DNA from: Parvularculaceae bacterium
GTDB lineage: Bacteria > Pseudomonadota > Alphaproteobacteria > Caulobacterales > Parvularculaceae
Direction of reading: 5' to 3'
Assembly: GCA_965263375.1 (NCBI GenBank)
Contig: OZ253669.1
Coordinates: 1,038,282 to 1,102,281 of the forward strand
Length of the DNA stretch: 64,000 bases
The stretch's first letter is position 1. Each line of letters starts with the position of its first letter. Below, one piece after another: positions 1 through 64,000 of this stretch. The notes below the pieces were generated by a model that was not told where the DNA came from, did no database searches, and saw nothing but the letters and a program-made list of their open reading frames with translations. The translations under genes and the position numbers were made by a program.

Positions 1-105
1 AAGAACGTCAACATCACCGCCGATAGCAAGGGCGGCTGTCACAGTTTTGTTTGTTGTTTCGTCGAGTGAGTTTCCGTGTACGTCTGCAATAACCAGGATC
101 GCCAT
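1..105 (-). CDS. etfA: electron transfer flavoprotein alpha subunit, N-terminal fragment (gene runs off the left edge)
   Basis: Reverse translation from ATG at 105..103 gives MAILVIADVHGNSLDETTNKTVTAALAIGGDVDVL, an EtfA-like N-terminus. It starts 1 nt after the etfB stop, matching the usual etfB-etfA order. Confidence 0.75.
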   Translation of the reverse strand, partial: MAILVIADVHGNSLDETTNKTVTAALAIGGDVDVL

Positions 106-106
106 C

Positions 107-856
107 TTATAAAACTCCCGCTTCGTTCTTTAATTTGTCAACAAGTTCTGAGACGCTTTCAACGATTACGCCAGCTTCGCGAGCGGCTGGTTCCGTTACT
201 TTTAGAACCTCTAGGCGTGGTGCGATGTCGACGCCAAAATCAGCAACTTCTTTGACATCAAGCGGTTTTTTCTTTGCCTTCATGATATTCGGCAATGAGG
301 CGTAACGGGGCTCGTTCAAGCGAAGGTCCGTTGTAACAATTGCGGGCAGTTTCAACGCAACTGTCTGTAAGCCGCCGTCAATCTCGCGGGTGACATTGAG
401 CGTATCACCCTCTTTTTCGACTTTTGAAGCAAAAGTACCTTGCCCCCATCCAAGAAGGGCGGCGAGCATTTGGCCCGTTTGGTTGCTGTCATCATCGATG
501 GCTTGTTTACCTAGAATCGCTAATTCTGGTTTTTCTTCTTCGATGATAGATTTAAGAATTTTAGCGACACCAAGCGGTTCGACTTCCTGGTCCGTTTTGA
601 CAAGAATGCCGCGATCAGCGCCAACGGCTAAAGCTTGGCGTATTTGGTCTTGCGCTTTTTCAGGGCCGATAGAAACGACGACGATCTCGCTTGCAATGCC
701 AGCTTCCTTAAGGCGAACGGCTTCTTCAACGGCGATTTCATCAAAAGGGTTCATCGACATTTTGACGTTGGCTAGGTCAACGCCGGTTTCGTCTGCTTTA
801 ACGCGTACTTTGACATTGTAGTCAATTACACGTTTGACAGGGACGAGAACTTTCAT
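107..856 (-). CDS. etfB: electron transfer flavoprotein beta subunit
   Basis: 249 aa. [19 protein letters not shown]...[16 protein letters not shown]... is the classic EtfB N-terminus, and the protein is full length. Confidence 0.93.
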
Positions 857-1049
857 AGAGGGGCTCCAGTCGGGTTAAAAGCAATTAAATTGGCGCAGCA
901 CGCCAGGGTAGTGGATCGTCTAAAGAAGACGAAATGGTGAATTTGCTCGGGACCTTACCGGTCCAATTATTCACATTCAACACGCTAAAACAGTGAGTTT
1001 GTTTTTGACGCAGAAGAGTTGATCAAGCAGTAACCTATTATTTAGCCTA

Positions 1050-1253
1050 CTAAGATCCGTTTGTACTTAGCCATAAGAAGAGCATCATAAGTGCGATTGC
1101 GATAGCTTGGGCGGAAACACGCATGCGCATAAGTTTATTCCCGTTTTCTTTTGCAAACGCACCCCCGCGGGCAAGGGAATAGATGCCAACAAAAAGAATA
1201 ATCGCCGTTGCAGCCAAGGCAAATGGGATCAAGAAGAATAAAAAGGCGCTCAT
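1050..1253 (-). CDS. twin transmembrane helix small protein (HIG1-like)
   Basis: 67 aa with two hydrophobic helices separated by ARGG..KENGNKLMRMRV. Resembles the small alphaproteobacterial HIG1-domain proteins. Confidence 0.55.
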   Translation of the reverse strand: MSAFLFFLIPFALAATAIILFVGIYSLARGGAFAKENGNKLMRMRVSAQAIAIALMMLFLWLSTNGS

Positions 1254-1325
1254 AATACGCTCCTATGAAAGGTGGAGATGTGCGGTTGTACTTAAACGTT
1301 TGTACGAATGCGAGGTTTTCGCGGA

Positions 1326-3125
1326 TTAAGGGCGAAAAGCCGCATCTTGATGCAAGGTATCCGCATCCGCCCTTCCAAGGCCATTGATACCGGCTAAAAA
1401 CGCGCGAATATCAGCATCTGCCGGTCTTTCAACACCAAGCCCGCCATGCTCAGGTTTTGCGGCCATGGGCGCTTTTAATTCATCCGCGGTGAAGTCCATG
1501 CGGATATCATAAGTGCGCTCAGCTTGGTTACGAAGATAACGTTGCGCAGCGTACCATTTATCTTTGTCGAGGTCATCGGTGCAGCTAGCAAGCTCTGCCC
1601 CCTTGGCGCCCCAACGCCGTTCTGGACAATGGAATGGATCAAAGGACAGATCAAAAAGGCGGTCCATAACATGACCCAGGTTTAGCTTTACACGAACCCC
1701 ATCCGATTTTTTGTATTTGATCTGACAGGCGTCTTTTTCTTCGTTAAAGGCCTTCCAAAGATCTCCCGAGAGATCATTCCCACCATATGTGAAGGCCGGG
1801 TCGCCAGCCAGAGCACGGCGATAATTGTCCTCGACCGTGCGGCGCAGCTCAATAAAGCTGACTTTCAATCGGGCATCGCGGGAAGGCGTGGAATAAGCCT
1901 CCCAACTGCCATAAGCGCCGTAAATATTTTGCGGCAGGCGCGTTGGATGGGGTTTTAGCGGCATTTTTGCGGCGACAGCGCGGTCAACCGCTACTTTGCG
2001 CGCTTTAATATCGGTGCAAATCGCGCGAAGGCCGTGGCGCAACTCGTCAACCGGGTTATAGGCGAAATCCGGCGCGGCGAGCTTGCGGCGAACGTAATCG
2101 TAGTAAGTGAGCATGCGCCCAGCGAAGCGGAATTCCCCAAACCGCCAGTCCCCGCTGGGGTGTGGAGTGTTGCCGATATATTGCTCAACAGAAAAGTCAG
2201 CGATGTCTTTATTGGCCGCCGCCCGGATGACGCCGCCTTTGTACGACCCGTCATCCGCCTTTGTTGCGCCATGGAGATGAATAGGCCGCCACGCTTTTAA
2301 TCCAGCGCCAAGCGATGGCTTTGAACGCATAAAGTTTGGGCCATAGACGGTGCGTGTGACTGAGTTATCCGGGTGTGATGCGACAATCATCACCCGCCCA
2401 TCGCGCTTCACGTCATAGACGATGCCAACATGGCCAAAGATGTCATAAGCGATGACGCCTGGGCGTATGGCGTCACGGTTGATCGCAACGGGATAAAAAT
2501 CATCGAATAATTTTCGGTCGCCAAGGTCTGGGTGCGTGCGGAACATGGCGGTTGAAACCTCGCCCCCTATACGCCCAATAAAAGAGGGCGCAGATATAGG
2601 CGTCGATCCGACGGCGTTTCGTCGGGCGTAAACTTTATTGCCATTAGTAGAATAGCGCAGGTCTTCTAATGCGCCGTCGGCGGTGCGCATCTCGCTTTGG
2701 TATGAGAAGACTAAACCGTTTTTCCACGCGTAATATGCGCGTAAGATATAGGCCATATCAGCGCAATCGCCCGAAAAGCTGCGCTTGTCTGATTCGCGGT
2801 AAGGGTTCGCCGGATCGCGCAAACATTCCCAAAGGGTTTTACACTTAGAATTACCGATGGCGGCGACAAAGGCCGAATAGCCAGCTTCGTCTTCTTTATC
2901 CCAGTCTGGTTTATAGATCTTCCACTGGGCGCCATTATTGACGATTTCTGGAATTTTGAGTGTTTGTTCTGCGTGGCTTGCGGAAACATTCGCCAAGTTC
3001 GCGCTTGCGCCAAAGATGGCTGCGCCGCCAAGCATTAAAGCCCGGGCGGCTATAGCGGACTTGCGCCCTCGATGGGCGAGTCTCCCCGCAAAATTGGATA
3101 CCAACTCAAACGCTCGCATATGCAA
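1326..3125 (-). CDS. secreted hypothetical protein, possible papain-like (NlpC/P60-type) Cys/His fold
   Basis: 599-aa ORF with a signal-like N-terminus (ALMLGGAAIFGASANLANVSASHA). The only clues are a Cys motif (GDCADMAY) and a later His motif (FGHVGIVYD). Start codon uncertain. Confidence 0.5.
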   Translation of the reverse strand: MHMRAFELVSNFAGRLAHRGRKSAIAARALMLGGAAIFGASANLANVSASHAEQTLKIPEIVNNGAQWKIYKPDWDKEDEAGYSAFVAAIGNSKCKTLWECLRDPANPYRESDKRSFSGDCADMAYILRAYYAWKNGLVFSYQSEMRTADGALEDLRYSTNGNKVYARRNAVGSTPISAPSFIGRIGGEVSTAMFRTHPDLGDRKLFDDFYPVAINRDAIRPGVIAYDIFGHVGIVYDVKRDGRVMIVASHPDNSVTRTVYGPNFMRSKPSLGAGLKAWRPIHLHGATKADDGSYKGGVIRAAANKDIADFSVEQYIGNTPHPSGDWRFGEFRFAGRMLTYYDYVRRKLAAPDFAYNPVDELRHGLRAICTDIKARKVAVDRAVAAKMPLKPHPTRLPQNIYGAYGSWEAYSTPSRDARLKVSFIELRRTVEDNYRRALAGDPAFTYGGNDLSGDLWKAFNEEKDACQIKYKKSDGVRVKLNLGHVMDRLFDLSFDPFHCPERRWGAKGAELASCTDDLDKDKWYAAQRYLRNQAERTYDIRMDFTADELKAPMAAKPEHGGLGVERPADADIRAFLAGINGLGRADADTLHQDAAFRP

Positions 3126-3306
3126 TATATTAACAAGCTCTTAACGCAAAATGTAGGCTTGTCTCGCAAAATGACGAATTTTTGAGGAGGAAGCGTTGCC
3201 GGAAGGCCGCGCTTATAGGCTTCTGGCTCACTTGACCGCAAGGCGGACCGCGCTTAGAGCCATGCGAGAACTAAAAACGCCTGTAAAGACAAGTCTGTGA
3301 CACGCT

Positions 3307-4242
3307 ATGGATGAAAAGAAGAAAACCTCCTTTCAAGGGCTGATTCTAACCTTGCAAAACTATTGGGCTGAACGGGGCTGCGTGCTTCTGCAACCCTATG
3401 ACATGGAAATGGGGGCGGGCACTTTTCACCCGGCGACGACCCTGCGTGCGCTTGGGCCAAAACCGTGGAAGGCGGCTTATGTTCAACCTTGCCGTCGCCC
3501 GACCGATGGGCGCTATGGCGCGAACCCGAACCGTTTCCAACACTATTACCAGTTCCAAGTGGTCTTGAAGCCAAGTCCGGACAATATTCAAGAGCTATAT
3601 CTCGGCTCCCTTGACGCCATAGGCGTTGATCGGTCTATCCATGACATTCGGTTTGTGGAGGATGATTGGGAAAGCCCGACGCTTGGCGCCTGGGGCCTTG
3701 GCTGGGAGGTTTGGTGCGACGGCATGGAAGTCACCCAGTTTACATATTTTCAACAAGTTGGCGGTTTTGAGTGCAAACCTGTAACGGGCGAGATTACATA
3801 CGGTCTTGAGCGACTCGCCATGTATGTCCAAGGGGTCGATAATGGCTATGATCTAGACTTTAATGGCGCCGAAGGCGAAGACGCGATGACTTATGGCGAT
3901 GTGTTCCACCAACAGGAAGTTGAGTTTTCCGCCTATAATTTTGAAATAGCGAACACGGATGACTTGTTTGATCAATTTAAAGAGGCCGAGGCTGCGTGCC
4001 TGGCGATTTTAAAAACAGGTGAAGAAAAAGGCCGCCCCGTGCCGCTGCCTGCTTATGATCAGTGCATAAAAGCCAGCCATCTGTTCAATTTGCTTGATGC
4101 GCGCGGTGTGATCTCTGTTGCTGAACGCCAATCCTATATTTTGCGTGTGCGGACATTGGCCAAAGCCTGCTGCGCCGAATGGCTTGACAGCCCCCAAGGG
4201 CGCACCGAAGGTGCCGGCGTTGTCGATTATGAGGCGGTTTAG
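3307..4242 (+). CDS. glyQ: glycine--tRNA ligase alpha subunit
   Basis: 311 aa. [62 protein letters not shown] and [16 protein letters not shown] are near-identical to canonical GlyQ blocks. Confidence 0.95.
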
Positions 4243-4351
4243 TCAGGCTTGGAAGGTGAGTTAAGGGAGCGGCTCATCCAAAAAAGGGATAATTTCGGCA
4301 AGTAGAAATTATGAAACCCCAGGTTTTTGCAAGCCCCCCTAAGGAATTATT

Positions 4352-4726
4352 ATGGAACATATTTTGCTCGCTGCGGCTTCTTTATTGTGCGTTATTTCTG
4401 CGTTCATTCATTCATATGTGGGTGAAAAGAAGTTAATTGCGCCCGTCATCAGCTCTAAGCATGGCGTATTGACGGATCCGTTGGCCAGGCAGGTGATGCG
4501 TTTTGCCTGGCATTGGACAAGTCTGTTATGGGTGTCGGTCGCAGCCTATCTGGCATTTGCCGCACAAGGACAGATTGTTCATCGCCCCCTTTTGTTGGGC
4601 ATCGGATTTATCCATTTGATCACAGGGCTCGTTGACGGTGTATTCACCCGCGGCAAACACATAGGCTGGCCCCCGATAACATTGATCGGCGTATTGGTGT
4701 TGGCGGCGTGTTTAGCCATTGATTAA
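4352..4726 (+). CDS. hypothetical integral membrane protein (about 4 TM)
   Basis: 124-aa ORF with four hydrophobic segments. No recognisable family. Confidence 0.5.
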   Translation: MEHILLAAASLLCVISAFIHSYVGEKKLIAPVISSKHGVLTDPLARQVMRFAWHWTSLLWVSVAAYLAFAAQGQIVHRPLLLGIGFIHLITGLVDGVFTRGKHIGWPPITLIGVLVLAACLAID

Positions 4727-4845
4727 GTCTTGTATTGCGGCGGTCTGACCGCTCAGAACGGTGCGCTGACCACATATTCTTGCTGTGGGCTTTAAAGCGG
4801 CTTATCACTTTGGTGAAGTCAATTTTGAGGGGTAACCTTGGCCGC

Positions 4846-5283
4846 ATGATGAATGCGCTTCAGCTCCTGATGCCAGTTTTATTTCCATCCTGGCGGTTCT
4901 TTCCTGAGGTCGGGCCTTCACCGCGCATTGAGTATATGCTTTTAAGTCGAGCTGATGACAAACAATCAGCATGGGCGCAATTTTGTCCCCACCCTGAAAG
5001 CCTCTCGTTTTTCCAATCCGCTAAAGGTCTTTTGTGGAACCCTGAGCGTAATAGGGCTTTGTTCCTAGTCACTTGCTCTGAACAGTTTTTAGCGAATGAC
5101 TCAAAGCCTGCTCTGGAGCACCTTGTTGCGCTGGTGCGGGCAGGGTTGATGAATGAGAATGCGGTTGAGCATGATTATTTTCAATTCCGCTTGATGGTTA
5201 TCTTCCGCGAAGGGGACGAACTTGAACGCGAGGAAGTCTATCGCTCCTCCGTGATGCCCTTAAAAGAAGGCGCGATCACGTGA
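4846..5283 (+). CDS. hypothetical protein
   Basis: I prefer the ATG at 4846 (MMNALQLLMP...), which has a GAGGGG about 14 nt upstream. Its 3' end overlaps the next ORF by 4 nt (GTGA), suggesting an operon. Confidence 0.4.
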   Translation: MMNALQLLMPVLFPSWRFFPEVGPSPRIEYMLLSRADDKQSAWAQFCPHPESLSFFQSAKGLLWNPERNRALFLVTCSEQFLANDSKPALEHLVALVRAGLMNENAVEHDYFQFRLMVIFREGDELEREEVYRSSVMPLKEGAIT

Positions 5284-5966
5284 CTGTTGATTTCGCCGTT
5301 CGGCTTACCGAAATTTTGCTGGGTATTGCTCTTGTTCAGCAATGTGCTGAATATTCCGTATTATTACCCCGGCACCGTTTGGTTGTTGCTGTGCGACTGC
5401 TTTTCAGCGGGCTTCTTATTGTCGGCGTTGCCCCAGTGGCCGCGACCTCAGCCTTGATTATAATTGGCCTTTGGCTGCTCATAAAATTTAACGGGCCATA
5501 TAACGGTGGCAGTGATCGTATGAGCCTGCTTGTCTTGATATGCTTGTGGGGTGCGCATTTAGCGCCGAACCAATATTGGCGAGAGATCGCGTTTGCATAT
5601 CTGGCCTTGCAGCTTGTTCTTTCCTATTTTCTATCGGGGGCGGTAAAAATTGTGAAAGCTGACTGGCGAAATGGCAGGGCCTTGCGCGATGTGTTTTTGT
5701 TTTCAGCCTATCCAGTGGCGGAAGCAACGCGCAAATGGGCTGACAGTCCGCGGCTTTTATTTGTGATGTCTTGGGCCGTCATGCTTTTTGAGCTTATTTT
5801 TCCGGTCGTGATTGTGTCTCAGGCTGCATTACTCATTGCACTGTTCTTTGCATTCGTCTTCCACTTATCCAATGCGTATTTTTTCGGATTGAACCGGTTC
5901 GTTTGGGCCTGGGGTGCGGCGTATCCCTCATTGCTCTGGTTTCAGGGAAAGATGTTCCCCGGTTAG
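5280..5966 (+). CDS. hypothetical polytopic membrane protein (possibly HTTM-like)
   Basis: 228 aa with multiple TM segments, coupled to the preceding ORF. The family assignment is only a guess. Confidence 0.5.
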   Translation: MTVDFAVRLTEILLGIALVQQCAEYSVLLPRHRLVVAVRLLFSGLLIVGVAPVAATSALIIIGLWLLIKFNGPYNGGSDRMSLLVLICLWGAHLAPNQYWREIAFAYLALQLVLSYFLSGAVKIVKADWRNGRALRDVFLFSAYPVAEATRKWADSPRLLFVMSWAVMLFELIFPVVIVSQAALLIALFFAFVFHLSNAYFFGLNRFVWAWGAAYPSLLWFQGKMFPG

Positions 5967-5979
5967 TCGTTGTTCTCCC

Positions 5980-6423
5980 TTATGTTTTCTTAGGAATGCC
6001 GGGAAGGCCAAAAATAGCGAGTTGTAGGCTTTGTGCGATACGCTCTGCACGCTCCATAAAGTAATTTACAACGGCGGGGGAAGGAGCGGTGTCCTCAAGG
6101 GTCTGGCGGAATAGCGCAAGCCAAATAGAAAAATGCCAGTCTTTTACTCCGTCTAACTGTTGATGTTTGGGGACAGGTTTGCCGGAATAACGCCCCGCGT
6201 TTAATGCGACTGAGGCCCAAAAATCCTTCATTCGCGCCAAATGCGGATCCCATTCGTCGCCAATCGCTTTTTCAAAGATTGGACCGATCAGCGTGTTTTC
6301 GCGTATCCGCTCATAAAAAGTATCGACCAATAGGGAAATATATTCATCATCAATCCCCATCTTGGAAGCGTTTAATTGAACTTGCTGTCTTCGTTCATCA
6401 GCTAATTGGATAGGGCCGCCCAT
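5980..6423 (-). CDS. group III truncated haemoglobin
   Basis: 147 aa. The FYERIRE..LIGPIF..AIG.EW..HL.RMKDFW....GRYSGKP..KH ... WLALF ... RAERIAQS pattern matches Ctb-like group III trHb as I recall it. Confidence 0.75.
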   Translation of the reverse strand: MGGPIQLADERRQQVQLNASKMGIDDEYISLLVDTFYERIRENTLIGPIFEKAIGDEWDPHLARMKDFWASVALNAGRYSGKPVPKHQQLDGVKDWHFSIWLALFRQTLEDTAPSPAVVNYFMERAERIAQSLQLAIFGLPGIPKKT

Positions 6424-6863
6424 TATGCAACTTCCTCAAACAATAGTTTGTGCAGTTTTGTGTTTCGCTGGGTGAGTTGTTGAATGGTGTACTGATCTAA
6501 GACAAATAGAAATGCTTCTAGTGCTTCTGCTAGCACATTTTTTAACGCACAAGCTGGGGTAATAAGACACCCACCATCCCCGCCTTGAAAGCACTCTACG
6601 ATCGCAAGATCCGCCTCAGTCGCACGGACGATTTCTCCAACAACTAATTGTGACGCTGGTTTGGCAAGGCGCATGCCGCCTGTCCGCCCACGCACTGTTT
6701 CTATTACCCCTTCCTTACCGAGCAGGTGAGCAACTTTCATTAAGTGGTTTTTCGAAATCTGATATCGCTCCGCAACATCAGCGATCGTCACCAATTTATC
6801 GTCGTTTACCGCCAAATGCATAAGTAGGCGTAGGGCATAGTCTGATTGTACATTCAGCCGCAT
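6423..6863 (-). CDS. nsrR: Rrf2-family transcriptional regulator, NsrR-like
   Basis: 146 aa. MRLNVQSDYALRLLMHLA...ISKNHLMKVAHLLGKEG.IETVRGRTGGMRLA is a typical Rrf2 wHTH. A Cys cluster (ECF..GGDGGCLITPAC) could ligate Fe-S. The stop overlaps the trHb start by 1 nt. Confidence 0.85.
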   Translation of the reverse strand: MRLNVQSDYALRLLMHLAVNDDKLVTIADVAERYQISKNHLMKVAHLLGKEGVIETVRGRTGGMRLAKPASQLVVGEIVRATEADLAIVECFQGGDGGCLITPACALKNVLAEALEAFLFVLDQYTIQQLTQRNTKLHKLLFEEVA

Positions 6864-6875
6864 GGGGCCTCCTAA

Positions 6876-6898
6876 AAGATGTATTTTATATATTGATT
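6876..6898. promoter_or_regulatory. candidate NsrR/Rrf2 operator in the nsrR / 6935-ORF divergent region
   Basis: AAGATGTATTTTATATATTGATT. The left half matches the AAGATGCATTT half-site I recall for NsrR boxes; the right half is poorer. It lies 13 nt upstream of the nsrR start. Confidence 0.35.
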
Positions 6899-6934
6899 TA
6901 TGGCCGATGCTGCAATATATAAGGTGTATATAAA

Positions 6935-7417
6935 ATGCATATTAAAGGATTGGCCATGTACGCGCAACAGTTAAATCCGATTGAACCTGCTGTTTTTCAA
7001 GCTGAATTAGATAGCCTCCGCGAGGAAAACACACGACCAAAGCTGACAGTCGTTGAGAATGTCTCAATAAATAATACCAGCTTGCCGGGCTCGCTGTTTA
7101 AACTTTTTGCGGCGGTCAATGCCGCAATATTAGGGGTTTTCTGGATGATATTCTCAGGGGACAAGGGCGCACTGTTTATGGTCACGATTAGCGGCGTTTA
7201 CTTGGCCGCCTATTTGGGAACACCCTATGTAATGACCCGGATTGGTCATATCGATGCGCCAAATAACTCTTCTTTTACTTCCTTTCTGAATGAGCCGTTT
7301 GAAACATGGACAGGCCTGATCAGCGGGCGCGATGCGGCCTTGCAAGTTCTCTTAATCCCAACCGCTATCTTAATAACAGTTACTGGCATTGCCCTTATTA
7401 TTGCGAGGGTTCAGTAA
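6935..7417 (+). CDS. hypothetical membrane protein
   Basis: 160-aa ORF divergent from nsrR, with three hydrophobic segments. The start may be the internal M at 6956. Confidence 0.5.
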   Translation: MHIKGLAMYAQQLNPIEPAVFQAELDSLREENTRPKLTVVENVSINNTSLPGSLFKLFAAVNAAILGVFWMIFSGDKGALFMVTISGVYLAAYLGTPYVMTRIGHIDAPNNSSFTSFLNEPFETWTGLISGRDAALQVLLIPTAILITVTGIALIIARVQ

Positions 7418-7442
7418 TCTTACGGTCTTAGCGATTAGCAAT

Positions 7443-7472
7443 AAAAAGCCCCGCGAGTGGCGGGGCTTTTTA
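7443..7472. terminator. bidirectional rho-independent terminator
   Basis: AAAAAGCCCCGC-GAGTG-GCGGGGCTTTTT hairpin flanked by an A-run and a T-run, between convergent genes (6935-ORF and sdhA). Confidence 0.75.
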
Positions 7473-7495
7473 ATTTGTTGCTCGTGTTGAAAGGT

Positions 7496-9283
7496 TTAGT
7501 AAACCCGAGCTTTCGGTTTTACATATTCCATTTCATCCGTCAGCGTATAGTCATGCACCGGACGGTAATCGATGGTCGCCGCGCCATTTGAGAACCAAGA
7601 AGCGGTGTGTTTCATCCAATTGGCGTCATCGCGATCAGGGAAGTCTTCACGGGCGTGGGCACCGCGGCTTTCCGTGCGGTTCGCGGCTGATTCCATTGTG
7701 ACAACCGCTTGACCGATCATATTGTCGAATTCAAGGGTTTCAACAAGGTCAGTGTTCCAGATCATTGTGCGGTCTTTAACACCGATTTCAGGCATGCGGT
7801 TATAAACGTCTTTAATCAGCTTGCGGCCTTCTTCAAGAACTTCGCCTGTTCTAAAGACAGCACAATTATTCTGCATCACCCGTTGCATTTCTGCGCGTAG
7901 CTCAGCGGTTGGCGTTGAGCCTTTAGCATAGCGGAAGCGATCAAGGCGGGAGAGGGCTTCCTCACCTGCATTTTTTGGCAAGTCTTTGTTGGACGATTTG
8001 CCGTCAACAATATCACCGCAACGAAGGCCCGCTGCGCGCCCAAAGACAACAAGGTCAATAAGCGAGTTTGAGCCAAGACGGTTCGCACCGTGAACAGATA
8101 CGCAAGCCGCTTCGCCGATTGCCATTAGGCCAGGCGCAACCGCGTCTGCGTCCTCACCGCGTTTAGTGACAACCTCGCCATGGAAGTTCGTCGGGATGCC
8201 GCCCATATTGTAATGAACCGTTGGAATGACCGGGATCGGCTCTTTCGTGACGTCAACGCCAGCAAAGACGCGGGCAGATTCTGAAATACCAGGCAGGCGT
8301 TCAGCAAGGATCTTTGGATCTAAGTGGTTCAAGTGAAGGTGGATGTGGTCTTTATTCGGGCCAACACCGCGACCTTCGCGAATCTCAATCGTCATGGAAC
8401 GGGAGACAACATCGCGGGAGGCAAGGTCTTTCGCGGATGGCGCATAGCGCTCCATAAAGCGCTCACCCTCAGAATTGGTGAGATAGCCGCCTTCACCGCG
8501 TGCTCCTTCAGTGATGAGAACGCCAGCGCCATAAATTCCCGTTGGGTGGAATTGGACAAATTCCATATCTTGTAAAGGAAGCCCAGCGCGCAGCACCATT
8601 GCGTTGCCGTCGCCAGTACAAGTGTGAGCAGATGTGCAAGAGAAGTAAACGCGTCCGTACCCGCCCGTTGCGAGCACCACCATTTTTGCGTTGAAACGGT
8701 GTATCGTGCCGTCATCAAGCTTCCAAGCGATCAGGCCTTGGCACTCGCCTTCGTCATTCATGATGAGATCAAGGGCAAAATATTCAATAAAGAACTGCGC
8801 ATTCTGCTTAACAGACTGACCATAAAGCGTGTGAAGGATCGCGTGACCGGTCCGGTCAGCGGCGGCGCATGTGCGCTGAACTTGGCCTTCGCCATAATTT
8901 CGGGTCATGCCGCCAAAGGCGCGTTGGTAGATTTTGCCTTCTTCTGTGCGAGAAAAAGGAACGCCCCAGTGTTCTAGTTCGTAAACAGCTGCTGGCGCAT
9001 TTTTGCAAAGATATTCGATCGCATCTTGGTCACCGAGCCAGTCAGAACCCTTGACGGTGTCATACATATGCCAGCGCCAGTCATCTTCGCCCATATTGCC
9101 AAGAGAGGCGGAAATCCCGCCCTGAGCCGCTACCGTGTGGGATCGGGTCGGAAAAACCTTTGTTACGCAGGCTGTTTTAAGCCCAGCTTGCGCTGCGCCA
9201 AGGGTAGCGCGAAGCCCTGCGCCGCCGGCGCCGACAACGACGACGTCATAATTATGGTCGATGATTTCATAAGCGTTGGACAT
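7496..9283 (-). CDS. sdhA: succinate dehydrogenase flavoprotein subunit
   Basis: 595 aa. N-terminal FAD fold ([14 protein letters not shown]), [14 protein letters not shown] and the C-terminal RGAHARED are canonical SdhA blocks. Confidence 0.95.
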
Positions 9284-9295
9284 GCAAAATCCTTT

Positions 9296-9628
9296 TTAAG
9301 CAGCAGCGTTCGCAAATAACGACCACCATGTCGCTATTGTTACGCTGATAGCGACTGCCCAGTTCAATGTGTTAAGAAGGCCGTTTATTTCGCCGTGGAT
9401 ATAGTCTTCAATAATTTCCATCATGCCGATACGCATATGGAAGGCGCCGACGGTCACCATCACGCCTAGCAATAACATATTTAGCGGCTTGGCCGCCCAT
9501 GCGCGGGCTTCCAGATAGCTATCGCCAGCATGGGCGACGACGCTGAATAGAAACCACAAAACAAGCGGCGCTAGCAAAATAGCGGTTGCGCGCTGATAGA
9601 CAAATGTAGATGTGCCTTTATTCGACAT
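9296..9628 (-). CDS. sdhD: succinate dehydrogenase membrane anchor subunit
   Basis: Internal ATG at 9628 (MSNKGTSTFVYQRATAILLAP...) overlaps the sdhC stop by 1 nt. About 110 aa with 3 TM, positioned between sdhC and sdhA. Confidence 0.8.
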   Translation of the reverse strand: MSNKGTSTFVYQRATAILLAPLVLWFLFSVVAHAGDSYLEARAWAAKPLNMLLLGVMVTVGAFHMRIGMMEIIEDYIHGEINGLLNTLNWAVAISVTIATWWSLFANAAA

Positions 9629-10059
9629 TACGCCCCCCGCGCTGCTAAACCAGCAAGCACAATAATAATGGTTAGCGTCAGGGACGCCCCATAAATCACC
9701 CAAGCCGTGGTTTTTGCAGTTTGATAATCAAGGCCGCGGCCAGAGTCCCAAAATAAATGCTTGATGCCGCCCATCATGTGTTGAAGCAGCGCCCAGGCGT
9801 ATCCTGCTAAAATGAAAAGCCCAAAAGGGGAGGTGAGGAAGTCGCCGAAAGGTTTAAAGGCTGCTGGCCCTTGGTTTAAAAATATGGCCCATAATGCAAG
9901 CAAGATAGTTCCTGCATATAACGCGACGCCTGTTGCACGGTGTGTGATGGAGCTCGCCATGGTGACAGTCCATCCCCAAATTTGTAGATGCGGCGAGAGC
10001 GGTCTTTGCACCGCCTTTGGCGTGGCTCCGGGTTTTTGCGTCCCGGCTTGATTTACCAT
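9628..10059 (-). CDS. sdhC: succinate dehydrogenase cytochrome b556 subunit
   Basis: 143 aa. RPLSPHLQIW.W...M..SI.HRATG motif, 3 TM, first gene of sdhCDA. Confidence 0.85.
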   Translation of the reverse strand: MVNQAGTQKPGATPKAVQRPLSPHLQIWGWTVTMASSITHRATGVALYAGTILLALWAIFLNQGPAAFKPFGDFLTSPFGLFILAGYAWALLQHMMGGIKHLFWDSGRGLDYQTAKTTAWVIYGASLTLTIIIVLAGLAARGA

Positions 10060-10262
10060 ATCGATCCCTCATGTAACCTGTTTGATCTGGACAATAGGCA
10101 GGGCCGCGTCTGTGTCAACGGCGACATCTTTTCCTATATATGACCCGAATTATGGTTTGGAATGTTTCGAGGGTGCGATGCAAGAGCAGAAACGACGCTT
10201 GCCTTATGGTTGTCCTTCAGCGCATGATATAGGCTTGTTTATATGGGGAATTGTGGGGCGTT

Positions 10263-10793
10263 ATGCGATTTTCGCGGCAGAATAAACGGTTTATTGGGTT
10301 GATTGCGGCGGCCAGTTTGGGTGCGGGCGTTTTGGGGGCTGGCGCACAAGCACAGGCGGAAACCAAGGACGCTTTAACGGGCGATGATATTCAACGCGTT
10401 CTTGAAACGGCAGGGCTTAGCCCGGCAATGACAGAGGATGCTGCGACCGGCTCGCCTGTCGCACGCGGACAAGCTGGCGCTGTTACTTTTTGGGTGCGCG
10501 CCTTGGGATGCGGCGGCGCGCCCCAAGCTTGCGACACCCTAGTTTTCTTCGCCAATTTCAACTTAGGACGAAGTGTGGCGGATACGGATTATCGCATCGT
10601 CAATCATTATAATGACAGTCAAGTTTTTGGCCGTGCCTATATTATTGAAGGCAAAGACCAGGTTGGGGTTGATTATGTGATTGAGCTTTCGGGCGGCGTC
10701 ACCGAAAATCACCTTTCTGAAAATATCAGTCGGTGGAGTGATGTTATCGCCGCCTTTGTTGAAAGCTTTGCATCAGGTGACACTGGCGTTTAA
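10263..10793 (+). CDS. YbjN-domain-like secreted protein
   Basis: The ATG at 10263 gives MRFSRQNKRFIGLIAAASLGAGVLGAGAQA (signal peptide). The remainder resembles YbjN/putative sensory-transduction-regulator family proteins of alphaproteobacteria. Confidence 0.55.
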   Translation: MRFSRQNKRFIGLIAAASLGAGVLGAGAQAQAETKDALTGDDIQRVLETAGLSPAMTEDAATGSPVARGQAGAVTFWVRALGCGGAPQACDTLVFFANFNLGRSVADTDYRIVNHYNDSQVFGRAYIIEGKDQVGVDYVIELSGGVTENHLSENISRWSDVIAAFVESFASGDTGV

Positions 10794-10822
10794 TCTAGCT
10801 ATAAGCTGGGAAAGCTTACACC

Positions 10823-11791
10823 CTAGGCGGCTTCATCATCCCCCACTAAGGCTTTTAGTTTCGGTGGTAATTCAGCATCAAGACTACGAAGGTGGGTGAT
10901 CAACGCCTTTTCAAAAGGCGCCAGGACCCCGTCTTTGTTGATGCGATCGGCGAGCCAGTCAGCTTCTTCAGCAGAAATTTTCTCCGCTTCGCTGGCTTGG
11001 CTCGTATTCATTTCATTAGCGAGTTTGTAACGCGCCTCAACTGCTTCATCGGGGCTTTTCCAAAGGGTCTTGACACGGTCCCATAGGCCCATAGGTTCGG
11101 GTGCTGGTTTCTTTTCGCCTTTAAGAAAACCGCTAGCGTTAAGGGCGGCGGCTCGGCCTAGGGGCTTGTATCCAATATGGGCCATTAGACTATTGGCGAC
11201 GGCTTTTTTAAATAAATCTTCCCAAGCCGGATCATTAAGAGCGTTTTTCGCTGCATCGTTTAGATCGAATAAAAATTCCGCCTCGTCACGTGTCACAGCG
11301 ATATTACCGTCGCCGCCAGCCGCGAAAAGAAAGCGACGCGCCATATCCGCGTCCTCTTTGGAAATAACCGGTCCGTCTGTCTTTTCTAAGATGTGCGCTT
11401 TGAGCTGCTCGCGAATAAAGACATGCATCGCGTCTGGCGTTGCAATGGCTTTTTCTAAGAGCTTCATGAAAAGCCCAAGCTCTAAGAAGCTAATTTTTGT
11501 TCTCTGTCGGGTAACTTGATCTTGCAGCCAAGTGAACTCTTCTTGCGTCAAGTAACCTTCTGGCTCCGCCTGATTCAGGAAGTAGTCGGCGCCAGCTTCT
11601 TCAAAAAACGACGCCCACTCTCTATCGCCTGCTGGCGCGCGCTCAGCGAGTTCAAGCAATTGGGCCATTTCATTGCGTGAAATAATACCATCGGCGAAGA
11701 CTTCGCGTCGTAGGAACAACACGTCGTCGGACCGCACATAACTGGTATTCGCAATGGGAAGAAGGTCGGAAGATGGCAGGGCGGTAGACAT
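10823..11791 (-). CDS. hypothetical protein with repeated TerB-like modules
   Basis: 322-aa acidic ORF. Repeated DG.IS..E / DG.I..DEAEFL segments are reminiscent of TerB-like domains. Confidence 0.45.
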   Translation of the reverse strand: MSTALPSSDLLPIANTSYVRSDDVLFLRREVFADGIISRNEMAQLLELAERAPAGDREWASFFEEAGADYFLNQAEPEGYLTQEEFTWLQDQVTRQRTKISFLELGLFMKLLEKAIATPDAMHVFIREQLKAHILEKTDGPVISKEDADMARRFLFAAGGDGNIAVTRDEAEFLFDLNDAAKNALNDPAWEDLFKKAVANSLMAHIGYKPLGRAAALNASGFLKGEKKPAPEPMGLWDRVKTLWKSPDEAVEARYKLANEMNTSQASEAEKISAEEADWLADRINKDGVLAPFEKALITHLRSLDAELPPKLKALVGDDEAA

Positions 11792-12058
11792 GATTTACTC
11801 CGGTAACGTTGAGCGCAAAATCATGCCTGAATGAAGTTAATATCGTGGAAATCACCAAAAGTTAATAAAAGGTTAATGAAATTGAGAAAATTGAGTGGAT
11901 CGCATTGCTCTAATAAGACTGGGCTTGCATCATCGAATTATTCGGCTATAAGCCACGATCTTTAGCGGTCGCCAGGCGTGAGGGCATGCCTGGGCGGCTT
12001 GAGTGCTTGGCCTTTTTATCAAAGGCCGGCTTTATCAAAAGCCAAAAGGAACAGCGAA

Positions 12059-12259
12059 ATGCCCAAGATGAAGACTAAGTCTGGCGCGAAGAAGCGCTTT
12101 AAAATGACCTCCTCTGGCAAGGTCGTCGCCGGCGGCGCTGGTAAGCGTCACGGCATGATCAAGCGCACGAACAAACAGATCCGTCAAAATCGCGGCACAT
12201 CCGTGCTTGCGGATCCTGATGCGCGCATTGTCAAAAAATATATGCCTTATAACCGGTAG
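12059..12259 (+). CDS. rpmI: 50S ribosomal protein L35
   Basis: [22 protein letters not shown]... from the ATG at 12059. The longer ORF from 11978 is an artefactual extension. Confidence 0.93.
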
Positions 12260-12272
12260 GAGGGATTAAAGA

Positions 12273-12629
12273 ATGTCACGGGTTAAACGGGGCGTTACAA
12301 AACACGCCCGCCATAAAAAAGTTACCAGCGCGGCGAAAGGCTATTATGGCCGCCGCAAAAACACTTTCCGCATCGCCAACCAGGCTGTGGAAAAAGCTGG
12401 CCAGTATGCTTATCGCGACCGCCGCGCGAAAAAACGCAATTTCCGCAGTCTTTGGATCCAGCGGATTAATGCGGCAGCCCGCGAGTTAGATATGACTTAT
12501 TCGCGCTTTATGCATGGCCTTGCACAAGCGGGGATTGAGGTTGACCGTAAGGTTCTTGCTGACATCGCAGTGAAAGAACCAGAAGCCTTTAAAGCCCTTG
12601 CAGAGCAGGCTAAAGCGGCTCTCGCATAG
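12273..12629 (+). CDS. rplT: 50S ribosomal protein L20
   Basis: [17 protein letters not shown]...YRDRR.KKR.FR.LWI.RINAA is canonical L20. Confidence 0.95.
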
Positions 12630-12650
12630 GACTAGAAAAAAGTTTTCCCC

Positions 12651-12683
12651 AAAAAACGCCGCTCAAAAGCGGCGTTTTTTTTA
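12651..12683 (+). terminator. rho-independent terminator after rplT
   Basis: ACGCCGC-TCAAAA-GCGGCGT followed by T8. Confidence 0.75.
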
Positions 12684-12946
12684 TGCGCGTTATTCAAGAA
12701 TGATGAGCAGAATTTGCCCGTATTTAGGTATGAGGATCATTTCGATTTAGATCCTTTTAACCAATCGTTCGGAGGCGAGGGAAAATTTGATTTTTGAGCC
12801 AAGTCAACTTGATGATGAATAAATTATAAAAAATTCATTGTTGCATATTGCGCTGCAGCAAGTTATTGCTGCGCTGCAAAATAAATAACGAAATGGTGAG
12901 TCTGGAAGCGCTCGGGAATTCGTTAACCTATTGAAAGGAAAATGAA

Positions 12947-13213
12947 ATGATCCGGTCTAAACTTTTCTCAGCTATCCTTGTCGCTGGTGTTGCTCTTACT
13001 TCTGCAGCGCAAGCAAATCAAATGTCCATCTCTTACGATTCATCTCGTATGGATGATCCTGCTTATGTTTCTGAGCTTCGCACGAAAGTGATGAAAGCAG
13101 CGCAAAACTATTGCCGTCAGCAATTAGCGGGCGCCTATACATACAGAGGCTTCAACAAATGTGTTGATGAAACTGTATCTCAAACGTGGGCTGGTCTTAA
13201 GTCACAAGCTTAA
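12947..13213 (+). CDS. UrcA-family secreted small protein
   Basis: 88 aa with a signal peptide. The pattern 'ISYDSS..DDPAYV..L..KV..AA..YC' with two Cys is like UrcA-family proteins. Confidence 0.6.
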   Translation: MIRSKLFSAILVAGVALTSAAQANQMSISYDSSRMDDPAYVSELRTKVMKAAQNYCRQQLAGAYTYRGFNKCVDETVSQTWAGLKSQA

Positions 13214-13257
13214 GCTTGCTTGTGTATCGCAAAACAAGTTTTCTTGTCTGAAAAAAT

Positions 13258-13295
13258 AAAAAAGCGGGCTCCTTTTTAAGGGGCCCGTTTTCGCA
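13258..13295 (+). terminator. probable rho-independent terminator after the urcA-like gene
   Basis: AAAAAGCGGGCTCC-TTTTTAA-GGGGCCCGTTTTC, an imperfect GC-rich hairpin followed by a T-run. Confidence 0.5.
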
Positions 13296-13539
13296 TTAAG
13301 GCGCTCCCGCGCGGCGGGGGTGACGCCCGCGCTAATTCCCGCTAAGCCAAGGGTTCCTATCTTGTACAATTATAAAGGAAGAGCTCTAATGGAGAGTTTT
13401 TATTATCGGTCTTGGTATCGATGAAAACGGCGATGGTCTACATGATCGAGCGCGAGAAAAAATATTACCAGCCATATTCAATGAAGAAACTATGTCTTTC
13501 GACATAATCAATCCCGAAACAGAGTAAAAATCCCATTCC

Positions 13540-14493
13540 ATGTCTGACCTAAACGTTCTTGAGCAAAATCTTACTGATGAAATCAATGCCGCCGCGGATG
13601 AAACGTCGTTGGAGGCTGTGCGCCTATCCGCCCTTGGTAAAGAGGGTGCGGTCAGCAAGCAGCTACAAACCCTTGGCAAGATGAGCATTGAAGAACGCAA
13701 ACAAATGGGGCCGGTCTTAAACGGGCTAAAAACGCGCATTACAAAAGCGATCGACGATAAAAAACTTCAGCTTGAAGAAGAAGCCTTTGAGGCGCGCCTT
13801 GCCAGCGAAGCGATTGACGTGACCCTTCCTATTCGGCCTGAAGCCATGGGCAAGATCCACCCCATCACACAGGTGAGGGAGGAGCTGGTCAGATTAGTCG
13901 CCCCCTTAGGGTTTGACCTTATTGATTCTGGACCTGGCGAAGGGGCTGCATTGGCCGCTCCCGTCGCCGCCCTAAAAGGGCGTACGGCGCCAACCCGTCT
14001 TATGCTCTTTAATCAAAACTTTGATGAAGATAAAAAAGATGGGTTCACCGGCCATTTGCTTGAAGGGGTCATCGTGGAAAAAGCGATCCATATGGGTCAT
14101 TTGAACGGTTTCTTCAAGACGGTTGTCAGCGCTTTTCTAGGGTTACCAATAGCGCCCATGCGCTTGCGCCCAGATTTTTATCCGGTTACGGAACCTTCTG
14201 CGGTGATGGAGCTGTCTTATGCGCAAACTGGCGGTCTATTAAAGGTTGGGGAGGGAGACCTTTGGGCGCCGGTTGCCGGGGGCGGTATGTTGCGGCCCCA
14301 GGTTTTGGCGGATAACGGCCTTAACCCCAGCGAGGTTCAGGCATGCGTTTGGCGATTTAGCCTCGATCGTCTCACCATGTTAAAATATGGAATTGGGGAG
14401 CAAAAAGAACTTTACACCGCTGATGCGGGTTGGCTCGCCCATTATGGTTTTGAGCCGCTTGTCCAGCCGAATTTAGTGACGGGATCAAACTAA
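13540..14493 (+). CDS. pheS: PheS-like protein (phenylalanine--tRNA ligase alpha-subunit homologue with eroded catalytic motifs)
   Basis: 317 aa. The N-terminal coiled-coil region and C-terminal ...DRLTMLKYGI...WLAHYGF are clearly PheS. The HPAR motif, the LLRTHTS...PGRxYR block, DATHxPxFHQ and motif 3 (GFAFGMGxxR) are altered or missing (see findings). Confidence 0.8.
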   Translation: MSDLNVLEQNLTDEINAAADETSLEAVRLSALGKEGAVSKQLQTLGKMSIEERKQMGPVLNGLKTRITKAIDDKKLQLEEEAFEARLASEAIDVTLPIRPEAMGKIHPITQVREELVRLVAPLGFDLIDSGPGEGAALAAPVAALKGRTAPTRLMLFNQNFDEDKKDGFTGHLLEGVIVEKAIHMGHLNGFFKTVVSAFLGLPIAPMRLRPDFYPVTEPSAVMELSYAQTGGLLKVGEGDLWAPVAGGGMLRPQVLADNGLNPSEVQACVWRFSLDRLTMLKYGIGEQKELYTADAGWLAHYGFEPLVQPNLVTGSN

Positions 14494-14891
14494 TGACCGC
14501 AGATGAACGACCTGAAGGCGCGCTGACGATACGCACCGTTGCGATGCCAGCGGACGCAAATGCTAATGGCGATATTTTCGGCGGCTGGGTCTTGTCACAG
14601 ATGGATATTGCCGGAGGTATAGCGGCGTCGGAGCGTTCCAACGGTCGGGCCGCCACTGTGGCGGTTGAGGCGATGACGTTTTTAAAGCCTGTCCATATCG
14701 GTAATGTTTTGTGCGTCTACACCCAGGTGCTTGGTGTCGGCAATACTTCTATGCGCATACAGGTAGAGGCTTGGGCGCGCCGTCAGCTTACTAATGATCG
14801 TGTTAAGGTGACAGAAGGGGTCTTCACATTTGTGGCGATTGATGAAAATCGGCAAAAGCGCTTGGTTCCAGCTGAAGGCGATCTGTTGTAA
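14493..14891 (+). CDS. yciA: YciA-type acyl-CoA thioesterase (hotdog fold)
   Basis: 132 aa. LTIRTVAMPADANANGDIFGGWVLSQMDIAGGIAA...VEAMTFLKPVHIGNVL is near-colinear with E. coli YciA as I recall it. The start overlaps the pheS-like stop (TAATG). Confidence 0.88.
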   Translation: MTADERPEGALTIRTVAMPADANANGDIFGGWVLSQMDIAGGIAASERSNGRAATVAVEAMTFLKPVHIGNVLCVYTQVLGVGNTSMRIQVEAWARRQLTNDRVKVTEGVFTFVAIDENRQKRLVPAEGDLL

Positions 14892-14918
14892 TTTATTGCT
14901 TGGATCTTTTTTGATATC

Positions 14919-16703
14919 ATGAAATTCTCTCTTAGTTTGCTTAAAGAGCATTTGAAGATAAATGCTGACCTTGATGAGATTGTTGCGGCAATGCTATCGC
15001 TCGGCTTGAACGTTAAGTCGGTTGATAATCCAGCGGAACGCCTAAAAGACTTTACGATCGCTGAAGTATTAGAGGCGGAAAAGCACCCAGATGCTGATAA
15101 GCTGCGGGTGTGTAAAGTCGCTACAAAAGATGGTGAAAAACAAATCGTATGCGGCGCACCGAATGCCCGGGCCGGAATAAAGGTCGCCTATGCGGCGGTG
15201 GGGACGTATGTGCCAGGTATCGATATCACCCTTTCTAAGGCGAAAATTCGCGGCGTTGAAAGCTTTGGCATGATGTGCTCAGCGCGCGAGCTTGAACTTG
15301 GTCAAGATCATGACGGAATAATTGAAGCGCCACAGGCGTCGCAAATCGGACAGGCGGTCGTCGAAGCGCTGAACGCCAACGATCCAATTGTTGAGTTCGA
15401 AGCTCCATCAAACCGTCCTGATGCAAATAAAATTGAGGGTGTTGCGCGCGAGCTTGCGGCTGCGGGGTTCGGGGAATTACTCGCCCCGATTGATGATGGC
15501 TCTTCGGTTATAAGGGAGCTTGAATTTTCCGCGCCGGAACTTCAAGCCCTGACCGGCGCCTCACTAGAGGCGATAACGGTCAAGCGGATTTTGGAAAGCC
15601 TTGGTTTTTCGATTAAAGAAAAAACCGGCTCCCTTTTGTCCGTCGGCATCCCTTCATGGCGTGCTGACGTGAAAGAAAGTGCTGATCTAGTTGAAGATAT
15701 TTTCCGGATTATCGGATATCGTGAAATTCCAGCTGTGCCGTTACCCGGTTTAGGGCATGTCCCGACCATATCGCCTTTATATATGCGCCAAGCGGGCGCC
15801 CGCCGTGTGTTGGCGTCGCGCGGTATGTTGGAATTGGTTGGTCATCCGGGTGCGTCGAATGAGTTCGCATCGTTCTTTCAAAGTAATAAAGACGAAGCTA
15901 ATGACGAAGCTAATGAAGCTCAGACGACACAGTCTCCTCAAAAGGACTTACTGTCCCAATCCCTTTTGCTAACCCTTCTTACTGCGATAAGGGAAAATGT
16001 TGATCGCGCTGCCGAGGGGCTTTCATTCTTTGAATTTGGTCCCATCGTGAAAGCTACGGCGGGGGCGGAGCATTTAACTGTTGTTGGCGGTATTCGTTCA
16101 TCGGGCCGCCCCCGTCACTGGCGGGATGGCTTGGGGCTGGTCGACGTGTTCAGTGTAAAGGCGGATGCTATGGCGACGCTTGAGGCGGCAGGCGCGAAGG
16201 TTTCCTCGCTTCAAACGGCGGTGGACGCGCCTACTTGGTTCCACCCAGGACGGTCAGGTGTTTTGCGCTTAGGGCCAAAGAATATTTTAGCCGCCTTTGG
16301 TGAAGTGCATCCCAAAATATTATTGGAGATGGGAATTGAAGATCGGGCGTACGCTTTTGAGGTCAATCTGAGTGCTATACCGGCCGCTAAACCGAGCAAG
16401 GGGACAGCAAAACCAGTTTATGAGGGTAGGGGTGAAACAGCCATTCGTTGTGATTTCGTCTTTACTGTCCCTAATGATGTGTCTGCCGAAGCGTTCCTTA
16501 ATGCCGTTAAAGGGACTGATAAAAAACATATTTCACATGTAAAGCTTACTGCGCTTAACGCAGCGGGCGAGCAAAAATCGTTATCCGTTGAGGTGACCTT
16601 TGCGCCAAAGGGTAAAACGCTGGATGACGAGGCGATTTCAGCGCTTTCAGCAAAAATTGCTGCTCAAGTGGATAAAGCCACGGGTGGGACGATGCTGAGT
16701 TAG
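14919..16703 (+). CDS. pheT: PheT-like protein (phenylalanine--tRNA ligase beta-subunit homologue lacking the B3/4 editing domain)
   Basis: 594 aa, versus about 800 aa usual. The tRNA_bind OB domain (HPDADKLRVC...VCGAPNA...RGVESFGMMCS), B5-like region (PSWRADV..DLVEDIFRIIGY..IP) and C-terminal FDX-ACB-like region are present. The roughly 200-aa B3/4 segment between SNRPDA... and B5 is absent. Confidence 0.8.
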   Translation: MKFSLSLLKEHLKINADLDEIVAAMLSLGLNVKSVDNPAERLKDFTIAEVLEAEKHPDADKLRVCKVATKDGEKQIVCGAPNARAGIKVAYAAVGTYVPGIDITLSKAKIRGVESFGMMCSARELELGQDHDGIIEAPQASQIGQAVVEALNANDPIVEFEAPSNRPDANKIEGVARELAAAGFGELLAPIDDGSSVIRELEFSAPELQALTGASLEAITVKRILESLGFSIKEKTGSLLSVGIPSWRADVKESADLVEDIFRIIGYREIPAVPLPGLGHVPTISPLYMRQAGARRVLASRGMLELVGHPGASNEFASFFQSNKDEANDEANEAQTTQSPQKDLLSQSLLLTLLTAIRENVDRAAEGLSFFEFGPIVKATAGAEHLTVVGGIRSSGRPRHWRDGLGLVDVFSVKADAMATLEAAGAKVSSLQTAVDAPTWFHPGRSGVLRLGPKNILAAFGEVHPKILLEMGIEDRAYAFEVNLSAIPAAKPSKGTAKPVYEGRGETAIRCDFVFTVPNDVSAEAFLNAVKGTDKKHISHVKLTALNAAGEQKSLSVEVTFAPKGKTLDDEAISALSAKIAAQVDKATGGTMLS

Positions 16704-16785
16704 ACGGGACGGCTCCTCTTGCCTTGACGATAAAGGCGGGGTATCACCGCTATTCGCTCGTAGCCAAGTGCTCAGCACTTAATAT

Positions 16786-16861
16786 GCCGCATTAGCTCAG
16801 CTGGTAGAGCACATCATTCGTAATGATGGGGTCAGGTGTTCAAGTCACCTATGCGGCACCA
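16786..16861 (+). tRNA. tRNA-Thr (anticodon CGU)
   Basis: Manual cloverleaf: acceptor GCCGCAT/ATGCGGC, D-arm GCTC-AGCTGGTA-GAGC, anticodon arm CATCA-TTCGTAA-TGATG, T-arm AGGTG-TTCAAGT-CACCT, encoded CCA. Confidence 0.9.
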
Positions 16862-17086
16862 GTAAAATCAATGACTTAGATGGGTTTTGTGGTTTGGTTC
16901 AAGGTAGTGTGCTACCAGGGCGCTACCATGAGGATTGATTTCACGGCTATTGATACCTCCCGTCTAAAGAGGTTTTATAGAAAAATAATTAATGCAGTTT
17001 TTCTGGCCAATACCCGAATTATACAAATCATGGAGAATATTGGCAAAGATAGCCATTTGAATGATATTAACTGATAGGGGGAGCTG

Positions 17087-18220
17087 ATGAATAATCATAC
17101 TACCAGTAAAGATGCTGAAAACTCCAATCTTGGATGGCTTAGAAAAGTTTGGAGACAATTCAAAAAGACAGACACATATGGCATCTTAGTTGATGTTATA
17201 GCAGGTGGGGTACCTTTTGGTTTGACGTTGGGTGGCCTCTTGTTGATAGTAATTGGAAGCATCCCTGAGAAACCAGACATATTTATGCGGTCGGTGGCAG
17301 GGGCTGGCAGCGCTATTTTAGCAGGTGGCGTATTCTCTGTGATACTCAAAACAATGCAAGTTAGAGGCGTTTTTCAAGATACTCTCAGCAAAGTTTTGTT
17401 TGATGAGCCTTATCTTAAAAAACGGAATGACCTAAGGGAGTTGTGGTCAAAGGTGACTAGCCTGATTTCGAAACAAAGATTTTCGACATTAGAGAGTCAT
17501 ATGCATGAAGCAATAATGGAGCATTATATTCCAACCAAAGATGATTATTATTTTGAAAATTATTATCGAACATGTGTGGTTAGGTGGAACAATGAAGAAA
17601 CTACAGAAATTTCGCTGAGTGAAGAGATTTCACTGCACATTGTTCCCACGAGTGCAGATGCTGAGATTACATATAAATTTTCATCTAGTCCAAGCCCGGG
17701 AGTGCCTTTAGAAGTGGCTTGTCCGAAAGTTGATTATCTAAAGATAAATAACAAAGTTTATTTTGAAAACGGAAAACCCTTAAAAGAAGAGTATATACAG
17801 GAAGGCAAGGGGAAAGAGGGCGAGGAATTTAAAGTCGCAATACCGCTTGCGGGCTCGAAACGCTACGTAGTTGAAAGACGGTCTCACCGAACATTTCCTA
17901 TGGGGGTTGATCCATTTCAGCGCTATGTTTCGCCAAGATTTATTAAAGGCGCTAAAATTAACGTTCACTGCATTGCTAAAAACTTGCGCGTTCGTTTTGT
18001 ATCGCTAGGAACGCCAAATGAGTTTTCAAGCTTTTTCCCTAAGGAGATTGCGGACATATCTCGTGCGGGGGATATCAACCGCGAATACCCAGGTTTGCTA
18101 TTTCCTGAACAAGGGTATCTACTCGTCTTTCATTATCTTGATCCAAAACTTGTGAAGAGGTTTGATGTTCAGACAAATACGGCCTCGGAAGAAGGCGCGG
18201 CCGCATCTGCCAAAAATTAG
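17087..18220 (+). CDS. orphan hypothetical protein with two N-terminal TM helices and a roughly 280-aa soluble domain
   Basis: 377-aa ORF preceded by a GGGGGAG RBS. Markedly AT-rich coding sequence compared with the flanks. No family recognised. Confidence 0.6.
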   Translation: MNNHTTSKDAENSNLGWLRKVWRQFKKTDTYGILVDVIAGGVPFGLTLGGLLLIVIGSIPEKPDIFMRSVAGAGSAILAGGVFSVILKTMQVRGVFQDTLSKVLFDEPYLKKRNDLRELWSKVTSLISKQRFSTLESHMHEAIMEHYIPTKDDYYFENYYRTCVVRWNNEETTEISLSEEISLHIVPTSADAEITYKFSSSPSPGVPLEVACPKVDYLKINNKVYFENGKPLKEEYIQEGKGKEGEEFKVAIPLAGSKRYVVERRSHRTFPMGVDPFQRYVSPRFIKGAKINVHCIAKNLRVRFVSLGTPNEFSSFFPKEIADISRAGDINREYPGLLFPEQGYLLVFHYLDPKLVKRFDVQTNTASEEGAAASAKN

Positions 18221-18474
18221 TCCCGCGGACGCCGATAATTACGGACAGTAAAACAACGAGTTATTTTTGTCATGTTTGGTGCGCTGCCGTGGTGCGAATC
18301 TTGCGATAAATTGAACACACCCTGCTGAGAGTTAACCTAGCTTTGACAAAAATCAGCCCAATATCTCTGTAGTCAGGGTTGAGATGGAGTTAACCTTTTG
18401 TTAACTGTTTCACCTGCCAGTTGATTCTATAGAAGTTTATTCCGCCTTTACCGATGTTTAGAAAGGGTTTAGAA

Positions 18475-18630
18475 ATGGCTAGTTACCTAGGTTTTTGTTT
18501 GGAGTATCAAACTTTGGCTTCACTAGTGCCCTCAGCTCTTGGAACTGAAACCATGCTTGGAACTGAAACCATGCTTGGAACTGAAACCATGCTTGGAACT
18601 GAAACCATGCTTGGAACTGAAACCATGTAG
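18475..18630 (+). CDS. possible micro-ORF: 51-aa peptide MASYLGFCLEYQTLASLVPSA(LGTETM)x5
   Basis: ATG at 18475 with an AAGGG 7 nt upstream. The ORF reads through all five repeat units and stops at TAG directly after the last unit, with a strong terminator 27 nt downstream. Coding status unproven because other frames of the repeat are also open. Confidence 0.3.
   Translation: MASYLGFCLEYQTLASLVPSALGTETMLGTETMLGTETMLGTETMLGTETM
18538..18627. repeat. perfect tandem direct repeat, 5 x 18 bp (CTTGGAACTGAAACCATG)
   Basis: Read directly: units at 18538-18555, 18556-18573, 18574-18591, 18592-18609 and 18610-18627, with no mismatches and no spacers. Confidence 0.97.
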
Positions 18631-18657
18631 CTAGCTTTAAGATTTAGAGCTGTTAGT

Positions 18658-18683
18658 GCGGGGCAAATTGCCCCGCTTTTTTG
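18658..18683 (+). terminator. rho-independent terminator
   Basis: GCGGGGC-AAATT-GCCCCGC followed by TTTTTT. Only the + strand has the U-run. Confidence 0.75.
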
Positions 18684-18724
18684 TCTAAGTTGAAAAATGG
18701 TTGCCGATTAGAATACCATGAGCG

Positions 18725-19168
18725 CTAGCTACGGAGGCTATAAATTACCAGGTGAGACGTAGCGTTTTTTTTCACTCCATTATCAGCCAGTCCCAATTCC
18801 CGTGCAATGATGTTGGCGTTCAGCATGCTGGCCGCGGCGCCTTCAAATTTCTGCACCCAAATGATGCTCTCCGCTCGTGTAATGATATCAAGAAAACCTT
18901 CGCGCTTTTTGTAATTGAGCCAGGTGGGCAAGCTTATATCGAGGTGTCGGCATAAACCGCTAAGGGTCATGGCGCGCATCTTGGGAATGTCTATGACGGT
19001 GACAGCACCACGATAGGTGAATGCCTTTCTTCGATAGAGCGGGTTCGTCTCCACCCATTCGAAATATTGTTCGCACGCGTCCCACAACTCATCCGGCGAA
19101 GCGAATTTCGGCTTTCGCCCGTGGGGCGTGCGTTGCTTCCAAAATTGATTTCCTTTAGCGGCTGACAT
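18725..19168 (-). CDS. phage terminase small subunit / DNA-packaging protein (orphan)
   Basis: 147 aa. GNQFW..R..HGRKPKF.SPDELWDACEQYFEW...NP ... MTLSGLCRHLDIS..TWLNY resembles the HTH-type small terminase family. No large terminase is adjacent. Confidence 0.6.
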   Translation of the reverse strand: MSAAKGNQFWKQRTPHGRKPKFASPDELWDACEQYFEWVETNPLYRRKAFTYRGAVTVIDIPKMRAMTLSGLCRHLDISLPTWLNYKKREGFLDIITRAESIIWVQKFEGAAASMLNANIIARELGLADNGVKKNATSHLVIYSLRS

Positions 19169-19225
19169 GGTCAGTATCTCCTTATGGGATAGTCCGTGGC
19201 CGCTATCCGCCTGTTAAAATACTCC

Positions 19226-19576
19226 CTAACGGATAAGCCTTACCCCGGGCCCTTCGCCTTCGAGAAACTGAATGCCGCGGGCGGTAAACGCGTCAACGAT
19301 ACGGTCAATCGCGAAACCTGCCATGCCCCATTTTTCCTCCCGGGCTTCCCAATGAGTGAGGGTCTTCGGGTGAAGCCCGGCCGCCTGAGCAAGTTGCTTT
19401 TGCGAAAGGCCGGCTAAGGCGCGAGCGGCGGCAATCTGACGACCCGTTGTAATTGTGCCTGTAGAAATCAATACCCGGTTCCGGGTGATGGGAGCAACAG
19501 GCAGCTTCGAACTTGTCTGCTTGGTTGGTTCGCCATCGAGCGATAGAAAACCCATGTTTGCTGTTTTTGTCATCAC
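19226..19576 (-). CDS. XRE-family helix-turn-helix transcriptional regulator
   Basis: 116 aa. GRQIAAARALAGLSQKQLAQAAGLHPKTLTHWE is a classic XRE HTH. A GGAG RBS lies upstream of the ATG at 19576. Confidence 0.75.
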   Translation of the reverse strand: MMTKTANMGFLSLDGEPTKQTSSKLPVAPITRNRVLISTGTITTGRQIAAARALAGLSQKQLAQAAGLHPKTLTHWEAREEKWGMAGFAIDRIVDAFTARGIQFLEGEGPGVRLIR

Positions 19577-19746
19577 AAAGTTTCTCCAATTTTCAATTGC
19601 ACCATTCCACTCGCCCTGGATGCCCCCTCAATCGCCCCAGATTGAGTCAGGATTCGCAAATGCACCTCTTTTGCACCCTTACCGTGACCCGACCCCTTTG
19701 AACGCAGCCGATTTGAAGTAGTACAAATTAGCAAAGGAGACGTTCA

Positions 19747-20019
19747 ATGTCTGGGAAGAGATACGGGCCGGAAGAGGCCATCAACAAATTACGTGAAGCC
19801 GATATTCTGTTGGGCCAGGGTAAAACAGTTGGCGAAGTGATCCGTCAGCTCGGTGTGAATAAAGTGACTTACTACAGGTGGCGCCGAGAGTTTGGCGGCA
19901 TGAAAGTCGAACAGGCGAAACGGCTGAAGGAACTGGAAAAAGAAAATGGCCGGTTGAAGCGTCTTCTGGCTGACGCCGAACTCGATAAAGCGATCCTCAA
20001 GGAAGCCGCGTCGGGGTGA
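19747..20019 (+). CDS. IS3-family transposase OrfA (HTH / leucine zipper)
   Basis: 90 aa. ...VTYYRWRREFGGM..EQAKRLKELEKENGRLKRLLADAELDKAILKEAASG is typical IS3 OrfA. It ends at TGA 20017-20019. Confidence 0.85.
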   Translation: MSGKRYGPEEAINKLREADILLGQGKTVGEVIRQLGVNKVTYYRWRREFGGMKVEQAKRLKELEKENGRLKRLLADAELDKAILKEAASG

Positions 20020-20934
20020 TTGAATTCAATCACGGTAGGGCCTTCACGCAAACGCGACTTTATTGAACATGCTTGCGATAAGCTCGGCGTCTCAGAACGC
20101 CGGGCTTGTCGCCTGCTCAAGCAACATCGTTCAACGCAGTGGCGTAAACCGCAAAAAGTTGACGATGAAGATGCGCTGACCATCGCCATTATTGAGCTGG
20201 CGAGCATCTATGGCCGCTATGGCTACAAGCGGATTACGGCGTTGCTGAAAGCAATTGGCTGGCATGTGAACCACAAACGCGTGGCGCGTATCTGGAAGCG
20301 TGAAGGCCTGAAAGTTCCGAAAAAACAGCCCAAACGCGGCAGGCTATGGCTGAATGGCGGGTCGTGCGTTCGCTTGCGGCCGCAACACCGCAACCATGTT
20401 TGGAGTTATGATTTCGTGCAGGATAAAACCCGCGACGGGAAGAAGTTCCGCATGCTCACCGTCATTGATGAGTTCACCCGCGAATGTCTGGCAATTACTG
20501 TCGCACGGCGGCTGAACAGTCAGGACGTTCTTGATGTTCTGGCCGATCTGATGACGACGCGCGGCGTCCCCGATCACATTCGTTCAGATAACGGCGGCGA
20601 ATTCCGGGCCAAAGCGGTACAGAAACTACTCGGCAAAGTCGGCGTGAAAACCCTTTACATAGAACCGGGTTCGCCATGGGAAAACGGATACAATGAATCT
20701 TTCAATGGCCGATTGCGTGACGAGTGCTTAAACGTGGAGCTTTTCAATAATTTGATGGAGGCCAAAATCATCATTGAGCAATGGCGTGTCCGATACAACA
20801 CAATCCGTCCGCATTCAGCCTTGCAGTACAAACCGCCAGCGCCGGAAACATTAAACCCGGCCGATCTGGCTCCCGCTATTTGGCAGCTCCCGCCAGACCG
20901 GCCTTCCATCGAAAGCAATAGTATGGTTGCATAG
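20020..20934 (+). CDS. IS3-family transposase OrfB (rve/DDE integrase core), in the same frame as OrfA
   Basis: ...[17 protein letters not shown]...[10 protein letters not shown]...HVWSYDF...[12 protein letters not shown]...IRSDNGGEF...[18 protein letters not shown]... The frame continues directly from the OrfA stop codon. Confidence 0.85.
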
Positions 20935-21101
20935 AAGGTGGCTGCGCCATCGGGGTTTCGTCAGATTTACCCTTGCAACAATGGCGATGGCTGGATTTCG
21001 GATCAATTTGATCGCCATCGGCATAATCACTTTGGTCGGTTATTATCTAGCGCCTATGGTATTAAGGTAGTTTGATTTATCTCATTTCTTGAGAGGAATA
21101 C

Positions 21102-22082
21102 CTAAATTTCCGTCCGTATGTGCTCACGTACCTCGCGCATATAGAATTCACGAAGATCATTGTGAAGCGAGCCAGATAGCGGGGGGAGCTCACAAGCAGC
21201 CGCATTTTGTATCGCCTGTTCGGGCCGGGAAGCGCCGGCGATGACTGTGGTGACGGCGTCATGATCAAGAATCCACCGCAAAGCGAAGTTGGAAAGCGGA
21301 TAGTCCGCAGGCTTAATCGATCCTAGCGATTGTAATAGCTCAATCCCTTTTTCGAACGGAATGCCATTAAATGTCTCCCCAACGGAAAATGCGGCGCCAT
21401 CTTTGTTGTAGTTGCGATGATCACTTTCATCGAATTTGTGGTCCTTTTGGAATTTCCCAGTAAGAAGGCCGCTCGCTAGCGGGAGTCTTACAATTATTCC
21501 GATTTCCTTTTTTTGTGCTTCATCGAGCAGTTCCCAAGCCGCATCTTGACGGAAGACATTAAAAATAATTTGGAGCGACGTAAGACCACCTGTGTCTAGG
21601 CATATTTTGGCCTCTTCAATTGATTCAACGCTTGCGCCCCAATGTTTGAAGAGGCCTTCATCGCGTAAAGCTTCCATTGTGTTAAAAATAGTTCCATTAC
21701 GAAGAATATTAGTTGGTACACAGTGAAGCTGTATAAGGTCTATCGACTTCGTGTTGAGCCTTTTAGCTGATGCCGATATGCACCGCCTAACATCATCAAT
21801 TGCATAATTATTCGGATATAATAATGGGTCGCGACCGACTTTGGTCGCCACAAATGTGTTAGGCGCCTTTTCGCTGACATAGGCGCCAACCAATTGTTCG
21901 CTTTTTCCGCCGCCATAAACATCAGCTGTATCGAAAAAGTTGATACCAGCCGCTGATGCGGCTGTCATTGTTTCATTGGAATTTTCATTGCTGATTGGAC
22001 CAAAATCGCCCCCAAATTGCCAGCAACCCAGACCAATTTCAGAAAGTAGAAGTCCGGATTTTCCTAATTTTCTTGTTTTCAT
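21102..22082 (-). CDS. aldo/keto reductase family oxidoreductase
   Basis: 326 aa. MKTRKLGKSGLLLSEIGLGCWQFGG...INFFDTADVYGGGKSE... is a typical AKR N-terminus. Confidence 0.9.
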   Translation of the reverse strand: MKTRKLGKSGLLLSEIGLGCWQFGGDFGPISNENSNETMTAASAAGINFFDTADVYGGGKSEQLVGAYVSEKAPNTFVATKVGRDPLLYPNNYAIDDVRRCISASAKRLNTKSIDLIQLHCVPTNILRNGTIFNTMEALRDEGLFKHWGASVESIEEAKICLDTGGLTSLQIIFNVFRQDAAWELLDEAQKKEIGIIVRLPLASGLLTGKFQKDHKFDESDHRNYNKDGAAFSVGETFNGIPFEKGIELLQSLGSIKPADYPLSNFALRWILDHDAVTTVIAGASRPEQAIQNAAACELPPLSGSLHNDLREFYMREVREHIRTEI

Positions 22083-22597
22083 TTTTATGCCTTTGTGAAA
22101 TTGAAAAGAAACTGCGTCAACGCATGCGCTTGAATGGCTATGATGAGATGTTTACGGAAGGTATTACCAAACGGAAAATATTATAGATATTGAAGATAAC
22201 AACCTAAGTACGATACTCGAAGTAAGATAATTATGGATTGTTTTGATTCAAGGGATTGTTTGCTGTCTGGAATAGTACCGAGATAAGTCTGTTTCTCAAA
22301 CAAAAGCCTGCTTTTTTTGAAAAATACACTCGCTTTTTGGTGCAGTGCAAACTTTGCCTGGGGAGGCTAAATTTTGGACCACTTCAAAAAGAAACGGAGC
22401 ATCGCGGCATATAAATGCAGAGCAAAACCTTTAGATGCTTTCACGCGCCATTCCATAAGTTTATACAGGTAAAGTTTTCTCCCACGAAAAATATCAACTT
22501 ATCAGAAGGCCGAGTAAAGCCATTGGGTTGTTCGATAAAAGCTGGGGCGACTGACTAGTTTGACGTCAATTGATATGAAAAGTGTTCTTCGCGTCTA

Positions 22598-23467
22598 TCA
22601 TTCGAGCGTATTTTTCAATTCCATCAAAAAGTCGATAACCACCCGAATACGCATCAGGTCCGCAATGTCGCTATGAACTGCGAGCCAAAGGGTTCGTTTA
22701 ACTTCAACTTCGTGGCTAAGAATTTTGGTTAGGTTTTGATTTCTTCTTGCCATAAAATCAGGGAGGATGCCGATCCCGGCGCCGGCGGCGATCATCTCCA
22801 TTTGAGCATTGATGCTTGGACTGCATAAATGTGGGGTGAGGCTAGGTAATACGTCCTCTAAGTATTTTAGTTGTGAGGAGTAGATCAAATCATCTGTGTA
22901 GCCTATTAAGACGTGTTCTTTAAGGGAGGCGCGATCAAAAATAGCAGGGCGCTGGTTGAGATAGGGCTGAGCGGCGTAAAGGTGTAAATGATATTCTGAA
23001 AATTTAACAACTTTTATGCGCCCGCTTGTTGGGCGTGTAAGCAGGATAGACATGTCCGCCTGACGCTTGGGTACACTGACGAAACCAGAAAGCGCAATCA
23101 AGTCTAATTCGATCAAAGGATAGGCCGCATTGAAGTTTTTTAGAGAGGGGGCAATAATATTTGTGCCTAAGCCTTCTGGCACGCCCAGCCGAACCCGTCC
23201 GGCTGTCACTTCTTCACCTTCTGCTTTAACTTGAATATCGAGGGACGCAGCCTCCATCTTTTCCGCCAACGTGGCCAATTGCTCACCCGCTGGCGTTAGG
23301 GAGTGTCCGCGCCGGGTGCGCTCAAATAATGTGCGTCCTAAGTCTTTTTCTAAACGCTTGATGCGCCTGCTAATCGTAGTCGCATCAATGTTGAGGAGCG
23401 CGGCGGCTTCATCCAGCCTTGTTTGCCGACTGACAGCGAGAAATAGCTTTACATCATCCCAATTCAT
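22598..23467 (-). CDS. LysR-family transcriptional regulator (divergent from the mmsA operon)
   Basis: 289 aa. MNWDDVKLFLAVSRQTRLDEAAALLNIDATTISRRIKRLEKDLG is a LysR HTH. Confidence 0.9.
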   Translation of the reverse strand: MNWDDVKLFLAVSRQTRLDEAAALLNIDATTISRRIKRLEKDLGRTLFERTRRGHSLTPAGEQLATLAEKMEAASLDIQVKAEGEEVTAGRVRLGVPEGLGTNIIAPSLKNFNAAYPLIELDLIALSGFVSVPKRQADMSILLTRPTSGRIKVVKFSEYHLHLYAAQPYLNQRPAIFDRASLKEHVLIGYTDDLIYSSQLKYLEDVLPSLTPHLCSPSINAQMEMIAAGAGIGILPDFMARRNQNLTKILSHEVEVKRTLWLAVHSDIADLMRIRVVIDFLMELKNTLE

Positions 23468-23578
23468 TGGTTGATTTTATCCTGCATAAATGCAGTTGTC
23501 ACCTGTAAAAATATCTATGTACCGGCAAAATGCTATACTGTAATAAAGCTGTAACAGGAATAAGTGAGGGAGCAAGCG

Positions 23579-25075
23579 ATGCGCGAAGTGCACCACTTTA
23601 TTGGCGGTAATGAATTCATTGGTGAATCAGGCCGTTTTGGCGACATATACAACCCAAACACAGGGGAAATTCAGGCCCGTGTTCAGCTAGCTACGACGGC
23701 GGAAGTCGCAAAGGCCGTTGAAAACGCGAAGGCTGCCTTTCCCGAATGGGCGGGGACTAACCCACAGCGCCGTGCGCGTGTCATGTTTGAGTTTAAGCGC
23801 CTTTTAGAAGCCAATATAAATGAAATGGCTGAGCTTTTGTCCAGCGAGCACGGTAAGGTCATCGCTGACTCTAAAGGTGACATTCAGCGCGGTATTGATG
23901 TGGTTGAGTTCGCTTGCGGTATTCCGCATTTACAAAAAGGCGAATATACCGAAGGCGCGGGCCCAGGGATTGATGTTTACTCCATGCGTCAGCCGCTTGG
24001 CGTAACGGCTGGCATAACGCCATTTAATTTCCCAGCCATGATCCCATGCTGGATGGCGGCTGTTTCAATTGCCTGTGGCAACACATTTATTCTAAAGCCG
24101 TCAGAAAAAGATCCTAGCGTTCCGCTGCGTATTGCGCAGCTAATGCTAGAGGCGGGCGCGCCAGAAGGCGTGTTAAACATGATCAACGGCGATAAAGAAA
24201 GTGTTGATGCCTTGCTGACGCACCCTGATGTTAAAGCGCTTAGTTTTGTTGGTTCGTCAGATATTGCTCAATATGTTTACGCAACGGGCACGGCCCATGG
24301 CAAGCGCGTTCAGGCGATGGGCGGCGCAAAAAACCATGGCGTTATTATGCCAGACTGTAATATGGAACAAGCGGTCAAAGATATTGTGGGCGCTGCATAT
24401 GGTTCTGCTGGGGAACGCTGTATGGCGTTGCCGGTTGCTGTAACTGTTGGGCAAAAAACCGGTGATGAGTTTGTTGAACGGATGTTAGAGGCTGCGCGCG
24501 GTCTTAGGGTTGGCGTTTCCACTGATCTTGATGCGCATTACGGACCAGTTGTTTCAGCAGCACACAAACAGAAAGTTGAATCATATATCCAAATGGGGGT
24601 TGATGAAGGGGCGGATCTGAAACTCGATGGACGTGGCCACACTTTGCAAGGTCATGAGAATGGGTTCTTTATCGGTCCAAGCCTTTTTGATCATGTAAAG
24701 CCTGGCATGAAGTCCTATGAGGAGGAAATCTTCGGACCGGTCCTACAGGTGGTGCGTACTGAAAGCCTTGAGGAGGCGGCGGCGCTGCCAACAAACCATC
24801 AGTATGGTAATGGTGTGGCGATCTTCACGAGCAATGGGCGCGCGGCGCGCGAATTTGCAGCGCAAGTCAATGTTGGTATGGTTGGTGTGAATGTGCCGAT
24901 ACCTGTTCCTGTAAGCTATCATACTTTTGGCGGCTGGAAGCGGTCAGCATTTGGCGACACTAATCAGCACGGACCTGAAGGGGTGCGTTTTTGGACAAAG
25001 ATAAAAACAATCACCCAACGTTGGCCAGAAGGTGATATTGGCGATCAAGCTTTTGTGATACCAACAATGCAATAA
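23579..25075 (+). CDS. mmsA: methylmalonate-semialdehyde dehydrogenase (CoA-acylating)
   Basis: ATG at 23579 preceded by GAGGGAG. HFIGG..., FNFPAMIP.WM, LKPSE.DP and GERCMA are MmsA/ALDH hallmarks. Confidence 0.92.
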   Translation: MREVHHFIGGNEFIGESGRFGDIYNPNTGEIQARVQLATTAEVAKAVENAKAAFPEWAGTNPQRRARVMFEFKRLLEANINEMAELLSSEHGKVIADSKGDIQRGIDVVEFACGIPHLQKGEYTEGAGPGIDVYSMRQPLGVTAGITPFNFPAMIPCWMAAVSIACGNTFILKPSEKDPSVPLRIAQLMLEAGAPEGVLNMINGDKESVDALLTHPDVKALSFVGSSDIAQYVYATGTAHGKRVQAMGGAKNHGVIMPDCNMEQAVKDIVGAAYGSAGERCMALPVAVTVGQKTGDEFVERMLEAARGLRVGVSTDLDAHYGPVVSAAHKQKVESYIQMGVDEGADLKLDGRGHTLQGHENGFFIGPSLFDHVKPGMKSYEEEIFGPVLQVVRTESLEEAAALPTNHQYGNGVAIFTSNGRAAREFAAQVNVGMVGVNVPIPVPVSYHTFGGWKRSAFGDTNQHGPEGVRFWTKIKTITQRWPEGDIGDQAFVIPTMQ

Positions 25076-25084
25076 GGGCTTAAG

Positions 25085-25861
25085 ATGACGCAATTTGAAA
25101 CGATAAAAGTTACGACTGAGGGTCGTGTGGCGACGGTAACGCTGAGCCGTCCGGATGCTCTAAATGCGCTCAACAGCAAAGTTATGAGCGAAGTCGTTAC
25201 CGCCTTCGAACAGATCGATCTTGATGCGTCGATAGCGGTCAGCATTTTAACTGGCGAAGGCAAAGCTTTTGCTGCTGGCGCTGACATTAAAGAAATGCAG
25301 CCGCAGTCTTTTACAGATATGTATGTAAATGACTTTTTTGCGGGATGGGATCGATTTGCAGCTTGCCGCAAGCCTGTTATAGCGGCGGTCAATGGCTTTG
25401 CGCTTGGAGGCGGGTGTGAGCTTGCCATGATGTGTGATCTCATCATTGCTTCTGAAAAAGCAAAATTCGGTCAGCCTGAAATTAGACTTGGCGTGACACC
25501 GGGAATGGGTGGATCGATCCGCCTCACCAAAGCGGTCGGGAAGGCGCGTGCTATGGATATGGTGCTGACCGGGCGGATGATTGATGCTGAGGAGGCTGAT
25601 AAAATTGGTCTGATCAGTCGCGTGGCCCCCCATGAGCAATTGCTGGAAACAGCACAAGAGATTGCTAACACGATTGCAGGATATTCCATTCCTGCAATTA
25701 TGGCTGCAAAGGAAATGGTGGCAAGGTCGTTGGAGCTTTCAACAAGTGAAGGCGTCCGCTTTGAACGTCGTCTATTTCATGGGCTGTTTGGGACGCAAGA
25801 TCAAAAAGAAGGTATGAAGGCGTTTGTCGAAAAGCGTGAACCAAACTTTAAGGATGAATAA
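25085..25861 (+). CDS. enoyl-CoA hydratase (crotonase family)
   Basis: 258 aa. RPDALNALN, AFAAGADIKEM, AAVNGFALGGGCELAMMCD. Confidence 0.9.
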   Translation: MTQFETIKVTTEGRVATVTLSRPDALNALNSKVMSEVVTAFEQIDLDASIAVSILTGEGKAFAAGADIKEMQPQSFTDMYVNDFFAGWDRFAACRKPVIAAVNGFALGGGCELAMMCDLIIASEKAKFGQPEIRLGVTPGMGGSIRLTKAVGKARAMDMVLTGRMIDAEEADKIGLISRVAPHEQLLETAQEIANTIAGYSIPAIMAAKEMVARSLELSTSEGVRFERRLFHGLFGTQDQKEGMKAFVEKREPNFKDE

Positions 25862-26997
25862 TGCGGCTTTCTGATGAACAGCAGATGATTGTCGATATGG
25901 CCGAGACTTTCTCGCGCGATCAATTACGTCCCCATGCTGAGCGATGGGATCGCGAGAAAATGCTGGATCGCAATGTCTTAAAGGCCATGGCTGAGCTGGG
26001 ATTTGGCGGGATCTATACCCAAGAAGAACACGGCGGATCAGGCCTATCGCGGCTTGATTCTGTCCTCATATTTGAGCAGTTGTCAAAAGGGTGCATCAGT
26101 CATGCATCCTTTTTGTCTATCCACAACATGGTGACATGGATGGTTGATCGCTTTGGGGACAATGCACTGCGCGCTAAATATATCCCCAAATTAACCGCTG
26201 CTGATATGATCGGATCATATTGCTTAACCGAACCTGGGGCGGGGTCTGATGCTGCGAGTTTGAAAACAAGTGCGAAGGCTGATGGTAATTCTCATTATGT
26301 TTTAAATGGCGCCAAAGTATTTATCTCTGGCGGCGGGTTTTCTGATGTGTACCTTGTTATGGCGCGTACCTCAGATGATGGCGCCCGCGGCGTTTCAGCA
26401 TTTCTTGTCGACAATGGAACACCTGGACTTTCATTCGGCAAGAATGAAGAAAAGATGGGCTGGCGCGCGCAGCCAACCGCTATGGTGAATTTCGACGATT
26501 GCCGCATTCCTGCAGAAAATAAGATTGGGCCAGAAGGGGAGGGGTTTAAGTTTGCGATGGCCGGTTTAGATGGCGGGCGGCTAAATATTGCGGCTTGTGC
26601 GCTTGGCGGTGCGCAAGATGCGCTTGATCGTGCGCTGACATATTCCAAAGAGCGCCAACAGTTTGGTCGGGCGATTGCAGATTTTCAGGTAACCCAATTT
26701 AAGCTTGCTGATATGGAAATAGAGTTGCTTGCCGCGCGCGCTTTGCTTCATCAAGCTGCTGAGAAACTAGATGAAAAAGAGCCTGAAGCGACGAAATTCT
26801 GTGCTGCGGCCAAGCGCTTTGTTACGGATACGGCCTTTAAAGTCGCTAATGACGCGTTGCAGATCCATGGCGGCTATGGATATTTAGCTGATTATGAAGT
26901 CGAACGCATTGTTCGTGATCTTAGGGTGCATCAAATTCTTGAAGGCACAAATGAAATTATGCGCCTTATTGTTGGGCGCGAACTATTGAAAGGCTAA
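25861..26997 (+). CDS. acyl-CoA dehydrogenase (isobutyryl-CoA dehydrogenase by context)
   Basis: 378 aa. CLTEPGAGSDA..., QIHGGYGY...ERI.RD.R...I.EGTNEI. The start overlaps the previous stop (TAATG). Confidence 0.88.
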   Translation: MRLSDEQQMIVDMAETFSRDQLRPHAERWDREKMLDRNVLKAMAELGFGGIYTQEEHGGSGLSRLDSVLIFEQLSKGCISHASFLSIHNMVTWMVDRFGDNALRAKYIPKLTAADMIGSYCLTEPGAGSDAASLKTSAKADGNSHYVLNGAKVFISGGGFSDVYLVMARTSDDGARGVSAFLVDNGTPGLSFGKNEEKMGWRAQPTAMVNFDDCRIPAENKIGPEGEGFKFAMAGLDGGRLNIAACALGGAQDALDRALTYSKERQQFGRAIADFQVTQFKLADMEIELLAARALLHQAAEKLDEKEPEATKFCAAAKRFVTDTAFKVANDALQIHGGYGYLADYEVERIVRDLRVHQILEGTNEIMRLIVGRELLKG

Positions 26998-27002
26998 CTG
27001 GG

Positions 27003-28070
27003 GTGAGTGACGATATCGTTGTTGAAAAAACGGGCGCATGGGGCGTTATTACGTTAAACCGCCCAAAAGCGCTAAACGCGTTAAACTGGGATATGGTGAA
27101 GGTATTCCTGTCCACGCTAACCGCTTGGGACCAAGACGATACAGTCAAGGCCGTATTGGTCAAAGGCGCTGGCGAAAAAGCTTTCTGTGCTGGCGGTGAT
27201 ATTCGTTGGTTGTGTGATGCAGCTAAGGACGATCCGGCGACCGCGTGCCGCTTTTTTTATGATGAGTATAGCAACAACGCGAAGATATATCACTTCACTA
27301 AGCCTTATGTCGCTCTAATCGATGGGATTGTGATGGGCGGCGGCGTTGGGGTTTCCGTGCACGGTGATTACCGTGTCGCCGGTGATAAAACTATGTTCGC
27401 CATGCCAGAAACTGGTATCGGTCTGTTCCCAGACGTTGGCGGCGGACATTTCATGTCTCGTCTTGCTGGCGGCTTGGGGCTGTATTTGGCTTTAACCGGA
27501 CAACGGATGAAGGCGGCTGATTGCGTTTATTCCGGAGTTGCGACGCATTATACGCCCTCCGATAAGCATGCAGAACTTGAACAGGCCTTGCTAGGAGAAA
27601 TTTTTTTTGGGGGGTTATCTGCAAACGAAACGGTTGCTGCGGTGTTGGATAAGTTTTCGCAAACTCCTGTCGACCCTGCGCCGCTTTCAAAAAATTCTGA
27701 TGAGATTGATCGTTTCTTTGTTGGACAAGAAACTTATCTTGATCTTTTAAGCGCGCTTAAAGAAGATGGCGGAGCATTTTCTGAAGGTACAATTTCTGTG
27801 CTGAATAAAATGTCTCCTACTTCATTGCTTTTAACCTTTGAGCAGATGAAGCGCGCAGCATCTTTGGACTTTGATGATGTGATGAAGATGGAATACCGCA
27901 TGGTTAGCCGCGTTATGGAGGGGCATGACTTTATTGAAGGCGTGCGTGCACTGATTATTGATAAGGACGGCGCTCCCCAATGGCTTCCAAATACGGTTGA
28001 TGATGTAAACAGCCAGGATATCGAAGCTTATTTCGCAGACCTTGGCGACAAAGAATTACGCTTATCCTAA
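27003..28070 (+). CDS. 3-hydroxyisobutyryl-CoA hydrolase (ECH_2 family)
   Basis: 355 aa. LNRPKALNALN, FCAGGDIR, VALIDGIVMGGGVGVS, and the long C-terminal extension typical of HIBYL-CoA hydrolases. Confidence 0.85.
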   Translation: MSDDIVVEKTGAWGVITLNRPKALNALNWDMVKVFLSTLTAWDQDDTVKAVLVKGAGEKAFCAGGDIRWLCDAAKDDPATACRFFYDEYSNNAKIYHFTKPYVALIDGIVMGGGVGVSVHGDYRVAGDKTMFAMPETGIGLFPDVGGGHFMSRLAGGLGLYLALTGQRMKAADCVYSGVATHYTPSDKHAELEQALLGEIFFGGLSANETVAAVLDKFSQTPVDPAPLSKNSDEIDRFFVGQETYLDLLSALKEDGGAFSEGTISVLNKMSPTSLLLTFEQMKRAASLDFDDVMKMEYRMVSRVMEGHDFIEGVRALIIDKDGAPQWLPNTVDDVNSQDIEAYFADLGDKELRLS

Positions 28071-28094
28071 AAACATAATTAGAAGGCGATAGTA

Positions 28095-28982
28095 ATGAAA
28101 ATTGGTTTTATCGGTCTTGGGAATATGGGCGGCCCTATGGCGGCCAATTTGGCGAAGGCCGGGCATGACGTTGTTGCGATGGATTTGTCGGCTGAAGCCG
28201 TGGCGCGCGCTGTGGATGCTGGATGCTTGCATGGAGAGACAATCGCGGCCGTTGCTGAAGGGGCTGAGGTCATTGTAACGATGTTGCCAGCTGGCGCCCA
28301 TGTTCGCTCGGTATATATGGGTGATGATGGCATTATGGCTCATGCTCCAAAGGGGGCATTACTGATCGATTCATCAACCATTGATGTTGAAACCGCAAGA
28401 CAAGTCATCGCGGCCGCGAGCGAACGAGGTTTCCAGATGGTGGACGCTCCGGTTTCGGGCGGGGTTGCTGCGGCTAGCGCGGGAACGCTTACCTTTATGG
28501 TCGGCGGTGCGGAAGGCGCCTATCAACATGCTAAGCTCGTTCTTGAGGTTATGGGGCAAAACATTTTCCATGCCGGCGCTGCGGGCAATGGCCAGGTTGC
28601 AAAAATTTGCAACAACATGTTGCTCGGCATATCAATGATTGCGACAAGTGAAGCGTTTAACCTAGCGGAAAAACTTGGACTGGACGCCCAGACATTCTTT
28701 GATATCTCCTCGACGGCGTCTGGCCAGTGTTGGTCGATGACACAATATTGTCCGGCCCCGGGGCCGGTGGCGAAAGCACCGTCTAATAATGATTATCGTC
28801 CGGGCTTTGCTGTTGGGATGATGTTAAAAGATATGCGTCTGGCTCAAGATGCCGCGCATAAGGCGAAAGCGTCGACCCCCCTTGGCGCACAATCAGAAGC
28901 CTTATACGCGTTAATGGAATCAGCAGGAAAAGCGGATCTAGACTTCTCTGCTGTCATGAAACTACTTCGCGGCGACCTTTAG
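28095..28982 (+). CDS. mmsB: 3-hydroxyisobutyrate dehydrogenase
   Basis: 295 aa. MKIGFIGLGNMGGPMAANL..., DAPVSGG...A..GTLTFMVGG, KICNN. Confidence 0.9.
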   Translation: MKIGFIGLGNMGGPMAANLAKAGHDVVAMDLSAEAVARAVDAGCLHGETIAAVAEGAEVIVTMLPAGAHVRSVYMGDDGIMAHAPKGALLIDSSTIDVETARQVIAAASERGFQMVDAPVSGGVAAASAGTLTFMVGGAEGAYQHAKLVLEVMGQNIFHAGAAGNGQVAKICNNMLLGISMIATSEAFNLAEKLGLDAQTFFDISSTASGQCWSMTQYCPAPGPVAKAPSNNDYRPGFAVGMMLKDMRLAQDAAHKAKASTPLGAQSEALYALMESAGKADLDFSAVMKLLRGDL

Positions 28983-29007
28983 TTTTCGAAAATAGATAGT
29001 TGGGGCA

Positions 29008-29424
29008 TTATCCGGCTTTTAGCCTGGAAAATTCTTCGCGCGTTTGCTCTTCTTTTTTCTGGGCAAGCGCTTTTTCTTCTTTCTGCTTTTTTTCTTCAAG
29101 ACCTTCCCAAGCCTGCATCGCACGGAGAGCGTCTTGCAGGGCTGCACGGCGCTCAGCAAGCAGCTCGTTTAGGCCTGTTGCAGCTTCGCGAGCTTCATCA
29201 GCTTTGTGGGCGCGAAACACCATATGATTTTGAAAAGCGTGAAGGTCGCCGCCTGTCAACGGTTCTTCTTGCTCAAGGCTCATCGATAGCGCCGCGGTTT
29301 TATGGGCCTCAGCGCGGTCAAGGTGCGCTTGCTGGGCCAATTGCGCTTGCTTATAGCTTTGTTCTTCGCGGCGCTTACGGCTTTCAACAAGGTCTTTTAA
29401 TTGCTTAATTGTCTTGAGATTCAT
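29008..29424 (-). CDS. fliJ: flagellar export protein FliJ-like (coiled coil)
   Basis: I prefer the ATG at 29424 (MNLKTIKQLKDLVE...). 138 aa, all-helical and charged, immediately downstream of flhB (20-nt overlap). The assignment rests on context and composition. Confidence 0.5.
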   Translation of the reverse strand: MNLKTIKQLKDLVESRKRREEQSYKQAQLAQQAHLDRAEAHKTAALSMSLEQEEPLTGGDLHAFQNHMVFRAHKADEAREAATGLNELLAERRAALQDALRAMQAWEGLEEKKQKEEKALAQKKEEQTREEFSRLKAG

Positions 29425-30514
29425 TGCTATAGCCTTTTGTTGCTTTCTTGCGGACTTCATCCGCATAGTGAATGGCGGCGGCGACGGCGGCAAAATGCTC
29501 GCGTTGTATTTCTTCTCCGATTTCAACTAGGGCGTAGATTGACCGCGCCGTTGGCGGATCACGAGAAATTGGAACGCCTGCTTCTGATGCAACTTCACGG
29601 ATGCGGGCGGCGACCTCGTCGACACCTTTCGCGATACAGACTGGCGCGCCTGGCGCATCTTGGCTCCATTTAAGGGCGACCGCATAGTGTGTTGGGTTGA
29701 CGATCACAACATTTGCGTCAGGAACATCAGAGAGCATACGGTTGGTGGCAATTTCTTGCGCCCGTTTTTTACGCTCATTTTTCATGAACGGGTCGCCTTC
29801 GGTTTCTTTGTTTTCTTTTTTCAATTCTTCAAAACTCATGCGCAATTTTTTTTCGTGCATGAATTTTTTCCAAGGAAAGTCAGCCGCAGCGACCGCGACA
29901 GCGGCGGCGGTCGTTAAGCCTAAGAAGAAGACGGCTTCGCGATACATTGTCGGTCCGAAAGCCTGCACAGGCAAAGCCGCAAGAAATGGGAGCTCTAAAA
30001 AGCGGTCCTTAAAGGCAAAAAGTAAAATACATATGGTGACGCTCATCTTCGTCATGCTTTTGACGAATTCGCCAAGCCCATTGGGGCCATATTTGTTCTT
30101 TGCGTTATCGATGATGGATAGGCGGTTAAGCTTTGGCTTTATCTTTGTTGGGGCAAAGACAACAGCACGCTGTGCGACAAGCGATAATATCGTGGCGATG
30201 GCAAGCGGCGCGAAAATCGGTGTGACGGCAACGAACAGCTTCACTAATAACGATAACATAAATTGTCTGCCATTAGATGACATCAGTTCAGCGGCGATCA
30301 CGTCGGGGTGGGCGAAAAAGCTAAGAAGAATACTGCCGATATTGGTTGCGACCATTCCCCCAGCGATGATGATGGCAAGATATAATGCGCCGTATGTGGC
30401 GGCCGTTGTAATTTCTGTGGAGTAAGCAACGTCCCCTTGTTCGCGTGATTTTTCCAGCTTTCGCTGGGTGGGGGCGTGTGATTTATCCTGACTGTCGCCG
30501 CCTTCTCCGCTCAT
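29405..30514 (-). CDS. flhB: flagellar biosynthesis protein FlhB
   Basis: 369 aa. N-terminal KSHAPTQRKLEKSREQGDVAYS, 4 TM, NPTHYAVAL autocleavage motif. Confidence 0.93.
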   Translation of the reverse strand: MSGEGGDSQDKSHAPTQRKLEKSREQGDVAYSTEITTAATYGALYLAIIIAGGMVATNIGSILLSFFAHPDVIAAELMSSNGRQFMLSLLVKLFVAVTPIFAPLAIATILSLVAQRAVVFAPTKIKPKLNRLSIIDNAKNKYGPNGLGEFVKSMTKMSVTICILLFAFKDRFLELPFLAALPVQAFGPTMYREAVFFLGLTTAAAVAVAAADFPWKKFMHEKKLRMSFEELKKENKETEGDPFMKNERKKRAQEIATNRMLSDVPDANVVIVNPTHYAVALKWSQDAPGAPVCIAKGVDEVAARIREVASEAGVPISRDPPTARSIYALVEIGEEIQREHFAAVAAAIHYADEVRKKATKGYSNESQDN

Positions 30515-31296
30515 AGGGCGCCGCCGATCAAGTTTTGCATAATTTGATCAAGGAGCGCTGACCATGTTCCCAAAAGAACGGGTGCTGATAGAGCTAACAA
30601 AACCATGCCTGCCAATGAAACAGCCGGGGCCCCGATAAGGGCGACCATCAATTGCGGCATGGCGCGGTTAACGGCGCCGATCGCAAGGTTATAGATAAAG
30701 CCCAGCAGCACAAACGGCAAGGCGAGCGCTAAGGCCGCAGCGAATGAAAAAGCGGCGCGTTCCGCCGCCCATCCGCCGGTTTCAACACCGCCAGGAAAGA
30801 CGCCAAAGGGCATAATGATAAAGGATACTGCAAGGGCGCGAACCGCTTCAAAATGAAGGCCCAAAATGACTGCGATTGTCATCCCTGTGACCACCAAAAT
30901 TGTGCCGATAGGTGGTTCTGGGGTTGTTTCGAGCCCACCAAATAGTTGTGATAATGACATTGCTTGTGCAGCAATGGAACCCGCCGTCTGTAGGATATAG
31001 ATTGCTATGCGGATGCTAAAACCTAAAATGGCCCCGGCGACAGCTTCTGCGGCTAACAAGGCGGTTAGGCCCGCTGTCGTTTGTGGCGCGGTTACATTTT
31101 GAGCGAGCACGATAGGGGTCACAATAAGCGCTATGCTCAGCGCTGCTGCTAGACGCGCTTGCGTAGGAACAAAGCGTTCGCCAATCCCGGGCAGGAAAAA
31201 TACAAGGGCTGAAATTCGTGTGAGTACGCCGAAAAAAACTGCTAAAGCCGAAGTGCTTAAGGTTGTTAACGGCGCTAATGTTTGGAGCATTTCCAT
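30511..31296 (-). CDS. fliR: flagellar biosynthetic protein FliR
   Basis: 261-aa polytopic membrane protein between flhA and flhB. 4-nt overlap with flhB. Confidence 0.85.
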   Translation of the reverse strand: MEMLQTLAPLTTLSTSALAVFFGVLTRISALVFFLPGIGERFVPTQARLAAALSIALIVTPIVLAQNVTAPQTTAGLTALLAAEAVAGAILGFSIRIAIYILQTAGSIAAQAMSLSQLFGGLETTPEPPIGTILVVTGMTIAVILGLHFEAVRALAVSFIIMPFGVFPGGVETGGWAAERAAFSFAAALALALPFVLLGFIYNLAIGAVNRAMPQLMVALIGAPAVSLAGMVLLALSAPVLLGTWSALLDQIMQNLIGGAL

Positions 31297-31305
31297 CGGC
31301 TGATC

Positions 31306-33399
31306 TTACGCAACGCCCAAGATGGCTGGTTGTTCTGTCGGGTCAATTTCCTCGTAAGAGATAACAGAGTTGCGAACGCCTTTGGCGCTTAAAACGGCGC
31401 TTAAAAACCGCCGCCTTTTTGTGCTGGTGACAATTGCTGGGAAGACGCCAGTTGAAATCGCTTGGGAGATTTTTTCTTTCACCGCAGAAGCAAGCCTATT
31501 GAACTCTGTAGGAGAAAGGGAAACGTCTGACGTGCCGCCTTCGCCTTCACGCTCATTTTCTTGGAATAATTGTTCCCATTCTGGTGAGAGTTGGATGAGG
31601 GGTAATTTGCCTTCTTCGTCACGCAATTTAGAAACAAATTGATAGCCAATCCGTTGGCGAACATACTCTGAAATTTGCTCTGGTGAGTTAAGAACTGAGC
31701 GACCTTCTGAGATAGCCTCTAAGATTACAGATAGATTGCGGATTGAAATCCGTTCCTGTAGCAGCAATCTAAAGACAGACTGAACCAACTCGTGGGGTGT
31801 TTTATCGTTGATAAATTCGTCCAATATTTTACGGTTGGCTGTTGATCGCGCTTGATCTGAGGTTGCAACAAACTCATCCAAAATACGTTGCAGTGCGCGC
31901 CGGGTCATCAGGCGTGCGAAATTCCCTTTAATGACTTCAAGTAAGTGGGTGGCGGCGACTTCCGTCGGTTCAATAATAGGCAGACCAAGGGCCGCAGCTT
32001 CTTCTTGGTGCTCCGCAGGAATCCAGCGCGCAGGGGCGCCGTAAACTGGTTCTTTAACATCTTTACCAGGAATATGTAACGGCATATCTTCGCGGGTGAG
32101 GACAAGCACGCCGTTCGGATCAAGGGTAGAACGCGCGACTTCAACCCCGTGAATACGGATTGAATATTCATTTAGTTGAAGGGCCGCATTATCCGTTAAC
32201 CGGATTGCGGGTACGATAAACCCAAATTCTGAAGCGACAAATTTTCGGATCTTTGTAATGCGGGTGTCTAAGCCAGCCTCTGCTTCCATCGCTATCGGAA
32301 CAAGGTCTTGGGCGAATTCAACATTAATCTCATCAAGATCTAGAATATCCCCAAGAGATTCTTCAACGTTTTGTTCCTCTTGGGTGGCCGTCCGTTCCTG
32401 GGCTTCTTTTTCTGCTTTTATTTGGTCCTGGCGTTGAAACGAGTAAAAAGCAAGAGCCCCAATGGCCAGTGCGCCAACCATAAACGGCAAAAACGGTAGA
32501 CCAGGAACAAGCGCGAAGATCGCAAGCATGCCGGCAACCGTGGAGAGCGCCGCAGGGTGATCGGTAAACTGATCGAGGATGGCTTTATCCGCTGACCCAG
32601 TCACGCCGCCTTTTGAAAGTAAAAGCGCAGCGGCGACTGAAATAATCACGGCTGGAATTTGTGATACCAATCCGTCGCCAACGGTTAGGATTGAATAGGT
32701 CTCAATCGCAGCGCCAAAAGACATATTGTGAACACCGATACCGATGGCGAGGCCCACAATAAGATTGAGTAGTGTGATCAATAGGCCCGCGACCGCATCG
32801 CCTTTCACAAATTTAGATGCGCCATCGAGGGAGCCGAAAAACGTTGTTTCTTCCTGTTCGACTTTGCGGCGTTCCTTGGCTTCTTCATGGCTGATGGCGC
32901 CAGCGGCGACGTCAGAGTCAATCGCAAGCTGTTTACCGGGCATGCCGTCCAAAGCGAAACGGGCGCCAACCTCCGCCATACGTCCCGCGCCTCTGGTGAT
33001 AACAAGGAAGTTAACGAGCAGTAAAACGATGAAAACGACCATGCCTAAAAATACATTGCCGCCCATGATAAAGCTGGCAAAACCGGCGATAACGCCGCCT
33101 GCGGCGTCGGGCCCTGTGTGACCATTGCCAATGATCAGCTTGGTCGAAGAAACGTTCAGCGACAACCGTAATAAAAGAGAGCCGAGAAGAACCGTCGGAA
33201 AGGAAGAAAAATCAAGCGGGCGCTCAATAAATAAAACGGTCGTAAAAATCAAAATCGCAATCGTGAATGAGGCTGTCAGGCCGATATCGACAACCCACGC
33301 AGGCGCAGGCAGAACCATCATAACAATCACCGCCATCAAAGCGATTGCCAGAAGAACCGTTGGTTGAAAAATATTTTTAGTATCAGCCTCTGGCATCAA
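31306..33399 (-). CDS. flhA: flagellar biosynthesis protein FlhA
   Basis: 697 aa. FTTVLFIERPLDFSSFPT.LL, RFALDGMPGKQLAIDSD, FFGSLDGASKFVKGDA and the C-terminal cytoplasmic domain. Confidence 0.95.
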   Translation of the reverse strand: MMPEADTKNIFQPTVLLAIALMAVIVMMVLPAPAWVVDIGLTASFTIAILIFTTVLFIERPLDFSSFPTVLLGSLLLRLSLNVSSTKLIIGNGHTGPDAAGGVIAGFASFIMGGNVFLGMVVFIVLLLVNFLVITRGAGRMAEVGARFALDGMPGKQLAIDSDVAAGAISHEEAKERRKVEQEETTFFGSLDGASKFVKGDAVAGLLITLLNLIVGLAIGIGVHNMSFGAAIETYSILTVGDGLVSQIPAVIISVAAALLLSKGGVTGSADKAILDQFTDHPAALSTVAGMLAIFALVPGLPFLPFMVGALAIGALAFYSFQRQDQIKAEKEAQERTATQEEQNVEESLGDILDLDEINVEFAQDLVPIAMEAEAGLDTRITKIRKFVASEFGFIVPAIRLTDNAALQLNEYSIRIHGVEVARSTLDPNGVLVLTREDMPLHIPGKDVKEPVYGAPARWIPAEHQEEAAALGLPIIEPTEVAATHLLEVIKGNFARLMTRRALQRILDEFVATSDQARSTANRKILDEFINDKTPHELVQSVFRLLLQERISIRNLSVILEAISEGRSVLNSPEQISEYVRQRIGYQFVSKLRDEEGKLPLIQLSPEWEQLFQENEREGEGGTSDVSLSPTEFNRLASAVKEKISQAISTGVFPAIVTSTKRRRFLSAVLSAKGVRNSVISYEEIDPTEQPAILGVA

Positions 33400-34151
33400 C
33401 GCCCCTCCGGAATAATTTTTGTAAAGGAGGATTGTTCAAACATAGGGCCGCGATCAGAAAAGATTGCAAGGGAGACTGCGGCGCGCGGTGCGGCGTCCTC
33501 AGCATTGTTACCTGTAAAGATGAGCGTTGCTTGCTCCGATAAATCGATTGCGCGCGCCGGTTCTTGCCCCGGATAGACGGTTGCAACTTGCGCGGCCGGA
33601 ACGTTTTCTTTTGTCGGCTTCTTCGCCAAGGCGGCGTGGGCGCGCATTACCTTTTTGCGATAGCGATCGCCTTTCACTTTTTTACGGGAGTGATAAGCGC
33701 CGATGGCTTTTTGCCAAGAACCCATTTGGCCATAGAGGTCTTTTAAAAAACGAGCCGCGTAATCAGCACTTATAGCCGGATCAAACATTGACGATGCATT
33801 CTTAAAAGCTTCGCCATGCCATTTTGTATTGATCTGGAAACAGCCAAGATCCATGGATTTTTTGCCCGCTTTTAGTTTTTGGTTAGCAAAGTTTTCGGCC
33901 GCGTCGCGGGTTTTAAACCAATGACCGCGGCCATCTAAGTTGATGGTCCACGGCCAGGCTTTCGCATCTTCAAGCTTTGTCTTGGTCGTTTCAACAATGG
34001 AGATTGCGGACAATACCCCAGCAGGCAAGCCATAGGTCTGCTCTGCGAAAGCCGCGGCTTTCGCACAGATGGCGGCGCCGTCATCAGCCCGTAAAGGAGA
34101 AGCCGCCAACAAAAAGGCGGTAAGAAGGATTATGCCGCAAGCGCGGATCAT
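33396..34151 (-). CDS. flagellar-cluster lytic transglycosylase (SLT domain)
   Basis: 251 aa with a signal peptide. LPAGVLSAISIVET...WPWTIN...GCFQIN.KWH...AIGAYHS are SLT-type motifs. 4-nt overlap with the flhA start. Confidence 0.8.
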   Translation of the reverse strand: MIRACGIILLTAFLLAASPLRADDGAAICAKAAAFAEQTYGLPAGVLSAISIVETTKTKLEDAKAWPWTINLDGRGHWFKTRDAAENFANQKLKAGKKSMDLGCFQINTKWHGEAFKNASSMFDPAISADYAARFLKDLYGQMGSWQKAIGAYHSRKKVKGDRYRKKVMRAHAALAKKPTKENVPAAQVATVYPGQEPARAIDLSEQATLIFTGNNAEDAAPRAAVSLAIFSDRGPMFEQSSFTKIIPEGR

Positions 34152-34154
34152 GGT

Positions 34155-34421
34155 TTAGTTCCCTGAAATAACGCTAATCACCCGTTGATCAAAAAGGGTC
34201 ACCATTGCGCGTGAAGCGGGACCCATAGACAGGATCAGGGCGAGGAGTATGCCGATTAATTTAGGGACGAATGTTAACGTTAATTCTTGAACAGAGGTTA
34301 ACGCTTGCAATAAACCGATGACAACACCGATAACCAATGCCGTCATTAAAGCAGGAGTGGCAATCCACACGCCTGCCCATAAAAACTCTCGCAAAAGGTC
34401 GATAACTTCTGTTTCACTCAT
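34155..34421 (-). CDS. fliQ: flagellar biosynthetic protein FliQ
   Basis: 88 aa, 2 TM. ...ALVIGVVIGLLQALTSVQELTLTFVPKL. Confidence 0.9.
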   Translation of the reverse strand: MSETEVIDLLREFLWAGVWIATPALMTALVIGVVIGLLQALTSVQELTLTFVPKLIGILLALILSMGPASRAMVTLFDQRVISVISGN

Positions 34422-34433
34422 GTAAATTCTTCT

Positions 34434-34748
34434 TTAGATCGGCATGCGTAGTAGTTCTTGATAGGCTTCTACGACGCGGTTGCGAAGGGTGACGGCTGTT
34501 TCTACGGCCACCTCAGCGGAAGCCAGCGCCTCCACCACGGAGTGGGGGTCCGCTTTACCCGCCATAAAGTCGGCTGATGCTTTTTCGCCGCCGGCGACCG
34601 CTTCACCCATTTGCTTGACCATTTTGGTCGCGGCTTCAAAACCGTCTTTGCTGCCGCCGTCTGCATTTGCGGGCGCTTTTGCTTCAGGGCGAAGGGTTTT
34701 TTGAGCGGTTCCGTAAGCTTGGGCGGCGTTAAATGCTTTAATATCCAT
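34434..34748 (-). CDS. fliE: flagellar hook-basal body complex protein FliE
   Basis: 104 aa. C-terminal ...AEVAVETAVTLRNRVVEAYQELLRMPI, adjacent to flgC. Confidence 0.8.
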   Translation of the reverse strand: MDIKAFNAAQAYGTAQKTLRPEAKAPANADGGSKDGFEAATKMVKQMGEAVAGGEKASADFMAGKADPHSVVEALASAEVAVETAVTLRNRVVEAYQELLRMPI

Positions 34749-34759
34749 TGTTCAATTCC

Positions 34760-35155
34760 TCACCGCTTTAATAGGTCGAGCAAGCTGGCGTACATTTGTT
34801 TGGCTTGTTTGAAGGTCGCAAGGTTTGCTTCATAAGACCGGCTTGCCTCGCGTCCATCAGCCATTTGCATCATTAGGTTTACATTTGATAGCTCGACATA
34901 GCCATTTTCATCGGCAAGCGGATGGGCGGGGTCATACTTATTTTCTAACGGTGTTTGTTGATCCAGCTCGATTTTACCGACTTGGACGCGGTTAGCGTCC
35001 GCGGAACGGTCGTAGACATTGTCGAATGTCAGTGTTTTGCCGCGATAACCTGGTGTGTCGGCGTTGGCGACATTTTCGCTGACGACGCGTAGGCGAAAAC
35101 TCTGCGCGTTCATGGCGCTGGTAGCCGCCGTCATCGCTTTTAAAAAAGAGTTCAC
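34760..35155 (-). CDS. flgC: flagellar basal-body rod protein FlgC
   Basis: 131 aa. RLRVVSENVANADTPGY and C-terminal YEANL..FKQAK.M. Confidence 0.9.
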   Translation of the reverse strand: MNSFLKAMTAATSAMNAQSFRLRVVSENVANADTPGYRGKTLTFDNVYDRSADANRVQVGKIELDQQTPLENKYDPAHPLADENGYVELSNVNLMMQMADGREASRSYEANLATFKQAKQMYASLLDLLKR

Positions 35156-35196
35156 CTTTATGTTCCTTTCCTAGCTCGCGCTGGCGAGCGTACGCG

Positions 35197-35583
35197 TTAC
35201 AAGTTTCGTCCTAAACTCATCCGTAAAATATCGAGCGCCTTTTTGTAGATTGTTGTGGCGGCGTCATGGTCGGCTTGGGCCTTAACGCTGCGTGTGATTT
35301 GATCTTCAATGGATACGTTGTTGCCATTGGGCGAGTGCGCGCCGTCGCTCGCCATCTCATAGGCGCGCCACTGCATGTTATGGCTTGGGTTTAGTGCGCC
35401 GCTTGCCATTCCTGTTCCGCTTTTGACTTGACGCATGTAGGCTGTTTCAAAAGACTCAAGATCTTTTGCTTTATAATTGCGCGTGTCGGCATTCGCGATA
35501 TTTTCTGAAATAACGCGGTGACGTTCAGCAGAGTGGCGGCTCAGCGCTGACGCCATATTGAATATTTTAATGTCATCGAGCAT
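35197..35583 (-). CDS. flgB: flagellar basal-body rod protein FlgB
   Basis: 128 aa. RHRVISENIANADTRNYKAKDL motif. Confidence 0.88.
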   Translation of the reverse strand: MLDDIKIFNMASALSRHSAERHRVISENIANADTRNYKAKDLESFETAYMRQVKSGTGMASGALNPSHNMQWRAYEMASDGAHSPNGNNVSIEDQITRSVKAQADHDAATTIYKKALDILRMSLGRNL

Positions 35584-35614
35584 ATTTTCGACATCTCGTT
35601 AACAATTACACAGT

Positions 35615-36994
35615 ATGTCAATAATATCCAAAGCTGAACATTCGCTTAACAATTTGAGGCGCCCCATTTACCAACCGGCAACATACTCCCCGACGATTGA
35701 TCCTGAAACGCTAAGCCCAATAAAGGTATGGGGCCGCATTAGCGCGATTGACGGCGGCGTTATGCGCGTTAAGGGCCTTAATGGCTTTGCGCGAATTGGT
35801 GATGAAATTGCGTTGGCGCCAAACGGAAAAGCAGCCGGAGAGATCATCGCCGTAGATGGTGATGAAAGCTTAATCATGCCTAATATTCCGTTAACGGGTA
35901 TTGCAACTGGTGCGCGTGCGTACATAAAAAAAGACCATGGCGTGCGGCCATGCATCGGTTGGCTTGGGCGAGTGCTGAATTGTAATGGTCAAGATTTCGC
36001 TGGCGGCGCGACGCCGCAAGGCGAAGAGGAGCGTAGCCTGGTTGCCCAGCCGCCTTCCCCCAGCGAGCGTCGGCGGTTGGGTGCACGCGTTGATAGTGGG
36101 TTAGCGGTCTTTGACACTTTTCTTCCCCTGTGTAAGGGGCAACGCGTTGGTCTTTTTGCGGGGTCGGGCGTGGGTAAATCATCGTTGCTTGCCGCTCTGG
36201 CTAAAGGTGTTGATGCGGATATTGTCGTGGTTGCATTGATCGGCGAACGCAGCCGTGAGGTGAGGGAGTTTGTAGAGGAAACTCTTGGCGAAGAAGGCAT
36301 GAAGCGTTCCGTTGTTATTGCCGCAACCTGTGATGATCCTGCTCCTTCAAAACGCCGTGCAGCATTGCTCGCCCTGACGACAGCGGAATATTTCCGTGAT
36401 CAAGGGCTGCATGTATTGTTGCTTTTTGATTCAATTACGCGCTTTGCGGATGCTCACCGAGAGATTGCTTTGACAAGCGGCGAGACACCGTCTTTGAGAG
36501 CCTATCCGCCATCAACAACAAGGGCGATTTCAGCGCTTGCGGAACGCGCCGGCGCTGGCGGCGGCGCCATGGGCGATATTACAGCCGTTTTTAGCGTGCT
36601 TGTGGCCGGTTCAGATATGGAGGAACCGGTCGCGGATATGGTGCGCGGGATTTTAGATGGTCATGTCGTTCTCGATCGCGCCATCGCAGAGCGCGGACGG
36701 TTTCCCGCGATCGATGTGCGGCGCAGTGTTTCACGCTCTCTACCTAAAGCGGCGAGCGAAGAGGAGAATGCCTTGCTTGCCGCGGGAAGGCGCTTGATCG
36801 CTGCTTATGAAGAAGCGGCGCCAATGATTCAAACAGGGTTATATGCAGCCGGTTCTGATCCGATCATTGATCAGGCGATAAGGCTGTGGCCTTCGTTAGA
36901 CAGCTTCGTGAGCGCCAATTCTGCATCGTGTACGGAAAGCTATGAGATGTTGGACGCGATTTTAACGCAAAACGCTCAACCAGAAGGCGCCTAA
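35615..36994 (+). CDS. fliI: flagellum-specific ATP synthase FliI
   Basis: 459 aa. Walker A GSGVGKSSLL, Walker B LLLFDSITRFA, ...GDITAVFSVLV.GSDM.EPVAD..RGILDGH. Confidence 0.93.
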   Translation: MSIISKAEHSLNNLRRPIYQPATYSPTIDPETLSPIKVWGRISAIDGGVMRVKGLNGFARIGDEIALAPNGKAAGEIIAVDGDESLIMPNIPLTGIATGARAYIKKDHGVRPCIGWLGRVLNCNGQDFAGGATPQGEEERSLVAQPPSPSERRRLGARVDSGLAVFDTFLPLCKGQRVGLFAGSGVGKSSLLAALAKGVDADIVVVALIGERSREVREFVEETLGEEGMKRSVVIAATCDDPAPSKRRAALLALTTAEYFRDQGLHVLLLFDSITRFADAHREIALTSGETPSLRAYPPSTTRAISALAERAGAGGGAMGDITAVFSVLVAGSDMEEPVADMVRGILDGHVVLDRAIAERGRFPAIDVRRSVSRSLPKAASEEENALLAAGRRLIAAYEEAAPMIQTGLYAAGSDPIIDQAIRLWPSLDSFVSANSASCTESYEMLDAILTQNAQPEGA

Positions 36995-37023
36995 AGATAA
37001 GGCAAACGCTGGGAAAACAGTAC

Positions 37024-37866
37024 TTAGGCTTGGGACAATAGAAAATTCGCCGCGCCGCCGCCGGTAAGTGGGCTTGATTGCAATAATGTCAAGGCGCCAA
37101 GACCGGGGGTGAGGGCGGAGGGACCGTTTTCAGCCTGGCGGAATAAGAAAAACCGCCGGATCATTGTTTCAATATTTTCAGGGTCTTCAAGCGCTTTAAC
37201 AGTACTCTCGCCAAAGAGCGACTGAGCTTTTTCCTGGAAGATCTCATTTTGCCGGTCGAGATCTAATGCGGCGACGCTATCAGGAATGCCTAGGGCTGTC
37301 GCCACAAGGGTTCTTAAGGGCAGTTGCCCCATCACTTGAAACCAGCCAGAACGTTCGGCAGTACTTGATGTGGCAATATCACCAATTTGTCGCTTAAAGT
37401 TTAGCGCTAAGCGCATGTCTTCATCTACATTGCCAATCGCCGTCTCAAATTCTAGTGTTTTGTAACGCGCGATAACGTCTTCACGAAACGATTCAAGAAG
37501 CACATTCGTGCCCTGAGAAACATCTCCATATCCAAAGGCCGACGCAAAATCGCGAAACCGCTGATCAGCAATCCGGTTTGCGAATGCATCAGACGATTGC
37601 GTGCCTTCTTCTAGGATTTTTTGAATGTAAGCGCGTTTATTAATTTCATCCCCAAGGCCATAGGCTTTTAGGGCGACATCAAGTAATCGGCGATCATTGA
37701 CAAGTACTTCGGCGGTTGTAGCGTTTTCAATATTTTCACGAAAATATTGCGCTTCGCGAGCAAGAAGAGGGGAGCCTTCAAATGCTTCGCGCTGGCGGTC
37801 ACCGGTCGCCTCCAAGATGCGCCATCCGCCATACCCCCCGACACCGATGATTGGTTGAAAGAACAT
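37024..37866 (-). CDS. DUF1217-like flagellar-cluster protein
   Basis: 280 aa. GVGGYGGWRIL...REAFE.SP...REAQYFRENI....TAEVLVNDRRLLDVALKAYGLGDE matches my recollection of DUF1217 proteins. Confidence 0.65.
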   Translation of the reverse strand: MFFQPIIGVGGYGGWRILEATGDRQREAFEGSPLLAREAQYFRENIENATTAEVLVNDRRLLDVALKAYGLGDEINKRAYIQKILEEGTQSSDAFANRIADQRFRDFASAFGYGDVSQGTNVLLESFREDVIARYKTLEFETAIGNVDEDMRLALNFKRQIGDIATSSTAERSGWFQVMGQLPLRTLVATALGIPDSVAALDLDRQNEIFQEKAQSLFGESTVKALEDPENIETMIRRFFLFRQAENGPSALTPGLGALTLLQSSPLTGGGAANFLLSQA

Positions 37867-38315
37867 TATGCTTCTTTCTGATCGCCCTCAAAAAGGCTAT
37901 TGATGCTGGCGACGCTAAGTAATGCCGCCTCGTGCGGTGTTACGCGAAGAAGGCTGCGCATGACATGGTAAAATCGTTTTTCCTCAGCGTGGGTTAAAGC
38001 CTGTTCGATTTCTTGTTTGCAATCGCTTTCCTCGCCAAAGGCTTCGTTCAGCGCATTTAAGCCGTCAACCAACTGACTTTTTGCTTCATCTGGATTGGCT
38101 TCGCCGACGACAGCAAGCTGAGCAATATAGTAAAGCCGCTTGGCTGGGGTATTGGCTTCATCAGGGTGGATTGCATCACGAAAGCGTAATATATTTGCGT
38201 TTTCGCTGCGAATACGCAGGCGCGTACGGCGGTCGCCATTTTCCATAACGACTCCATTGACGAGAAATTTCTCGTTTGGGCGTAGTCGTAGAATTAAACC
38301 GCCTTTATCGTCCAT
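37866..38315 (-). CDS. flbT: flagellin synthesis repressor FlbT
   Basis: 149 aa. LILRLRPNEKFLVNGVVMENGDRRTRLRIRSENANILR is typical FlbT. Confidence 0.85.
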   Translation of the reverse strand: MDDKGGLILRLRPNEKFLVNGVVMENGDRRTRLRIRSENANILRFRDAIHPDEANTPAKRLYYIAQLAVVGEANPDEAKSQLVDGLNALNEAFGEESDCKQEIEQALTHAEEKRFYHVMRSLLRVTPHEAALLSVASINSLFEGDQKEA

Positions 38316-38701
38316 TATTGCGACCTTTTTTCCGTTTGCGGATTGCCTTTCAGGCCCTGCATTACGGTCAAATTAATATCAATGAGTGGGTCGAGATCAG
38401 CTTCGCCAGCAAGCACCTTGTTGCTATGTTGGCGGGTGAATTCGGAAAGGTAAAATAATTTTGAACGCAGCTCCGCCGGTAAGCCATTGCCTTCGAGGGC
38501 GACATCTGCCGCGATAATCGTCCACATACGCATATTGCGATGGATCGCAGCGGCGAGCTTTGGGAATTCTGTCTTATCAAAGCTTTTGGCTTGTGAAAGT
38601 TCTCGCGTTACTCGGGAAAAAACTTGGTACTCAACGCCGCGCGGCGACGCTGTTGTTTGTGATGCGCTTGCATATCCGTTAGCCGCAAGAACCGATTCCA
38701 T
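38315..38701 (-). CDS. flaF: flagellar biosynthesis regulator FlaF
   Basis: 128 aa. ...ASPRGVEYQVFSRVTREL... and ...N.R.W...A.DVA...N.LP.ELR..L..LS.F. Overlaps flbT by 1 nt. Confidence 0.8.
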   Translation of the reverse strand: MESVLAANGYASASQTTASPRGVEYQVFSRVTRELSQAKSFDKTEFPKLAAAIHRNMRMWTIIAADVALEGNGLPAELRSKLFYLSEFTRQHSNKVLAGEADLDPLIDINLTVMQGLKGNPQTEKRSQ

Positions 38702-38786
38702 TTTACGCCTTTTAATTCTTCGTCTTTGTAATTTTTAGTTAAAAAAGAGGGGGCGGACGTTGCCGCCCCCTCTAAATACCGTTCTA

Positions 38787-39989
38787 TTAACGGAAGAGAC
38801 CAAGAAGCGACTGAGGCTGCTGGTTCGCGATGGAAAGCGCCTGAACGCCAAGCTGTTGCTGAACCTGCAAAGACTGCAAGCGAGCAGAAGCTTCTTCCAT
38901 GTCTGCGTCCGTTAGGGCGCCGATACCAGTTTTCAATGCGTCCATCAGATTAGTGACGAACTCACTTTGAATATCGATCCGCTTACCAGCAGAACCGAAC
39001 TGCGCAGCAGCGTCGATACCTGTTTGGATCATTGTTTCGATATTCGCCAAAGCAGCATCACGGTCAGCAACCGTAGATGTCGCACTAACGTCCAGGCCTG
39101 TCAAAAGGCCAAGACCGCCGCCTGATGTACCACCTGTACCTTCAGTAACCGTCAACGGGATGTTGTCGACACCAGAGGAGTTGGCGACAGAAAGCGTTGC
39201 GGCGCCAGCGTCTGGGTCAACAGCTGTACCGTAAGTCGCGCTGATACCGTTGATGCCAGCGGAGTTGATTTGGTCAGCAAGGTTGCGAACCGCGTCGTTG
39301 ATGGTTGAGTTGCCGTCAGATATAAACTCAAACGTATCTGAACCAACTGTCAATTGAACACCGTCCCCATCTGCCAAAGCGCCAGTTGTGGTGAGTGTGA
39401 AAGACTGAGATGCACCGTTATCAACATCAGCCGCACTAACAGCAACTGCTAAGTTAGCGCCGTCACCAGCCGCAAATGTACCGCCGGTTGTGCTCAAGTT
39501 TGATTTCGTAACTGTGATACTAGAAGGCGTCACGTTTGCACCAGAACGGTCAAGAGACGACAAAATGTCGATAGAACCATCAGAGTCAATTAGGTTCAAG
39601 CCGTTGAACTGAGCAGCGTTAACGATCGAACCGATCTGATCACGAAGGTTTACGATATCTGTTTGGATCTTGTCACGGTCAACGTTGTCTTCTTGCGCAG
39701 CAACAACTAGACCTTTAATTTCCGTCAACAGACCAGTTACTTGTTCTGAAGCTGTCCGAGCAACAGCAACAGTAGAAGAACCAAGGCTGAGTGATTCAGA
39801 AATAGATTTAAAACCTTCAACGTCTGATTCCATGACTGTGGAAACAGCCCAGATAGCAGCGTTGTCACGCGCACTGGCGACGCTTTTACCTGTTGAAATT
39901 TCAGACTGAGTTGTTGCTAGATTTTTGTTGATAGAACGCAATGTGTTAAGTGCCACCATTGCGCTTTCGTTTGTAAGGATACTCGTCAT
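38787..39989 (-). CDS. flagellin
   Basis: The ATG at 39989 gives MTSILTNESAMVALNTLRSINKNL.TTQSEISTGK. C-terminal ...LQSLQVQQQLGVQALSIANQQPQSLLGLFR. The variable middle is rich in T/S/G/A. Confidence 0.9.
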   Translation of the reverse strand: MTSILTNESAMVALNTLRSINKNLATTQSEISTGKSVASARDNAAIWAVSTVMESDVEGFKSISESLSLGSSTVAVARTASEQVTGLLTEIKGLVVAAQEDNVDRDKIQTDIVNLRDQIGSIVNAAQFNGLNLIDSDGSIDILSSLDRSGANVTPSSITVTKSNLSTTGGTFAAGDGANLAVAVSAADVDNGASQSFTLTTTGALADGDGVQLTVGSDTFEFISDGNSTINDAVRNLADQINSAGINGISATYGTAVDPDAGAATLSVANSSGVDNIPLTVTEGTGGTSGGGLGLLTGLDVSATSTVADRDAALANIETMIQTGIDAAAQFGSAGKRIDIQSEFVTNLMDALKTGIGALTDADMEEASARLQSLQVQQQLGVQALSIANQQPQSLLGLFR

Positions 39990-40360
39990 TGATATAGTCC
40001 TACTTTGTGCGTCATCTTTCGACGCTGGGTCAACGCCCGGAACCGGCTTTTGCCGTGCTTTCCGAATTTTCAGCGTCATTCTAACGCGATGGACCGCTTT
40101 CTGCGTATCCATAACGGCCAACTTGGGCCGTGGCGAAACATTATGGCGGGGAGGATAATTTTCCGTTAAATGAATGCGTTACGTATAAAGACTTGATGAA
40201 AATATTTGATGAATAACCTAGTGAAACTAGTCTCAGACGCCGCTATAGTTTCTATTAATATCAATGATTTAAAAGGTTATTTTTAACGCGTGCTTAGCGT
40301 TGCTAGTTGATGCTTAGTCAAGTTAAAAAGAATTTTTAAATAAGGTTTATAAAGAGTGTA

Positions 40361-40747
40361 TTAAGCGATTTTACAGCGTGATACGCCCGCGTTTGGCATC
40401 ATTAGCTTGTCGCCCGTTTGGCCATAAACCCCGACATTGCGTTGCTTGTTTAATAAATCGTGAATGCGAGAGTGCGCTTGAGAGGCGCCTGTTTTAGCTG
40501 CTTCCAGCAAGTCTTCATTTTCTTTGGCAAGCCTTACAAGAGATGACAGTGACTTTCGATAAATTGAAGCTTTCTTAGCAATTTGTTTGTCGACCAATAA
40601 GCGGTCTAACCGTTCGCTTAAGGATTGCTTCATCTCAATTAATGAACTTAAATCTTCATAGCGGCCAGCAATAAGACGTTTTTTTTCTTCTTTTAAAATT
40701 TTAGTCAATTGAGAGATGACAGTGTTCAGCTCTTGCTCATTCGCCAT
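40361..40747 (-). CDS. FlgN-like flagellar chaperone (tentative)
   Basis: 128-aa helical protein downstream of, and overlapping, the rod-binding gene. The assignment rests on size, context and composition only. Confidence 0.4.
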   Translation of the reverse strand: MANEQELNTVISQLTKILKEEKKRLIAGRYEDLSSLIEMKQSLSERLDRLLVDKQIAKKASIYRKSLSSLVRLAKENEDLLEAAKTGASQAHSRIHDLLNKQRNVGVYGQTGDKLMMPNAGVSRCKIA

Positions 40748-41057
40748 TGTTCAATTCCTTGCTTCGCAATTGCTGATAAATGTTTTCCGCCAGGCCAAAG
40801 CCGCCTTGGTCGGCTAGACTTGTGGCGACTTCCTCTATCATCAAGCTTGCAAAAGCTTCGCCGCCAAATCCGCTTTCGGAACTTATCGCCTCACTTAAGC
40901 CGCCATGTTTCAACATTTGCGCTACAAACGCGGCTTCAAATTCTTTTGCTCGCTGCTTTATGAGCTCATCACGTTCTGGCGATAAAGCGTTAGCGGATTG
41001 TTGGTTTATAGGCGCGAGGGGCGCGCTAATCGATGCTTTCGCAAGCGGGTCCGTCAT
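40737..41057 (-). CDS. flgJ: rod-binding protein (single-domain FlgJ/CheL-like)
   Basis: 106 aa. ...AKEFEAAFVAQMLKH...GGEAFASLMIEEVA..LA..GGFGLAE.IY.QL is the rod-binding motif. No muramidase domain. Confidence 0.7.
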   Translation of the reverse strand: MTDPLAKASISAPLAPINQQSANALSPERDELIKQRAKEFEAAFVAQMLKHGGLSEAISSESGFGGEAFASLMIEEVATSLADQGGFGLAENIYQQLRSKELNNGE

Positions 41058-41162
41058 TTTTTACGCCTTTCAAAAAGCTTGAGTAGATCATTAAAATTCA
41101 AACGAATGGTAACCTTTTGCCGTCATATTAGACCGATAAAATTTTAAGAAAGGTTTTTACCG

Positions 41163-42506
41163 GTGGAATTTTTGCGAGCTCAAAACTCAGCGCTTGATCT
41201 TATTAGCGGCGGTAACACAAATTCTAGCGTTTCGAGCGCCTCCTTTAAGGGTGAACAATCACAAACCGCAAAAGATTTTTCCAAGGAGTATGATCGTTAC
41301 GATCAAAACGACCGACGTGCGAACTCTACTTCATCTTCACAGAAGAGTAATGAGAAACCGGCTTCAAGCAATGCAAATGAGTCCCAAAGGGCAAACGAAA
41401 GTAATGAAAAGCCAGCAGAAGAGACCACAGATGCCAAACAAGATGCATCTGAAAGTGTTGATGGAAAGGAAAAGTCTGAACTAGGCGAAACGGCTAATGC
41501 TTCACAGCATAACGCCGAAGAACAAGCGCCAGAGATTAGTATTGATCCAGTACATTTATTATCCACCGATTTGATCACGAAGCTAGAGTTAATAGAGGCT
41601 CAGCTTCCTAAGCTAGGAGCCGTTGGTGGTTTCATGCAGCTTTTACCCGGCGGCCTACAACATACAATTGATTTTGATAAGTTACTGCAGGTTGAGCAAA
41701 CTCATGATGAGTTGATAGATATGAGCGTCCTGGATAAAGGCAAAGACCTTGTCGTCCCGGGAACCATCAAAAATCTAACAGAACTTCCAACGCAAATCGT
41801 AAGTCCATTTATGGGGCTGCCTGGTATCGACCTGGAAGGTTTGTCACCTGATAGTTTTGCTCAGCTAGATTTAGACGAGCTTGAGATTGATTTAAGGCCC
41901 ATAATGCCTACAAATGCTGTGCGTGTTGAGGCAAATGCTTCGTTCACCCCGCTTATAAGTGGACTTGGTGATATAAAAGACATCATCGCCAACTTTGAAG
42001 CATTTGATGAAAATTCAATGCCACTTAGCGAGGGTGCGCGTTTCGGTGATATGAGAAGTGACGCCGTGCGGCCGAGGTTAGATTTTGTTGCTGGCCTTCA
42101 ACAAACTGGCGGTGTGGATGCGGCGCGACAGGTCGTAGCCGCAATTAGAGCAAATGCAACTGGTGGCGCCATTGAAGTGCGCCTTGATCCACCGGAATTG
42201 GGACAGGTAAAAATTTCCTTTCAAATGGAGCGCACGGATATAGTCGCTGCGGTTGTGAACACCGAAAAAACAGACACCATGGATATTATGCGCCGGCATG
42301 CGGATGAGTTAACCCAAGCCTTGGAAATGGCTGGCTTTGGAGGGGTAGACTTACAATTTCAATCTCAAGGTGGCGATGGTCAATCTTCAAATAACGAAGA
42401 TACTCGTTTTGGAGAACAGGAGCTTTGGGGAGGGGATTCGCAAATTCCCGGAGAAATAATCTACTTATCTATGCGCACTGATAACCGCCTTGATCGATTG
42501 GTTTAA
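41163..42506 (+). CDS. fliK: flagellar hook-length control protein FliK
   Basis: 447 aa with a low-complexity S/N/E-rich N-terminal half. The C-terminal IEVRLDPPELGQVKISFQMERTDIVAAVV...RRHADELTQALEMAGF is a Flg_hook-like block. GTG start. Confidence 0.75.
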   Translation: MEFLRAQNSALDLISGGNTNSSVSSASFKGEQSQTAKDFSKEYDRYDQNDRRANSTSSSQKSNEKPASSNANESQRANESNEKPAEETTDAKQDASESVDGKEKSELGETANASQHNAEEQAPEISIDPVHLLSTDLITKLELIEAQLPKLGAVGGFMQLLPGGLQHTIDFDKLLQVEQTHDELIDMSVLDKGKDLVVPGTIKNLTELPTQIVSPFMGLPGIDLEGLSPDSFAQLDLDELEIDLRPIMPTNAVRVEANASFTPLISGLGDIKDIIANFEAFDENSMPLSEGARFGDMRSDAVRPRLDFVAGLQQTGGVDAARQVVAAIRANATGGAIEVRLDPPELGQVKISFQMERTDIVAAVVNTEKTDTMDIMRRHADELTQALEMAGFGGVDLQFQSQGGDGQSSNNEDTRFGEQELWGGDSQIPGEIIYLSMRTDNRLDRLV

Positions 42507-42527
42507 GAATAAAGAAAGTATCAAGCT

Positions 42528-43316
42528 ATGATTAACACCGATAATACGGCTGCTAGCTCATCGTCTTCTCCACTAAGTGGTGCTGGTGGCACGTCATCTG
42601 CCAAAGAATCGGAAAATAGTTTTAATACAGATTTTCAAAGCTTTCTCACGCTTTTAACAGCGCAGCTACGTAATCAAGATCCGCTTACGCCCATGGATTC
42701 AACGCAATTTGTTGAGCAATTGGCGAGCTTCTCAGGCTTAGAACAACAAATTGAAACTAATAAGCTTCTTGAAGAAATGGTGGGCGCTTCAGGTGTTTCT
42801 GAGTTAGAGAACGCCACCCAGTGGATTGGTAAAGAAGTTGATGCGCCCAGCGGGGAAGTCACCTTTTTAGGCGAACCAATCGAAATGAGAATTCCCGCTA
42901 GTGAGAAGGGAGCCCCAAGTGAGATTGTAATGCGTAATAGTACGACTGGGGCGATTGTCCATCAAGCGTCGCTAGCTGAAGGACAAACATCTCATATTTT
43001 TGACGGTAAGCGTGAAGACGGAACTTTTCTGCCAAACGGTAAGTATGAAGTCACTATCAACTATGTGAACGATGATGGCGACATTAGCTCACAAGACCCG
43101 ATTATAAACGCAAAAGTAAATGAGGCGCGTCTTATCGAGGGGTCCTTAAAGTTAGTGCTTGATAATGGTGCGCTAATCGATACCGCTTCAATAAAAGCGG
43201 TTCGTGAGCCTGCTGCTTCCTTGCCAATCGAGGAAGAAAGTGTCGTAGAAAATGATGAAGCTGGCGAGGAAACAGCGGTTGAGCAAGATACTGACAATCC
43301 TGATGTTGCTGCGTAG
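42528..43316 (+). CDS. flgD: flagellar hook capping/assembly protein FlgD
   Basis: 262 aa. FLTLLTAQLRNQDPLTPMDSTQFVEQLASFSGLEQ. Confidence 0.88.
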   Translation: MINTDNTAASSSSSPLSGAGGTSSAKESENSFNTDFQSFLTLLTAQLRNQDPLTPMDSTQFVEQLASFSGLEQQIETNKLLEEMVGASGVSELENATQWIGKEVDAPSGEVTFLGEPIEMRIPASEKGAPSEIVMRNSTTGAIVHQASLAEGQTSHIFDGKREDGTFLPNGKYEVTINYVNDDGDISSQDPIINAKVNEARLIEGSLKLVLDNGALIDTASIKAVREPAASLPIEEESVVENDEAGEETAVEQDTDNPDVAA

Positions 43317-43437
43317 TCGTATCGCAGTCTCGCACTTATTTAACCCGATACATTCTTTATGAAATGAACCAGCATGGGGGCTGGTTTGTGTTATATTAGC
43401 GTTGGTATATGCGATAAATGGTGCGTGAAAAGAAACA

Positions 43438-44070
43438 TTACAGTTTTTGACGCGCAATATTTAAAATAAGAATACTCTGGGCGTCCTCTCCGATCACTGA
43501 CTGAGCTGCTGTTAATAGCTCAGACCGCACATTGTTGAGGTTTTCTTCGGTCAAGATCTTTGATCCGAACGCTCCGCCATTTGACAGCCGAAATAATGCC
43601 TTCAATAAGACATCCCGTAATTTAGGCTCTAAATTATATGCGCTTGATGCGCCGCTTGGAGAAGATTCTATGTTGATATCAAGAACAACAACAAAGCCGG
43701 GGCCATCAGCATTGATGACAGGGACAATAAATTGGCGGCTAAATTTAATAAAGCTTGCTGGGTTGCCGTAAGCTTCTTCCCCTTCGTAATCTTTATCTTT
43801 TCCCTTGTCTTTTTTCTTTTTATCTTTTTTATCACCCTTCTTAGCTTTGTCTTTCTTTTTATCCTTTTTCTTGTCTTTATCCTTCTTTTTATCTTTATCT
43901 TTTTTCTTGTCTTTGTCGCCCTTATCCTTTTTGCCTTCGTCTTTTGTTTTGTCGCCTTCTTCGGCGGTTGCGGCAACCGGTTCCGGCGCTGGTCTCATGG
44001 TTAGGCCAGCATAAGCGCCGCCTGATACCGCGATCACTTGCAAGACAATAGGGAGGATTTTATCGATCAT
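43438..44070 (-). CDS. FliL-like basal-body-associated protein with a K/D-rich low-complexity insert
   Basis: 210 aa with an N-terminal TM helix. About 60 aa of KKDKDKKKDK-type repeats. The C-terminal FIKFSRQFIVPV....VVLDINIE...LEPKLRDVLL resembles the FliL fold. Confidence 0.55.
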   Translation of the reverse strand: MIDKILPIVLQVIAVSGGAYAGLTMRPAPEPVAATAEEGDKTKDEGKKDKGDKDKKKDKDKKKDKDKKKDKKKDKAKKGDKKDKKKKDKGKDKDYEGEEAYGNPASFIKFSRQFIVPVINADGPGFVVVLDINIESSPSGASSAYNLEPKLRDVLLKALFRLSNGGAFGSKILTEENLNNVRSELLTAAQSVIGEDAQSILILNIARQKL

Positions 44071-44072
44071 AA

Positions 44073-44828
44073 TTAAAAAGGTAAAATGCTGTCTAGGGCG
44101 CGTTGGCCGTAACGTGGTTCTTGAACTGCTGAAATTGTTCCGCGGCCGCCATATAGAATGCGTGCGTCCGCAATTTTTTCATAGGTAATCGTATTGCGAC
44201 GAGAAATGTCCTCGCGCCGTATTATGCCCGCCACTTGTAAGTCACGCAGCTCATGATTGACACGGACTTCTTGGCTGCCAGCTACGACCATATGGCCATT
44301 GGGTAAAACATTGACGACCGTCGCCGCGATTTGCAGCGCGATCTTTTCTTCTCGTGTGATAGCGCCATCGCCGCTGCTTGATGAATTTGAGCTCGCGTCA
44401 ATGGCCGGATCTAAGGTTGCATCGCCTGGCAACACCCGAGAGGCGAGGCTAGGTAAACCAAAGAATGACGGTACAGATACGCCTTCATTTGCATCGCGGC
44501 TTCGGTTCGTCTGATTACGCATTTCCGCTTGATCATCAATTTCAATAACAATCGTCACAATATCGCCAACGCCGTTTGCACGGCGGTCTCCGAAAAGGGA
44601 GCTGGGGCCAGACCGCCAAAGCGAACCCGATGCGACGTCCTCTTCGCGGGCAGGTGCAGATGTATGCGCCAACGCGATACGATTTGTTGCCGTTGGGGGC
44701 AGGGCGTAACGCGGCGCCCCAGGTGCGCTGATCGCAGGCCCTTGGCCAAGCGGGTCGACACGGCCAGCACAGGATGCGCTCAAAAGAGCAAAACCAATAA
44801 TGGCGAATTTCGTCGTTTTTAATTTCAT
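44073..44828 (-). CDS. flgH: flagellar L-ring lipoprotein FlgH
   Basis: 251 aa with a lipobox (LLSASC). GSLWRSGPSSLFGDRRA.GVGDIVTIVI. Confidence 0.92.
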   Translation of the reverse strand: MKLKTTKFAIIGFALLSASCAGRVDPLGQGPAISAPGAPRYALPPTATNRIALAHTSAPAREEDVASGSLWRSGPSSLFGDRRANGVGDIVTIVIEIDDQAEMRNQTNRSRDANEGVSVPSFFGLPSLASRVLPGDATLDPAIDASSNSSSSGDGAITREEKIALQIAATVVNVLPNGHMVVAGSQEVRVNHELRDLQVAGIIRREDISRRNTITYEKIADARILYGGRGTISAVQEPRYGQRALDSILPF

Positions 44829-45247
44829 TATTGCGCCCTTACGTGGTTCGCGGCGATAATCTCTGCTGTGACGGTCCGTTTAGATTGTAAATTAAGAACA
44901 CGAATGCGCTCTCCTTTCCCGCCCTCATCAAGTGCTTGAGCTTCGACTTCAATCAACATAGGCCCTTTTTTATAAGTCATCGTTATAATCGCGTTTCTAT
45001 GAATAAGCCGTGGACGCCGGATATCTATCTCGCTAATTGTCTTGCCTTTATAAAGGTTTCGTTCTGCCTCTTTTCCGATCATTGCTGCGGCTCGGCGTAA
45101 ACCGCCAGGAGTTTGAGGGGTAACAAGGTGTGCAGCCGAAATTTTTTCACCGGCGCGTAAACTGCGCGCAACGATGATTTCTTCCGCGGCGGCCTGCGCC
45201 GTCGCGAATGTTAGCGTAATAAGAAAAAGGGCAAGAAAACGTTTCAT
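44828..45247 (-). CDS. flgA: flagellar P-ring assembly chaperone FlgA
   Basis: 139 aa with a signal peptide and a SAF-like segment (...R.L.AGE.IS...L...). Position flgG-flgA-flgH. 1-nt overlap with flgH. Confidence 0.8.
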   Translation of the reverse strand: MKRFLALFLITLTFATAQAAAEEIIVARSLRAGEKISAAHLVTPQTPGGLRRAAAMIGKEAERNLYKGKTISEIDIRRPRLIHRNAIITMTYKKGPMLIEVEAQALDEGGKGERIRVLNLQSKRTVTAEIIAANHVRAQ

Positions 45248-45251
45248 AAAT

Positions 45252-46037
45252 CTATCGAATTTGCGATGCCGCGCCCATCATCTGATCAGCCGCAGAGATA
45301 ACCTTTGAATTTAATTCGTATCCGCGTTGAGCTTCAATCAATTCAGCAATTTGAGATACAACATCAACATTGGACTCTTCCAAATATCCTTGACGCAGCG
45401 TGCCGAGCCCATTTGTTCCTGCTTGTCCGACAACGGGACCGCCAGATGCTTCTGTTTCGCGATAGAGCGTGCCGCCTAAAGGCTCTAAGCCCTTAGCATT
45501 GGGAAATTCAACAAGATTAATGGTGCCCACCAATTGAGCTTGTGCAGAGTTTGCAACTTGGGCGTAAACCTCTCCTTGCGAATTAATAGTAATTGAGCGC
45601 GCGCCATTTGGGAGGGTAATGTTATTTGCGAGTGGATAACCCTCACTGTTAACCATTAATCCTTCGGCCGTGCGTTTAAATGCGCCAGCACGTGTATAGG
45701 CGGCTTCGCCAGTGGGCAGAGTGATTTCAAAAAAGCCGCGTCCTTCAATCGATAAATCAAGATCCCCGCCGGTCTCTTTCAGGGAGCCTTGCGACATTTC
45801 CATTGAGATCGCAGATGTGCGCACACCCAAGCCCAAATGAACGCCTTCAGGAACGACGGATCCGTCTGACGCGGAAGGCGCACCGGACGGCTTGGTCGTT
45901 TGATACATCAGGTCGGAAAATTCAGCCCGCCGAGCCGCATAGGCCGTCGTGTTCATATTCGCTAAGTTATTGGAGATGGTTTCAACGCGGGTCTGTTGCG
46001 CATCCATACCAGTCGCAGCAATACTTAATGCACGCAT
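45252..46037 (-). CDS. flgG: flagellar distal rod protein FlgG
   Basis: 261 aa. MRALSIAATGMDAQQTRVETISNNLANMNTTAY... and C-terminal ...GYLEESNVD.V..I.ELI.AQR.YE.NSKVI. Confidence 0.93.
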   Translation of the reverse strand: MRALSIAATGMDAQQTRVETISNNLANMNTTAYAARRAEFSDLMYQTTKPSGAPSASDGSVVPEGVHLGLGVRTSAISMEMSQGSLKETGGDLDLSIEGRGFFEITLPTGEAAYTRAGAFKRTAEGLMVNSEGYPLANNITLPNGARSITINSQGEVYAQVANSAQAQLVGTINLVEFPNAKGLEPLGGTLYRETEASGGPVVGQAGTNGLGTLRQGYLEESNVDVVSQIAELIEAQRGYELNSKVISAADQMMGAASQIR

Positions 46038-46066
46038 GATTTATTCTCCTTCACTAGTCCTACTTC

Positions 46067-46780
46067 TTATTCCGTCATTTTACGGATTGTATCTTTTATT
46101 CGGTCGTCTTCTTGTTGGAGCATGCGCTGCCCCATTTCATAGGTGCGCTGAACCTCAATCAAATGGGCGATTTCAGTAACAGCATTGACATTTGAACCTT
46201 CAACAGCGCCCTGTAAAAGGCGCGCATCAGTCGCTGGCTCGTAACCTTCTTCAGTGGAAAAGACATTGTCGCCCTCGCGAGTTAAGCTCGCCCGATTGGT
46301 TGTGACCATGCCGATTTGGCCGATCGCTTGTCCATCAGCGCTTAAAGTGCCGTCTGCCGAAGCCGTTATGGCGCTTGTTCCAGCTGGAATAGCTAATGCG
46401 CCGCCGCCATTGTTCAATACACGGAAGCCTTCTTGCGTTGAAAGCTCGCCTTGGCCGTTTAAGGTGAATGAACCAGCGCGGGTTAACCGCTCGCCATTGG
46501 GGGTTTCAACAAGGAAAAACGCGTCACCTTCGATTGCAAAGTCAAGTTTGTTATCGGTGACAGTAACTTCCCCTTGGCTTAAATCGATGATGTGGCGGTT
46601 CATCACCGCCATGGAAAGGCTGGGGTCTTCCATGTCGAGAGCTTTAATATGCTCTGAAAAAGAAGTGGCTTCACGGCGATAGCCCGCCGTGTTTACGTTC
46701 GCAATGTTATTCGCGATTATGTTGAGCTGTTTAAATAACCCAGACTGACGGGTGAGGGCGACATAGCTAGCGTTATCCAT
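46067..46780 (-). CDS. flgF: flagellar proximal rod protein FlgF
   Basis: 237 aa. MDNASYVALTRQSGL...L..IANNIANVNT.GYRRE and C-terminal ...GAVEGSNVN.V.E...LIEVQR.YE. Confidence 0.88.
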   Translation of the reverse strand: MDNASYVALTRQSGLFKQLNIIANNIANVNTAGYRREATSFSEHIKALDMEDPSLSMAVMNRHIIDLSQGEVTVTDNKLDFAIEGDAFFLVETPNGERLTRAGSFTLNGQGELSTQEGFRVLNNGGGALAIPAGTSAITASADGTLSADGQAIGQIGMVTTNRASLTREGDNVFSTEEGYEPATDARLLQGAVEGSNVNAVTEIAHLIEVQRTYEMGQRMLQQEDDRIKDTIRKMTE

Positions 46781-49202
46781 TGCGCAGCGCCTCCTTGATC
46801 ATTTGCAACTCGTCACGCGCTTCTTGGGCTGCAATTTGGCCTTGGTTTAAAACCGATCCTGTTGGTTGATCAGCAAACAGTGCTTTAACGCCATTTAGCG
46901 CCGTACTATCTTCTTTCGTTAAAACAGCTTCAACAATTGCTGGGGGCTTTTCAGCGCCGGTCATATATGAGGAAAGGGCGTATTGAATGGCGGTTTTTTC
47001 ACCAATTAAAACGGGATTTAATGCGGCAAAAGCGCGGTTAGCGCTTTGCCAATCACCGGCGCGCCAAGCCGCTTGCGCCATAAGAACGGCTTTTTTATCC
47101 GATTCTGGTAAAGCCGTCGCCGCGGCGAGGGCGGCGTAGTTTCGTTCAAGCTGAAGGTTCGCTTTAACTAATAACTCTGCAAACGCTGGTTGATCGGCAT
47201 ATGCTGATGCAGTTGATAGCGTTCTGTCTGGAACATCTGCTTTTAGGGCTGCTTGTGCTTTTTGTAAGGAGTAGTCAGCGTTGCCTTGATACGGATTATG
47301 GTGAAGCACCTTAAACGCTACATTCGGCAGCCCGATTTCCATAGCTGTAACTGCTACCGTTTTGCGAAAGGCTGCATCATCATCGGGCGTATCGACAAAG
47401 GAGCGATGGCGCAAATATGCCGATACTGCGGAAATCTTTTTGTTTTGCTTATCATGGCGTAGGGAGTTGGCGATGAGTTCGCGAGATTTCTCAAGCGCCT
47501 TTTGCGCGTATGCCTCATCCTTTTTTGCAAGGCTGCGCAGCATTAAAATTGCCGCCTCTAATTCCCCTTCATTCGCCCAAGCAACCGCTTCTAGGAACTG
47601 TGCTTTAGAGCTGGTTTCAGAACCGCGAGTGGTCGTGGCAACTGCGCCGATATCATCATAAAACCCTTCGTGGGGTTCCTCGCCGTTCGCATATTGTTCC
47701 GCGAGCGCCACAAGTGCGTCTTTCGATGCTTCATTGTCTTTGCCAGCAATGCTCAACAGGGTTTCACGCGAAGAGACGCCATCGCCCTCATGAGCTTGCA
47801 ATTGAGCCTGCACGAAGGTGAGGTCAGGTGAGAATACTTCTGAAACATCTGCGGCAAAATCGAAAAAACGTTGCGCCTGTTCCCAATCGCCTGCTTCCAC
47901 CATTTTTCTGGCGATCCGTGTTGCGATCAATGCTTGCAAGCGTTTTGGTAAGGTTTTTACAGCGTCGCCGGATTGGCGGGCAGGGCCCACCGCGTCTTCT
48001 GGAGTATTTGCGGCCGCTTGCCAAAGGGCGTGAGAATTTTTGCAGTCGATGGCGCTGAGTAAAGGGCCACCTTTAGGCAAGGTCGTTTCAGCAAGCGCGC
48101 GCGCCATATCGGCGCGAATGGTGCGACCGGCGCCATGATCAGATAGTATTGCAAGGGCCTCTTCGCCAAAGCCGATTGATAAAAATCCATCCGCCAATTG
48201 CTCGGCTAAGGCGCGCTGTCCGTCATAATCTGCATGGGCAAGTTCGGTTTGCACTTCAGATATTGCAACAAGCGGCTCGTCCTCAAAAGGCTTGCCATTG
48301 ATTTTGAAAGCTTGCTCAGGATAGCACTCGCCTGGTTTGATTCTTCTTGCTGTCTTCTTTTGCTTACCGCCTGGCAATAACAAGTGATCGGAAAGTTCGT
48401 CAGCGGCTTTTTTGTCGTCCTTGGCGCTGGCTACTTCTTCATATAGCGGAATTTTATCTTTCGCATCATCGCGAATGTTGATCAAACCTTCTTTTGCGGC
48501 TTGGCGAAGCAGGTCGAGCATGCGGTTATGCGCCCGCTCAACTGATAAGAGGTCTTCTTTTTCGTTGTCAGCTTTATCGATCGATATTTCATTGATCGCT
48601 GGTTTAGGCTTATCGATTTTTTTCGGTTCTAAGTTTGAGGGCTCTGTTGATGTCAATGCAGCGGTGATTGCATCAGCGGGCTTTGAAGCTGGTTCAGGGG
48701 CCTTTGGTTTTGGCGTCTGCGCTGGCGTTTGCGTTGGCGTTTGCACTGGCGACTGCGCTGTCGACTGTGCGACTTTCGTGGCGGTTGTGTTCTTTGGAGC
48801 GACATCATTGTCATAAATATCGATAACTATTTTGCCGTTTGAAAGATTTTTGCTCAGGACTTCGCAATCACAAGTCAAAGTTAATGATACAAGCGTCCCG
48901 TTTTCATTAGGGCGTGCGCTTGCATTGAGGACACGATGTGCTTTGCGTCGTTCCAACAAATCAGCCAAGTTTATGTCTGATATATTTGTATCAAGAGAAA
49001 TTTTTATCTGTCGGCCTTGCTGTGTAATAGAAGTATTTTTTGCGTTTGCGGATAATACAACGCGTGAGTATGCACCGTGCTCGCCGGCTGATACCAATAC
49101 TGTCTCAGCGCCATAGGCAGATGAGAAAGATCCCACACAAACAGGAATAGCGGCCCATAGAAGGGCCGCAATTTTAGGGGATGTTGAAAATAGATTACGC
49201 AT
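46773..49202 (-). CDS. large periplasmic hypothetical protein of the flagellar operon (AMIN-like N-domain, P/T/Q linker, helical TPR-like C-terminal region)
   Basis: 809-aa ORF with a signal peptide. The start overlaps the motA stop (TAATG) and the stop overlaps the flgF start by 8 nt. No named flagellar family recognised. Confidence 0.6.
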   Translation of the reverse strand: MRNLFSTSPKIAALLWAAIPVCVGSFSSAYGAETVLVSAGEHGAYSRVVLSANAKNTSITQQGRQIKISLDTNISDINLADLLERRKAHRVLNASARPNENGTLVSLTLTCDCEVLSKNLSNGKIVIDIYDNDVAPKNTTATKVAQSTAQSPVQTPTQTPAQTPKPKAPEPASKPADAITAALTSTEPSNLEPKKIDKPKPAINEISIDKADNEKEDLLSVERAHNRMLDLLRQAAKEGLINIRDDAKDKIPLYEEVASAKDDKKAADELSDHLLLPGGKQKKTARRIKPGECYPEQAFKINGKPFEDEPLVAISEVQTELAHADYDGQRALAEQLADGFLSIGFGEEALAILSDHGAGRTIRADMARALAETTLPKGGPLLSAIDCKNSHALWQAAANTPEDAVGPARQSGDAVKTLPKRLQALIATRIARKMVEAGDWEQAQRFFDFAADVSEVFSPDLTFVQAQLQAHEGDGVSSRETLLSIAGKDNEASKDALVALAEQYANGEEPHEGFYDDIGAVATTTRGSETSSKAQFLEAVAWANEGELEAAILMLRSLAKKDEAYAQKALEKSRELIANSLRHDKQNKKISAVSAYLRHRSFVDTPDDDAAFRKTVAVTAMEIGLPNVAFKVLHHNPYQGNADYSLQKAQAALKADVPDRTLSTASAYADQPAFAELLVKANLQLERNYAALAAATALPESDKKAVLMAQAAWRAGDWQSANRAFAALNPVLIGEKTAIQYALSSYMTGAEKPPAIVEAVLTKEDSTALNGVKALFADQPTGSVLNQGQIAAQEARDELQMIKEALRNG

Positions 49203-50068
49203 TACGCAGCCTGTTTCATTTCCTTCAACGCCTCTTCCATATCGTTGAAGGATGGCCGGACCCCGCGGGGGGCGCTGCGCCGAGCGACCTCAACACAAAT
49301 TTGTGGCGTGTGTTTGTTTAGACTTGCGACCAACGCTTCACGGATCATATTATAAAAGGCGTGATCAGCATCATTGATCGCTTTGACTTTCGCAGCGAAG
49401 GGGCCAACCAGCGCGTAGGCCAAGAAAACGCCAAGAAACGTTCCAACCAAGGCGCCGCCGATCATACCGCCAAGAACCTCCGGTGGCTGATCAATCGACG
49501 CCATGGTTTTGATAACACCCAAAACCGCAGCAACAATGCCAAGCGCAGGCAAGGCGTCAGCCATATTTTGAAGCGCATGGGAGCCATGTTGACTGTCGTG
49601 ATGAAGAGATTCAAGTTGCTTTTCGAGCAGTTCTTCAACCTGATGCACATCGTCAAAGTTCATTATCATTGAGCGAATTGTTTCGCAGATTAGTTCAACA
49701 GCAGCGCCGTCTTTTGATATTTTTGGAAAATTATTGAAAATCGCCGACTCGGCTGGGTTTTCAATATGTTGTTCTATTTCTACCGGACTTTCTTTGGCTA
49801 TTCGGATCAATTCAAACATCAGGCACAATAAGTCCTGATAGTCTTTCTTTTTCCATTTTGATCCGGCGAACACTTTTGCTATATCACCGCCCGTGTGAGT
49901 GATAACGTGCATGTCGTTACTGACGAAGAAGGCCCCTACGGCGGCGCCGCCGATCATCATCATCTCAAAGGGGAGGGATTTTAAGATAATTCCCATCTTA
50001 CCGCCGGCTAGCGTATAGCCGCCGAATACCATTACCATTGTAATGACGATTCCAATGATCGAGACCAT
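49202..50068 (-). CDS. motA: flagellar motor stator protein MotA
   Basis: 288 aa. MVSIIGIVITMVMVFGGY.LAGG..., 4 TM, ...PALGIVAAVLGVIKTM... plug/channel region. Confidence 0.9.
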   Translation of the reverse strand: MVSIIGIVITMVMVFGGYTLAGGKMGIILKSLPFEMMMIGGAAVGAFFVSNDMHVITHTGGDIAKVFAGSKWKKKDYQDLLCLMFELIRIAKESPVEIEQHIENPAESAIFNNFPKISKDGAAVELICETIRSMIMNFDDVHQVEELLEKQLESLHHDSQHGSHALQNMADALPALGIVAAVLGVIKTMASIDQPPEVLGGMIGGALVGTFLGVFLAYALVGPFAAKVKAINDADHAFYNMIREALVASLNKHTPQICVEVARRSAPRGVRPSFNDMEEALKEMKQAA

Positions 50069-50154
50069 ATTGTAAACTCAGTCTTCCACGGATTAAAAAA
50101 CACCTAAAGAACAGATTAAAGCTGTTGGTTTAATATTAGGTGAATGGGAAGGTT

Positions 50155-50904
50155 TTATTCCAAATGAACGTCAGCATTGCGCCCAGCGATAATAACGCTT
50201 GCAGCGTAAGCCTTTTCCGTTTCCATATTGGTCAAAATGAGAGCGGCCGCGTCGCTGTTCATTTCCGTTAGGAAGCCAGCGGCGAAAGAGGGCTCCATCT
50301 GATTGAATATTTCCCCAGCCTTTGCTGGTTTCATCCGTTCATACAGGCCAGCTAGCTGAGTTATGTCTTCACGCGCCAGTTCTTGCGCATAGTTTAACCG
50401 GTCTTCTAGCGCGGCGGTCGCTGCTTCTAGCGAAGCGATTTTTTCTTCGACGCGTTTTTCAATAATCTCTAGAACACGCTTACGCTCAGCAATAGTCGCT
50501 TCGCGCTGATCAAGGGCTTTGCTACGTTGGCGGATTTCAGCCAGCAGTGCGTTATAGTCCTGGGCTGCGAAAGCTAGAGGGTCATATTTTTCATCATACG
50601 CATGCGGCTCTTTTTCAGAGTAATCGCCATCGCTTTCGTCTTTTTCTTTGTCATAATCAGCCTTTTTGGGCTCAGACTTTTTTTCACTTTTTTCGGTGGT
50701 TTTTTCTTTCTGTTTTTTATCGCCGTCTTTGTCGCCTTCTTCGTGCTTATCGGTTTTAGTTTCTTTGGAAGCTTCTTCGGTGTTTGTGGTTTCGCTCGTT
50801 TGCTCAGTTTCACCAGCCATGGCTGCGCTGGCGACATCAGCTATACGCGAGAAGAAGGACGCGGCGAAAATAAAGCCGATAACTAATAGCGGAGTCGGTT
50901 TCAC
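50155..50904 (-). CDS. MotE-like flagellar protein (MgtE_N-like C-terminal region)
   Basis: 249 aa with an N-terminal TM/signal segment, a K/E/D-rich low-complexity region and a coiled coil. The C-terminal ...LYERMKPAKAGEIFNQMEPSFAAGFLTEMNSDAAALIL is MotE-like. Confidence 0.55.
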   Translation of the reverse strand: MKPTPLLVIGFIFAASFFSRIADVASAAMAGETEQTSETTNTEEASKETKTDKHEEGDKDGDKKQKEKTTEKSEKKSEPKKADYDKEKDESDGDYSEKEPHAYDEKYDPLAFAAQDYNALLAEIRQRSKALDQREATIAERKRVLEIIEKRVEEKIASLEAATAALEDRLNYAQELAREDITQLAGLYERMKPAKAGEIFNQMEPSFAAGFLTEMNSDAAALILTNMETEKAYAASVIIAGRNADVHLE

Positions 50905-50907
50905 GAA

Positions 50908-51570
50908 TTATGCTCCTACAGCTGCCTTTTTCGCGCGAGGCGCAGGGGCCGCAACGTCTTCACTAGGCGCGTCATCTAGCTCCACATATGTGGTTTCATC
51001 ATCGATTTCGATGAACTCCATTGCGCCTTCTTCATCATCCTCAGCAGCTTCTTCAGCTGGGGCTTCTTCCTCTGTTTGAGGGGCGGGGGTGTCATCTCCC
51101 AATGTGATAGCACCCTCATCTGACGCAGGGGCGGGGATATCGGCGCCAAGGGTGGATATTTGCTGTTTTGCTTGTTCAATCACTTCGAACAATTTGTCTG
51201 CTGTTGAATTTGCATCATTGATAAACGGCGCCAATTTATCCATATAATCCTGGGTGGACGTTTCTGTTTGAGAAACAACATCATCTTTTATATTGATGAG
51301 CTGGTCGATCAATTTTTGCAAAATTTCAGCTTTTTCATCGGCCGACTTAAGGAGGATATCCATATCCGTCTTTGCACTGTCGGCTGATTGTTTGGTTTGT
51401 TCCAGGGCGGCTTTCATTTCTTCAGCAGATTGTGAAAGCGCAACAACGCTAGCCCCAAGACCATCATTAGTTTTGGTCAGCTTCTTTAGGCGCGTACTAA
51501 GCGCCCAACAGTAAAAACACGCGGCGCCAGAGGCTGCTAGTAATAAAAAATCTGTAACGAGATCCATCAC
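50908..51570 (-). CDS. membrane-anchored coiled-coil protein with acidic tail (uncharacterised, flagellar cluster)
   Basis: 220 aa with an N-terminal TM helix, a helical central region and a D/E-rich C-terminus. Lies between fliL and the motE-like gene. Confidence 0.5.
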   Translation of the reverse strand: MMDLVTDFLLLAASGAACFYCWALSTRLKKLTKTNDGLGASVVALSQSAEEMKAALEQTKQSADSAKTDMDILLKSADEKAEILQKLIDQLINIKDDVVSQTETSTQDYMDKLAPFINDANSTADKLFEVIEQAKQQISTLGADIPAPASDEGAITLGDDTPAPQTEEEAPAEEAAEDDEEGAMEFIEIDDETTYVELDDAPSEDVAAPAPRAKKAAVGA

Positions 51571-51576
51571 GAGTCC

Positions 51577-52095
51577 TTACGTTAAGACAAAGTCAGTTAT
51601 TAATACATCGTTTACCGCTTCTTGGTCGGCGACTATTTGAACACGACGTAACATTTGAGCGCGCAGCCTGTTCATCGATTTTGGATCGGCAAGATCGCTC
51701 TCCTCTACAGCGCGTAAGTAAGTGTTCAATACGTCTCTCAACTTTGGCGCTAACTCTTTAAGTTTTTCTTCATGCTCGCTCGAGGTTTCAAAGGCGATCG
51801 ATATTTTTAGGTATTTCGATTTCGCGCGTGGCCCAAGCGTTACAACCATTGGTTCTAGATTGACAAAAGCGACATCTTCCTCAGCGTAGTAAATATGGTC
51901 TTTAATTTCCTTACTTTCTTCCGGCGCTTTTGCTTGCTTTTCTTCATCGGCTAGAGATTTTTCACCCTCGTCATAACCCTCCTGCATGGCTACGGGCTCA
52001 CAGGCGGTTTGCTTAGAAGGGGCCATATACGCCACAGCGAACGCAACGCCGCCGGCGAGGATTGCAGAGATTGCACCAAAGATCATTGACTGCAT
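51577..52095 (-). CDS. fliL: flagellar basal body-associated protein FliL
   Basis: 172 aa with an N-terminal TM helix. ...FVNLEPMVVTLG......YLKISIAFE......LAPKLRDVLNTYLR... is canonical FliL. Confidence 0.85.
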   Translation of the reverse strand: MQSMIFGAISAILAGGVAFAVAYMAPSKQTACEPVAMQEGYDEGEKSLADEEKQAKAPEESKEIKDHIYYAEEDVAFVNLEPMVVTLGPRAKSKYLKISIAFETSSEHEEKLKELAPKLRDVLNTYLRAVEESDLADPKSMNRLRAQMLRRVQIVADQEAVNDVLITDFVLT

Positions 52096-52294
52096 AGCCT
52101 TCCATCCTACTAAAGATCATTTGAATGCCGAGACATTTTTAAGCTGTCTCTGTTCCAAATGGTCTTAACGCGTTTTTCCGGGGCGCCGAATTGCGAAAAT
52201 CCCCTCAAGCTTTCTTTGTCGCGTCCTCTATCTGTAACCTCCTCTTAATGATCAAATGGTAAATGAAATGACGCGCATGTGAATAAATTGGTTA

Positions 52295-53890
52295 ATGAGC
52301 GCGAAGCGGGCGAATGGTATGCAAGGTTTGTTGTCGGTATGGTCTTCTTTGTCGTTGTCCAAAAGGATTACGCTCGTCGCGGCGGTGTTAGCGACGATTG
52401 GGGCTTTTTCTTTATTAGCGCGCACCGCGTCCAATCCTAGTATGAAGGTGTTATATGCGGGGCTAGATGGTCGCTCTGCTGGTGAAGTCATTTCTGCATT
52501 AGAGCGTTTAAGTATCGATTTTGAAGTTCGTGGTGACGCCATTTATGTACCGGCCAGTCATCGTGATGTGGCGCGTATGACGCTTGCCGGTGAAGGATTA
52601 CCGCAGTCAGGCCAGGCAGGTTACGAGCTTCTTGATCAGCTTAACGGCTTTTCCACCACATCTGATATGTTTGACGCCACATTCTGGCGCGCTAAAGAGG
52701 GCGAGCTTGCAAGAACGATTTTATCAACGCCCGGTGTTTCTTCCGCGCGCGTTCATATCGCCCATGAAAGCGGGGGGCCTTTTGCCCGCAGTGTTGCAGA
52801 GCCTAATGCGGTCGTAACCGTTACGATGGGGCGCGGACAATTAGCGCCATCTCAGGCGAAAGCCATTCAATATCTTGTCGGCGCAGCAGTGCCCGGGATG
52901 GTGCCTGAGAAAGTCGCGGTTCTCGATTCTTCACGCGGCGTTATCTTAAGCCCTGGCGATGAAAGTACTAATCCTGCTGAACATGAGGATATTGGCGGTC
53001 GCGAGCGTAAGATTGAGATGGATATCCTTAATATTCTAGAAGCGCGTGTAGGGGCGGGGAATGCCCGTGTCCAGGTTGCACTTGATATAGACCGTGAGCG
53101 TGAGTCAATTTCGGAGCGTGTGTTTGATCCTGATGGCCGGGTAATTTCTGCTCGTGAGGTGAATGAGGTTACGGAAAGCTCGTCTGGCTCTGGCGGGCAA
53201 TCTGTTACTGTTGCGAGTAACTTACCTGAAGGAGATGACGAAGCGGGGGGCGCAAGATCAAATTCAAATCGTACCGAAACGAGGGAAGTCATTAGCTATG
53301 ACATGTCCGAAGTACGACGCGAACGTGAAAAATTGCCTGGATCTATTCGTCGGTTGAGCATTGCGGTGCTCGTCAATGAAGTTGTGGAACAGCCGGAAGG
53401 CGCCGACGCTGTGTTAAGAGAAGCTGGCGAGTTAGATACGCTAAGGGAGTTGGTGGCGCAGGCCGCTGGTTTTGACGAAGCGCGCGGTGATAGTTTAACT
53501 ATTCAAGCTTTGCCATTCCGCCCACGAAACAATGAAGGCGTTTTAGTGGAAGCCAATCCATTCGCCTCTTTTATGGGGCGGAATTTGATGTCAATTATAC
53601 AGCTTAGCGTTCTTGCTATTGTAACCCTTATTCTGGGACTGTTCGTTGTTAAGCCTGTTCTTGCCAGTCAACCAGCCGATGGCGGATCACTTCCGCTAGA
53701 TGATGAGCTTTCATTTGAACCGCTAGGTCAATTACCGACTTATGATGAAGCTCAATTGGCGCAAGATGATGATATAGGAGCAGTTGATCCGATTGAAACG
53801 CTGCAAGGAATTGCGAGTGAAAAACCGGAAGAGGCGACCGCTCTGTTAAAAGATTGGCTTGACTCTGAAGCAGCGGAGACAGCGGCATGA
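52295..53890 (+). CDS. fliF: flagellar MS-ring protein FliF
   Basis: 531 aa. ...LYAGLD..SAGEVISALE...I.FEVRGDAIYVPAS.....RM.LAGEGLP..G..GYELLD... The start may be the ATG at 52319. Confidence 0.92.
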   Translation: MSAKRANGMQGLLSVWSSLSLSKRITLVAAVLATIGAFSLLARTASNPSMKVLYAGLDGRSAGEVISALERLSIDFEVRGDAIYVPASHRDVARMTLAGEGLPQSGQAGYELLDQLNGFSTTSDMFDATFWRAKEGELARTILSTPGVSSARVHIAHESGGPFARSVAEPNAVVTVTMGRGQLAPSQAKAIQYLVGAAVPGMVPEKVAVLDSSRGVILSPGDESTNPAEHEDIGGRERKIEMDILNILEARVGAGNARVQVALDIDRERESISERVFDPDGRVISAREVNEVTESSSGSGGQSVTVASNLPEGDDEAGGARSNSNRTETREVISYDMSEVRREREKLPGSIRRLSIAVLVNEVVEQPEGADAVLREAGELDTLRELVAQAAGFDEARGDSLTIQALPFRPRNNEGVLVEANPFASFMGRNLMSIIQLSVLAIVTLILGLFVVKPVLASQPADGGSLPLDDELSFEPLGQLPTYDEAQLAQDDDIGAVDPIETLQGIASEKPEEATALLKDWLDSEAAETAA

Positions 53891-54801
53891 CGGGACTATC
53901 GCTCTATTTAGAAAGGTTCGACCGACCAGCTTCCGCTTATGAATTGAGTGCGCAAGAAGAGCGCATGCGTGAGATTGAAGAGGCGCGCTCGCAAGCTTAT
54001 CAAGACGGGGTTGAGGCCGGCCGGGCGCAAGCTGTTGAAGACAGAGAGCAAACCAACGAAACGTTGACGCAAATGTTGGCTTGTTTGGACGCGGAAATAA
54101 ACAACTTGCCAAGTCGTGTGCGATCAGAGGTCGCAGAAATGACGGCTAAAATCGCCGCTGCTATTTTCCCATCGTTTGCGGATGAAAATTTAGCCCGGCA
54201 TTTAATTACCCTTATTGAGCAGATGGGTGAACCTATTGCGGACACTAAAATTAGAATTAAAACCCCGTCTACATATCATAATAAAGTATCAACACTTTTG
54301 GCGGAAGCAGGGTATGAAGACAGAGTTAAGGTCGAAGAGGATGAAACAGCAAGCGGACCAATTGCTGACATTATATGGGCCGATGGCGGAATGAAGGTCA
54401 ATTTTGATGAGGCGATATCGACAGCCATTGAAGCGCTTAATTCGCAACAAACGCCTTGTGCTAATGAAAGCTTTGGTGCAGAAATAATTATAAATAGTGA
54501 TGCCGCAAATGAAGAAGAGTTACCTTCTTTAGGTGATTTTGAGGCTGATGTTCCATCGGGTGCAGAAGAAAATATCGATGAGACTAAGCTTAGCGCTATG
54601 CCTGTAATGGAAGACTTGGCTGACGCTGAGGAGTTATCGTCCGTTGAAGAATTAGACCTTAATTTGGGTGATATCGAAACAATAGATGATGCTGAACCAT
54701 CTGAGGATGAGTTAGAGACCGAAGAAGCTTCACCCATAAATATTGAAATGGCGCCCATTGAAGATTTGGCGTTGGATGACAACGAAGAAGAGGCTATGTG
54801 A
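53887..54801 (+). CDS. FliH-like protein with a long polyacidic C-terminal extension (tentative)
   Basis: 304 aa, located between fliF and fliN (4-nt overlaps on both sides). The N-terminal helical segment (...EEARSQAYQDGVEAGRAQA...) is FliH-like. The last roughly 100 aa are D/E-rich. Confidence 0.45.
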   Translation: MTGLSLYLERFDRPASAYELSAQEERMREIEEARSQAYQDGVEAGRAQAVEDREQTNETLTQMLACLDAEINNLPSRVRSEVAEMTAKIAAAIFPSFADENLARHLITLIEQMGEPIADTKIRIKTPSTYHNKVSTLLAEAGYEDRVKVEEDETASGPIADIIWADGGMKVNFDEAISTAIEALNSQQTPCANESFGAEIIINSDAANEEELPSLGDFEADVPSGAEENIDETKLSAMPVMEDLADAEELSSVEELDLNLGDIETIDDAEPSEDELETEEASPINIEMAPIEDLALDDNEEEAM

Positions 54802-55190
54802 TGAGTGACATGATTGATGAGCCGGGAAATCTTCCTGACGGCGGCGGGGATGATTTGGTCTTCGCTGAAGAAGAAGGCGCATTAGCGCCGACTGAAGAAA
54901 AAGAGTTTGAACGACGCGATCAATCGGAAGAAAATAAACTTAAACGGTCTATTTTCAGTGTTCCAATCGAGGTTACCGTTACCGTTGGGACAGCGCGCCC
55001 TCTAATCGGTGAATTACTCGGCATGGGGCGCGATCATCTATTGCCGCTTGATTCTAGCATTGACGATCCCGTTGAATTGCGTGTTAAAGACCGTGTTATT
55101 GCGCGAGGCGAGCTTACCCAAACTGATGAAGATCAGGGGAAACTGGGTATCCGCCTGACAGAGATTATTGAGTTAACGGACCTTACTTAA
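54798..55190 (+). CDS. fliN: flagellar motor switch protein FliN
   Basis: 130 aa. ...VPIEVTVTVGTARPLIGELLGMGRDHLLPLD.....PVELRVKDRVIARGEL is the SpoA/FliN domain. Confidence 0.88.
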   Translation: MMSDMIDEPGNLPDGGGDDLVFAEEEGALAPTEEKEFERRDQSEENKLKRSIFSVPIEVTVTVGTARPLIGELLGMGRDHLLPLDSSIDDPVELRVKDRVIARGELTQTDEDQGKLGIRLTEIIELTDLT

Positions 55191-55936
55191 TGGCGACTAC
55201 TCCGCGATATGCTTCTATCATTGCTGCTATAGCTGCTTGCTCCGTTCTTTTTTGCGCACCAGCTTTTGCGCAGGAGGCAGGGGGCGCTATCGATGCGGCT
55301 GGCGGGCTTAGCGCGCGGGTTGTTCAGTTATTTATACTAGTGACCGTTTTATCGCTTGCCCCGGGGCTTGCGATGATGATTACCTGCTTGCCTTTTATGG
55401 TGATCGTTTTTTCCATACTGCGTCAAGCGATCGGCCTCCAGCAATCGCCTCCGAATATGTTGATCATGAGTTTGGCGCTATTTTTGACGTATTTTGTTAT
55501 GGAGCCGGTATTTACGCAGGCCTGGCAAACTGGCATCCAGCCTTTGCTGGATAATCACATTACGGAAGACCAAGCCTTTGAACGTGCTTTAGCTCCATTT
55601 CAAACGTTTATGCTAGAGCGGGTGTCGCCAGTTGCGATTGAAAGATTGGGCGAAATCGCGCCAAGCGGCCCTGTTACAAAGGCGGAGGATGCGCCGGTTT
55701 CTGTTTTGATTCCAGCATTTATGCTGTCTGAAATTCAGCGTGCATTTGAGGTCGGTTTTGTAATTTTCTTACCATTTTTGATCATTGACTTAATCGTTGC
55801 ATCGGTACTGATGGCCATGGGTATGATGATGGTCCCGCCAGCGATTGTATCCTTGCCATTTAAGCTTGCATTTTTTGTTCTAGCAGACGGTTGGGTTGAA
55901 ATTGCTGGTGCTGTTGTAAAAGGTTATGGGGTATGA
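55190..55936 (+). CDS. fliP: flagellar biosynthetic protein FliP
   Basis: 248 aa. ...LTVLSLAPGLAMMITCLPFMVIVFSILRQAIGLQQSPPN... and ...F.LSEI..AF..GF.IFLPFLIIDL.VASVLMAMGMMM.PP. Confidence 0.93.
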   Translation: MATTPRYASIIAAIAACSVLFCAPAFAQEAGGAIDAAGGLSARVVQLFILVTVLSLAPGLAMMITCLPFMVIVFSILRQAIGLQQSPPNMLIMSLALFLTYFVMEPVFTQAWQTGIQPLLDNHITEDQAFERALAPFQTFMLERVSPVAIERLGEIAPSGPVTKAEDAPVSVLIPAFMLSEIQRAFEVGFVIFLPFLIIDLIVASVLMAMGMMMVPPAIVSLPFKLAFFVLADGWVEIAGAVVKGYGV

Positions 55937-57048
55937 ACAATCTGCCAATGAATGCTTTGCCTGATCTTGATGAGCCGGGGACGGAGCTTGCTTTGACAAG
56001 TGATTTCGACATGGCGCCAGTTCAGGAAGAGTTGAACCTAAGTCCAGCACAAAAAGCCGCGATTGTTATTGCCGCATTAGGGCCGGAGACGGCCGGGCCG
56101 ATCGTTCAAGGCATTCCCGACAACCAACTAAAATCTTTCGTACGCGCGTTTTCTGAGATTGATACGATCCCGCGCCAAGCTTTAGGTCAAGTAATTGACG
56201 AGTTTGTTGACCTTTTAAGTGGGGATGAAGATGAAATTAGAGGCGGGTTTGAACAGGCGCGCTCTTTGTTAAGCGAATTTAAAGGCGCAGATGAAGCCAT
56301 GCGTCTGATGGAAGATATTGGCGCGCCAACTGGACGAGATACATGGCAGCGCCTTGAAGAAGCGAATGATGAAGCGTTGACGGAGTATCTGTCAAAACAA
56401 CACCCTCAGACGGTGGCCGTCGTCTTGTCCAAGTTAAATTATGACAAGGGTTCTTTTATATTAGGCTTACTCGACGAGGAAGTTGCACGGGATGTGCTCG
56501 TGCGGTTGTCAAAGCCGATTTCTGTTGATACCCAAACGCTTGATGTCTTGGCGGATACATTCGAAAGGGAGTTTCTGGGGCCATCAAAGTCATCGAAGAA
56601 AGAACGAAATCCCGGACAAATGCTTGGCTCAATGATGAACAACCTTTCATCGGAACGCCGGGATGCGTTGGTGGCCCATTTGGCGGAGACCAGCCCAGAT
56701 ATTATGCCTGAAATTCAAAAGTTCATGCTGACATTTCAGGACTTTGCAACGCGCGTTCCTGCTAATTCCGTTGCTGTTATCATTCGATCAGTTGACGAGG
56801 AAATGTTTATTAAGGCGCTTAAGTTCGGTCGCCAGAATGCTCCTGATGTTGTCGATTTCATCTTGCAAAACATTTCTCAAAGGATGGCCCAGCAATATGA
56901 AGAGCAATTAGAAAAGCTACAGAAAGTTGCGGTCAACGAAGCTGAAGCTGCTCAACGTGATATTATGGCGGTTGTGCGTAAGCTTGATGAATCTGGTGAG
57001 ATTAAGCTTAATGAAATCGTTGTTGAAGGGGGCGAAGAAGACGAGTAA
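55933..57048 (+). CDS. fliG: flagellar motor switch protein FliG
   Basis: 371 aa. ...QKAAIVIAALG.E.AG.I...; QHPQTVAVVLSKL (EHPQ-type motif); C-terminal ...FMLTFQDF... and the charged helix region. Confidence 0.85.
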   Translation: MNNLPMNALPDLDEPGTELALTSDFDMAPVQEELNLSPAQKAAIVIAALGPETAGPIVQGIPDNQLKSFVRAFSEIDTIPRQALGQVIDEFVDLLSGDEDEIRGGFEQARSLLSEFKGADEAMRLMEDIGAPTGRDTWQRLEEANDEALTEYLSKQHPQTVAVVLSKLNYDKGSFILGLLDEEVARDVLVRLSKPISVDTQTLDVLADTFEREFLGPSKSSKKERNPGQMLGSMMNNLSSERRDALVAHLAETSPDIMPEIQKFMLTFQDFATRVPANSVAVIIRSVDEEMFIKALKFGRQNAPDVVDFILQNISQRMAQQYEEQLEKLQKVAVNEAEAAQRDIMAVVRKLDESGEIKLNEIVVEGGEEDE

Positions 57049-57125
57049 CAATCGCCCATAATTTCAGGGCGCCGCTTTATGGGTTAGGCGGCTTTAGAAA
57101 TTTAAAAATCCTGGCATAGATATTT

Positions 57126-57160
57126 AAAAGCTCCGCTATTATTAAAGCGGAGCTTTTTTG
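57126..57160. terminator. bidirectional rho-independent terminator between fliG and flgI
   Basis: AAAAGCTCCGC-TATTATTAAA-GCGGAGCTTTTTT. Confidence 0.7.
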
Positions 57161-57229
57161 ATATGTTTAAATTTTTTGAGCTATAACTGATGACAGCTAT
57201 ACAAATTTCGTTTTAGCGAAAGCGCAAGT

Positions 57230-58339
57230 TTATTGCACAACCAGCTCAGCATGCAGCGCGCCCGCAGATTTGATTGATTTTAAGATATCAATCATTTCAC
57301 GAGGACTGACGCCAAGAGCGTTGAGGCCGGAAACAAGATCAGCAAGTGTTACATTTTGCTCGATCAGCGCGACCTTACGATCTGCATTGTTATCTATCTC
57401 TATATCTGTACGGGGAAGGACCACTGTTTCGCCTACGCGAGAAAAGGGGTTGGGTTGCACTGCAAAGGGTGTTTCCTCGATACGAATAGACAAATTGCCC
57501 TGTGCAACAGCGACGCTGGAGATGCGCACATCTGCGCCAAGAACAATGGTGCCTGAACGTTGATCGACCACAATGCGCGCTTTTTGTGCTGGGCGAACTA
57601 AAATATTCTCCAGGGCGCTCATCATGTGGGCTGGCGAAGAATATTGCTCATCAAGCTTCATTTCAACGGCTGAAGAATCCAACATTGTTGCGATTGACTT
57701 GCCCGCAGACTGATTAATGGCCGCCTCTATGCGAGAGGCTGTTGTAAAGTCTGGGGAGCGTAGCGAAAGCCTGACGCTCTTCATGCTTTTAAAATCGAAA
57801 GGTAATTCGCGCTCTACGCGGGCGCCATTAGGCACCATGCCTGAGGTTGGAACCCCTTCGGTTACCGTCGCGGCGTCGCCTTGTGCCGTATACCCGCTAA
57901 CAATAATTGGCCCTTGGCCAACGGCATAGATACGCCCATCGGCGGCGTTGAGCGGCGTCATGATCAAGGTGCCGCCTTGTAAGCTTTTAGCATCGCCAAT
58001 AGCAGATACATTGACATCGATTTGCATGCCGGTGCGCGCAAAGGCGGGAAGGGTCGCAGTCACCATAACCGCAGCGACATTATTGGGCCTGAAGTCTTCC
58101 CCTTGTACGTTTACGCCAAGGCGTTCAAGTAAGCTAGAAAGCGCCTCTTCTGTATAGGGTGAATTTCGCAAGCCATCGCCTGTGCCATTAAGGCCGACAA
58201 CAAGGCCAAATCCGACAAGGTCGTTTCCGCGTACGCCCTCTATTTCAACAAGATCCTTCAGGCGAACATTCGCGGCCGCAGGAATCGCAAATGTCGCCGT
58301 CAGGAGGAGGGTAAGCAGGGAGTAAAGAAAAGAACGCAT
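57230..58339 (-). CDS. flgI: flagellar P-ring protein FlgI
   Basis: 369 aa with a signal peptide. ...RLKDLVEIEGVRGN.LVGFGLVVGLNGTGD... and the C-terminal ...L..LVSGLNALGV.PR.MI.IL..IK.AGAL.AELV. Confidence 0.93.
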   Translation of the reverse strand: MRSFLYSLLTLLLTATFAIPAAANVRLKDLVEIEGVRGNDLVGFGLVVGLNGTGDGLRNSPYTEEALSSLLERLGVNVQGEDFRPNNVAAVMVTATLPAFARTGMQIDVNVSAIGDAKSLQGGTLIMTPLNAADGRIYAVGQGPIIVSGYTAQGDAATVTEGVPTSGMVPNGARVERELPFDFKSMKSVRLSLRSPDFTTASRIEAAINQSAGKSIATMLDSSAVEMKLDEQYSSPAHMMSALENILVRPAQKARIVVDQRSGTIVLGADVRISSVAVAQGNLSIRIEETPFAVQPNPFSRVGETVVLPRTDIEIDNNADRKVALIEQNVTLADLVSGLNALGVSPREMIDILKSIKSAGALHAELVVQ

Positions 58340-58343
58340 AAGA

Positions 58344-59342
58344 TTAAATGTAATTTGATAGGGACAAGCGTGAAATCCGTGCAGTCATCAAATACGCGGA
58401 TTCAAGCTGTGTTTCTAAAAGTTGCAGTTGCGTCGCCGCTTCGTATGGGTCACGAGCTGTTCGCTCATTATAAAGATTGGTCAGAATAATTTCTTCTGCA
58501 TCATAACGATCTTTAATGCGTGAGATCTGACCTTCACTCGCGCCAATTACGGCCTGTTCAGCGATGATGTTTGTATTGGCGGTAACGGACAATGCGGCTG
58601 CGTCTTGTAAGACTTGTCGGCGCTCAGTCTCGCCGCCAGCTACAATTGCATCTTTACTGGCGAGAACGGCAAGTCCGCGCAACAGATCTTTGATAGGCTG
58701 CTCGTCTGCACGAACGCTGACATCAAGGCGAATGCCCGGCGATATTTCAATACCGGGAGCATTATTGACGCCGCCTTGATAAATATTGGTCGCATAGCCG
58801 CCAGCGGGATCGTTAAAGTAAGTGTCAAGCGCAGCGTTAATGGTCGCCGCATCCGGGCCAGCCGTTAATATTGCTTGTACATCTGCGATAAGGGTTTCAA
58901 CGCTAGCAAGTGGGGGTTGGTTGGTAACGTCTCCGCCAAATACACTTCGGCCTTCAAAACTTGTGTTTAAGCCGCTAAACGCTGAGGCCAGTGCGATCCG
59001 TGATTCATTGGTCAACGTATTAACAGCAAATTCGTCTTCTTGGCCAAGGGCGGAGAAAATACCTGTGGCGATCCGGGAAGTGTCTGCGCCAATATTACCG
59101 AGAACGGATTGAATCCGGGTAATACGGTTTTCTGCTTGCGTTAGAGTGCTTTGATACCCTTGAACATCATTAATCGCTTTGCGAAGCAGATGAACAGAGC
59201 CAATATCGCCGTTCACAGCTTCTTTCAGGTTTTCTATTCGTCCGGTAACCGCTTCGGTGCGGGCAACGTCTGCATCACTTTTCACTTTGTTAATATTACG
59301 CGAAAGCGAAGTTGTGGCCAATAGGTCTGGAACCGCAGTCAT
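58344..59342 (-). CDS. flgL: flagellar hook-associated protein FlgL
   Basis: 332 aa with a flagellin-like N-terminus. Position downstream of flgK, with only 1 nt between flgK and flgL. Confidence 0.8.
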   Translation of the reverse strand: MTAVPDLLATTSLSRNINKVKSDADVARTEAVTGRIENLKEAVNGDIGSVHLLRKAINDVQGYQSTLTQAENRITRIQSVLGNIGADTSRIATGIFSALGQEDEFAVNTLTNESRIALASAFSGLNTSFEGRSVFGGDVTNQPPLASVETLIADVQAILTAGPDAATINAALDTYFNDPAGGYATNIYQGGVNNAPGIEISPGIRLDVSVRADEQPIKDLLRGLAVLASKDAIVAGGETERRQVLQDAAALSVTANTNIIAEQAVIGASEGQISRIKDRYDAEEIILTNLYNERTARDPYEAATQLQLLETQLESAYLMTARISRLSLSNYI

Positions 59343-59343
59343 A

Positions 59344-60798
59344 TTAGAGCTCCATCAATGTTTGCAGCATTTGTTCTGCGGTTTGAATAACACGGGCGTT
59401 TGCGGCGTATGCTTGCTCGATCTCGAGTAGTTGTTGAAGCTCAGCGTCGGTGTCAACGGCCGTAACAGCTAATTCAGCATCGGCAAGGCCTGTGGCTCTT
59501 GCGGAAGAGGTTGCTAAAGTTCGGTCGGCGATAACGCTTGATGATCCGATGCGTGATGTGAAGCTCGCAGCAAGGCCTGCGGCTGATTGCTGGCCGCTGA
59601 CTTCTGCGCCAACTGGAGGAGTGCGTAACTCTGTTAGTGAGTCAAGCATTGTACGGATGAATGTGGCGTTGCCAGAGGGGCCTGGGCCTGCTGCGCCAAA
59701 TCCGTCACGAAGCAATGTCGTATCACCGCCCTGGCTGGGATCGATAATGGTGTTAACAGCAATACGTCCAGCTAGCCCAACCTCGTTTAACGGGTCAAAA
59801 ACACCGCCCGCGTCAGTGAAGAGCCCGGGGGAGCCGGGGGGTAAGGTGGCGTCAATTCCCTCGAACCGCTCTATCAAGTCGCGGGCCAAGGCGTCAATTT
59901 TGGTTTGGAAATCAGGGGCGATTTCATCGCGAATTTCAAAATGTCCCGCAATGGCGCCTTGGGTTGGGCCCATTGAGCCGACGCCAGGGGTAATGTCGAC
60001 CCCCTCAACGCTTAGGCCAGATAGACCGCCGCCGCCAAAAGAAACTGACGCATCCATACTAAACGCGGGATTGAAGTCGATTTGTCTTGCGGTTTCTGAG
60101 ACAAGGAAAACTCCTTGATCGGTCATAATGTCAACGCGGCCAAATTCGCGCTTAATTTCTTTAACCGGAATGACATCAGAAATTTGATCGATTAGGCGCT
60201 TTCTTTGATCTTTCAAAGAAGACGCGTCTTGCCCGCCAACTTCAAGAGCTGAAATTTCCGTATTGAGTTCAACAATCTCATTTAGAGCCGCGTTTGTATC
60301 GTTAACAGCGCGAGCAATAGCTTGATCAGAAGACAGACGCAAATCTTGTGTCTTTGTTGAAAGGTCATTGAAGCTATTGGTTAGCGTCTTAGCCGATTGC
60401 AGCACTTGGTCTTGAAGGGGGATAGATTCCGGCGTATTGGCCAAACTGCGCAGGGATGATTCAAGATTTGAGTATTGCGCGAAGAAACTAAACGGGTCTT
60501 CCGGATCGCCAAGTGCGTTATTAAACGTTGTATGCGTCTCAGCGACAAGCTGTTCGCGAGCGACTACGCTTTCCGCGCCACGCCGCTCGCGGGTGAGAAC
60601 GGGATCATCAGCGCGTTTCACGCCATCAATGATGACGCCGCCGCCGCCATTTATACCGCGTTCATTGACAACAATTTCACGCCGTGAATACCCGGGCGTA
60701 AGCGCATTCGCGATGTTGTTGGAAACAAGCTCAGCCCGCCGCTGGGTCGCGCGGAGCCCAGACGTGGCATTTGACAAAGCTGATGAAATGCTTCCCAT
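59344..60798 (-). CDS. flgK: flagellar hook-associated protein FlgK
   Basis: 484 aa. MGSISSALSNATSGLRATQRRAELVSNNIANALTPGYSRRE and C-terminal ...LLEIEQAYAANARVIQTAEQM. Confidence 0.9.
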   Translation of the reverse strand: MGSISSALSNATSGLRATQRRAELVSNNIANALTPGYSRREIVVNERGINGGGGVIIDGVKRADDPVLTRERRGAESVVAREQLVAETHTTFNNALGDPEDPFSFFAQYSNLESSLRSLANTPESIPLQDQVLQSAKTLTNSFNDLSTKTQDLRLSSDQAIARAVNDTNAALNEIVELNTEISALEVGGQDASSLKDQRKRLIDQISDVIPVKEIKREFGRVDIMTDQGVFLVSETARQIDFNPAFSMDASVSFGGGGLSGLSVEGVDITPGVGSMGPTQGAIAGHFEIRDEIAPDFQTKIDALARDLIERFEGIDATLPPGSPGLFTDAGGVFDPLNEVGLAGRIAVNTIIDPSQGGDTTLLRDGFGAAGPGPSGNATFIRTMLDSLTELRTPPVGAEVSGQQSAAGLAASFTSRIGSSSVIADRTLATSSARATGLADAELAVTAVDTDAELQQLLEIEQAYAANARVIQTAEQMLQTLMEL

Positions 60799-60827
60799 AA
60801 CGAATTACGCTTTACTTTCTATACCAA

Positions 60828-62138
60828 TTACCGTTTTAAGTTTGTGGTTTCCTGCAACATTTCGTCAACCGTTCGAATGATTTGTGCGTTTGACGAGTAA
60901 GCCCGCTGTGTTTGGATAAGATCGGTCAGTTCCTCGGCGATATCCGTTGTGGATTCGGTTAGTGAAAAGCCAACCGTGGTGCCCACTGGGCCCGTGCCTG
61001 CATCCCATAAAAACGCATTACCGCTGCGTTGCGACAGCTGGAAAGCCTGGTTATCAAGGGCGTCCAAGCCATTGATGTTTTGAACTTGAGCTAGCGGAAC
61101 CTGATAGATGATCCGTCGGAAACCATTATCGAAGAGGGCGGCAAGAAATCCATTTTCATCGATTTCAACACGGCTGAAACTACCGATTGGGGCGCCGTCT
61201 TTTTCAATACCAACAGGTGAGTAAACGGCAGCAAGCTGAGATAACGGACCGCCTTGGTTAGGAATACCAAGGTTAAGATTAATATCACCAGCAGTCGTTG
61301 TAACAGTTAAAAGCCCAGTCGCGGCATCCCATACAGCGCCGCTGCCAAGTCCGGTGACATCATTGATCGTACCACCGTTGATTTGATTGTCATTGAATTC
61401 AACAGTGAAATCGCCGATCGATGTTGCAGGAGTGGCGCTTCCTTGGTCAAAGACTTGAACGTTCCACTGGTTCGACGAGCCTGCGCCTGGTACGACTGGC
61501 GTAAAGACAACATTTAAAGTGTCTGTACCGCCGAGGTTATCGAAATATGCAATTGGCAATTCAAACGAGTCGCCGGATGACCCCGCGTTCGTCTCGGACG
61601 CAGGCAGATTGACCCCTAATTGAATATTTTCCGTCGGCGCGGCTGCAAATTGGTTTCTCGTCACATCGATCGGTTCTAGATCAACAAAACTATCGCGACT
61701 AAACGTAGGAATGGTGCCGTCTGGATCAGCCGGGATCCCCATCAAATATAGACCACTTAAGGAGCGTAATAAACCATCCTTATCAGGAGAAAAAGAACCT
61801 GTGGATGTTAACATGACAGGACGGTCGGCGGAGGTGGAATTGACGCCTTGAATAGTGGTGACAGGTAATAGTCCTGAGCCGGCTATTGAGACATCTGTAC
61901 TATTGTTAGTAGCGACGAGTGCGCCTTGAGCTGCGATGTCTTTAAAGGTTGCGGTGCGAACACCGCCAGCCGTATAAGCGCCCGTGCTTTGTTCCAGAAC
62001 CATACTGGAAAATTCAGATTTCGCACGTTTATATCCGAAAGTTTCGGAGTTCGCGATGTTGTCTGAAATCGTGTTGAGTTTGGTTGAATTCGCCGCCAAA
62101 CCCATAACCCCAGCATTCAGTGAAGAAGAAAGACCCAT
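60828..62138 (-). CDS. flgE: flagellar hook protein FlgE
   Basis: 436 aa. MGLSSSLNAGVMGLAANSTKLNTISDNIANSETFGYKR... and C-terminal ...LIQTQRAYSSNAQIIRTVDEML. Confidence 0.92.
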   Translation of the reverse strand: MGLSSSLNAGVMGLAANSTKLNTISDNIANSETFGYKRAKSEFSSMVLEQSTGAYTAGGVRTATFKDIAAQGALVATNNSTDVSIAGSGLLPVTTIQGVNSTSADRPVMLTSTGSFSPDKDGLLRSLSGLYLMGIPADPDGTIPTFSRDSFVDLEPIDVTRNQFAAAPTENIQLGVNLPASETNAGSSGDSFELPIAYFDNLGGTDTLNVVFTPVVPGAGSSNQWNVQVFDQGSATPATSIGDFTVEFNDNQINGGTINDVTGLGSGAVWDAATGLLTVTTTAGDINLNLGIPNQGGPLSQLAAVYSPVGIEKDGAPIGSFSRVEIDENGFLAALFDNGFRRIIYQVPLAQVQNINGLDALDNQAFQLSQRSGNAFLWDAGTGPVGTTVGFSLTESTTDIAEELTDLIQTQRAYSSNAQIIRTVDEMLQETTNLKR

Positions 62139-62225
62139 AGCTAAAACACGCCTCTACAATAATTTGTCCTACATACACTATGCAGGGTAGAGATTAAAAT
62201 ACTTATAATAAGTGTATTTTTATGA

Positions 62226-63083
62226 TTAACGCTTTGGAGAGTTTTGTTTCAAAAGCGTAATAGATATGCGCCGATTTTGCGGGTCCAACGGATCGTCCGT
62301 TAATGGTTCAGTATCCGCTTTACCTGTCACGGCGCTAATTTGATCAGGCGCGAGGCCTGAGGCGACCATCAATCTGCGTGCTGAGTTCGCACGGTCAGAC
62401 GAAAGCTCCCAGTTGGTGTAGTTTTCGCGAGGTATTGCAAAGCCAGTACTATCGGTATGGCCAACAATTTCCACCTGATTTGTAACAAGACTAACCGCGC
62501 CCGCAACCACTTGAATTAGGCGAACCATTGTTCTTGATGCTTGGAAGGAGCCTGGTTCAAATAACGCTTCGCCATCTGTCTCAACAAGCTCAATCACAAG
62601 GCCTTTTGGCGTTACGCGGGTTTGAATATGTGAGGCGAGACCTTCTTCTTCGCCGGCAAGCGCTTCTTTGATGAGTTGTTCTTGTAAAACGGCAATTTCC
62701 TCAGCCCTTGCCATTGCTTGGGCTTCGAGGTCTTCTTGCGCATCAGCGCCGACTGTGTCTTTTCCTTCTGCGCTTTGATCAAAGGGGGTTTTTGATCCGC
62801 CTGCGCCATCGCGGGCAAGGGTTTTTTCAGAAAAAACGGTTTCCCCGTTTAGGGCGTCTTTGCCGCCGCCTGAAACCTGAATAATAGGAACAGTGGGGTT
62901 AAAGTAATCGGCGATGCCCTTGCGTTGGTCTTCCGTTGTCGCCCCAAGAAGCCACATAAGAAGGAAGAACGCCATCATCGCGGTCACAAAGTCAGCATAG
63001 GCAACTTTCCACGCGCCGCCATGGTGGCCGTCGCCGCCGCCTTTTTTGATTTTTTTAATGATGATCGCGCCAGAATCCGCCAC
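62226..63083 (-). CDS. motB: flagellar motor stator protein MotB
   Basis: 285 aa. ...WKVAYADFVTAMMAFFLLMWLL (plug/TM helix with the conserved Asp) and an OmpA-like C-terminus (...IVGHTDSTG....NWELSSDRANSARR). Confidence 0.88.
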   Translation of the reverse strand: MADSGAIIIKKIKKGGGDGHHGGAWKVAYADFVTAMMAFFLLMWLLGATTEDQRKGIADYFNPTVPIIQVSGGGKDALNGETVFSEKTLARDGAGGSKTPFDQSAEGKDTVGADAQEDLEAQAMARAEEIAVLQEQLIKEALAGEEEGLASHIQTRVTPKGLVIELVETDGEALFEPGSFQASRTMVRLIQVVAGAVSLVTNQVEIVGHTDSTGFAIPRENYTNWELSSDRANSARRLMVASGLAPDQISAVTGKADTEPLTDDPLDPQNRRISITLLKQNSPKR

Positions 63084-63246
63084 GTTTACATCCGCCTTTT
63101 ACGTCTCGATAACGCTACTAATAGATGAATGATGTAAATCGGTGTTTAACGCCGGAATTTATTTCGCGTTAAGATTAGCATTCTTTCAATCTTTAACGCG
63201 CATACCTGAAAAAAAGTTACGGGATACAAATAGGCGGCGGTCTTTT

Positions 63247-64000
63247 ATGAGCAACGAAAGCGTTTCCATTATTGCGCAAAAAGTTCGCAGTGCGATGATC
63301 AATGCGGACGGTTTCCCTGAATTAACAAGGTTAAGTACGGTTGTCGCAAAGACGACGGCGGCGGCGGCTGGTGAAATGTTAAACGTTCCAGCCCAAGGAA
63401 TGGTCGCGTTTAAAAAGATTTATCAGTTAAAAGAAGCCCTAGATGATGCACCAGATTTTGGTTCTTTTTCTTGGATAAAGCATGGGCAAGGTCAAAAGGC
63501 GTTACTCGTCATTTTGGACAACCGCTTAGTCGCCTTGTTGACAGAACGTATGTTAGGCGGCGGGATTGTAAAACCGCCAGAAGACGCCACGCTCTCAAAG
63601 ATTGATGCTGCTTTGTCGTATAAATTTGTGGATGGATTGATTGGCCCTCTTAATCGGGCCATTCAAAAATTAACCGGTCCGCGACCTGACTTAATTTTGG
63701 GTAAACGCACTAGCATCAATACCCCTGAAGACGCTCTTGGCGAACTAGAAATGTTGACTATTTTCGAAGTTGCTGTCGATTTGATGATCGAGGAGAGCAC
63801 CATGATGGGCGCAATGCGCCTATGTTTCCCGGTTGATTATGTTGAGCAAGGCGACTTTCTAAAGGAACGCGCGGCCGCCTTAAAGACGAATGACAGCTCG
63901 CCATGGCGCTTGAAACTTGCCGCAAACGTAAAACAGCTAGAGCTCGATATCTCTATAGTATTATCGAAAATGTATTGTAGCGTGGGTGAACTATCCCGCT
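63247..64000 (+). CDS. fliM: flagellar motor switch protein FliM, N-terminal and middle part (runs off the right edge)
   Basis: My own translation from the ATG at 63247 stays open to the window end: MSNESVSIIAQKV...LVILDNRLVALLTERMLGGG.... The ...L..L..R.LGGG... block and the context (divergent from motB) suggest FliM. Not in the supplied ORF track because no stop lies in the window. Confidence 0.7.
   Translation, partial: MSNESVSIIAQKVRSAMINADGFPELTRLSTVVAKTTAAAAGEMLNVPAQGMVAFKKIYQLKEALDDAPDFGSFSWIKHGQGQKALLVILDNRLVALLTERMLGGGIVKPPEDATLSKIDAALSYKFVDGLIGPLNRAIQKLTGPRPDLILGKRTSINTPEDALGELEMLTIFEVAVDLMIEESTMMGAMRLCFPVDYVEQGDFLKERAAALKTNDSSPWRLKLAANVKQLELDISIVLSKMYCSVGELSR

What the first reader, a model, noticed from the sequence alone, without database searches (positions are those of the whole stretch)
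46773..49202. 809-aa periplasmic AMIN-like/TPR-like protein embedded by overlapping codons between motA and flgF
The ORF start overlaps the motA stop (TAATG at 49200-49204). Its stop lies 8 nt inside flgF. It is therefore almost certainly co-translated within a motA-orf809-flgF-flgG-flgA-flgH-fliL2 operon.

Architecture as read from the sequence:
- A signal peptide.
- A roughly 110-aa beta-rich module resembling an AMIN domain (SRVVLSANAKNTSITQQGRQIKISLD...VSLTLTCDCEV...KIVIDIY).
- A P/T/Q/K linker (QTPTQTPAQTPKPKAPEP), encoded by short GGCGT(T/C)TGC-type DNA repeats near 48700-48760.
- About 550 aa of helical repeats rich in A/L/E that look TPR-like or Sel1-like.

It matches no named core flagellar protein I know. 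Its size and position suggest a periplasmic scaffold tied to stator or rod/ring assembly.
Basis: partly seen in the sequence, partly recalled or inferred. Interest (0 to 1): 0.6.

Follow-up and report, generated by a model that had tools for sequence, protein, structure and literature searches.

The report
MotK-type flagellar stator scaffold protein
The 809-residue gene between motA and flgF is real. It is an unannotated member of the recently described MotK/PflA family of periplasmic proteins that help the flagellar motor's stators work, so it is a sound call but not a new kind of thing.

Summary
An 809-aa ORF (46773-49202, minus strand) starts on the motA stop (TAATG) and ends 8 nt inside flgF. 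It has a Sec-type signal peptide, a roughly 100-aa beta domain, a roughly 155-aa disordered P/T/K-rich linker and a roughly 520-aa TPR-like solenoid. Part of the linker is encoded by a 12-bp tandem repeat.

The N-domain model (pLDDT 91.6) has the AmiC and PilQ AMIN domains as its two best PDB matches, at marginal E-values. The full model's best match is a 773-residue chain of the Campylobacter jejuni flagellar scaffold, probably PflA.

Pfam and NCBIfam give no hit, but the family is large (2,763 clusters at 50% identity). A profile comparison links it over 565 columns (99.6%) to the gene downstream of motA in Leisingera, a roseobacter. That gene sits in the position of Phaeobacter CP4, which is essential for motility, and of Cereibacter sphaeroides MotK. 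MotK (2024) is periplasmic, AMIN-plus-TPR, gives paralysed flagella when lost, and binds MotE and MotB. Recent papers already equate MotK with PflA spokes and MotE with the E-ring.

The N-domain occurs in 148 of 198 FlgI-positive but only 4 of 103 FlgI-negative alphaproteobacterial genomes. Verdict: a new member of a known kind, of modest interest.

The parts
46773..49202 (-). 809-aa MotK-family gene (P0001), stop codon included
49110..49202 (-). Sec-type signal peptide, residues 1-31 (n-region R2/K10, h-region 9-27, AYG|AE)
   Evidence: Hydropathy and inspection. The N-termini of homologues are alike. No dedicated predictor was available.
48804..49106 (-). AMIN-like beta-sandwich domain, residues 33-133, with conserved motifs SAGEHxxYSR, RRKAHRV and a CxC (C111, C113)
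   Evidence: AF2 model pLDDT 91.6. The two best PDB fold matches are AmiC 4bin and PilQ B2 4aqz. Distant homologues reach Pfam AMIN PF11741.
48333..48803 (-). Disordered P/T/K/A-rich linker, residues 134-290 (pI 9.0)
   Evidence: pLDDT below 50 over residues 148-288. Composition. Length varies among homologues.
48711..48767 (.). 12-bp tandem DNA repeat (4.2-4.8 copies) encoding the (Q/A)TP repeats of the linker
   Evidence: P0002 lacks 8 residues here.
48492..48545 (-). Conserved amphipathic helix inside the linker, residues 220-237 (SVERAHNRMLDLLRQAAKEGL)
   Evidence: Helix in the model. Invariant A224, M228, L231, L232, A235, A236, G239. Retained in homologues that lack the AMIN domain.
46776..48332 (-). 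TPR-like alpha-solenoid, residues 291-809, with conserved C293, GFGEEA (344-349) and C387
   Evidence: pLDDT 80-94. Fold matches to 9hmf_K, the OGT TPR domain, SPY and others. Conservation.
49202..50068 (-). motA (stator). Its stop overlaps the ORF start.
50155..50904 (-). MotE-like gene (MgtE_N; weak match to the FlbB collar model), the expected partner (E-ring family)
   Evidence: Equivalence with MotE/FlgY/FlbB is taken from PMC13023049.
50908..51570 (-). PflI-like gene (DUF6468, sub-threshold), at the position of Phaeobacter CP2
   Evidence: Position as in PMC10954123 and PMC12363192.
51577..52095 (-). fliL, first gene of the co-oriented run
44073..46780 (-). flgF-flgG-flgA-flgH. flgF starts 8 nt before the end of the ORF.
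62226..63083 (-). motB (MotB_plug plus OmpA), the expected binding target
   Evidence: The MotK-MotB2 interaction is from PMC10954123.

Best explanation
The ORF encodes the Parvularculaceae orthologue of MotK. Positional or proposed relatives are CP4 in Phaeobacter, Dshi_3259, more distantly CC_2058, and PflA of Campylobacterota by structure.

**Proposed mechanism**
1. The protein is exported by Sec into the periplasm. This is inferred from the signal peptide.
2. Its N-terminal AMIN-fold domain contacts peptidoglycan or a partner. This is inferred by analogy and has not been shown for any MotK.
3. Its long flexible linker, with one conserved helix, and its TPR superhelix bind the MotE dimer and the periplasmic part of MotB. 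MotE belongs to the E-ring family. These interactions were shown in vitro for C. sphaeroides MotK and are inferred here from orthology.
4. The protein therefore acts as a radial scaffold or spoke that recruits, positions or activates MotA/MotB stator units around the rotor.

Loss should give assembled but paralysed flagella.

The gene is probably made from the same transcript as motA and flgF. Its start and stop codons overlap theirs, which suggests translational coupling.
For: **Anatomy**
- Signal peptide, beta domain, disordered linker and TPR-like solenoid.
- The N-domain model has pLDDT 91.6 and pTM 0.82. Its two best PDB matches are the canonical AMIN structures: AmiC 4bin (E = 1.5e-3, TM 0.56) and PilQ B2 4aqz (E = 1.9e-3, TM 0.66). 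The MotK paper reports the same two hits for MotK (PMC10954123).
- The full model's best PDB match is 9hmf_K of the C. jejuni periplasmic scaffold (E = 4.8e-7, aligned end to end), followed by TPR proteins.

**Homology**
- hhalign of the family profile against the ORF directly downstream of motA in Leisingera gives 99.6% and E = 1.5e-23 over 565 columns, covering both domains. That MotA is in the same 90% cluster as Phaeobacter inhibens MotA.
- The same profile against a Sulfitobacter protein gives 98.8%.
- UniRef names the Amphiplicatus orthologue an AMIN domain-containing protein.

**Context**
- fliL-pflI-motE-motA-X-flgF-flgG-flgA-flgH is conserved in all 26 long Parvularculaceae loci fetched.
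- Distant relatives lie in flagellar clusters downstream of motE.
- The N-domain profile hits 148 of 198 FlgI-positive and 4 of 103 FlgI-negative alphaproteobacterial genomes.

**Function (from the literature)**
- motK mutants are flagellated but paralysed. MotK is periplasmic, binds MotE and MotB2, and its polar localisation needs MotA2/MotB2 (PMC10954123).
- CP4 transposon mutants are immotile yet still export FliC, FlgE and FlgK (PMC12363192).
- MotK and CC_2058 are proposed PflA homologues, and MotE a FlgY/E-ring homologue (PMC12054838, PMC13023049).
Against: - No direct comparison with C. sphaeroides MotK (Q3IY86) or CC_2058 was possible, because their sequences could not be retrieved. 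The link runs through roseobacter proteins that the MotK paper calls homologues.
- Pfam AMIN and TPR models do not hit this protein itself. The fold-search E-values for AMIN are marginal (about 1e-3), and small heat-shock beta-sandwiches follow closely.
- Peptidoglycan binding has not been shown for any MotK.
- Positional orthologues in another family of the same order, and in one genus of the same family, lack the AMIN domain altogether. That domain therefore cannot be essential to the core function.
- There are no expression or phenotype data for this organism.
- TM-scores of the full model are low (0.23), because the orientation between domains is undefined (pTM 0.48).
Confidence: 0.8

Rival explanations
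1. It is a rod, P-ring or L-ring assembly factor. The AMIN domain would target it to peptidoglycan at the site where the rod penetrates, and the TPR part would chaperone FlgF, FlgG, FlgI or FlgH. This would explain why its stop lies inside flgF.
For: The ORF overlaps flgF by 8 nt and precedes flgG-flgA-flgH. AMIN domains target septal or remodelled peptidoglycan in AmiC (established knowledge). The Phaeobacter CP4 mutant shows a reduced set of exported flagellar proteins (PMC12363192).
Against: In roseobacters the homologue is followed by sltF and flhA, not flgF. In the CC_2058-type clusters it follows motE. The constant neighbour is therefore motA or motE, not the rod genes. MotK mutants assemble filaments and export normal amounts of hook protein (PMC10954123). 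CP4 mutants still export FliC, FlgE and FlgK.
Confidence: 0.08
2. It is a general envelope AMIN/TPR protein, for example a factor for cell division, pili or outer-membrane tethering. On this reading it merely sits in the flagellar cluster and has no motor role.
For: AMIN and TPR are generic modules. There is no Pfam or NCBIfam family hit. Four of 152 genomes with the N-domain lack FlgI.
Against: Synteny is strict and the codons overlap flagellar genes. Co-occurrence with FlgI is 148 of 152, odds ratio 73 (not corrected for phylogeny). Relatives have motility phenotypes in three species (PMC10954123, PMC12363192).
Confidence: 0.04
3. It is a soluble periplasmic regulator or client of the MotE chaperone, in the manner proposed for MotC in Sinorhizobium. 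It would act transiently on MotB to open the proton channel and would not be a fixed structural spoke.
For: MotE was first described as a MotC chaperone. MotC and MotK are both TPR proteins and are proposed to be homologues (PMC13023049). AMIN-less versions exist, so a wall anchor is not obligatory.
Against: MotK-sfGFP localises to the flagellated pole, and MotE stability depends on MotK rather than the reverse (PMC10954123). PflA, the structural analogue, is a fixed spoke in situ (PMC12222027).
Confidence: 0.08

Closest known systems
MotK of Cereibacter sphaeroides Fla2 (RSP_1318 / RSWS8N_12065, UniProt Q3IY86; Velez-Gonzalez et al. 2024, PMC10954123)
   Same: It is the gene immediately downstream of motA in a fliL-pflI-motE-motA-motK run. 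It has a Sec signal peptide, an N-terminal AMIN-like beta domain whose best matches are AmiC then PilQ, proline-rich disordered regions, a TPR-like helical part, and no Pfam domain.
   Different: MotK is 652 aa against 809 aa here. Sequence similarity to MotK itself was not measured here. Homology was shown only to roseobacter proteins in the same position. The organism belongs to a different order (Parvularculaceae, Caulobacterales in the GTDB sense).
CP4 of Phaeobacter inhibens (PGA1_c35690; PMC12363192) and its Leisingera and Sulfitobacter orthologues
   Same: Similar length (about 740-820 aa). Full-length profile similarity (99.6% and 98.8%). The four cysteines are at equivalent positions. 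It lies downstream of motA and is essential for swimming.
   Different: In roseobacters the gene is followed by sltF-flhA rather than flgF. Pairwise identity is only about 20-23%. The paper calls CP1-4 specific to Rhodobacterales, and the present locus does not fit that claim.
PflA of Campylobacter jejuni and Helicobacter pylori (spoke of the periplasmic stator scaffold; PDB 9HMF; PMC12222027, PMC12054838)
   Same: Same layout: signal peptide, N-terminal beta-sandwich, unstructured linker and TPR superhelix. It is the best PDB fold match of the full model. Loss gives a paralysed-flagellum phenotype. It partners with a MotE/FlgY-type E-ring protein.
   Different: No sequence similarity was detectable. 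PflA works with PflB, which was not looked for here. That chain K is PflA is inferred from its length (773 residues = 16-788). TM-scores are low.
CC_2058 of Caulobacter crescentus and the roughly 1,000-1,400-aa AMIN-TPR proteins downstream of motE in many Alphaproteobacteria
   Same: The N-terminal domain is homologous at the HMM level (E = 1e-5 to 1e-14 per genome with the full profile, and down to 1e-31 with the domain profile). They have TPR tails, sit in flagellar clusters, and a Mot- phenotype is reported for CC_2058.
   Different: They are larger, often carry two tandem AMIN-like domains, and lack the CxC motif. They lie after motE rather than motA. The TPR parts do not align with this family at the thresholds used.
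AMIN domains of AmiC (4BIN) and PilQ (4AQZ), Pfam PF11741
   Same: Same beta-sandwich fold by Foldseek, the top two matches. Distant family members score above the Pfam AMIN cut-off (32.9 bits against 20.5).
   Different: This protein itself does not reach the Pfam model. It has no amidase or secretin module. Peptidoglycan binding is untested.

Membership tests
MotK family (PMC10954123) | Gene directly downstream of motA in a fliL-pflI-motE-motA operon of an alphaproteobacterial flagellar cluster of the type C. sphaeroides calls fla2 | tested here: met
   Gene order fliL, DUF6468 (PflI-like), MgtE_N (MotE-like), motA, ORF809. The same order is found in all 26 long related loci.
MotK family (PMC10954123) | Sec signal peptide and periplasmic location | tested here: inconclusive
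   The sequence has a typical n/h/c region with AYG|AE, and the N-termini of homologues are alike. No signal-peptide predictor or experiment was available.
MotK family (PMC10954123) | N-terminal eight-stranded AMIN-like domain | tested here: met
   AF2 pLDDT 91.6. The best PDB matches are 4bin (AmiC) and 4aqz (PilQ B2). E-values are marginal (about 1e-3).
MotK family (PMC10954123) | Disordered proline-rich region followed by TPR-like helices | tested here: met
   pLDDT below 50 over residues 148-288. The solenoid (291-809) matches TPR proteins.
MotK family (PMC10954123) | Sequence homology to C. sphaeroides MotK itself | not tested
Homology was shown instead to roseobacter proteins in the same position, which the MotK paper states are MotK homologues.
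MotK family (PMC10954123) | Mot- (paralysed, flagellated) phenotype; binding to MotE and MotB; polar localisation | not testable with these tools
   These need genetics and biochemistry.
PflA-like spoke proteins (Campylobacterota) | Beta-sandwich, linker and TPR superhelix architecture | tested here: met
   9hmf_K is the best full-length fold match, E = 4.8e-7. It is also listed for the N-domain alone, E = 0.06.
PflA-like spoke proteins (Campylobacterota) | Detectable sequence homology to PflA, and a PflB rim partner | tested here: not met
   No PDB chain matches the sequence or the profile up to E = 10. PflB was not searched for. Homology remains a structural inference, as in PMC12054838.
Pfam AMIN (PF11741) | Score above the gathering threshold | tested here: not met
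   No hit for P0001 at E <= 0.01. It is met only by distant relatives (the L082 ORF at 32.9 bits and the L075 ORF at 22.7 bits).
Pfam TPR clan | Score of any TPR model | tested here: not met
   No hit for P0001. The repeats are degenerate and the TPR assignment rests on fold.

The most novel reading that the evidence does not exclude
The four cysteines are the only ones in the mature protein and are near-invariant across the motA-linked subfamily. They are a CxC in a strand of the AMIN domain, plus C293 and C387 at the start of the TPR part. They may form a disulfide or redox element that governs how the scaffold engages MotE and the stator. MotE itself dimerises through a disulfide. If so, stator recruitment in these motors would depend on periplasmic oxidative folding or on redox state.

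More broadly, the AMIN-TPR protein would be an ancestral, near-universal alphaproteobacterial motor part. It is found in 75% of FlgI-positive genomes. It has been remodelled repeatedly, with the AMIN domain lost in some lines and duplicated in others.
Probability: 0.12. Interest if true: 0.5.

Novelty: new member of a known kind. Interest (0 to 1): 0.25.

Why it matters
The gene is annotated everywhere as a hypothetical or TPR protein, and no Pfam or NCBIfam model covers it. Yet the family has about 2,800 clusters at 50% identity. Its N-domain is present in three quarters of flagellated Alphaproteobacteria sampled.

Recognising it as MotK-type does three things:
- It gives a name and a testable role (stator scaffold, partner of MotE and MotB) to a conserved flagellar gene in Parvularculaceae.
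- It shows at sequence level that MotK-type and CC_2058-type proteins share one N-terminal domain. Earlier work had only compared predicted structures.
- It shows that counterparts of the Phaeobacter CP genes at the CP2, CP3 and CP4 positions are not confined to Rhodobacterales.

It does not change the current picture of the motor.

Tried and rejected
- **Pfam and NCBIfam scans of the protein.** Nothing at E <= 0.01.
- **Sequence and profile searches of PDB chains.** One chance hit at E = 0.45, and nothing for the profile up to E = 10.
- **Word-indexed homologue search with the single protein.** Only 9 hits, all Parvularculaceae-like. The exhaustive profile search was needed to see the family.
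- **Attempts to reach C. sphaeroides MotK.** I tried names from cluster look-ups and two alignment-seeded searches. These reached Amphiplicatus, Sulfitobacter, Leisingera and Phaeobacter, but not Cereibacter.
- **CtrA-box scan (TTAA-N7-TTAA).** Three matches in the window, none in the flagellar region, and no more than chance.
- **Promoter and terminator scan of 43000-52400.** Counts were at or below shuffled expectation, so there is no evidence for or against internal signals.
- **Lipoprotein reading.** Rejected, because C22 is not in a lipobox (IPVC) and is not conserved.
- **Chance ORF reading.** Rejected on conservation (54% mean column identity over 10 sequences) and on model confidence.
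Full report
**Observation**

The window holds an 809-codon ORF on the minus strand at 46773-49202.
- The minus-strand sequence around the start reads gcgTAATGcgt, so the ATG shares one base with the TAA of the upstream gene.
- At the other end the sequence is cAATGGATAAcg, so the downstream gene's ATG lies 8 nt before the end of the ORF's stop.
- The upstream gene is motA (TIGR03818, 363 bits). The downstream genes are flgF, flgG, flgA and flgH, followed by a 210-aa protein that weakly resembles FliL.
- Upstream of motA, on the same strand, lie a MotE-like gene (MgtE_N; weak match to the spirochaete FlbB collar model), a DUF6468 gene and fliL.
- The region from about 31 to 63 kb is a complete alphaproteobacterial flagellar cluster. 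It includes flhA, fliI, flbT, flaF, flagellin, fliK, flgD, fliF, fliN, fliP, fliG, flgI, flgL, flgK, flgE and motB.

**Anatomy of the protein**

- **Signal peptide.** The only strongly hydrophobic stretch is residues 9-27. It is preceded by R2 and K10 and followed by AYG|AE, a typical Sec signal peptide.
- **Full-length model.** An AlphaFold2 model built on ten homologues has mean pLDDT 73.8. It shows eight main beta strands between residues 35 and 130, and a segment from 148 to 288 with pLDDT below 50 that contains one helix (220-237). About thirty helices follow from 296 to 807 with pLDDT mostly 80-94.
- **Linker.** It is rich in K, A, P, D and T and is basic (pI 9.0). The rest of the protein is acidic.
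- **DNA repeat.** Part of the linker is encoded by a 12-bp tandem repeat at 48711-48767. A 97%-identical relative lacks exactly eight residues there, so the repeat number varies.
- **Cysteines.** The mature protein has only four: C111, C113, C293 and C387. All four are invariant in the ten-sequence alignment. In a 45-sequence alignment of distant members, C387 is invariant and the other three are conserved in at least 90% of sequences.

**Folds**

- **N-terminal domain.** Residues 31-142 were modelled alone on a 37-sequence alignment drawn from across the class. The model has pLDDT 91.6 and pTM 0.82.
- **N-domain matches.** Its two best matches among PDB chains are E. coli AmiC (4bin) and the B2 domain of Neisseria PilQ (4aqz). 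These are the two reference AMIN structures. The E-values are marginal (1.5e-3 and 1.9e-3; TM 0.56 and 0.66), and small heat-shock beta-sandwiches follow.
- **Full model matches.** Its best match is chain K of 9HMF, the Campylobacter jejuni periplasmic flagellar scaffold (E = 4.8e-7, aligned over the whole length). Many TPR superhelices follow, including OGT, SPINDLY, Ctr9, IFT and APC subunits.
- **Identity of chain K.** It has 773 residues, which fits PflA residues 16-788. PflB was modelled from residue 113. That chain K is PflA is an inference from length.
- **PflA architecture.** PflA is described as an N-terminal beta-sandwich joined by an unstructured linker to a 16-TPR superhelix (PMC12222027).

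Neither Pfam AMIN nor any Pfam TPR model reaches this sequence.

**Relatives**

- A word-indexed search found only nine close homologues, annotated as hypothetical proteins of Parvularculaceae or unclassified MAGs.
- An exhaustive profile search of 1.84 billion representatives found 2,763 proteins at E <= 1e-3 and 2,112 at E <= 1e-10. Most are 700-900 aa and match from the N-terminus to about profile position 675.
- Named loci from species genomes are Parvularculaceae: Marinicaulis, Amphiplicatus, Hyphococcus and Parvularcula. UniRef calls the Amphiplicatus protein an AMIN domain-containing protein.
- In every one of the 26 loci long enough to judge, the order fliL, pflI-like, motE-like, motA, this gene, flgF, flgG, flgA, flgH and the 210-aa gene is kept.

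**Link to characterised proteins**

- **Finding MotK.** A literature search found that Velez-Gonzalez et al. (2024, PMC10954123) named the gene downstream of motA2 in the Cereibacter sphaeroides fla2 cluster motK.
- **What MotK is.** It is 652 aa, with a signal peptide, an eight-strand N-terminal region whose best structural templates are AmiC and then PilQ, proline-rich disordered regions and a TPR-like remainder. It had no conserved domain and no previously reported homologue.
- **What was shown for MotK.** Mutants are flagellated but paralysed. MotK is periplasmic, binds MotE and MotB2 in vitro, stabilises MotE, and localises to the flagellated pole in a way that depends on MotA2/MotB2.
- **Homologues named in that paper.** The authors note homologues in Paracoccaceae and Roseobacteraceae. 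From predicted structure only, they also propose distant ones such as Dshi_3259 and CC_2058 of Caulobacter, whose mutant is Mot-.
- **Phaeobacter inhibens.** There the same position is occupied by CP4 (PGA1_c35690). It is essential for swimming, and its mutants still export FliC, FlgE and FlgK (PMC12363192).

I could not retrieve the C. sphaeroides sequence, but I could test the roseobacter link.
- A class-wide genome search returned a locus with fliL, pflI-like, motE-like, motA, an 816-aa ORF and flhA.
- Its MotA is a Leisingera protein in the same 90% cluster as P. inhibens MotA.
- The ORF's close relatives are Phaeobacter, Tritonibacter and Epibacterium hypothetical proteins.
- hhalign of the Parvularculaceae profile against this ORF gives 99.6% probability and E = 1.5e-23 over 565 columns. 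The alignment spans the beta domain, the linker helix, the GFGEEA motif and most of the solenoid.
- A Sulfitobacter protein gives 98.8% over 624 columns.
- The four cysteines align in all of these.

**Wider distribution**

*Distant matches*
- Across 301 alphaproteobacterial genomes, the full profile found only N-domain matches outside the close relatives. These lay in ORFs of about 800-1,400 aa.
- Of the 20 regions fetched, 18 were in flagellar clusters. The usual layout is flgH-flgA-flgG-flgF diverging from fliL ... motE ... this ORF ... fliP, which is the Caulobacter-like arrangement of CC_2058.
- Many of these proteins carry two tandem copies of the domain. Some score on Pfam AMIN above its cut-off (32.9 bits against 20.5), on the AMIN-like model below its cut-off, and on TPR models.
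- This ties the N-domain to AMIN at sequence level by transitivity. It also ties MotK-type and CC_2058-type proteins together at HMM level.

*Co-occurrence with flagella*
- A profile of the domain alone hits 152 of 301 genomes, and FlgI is present in 198.
- 148 genomes have both, 4 have the domain without FlgI, 50 have FlgI without a detected domain, and 99 have neither. The odds ratio is 73 and Fisher p = 8e-36, uncorrected for phylogeny.

*Variants among close relatives*
- All but one of 41 genomes have FlgI, but only about half show the domain.
- Where I looked, some flagellar clusters with the same gene order carry a shorter gene between motA and flgF. It is 584 aa in one family (start and stop overlapping as here) and 625 aa in another genus.
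- These shorter proteins keep the signal peptide, the linker helix, the C293 and C387 equivalents and the solenoid, but have no beta domain. The profile match covers positions 184-628 (88.9%, E = 2.4e-6).
- The AMIN-like domain is therefore dispensable in some lineages and duplicated in others. The linker helix and the first part of the solenoid are the constant core.

**Mechanism**

The best-supported reading is that this is a MotK orthologue. It would be exported to the periplasm and held near the wall or a partner by its beta domain. Its linker and TPR part would bind the MotE dimer and the periplasmic region of MotB, so that stator units are recruited, positioned or activated around the rotor.
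- **Shown in other organisms:** periplasmic location, MotE and MotB binding, polar localisation and the paralysed phenotype (PMC10954123); immotility of CP4 mutants (PMC12363192).
- **Inferred here:** all of these for this protein, by orthology, plus peptidoglycan binding, which is untested even for MotK.
- **Parallel with Campylobacterota:** PflA spokes bind the FlgY E-ring and hold the PflB rim that scaffolds the stators. Tachiyama et al. 2025 (PMC12054838) and a 2026 review (PMC13023049) already state this parallel. They propose that MotK, MotC and CC_2058 are PflA homologues and that MotE, FlgY and FlbB form the E-ring. My fold search reproduces that resemblance independently but adds no sequence-level support for it.

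Co-transcription and translational coupling with motA and flgF are inferred from the overlaps only.

**Rivals**

- **Rod or ring assembly role.** The overlap with flgF suggests it. However, the constant neighbour across lineages is motA or motE, not the rod genes. Mutants of relatives also assemble filaments.
- **Generic envelope protein with no motor role.** Synteny, co-occurrence and the published phenotypes contradict this.
- **Transient MotC-like regulator rather than a fixed spoke.** This cannot be excluded without imaging.

**Novelty and verdict**

Its relation to PflA and the E-ring has been discussed in 2025-2026 papers.

What this analysis adds is incremental:
- a member in Parvularculaceae with full-length homology to roseobacter CP4/MotK-type proteins;
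- an HMM-level link between MotK-type and CC_2058-type N-domains;
- variants without the AMIN domain and with tandem copies;
- four conserved cysteines;
- evidence that counterparts of the genes at the Phaeobacter CP2, CP3 and CP4 positions exist outside Rhodobacterales, contrary to a statement in PMC12363192;
- the fact that no Pfam or NCBIfam model covers a family this large.

I class it as a new member of a known kind, with interest 0.25.

Noticed in passing
window 50155-51570 and 46773-49202; L069 (Leisingera) 6525-11286: PMC12363192 states that the conserved proteins CP1-4 occur only in fla1-type clusters of Rhodobacterales. This Parvularculaceae window has sequence-similar counterparts at the CP2 (PflI-like), CP3 (MotE-like) and CP4 (this ORF) positions. 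tblastn against the Leisingera locus gives 1e-7, 2e-26 and 4e-7. A DUF1217 gene next to flbT (37024-37866) sits at the CP1 position, judged by position only.
   Followed up: partly
L092 16946-18700; L010 1369-3246: Positional orthologues between motA and flgF in another family of the same order (584 aa) and in another genus of the same family (625 aa) lack the AMIN-like domain. They keep the signal peptide, the linker helix, two cysteines and the TPR part.
   Followed up: partly
L072, L075, L082, L081, L083, L086 (ORFs of 880-1,326 aa): The distant, CC_2058-type relatives often carry two tandem copies of the AMIN-like domain, and they lack the CxC motif found in the motA-linked subfamily.
   Followed up: partly
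window 48865-48873, 48322-48324 and 48040-48042 (codons of C111, C113, C293, C387): The only four cysteines of the mature protein are invariant or nearly so across 45 diverse family members. AMIN-less homologues keep only the second pair, which suggests that C293 pairs with C387 and that the CxC has a separate role.
   Followed up: no
window 48711-48767: The 12-bp repeat number in the linker differs between this genome and a 97%-identical relative (P0002 lacks PVQTPTQT). This is a length polymorphism in a disordered spacer.
   Followed up: partly
genomes G003, G005, G010, G015, G016 (relatives): Several Parvularculaceae genomes carry two FlgI genes and so probably two flagellar systems. Some same-genus genomes (G004, G006) have FlgI but no detectable member of this family. 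Cluster type therefore varies within the genus.
   Followed up: partly
window 43438-44070: The last gene of the run is a 210-aa protein with a roughly 60-aa K/D-rich tract. It is only weakly similar to FliL (BLASTP E = 3e-5) and has no Pfam FliL hit. It is conserved downstream of flgH in all related loci.
   Followed up: partly
window 53887-54801: The 304-aa ORF between fliF and fliN, at the FliH position, has no Pfam hit at E <= 1e-3. It is only weakly conserved in related loci (tblastn 1e-5 to 1e-16).
   Followed up: no
L018 (JAJFMM010000135.1); P0260: A 4.4-kb contig binned as a Chlamydiae MAG carries a Parvularculaceae-type motE-motA-MotK-flgF locus. A protein labelled Nocardioides marinus is 72% identical to the Leisingera MotK-type protein. 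Both look like binning or contamination errors in public records.
   Followed up: no
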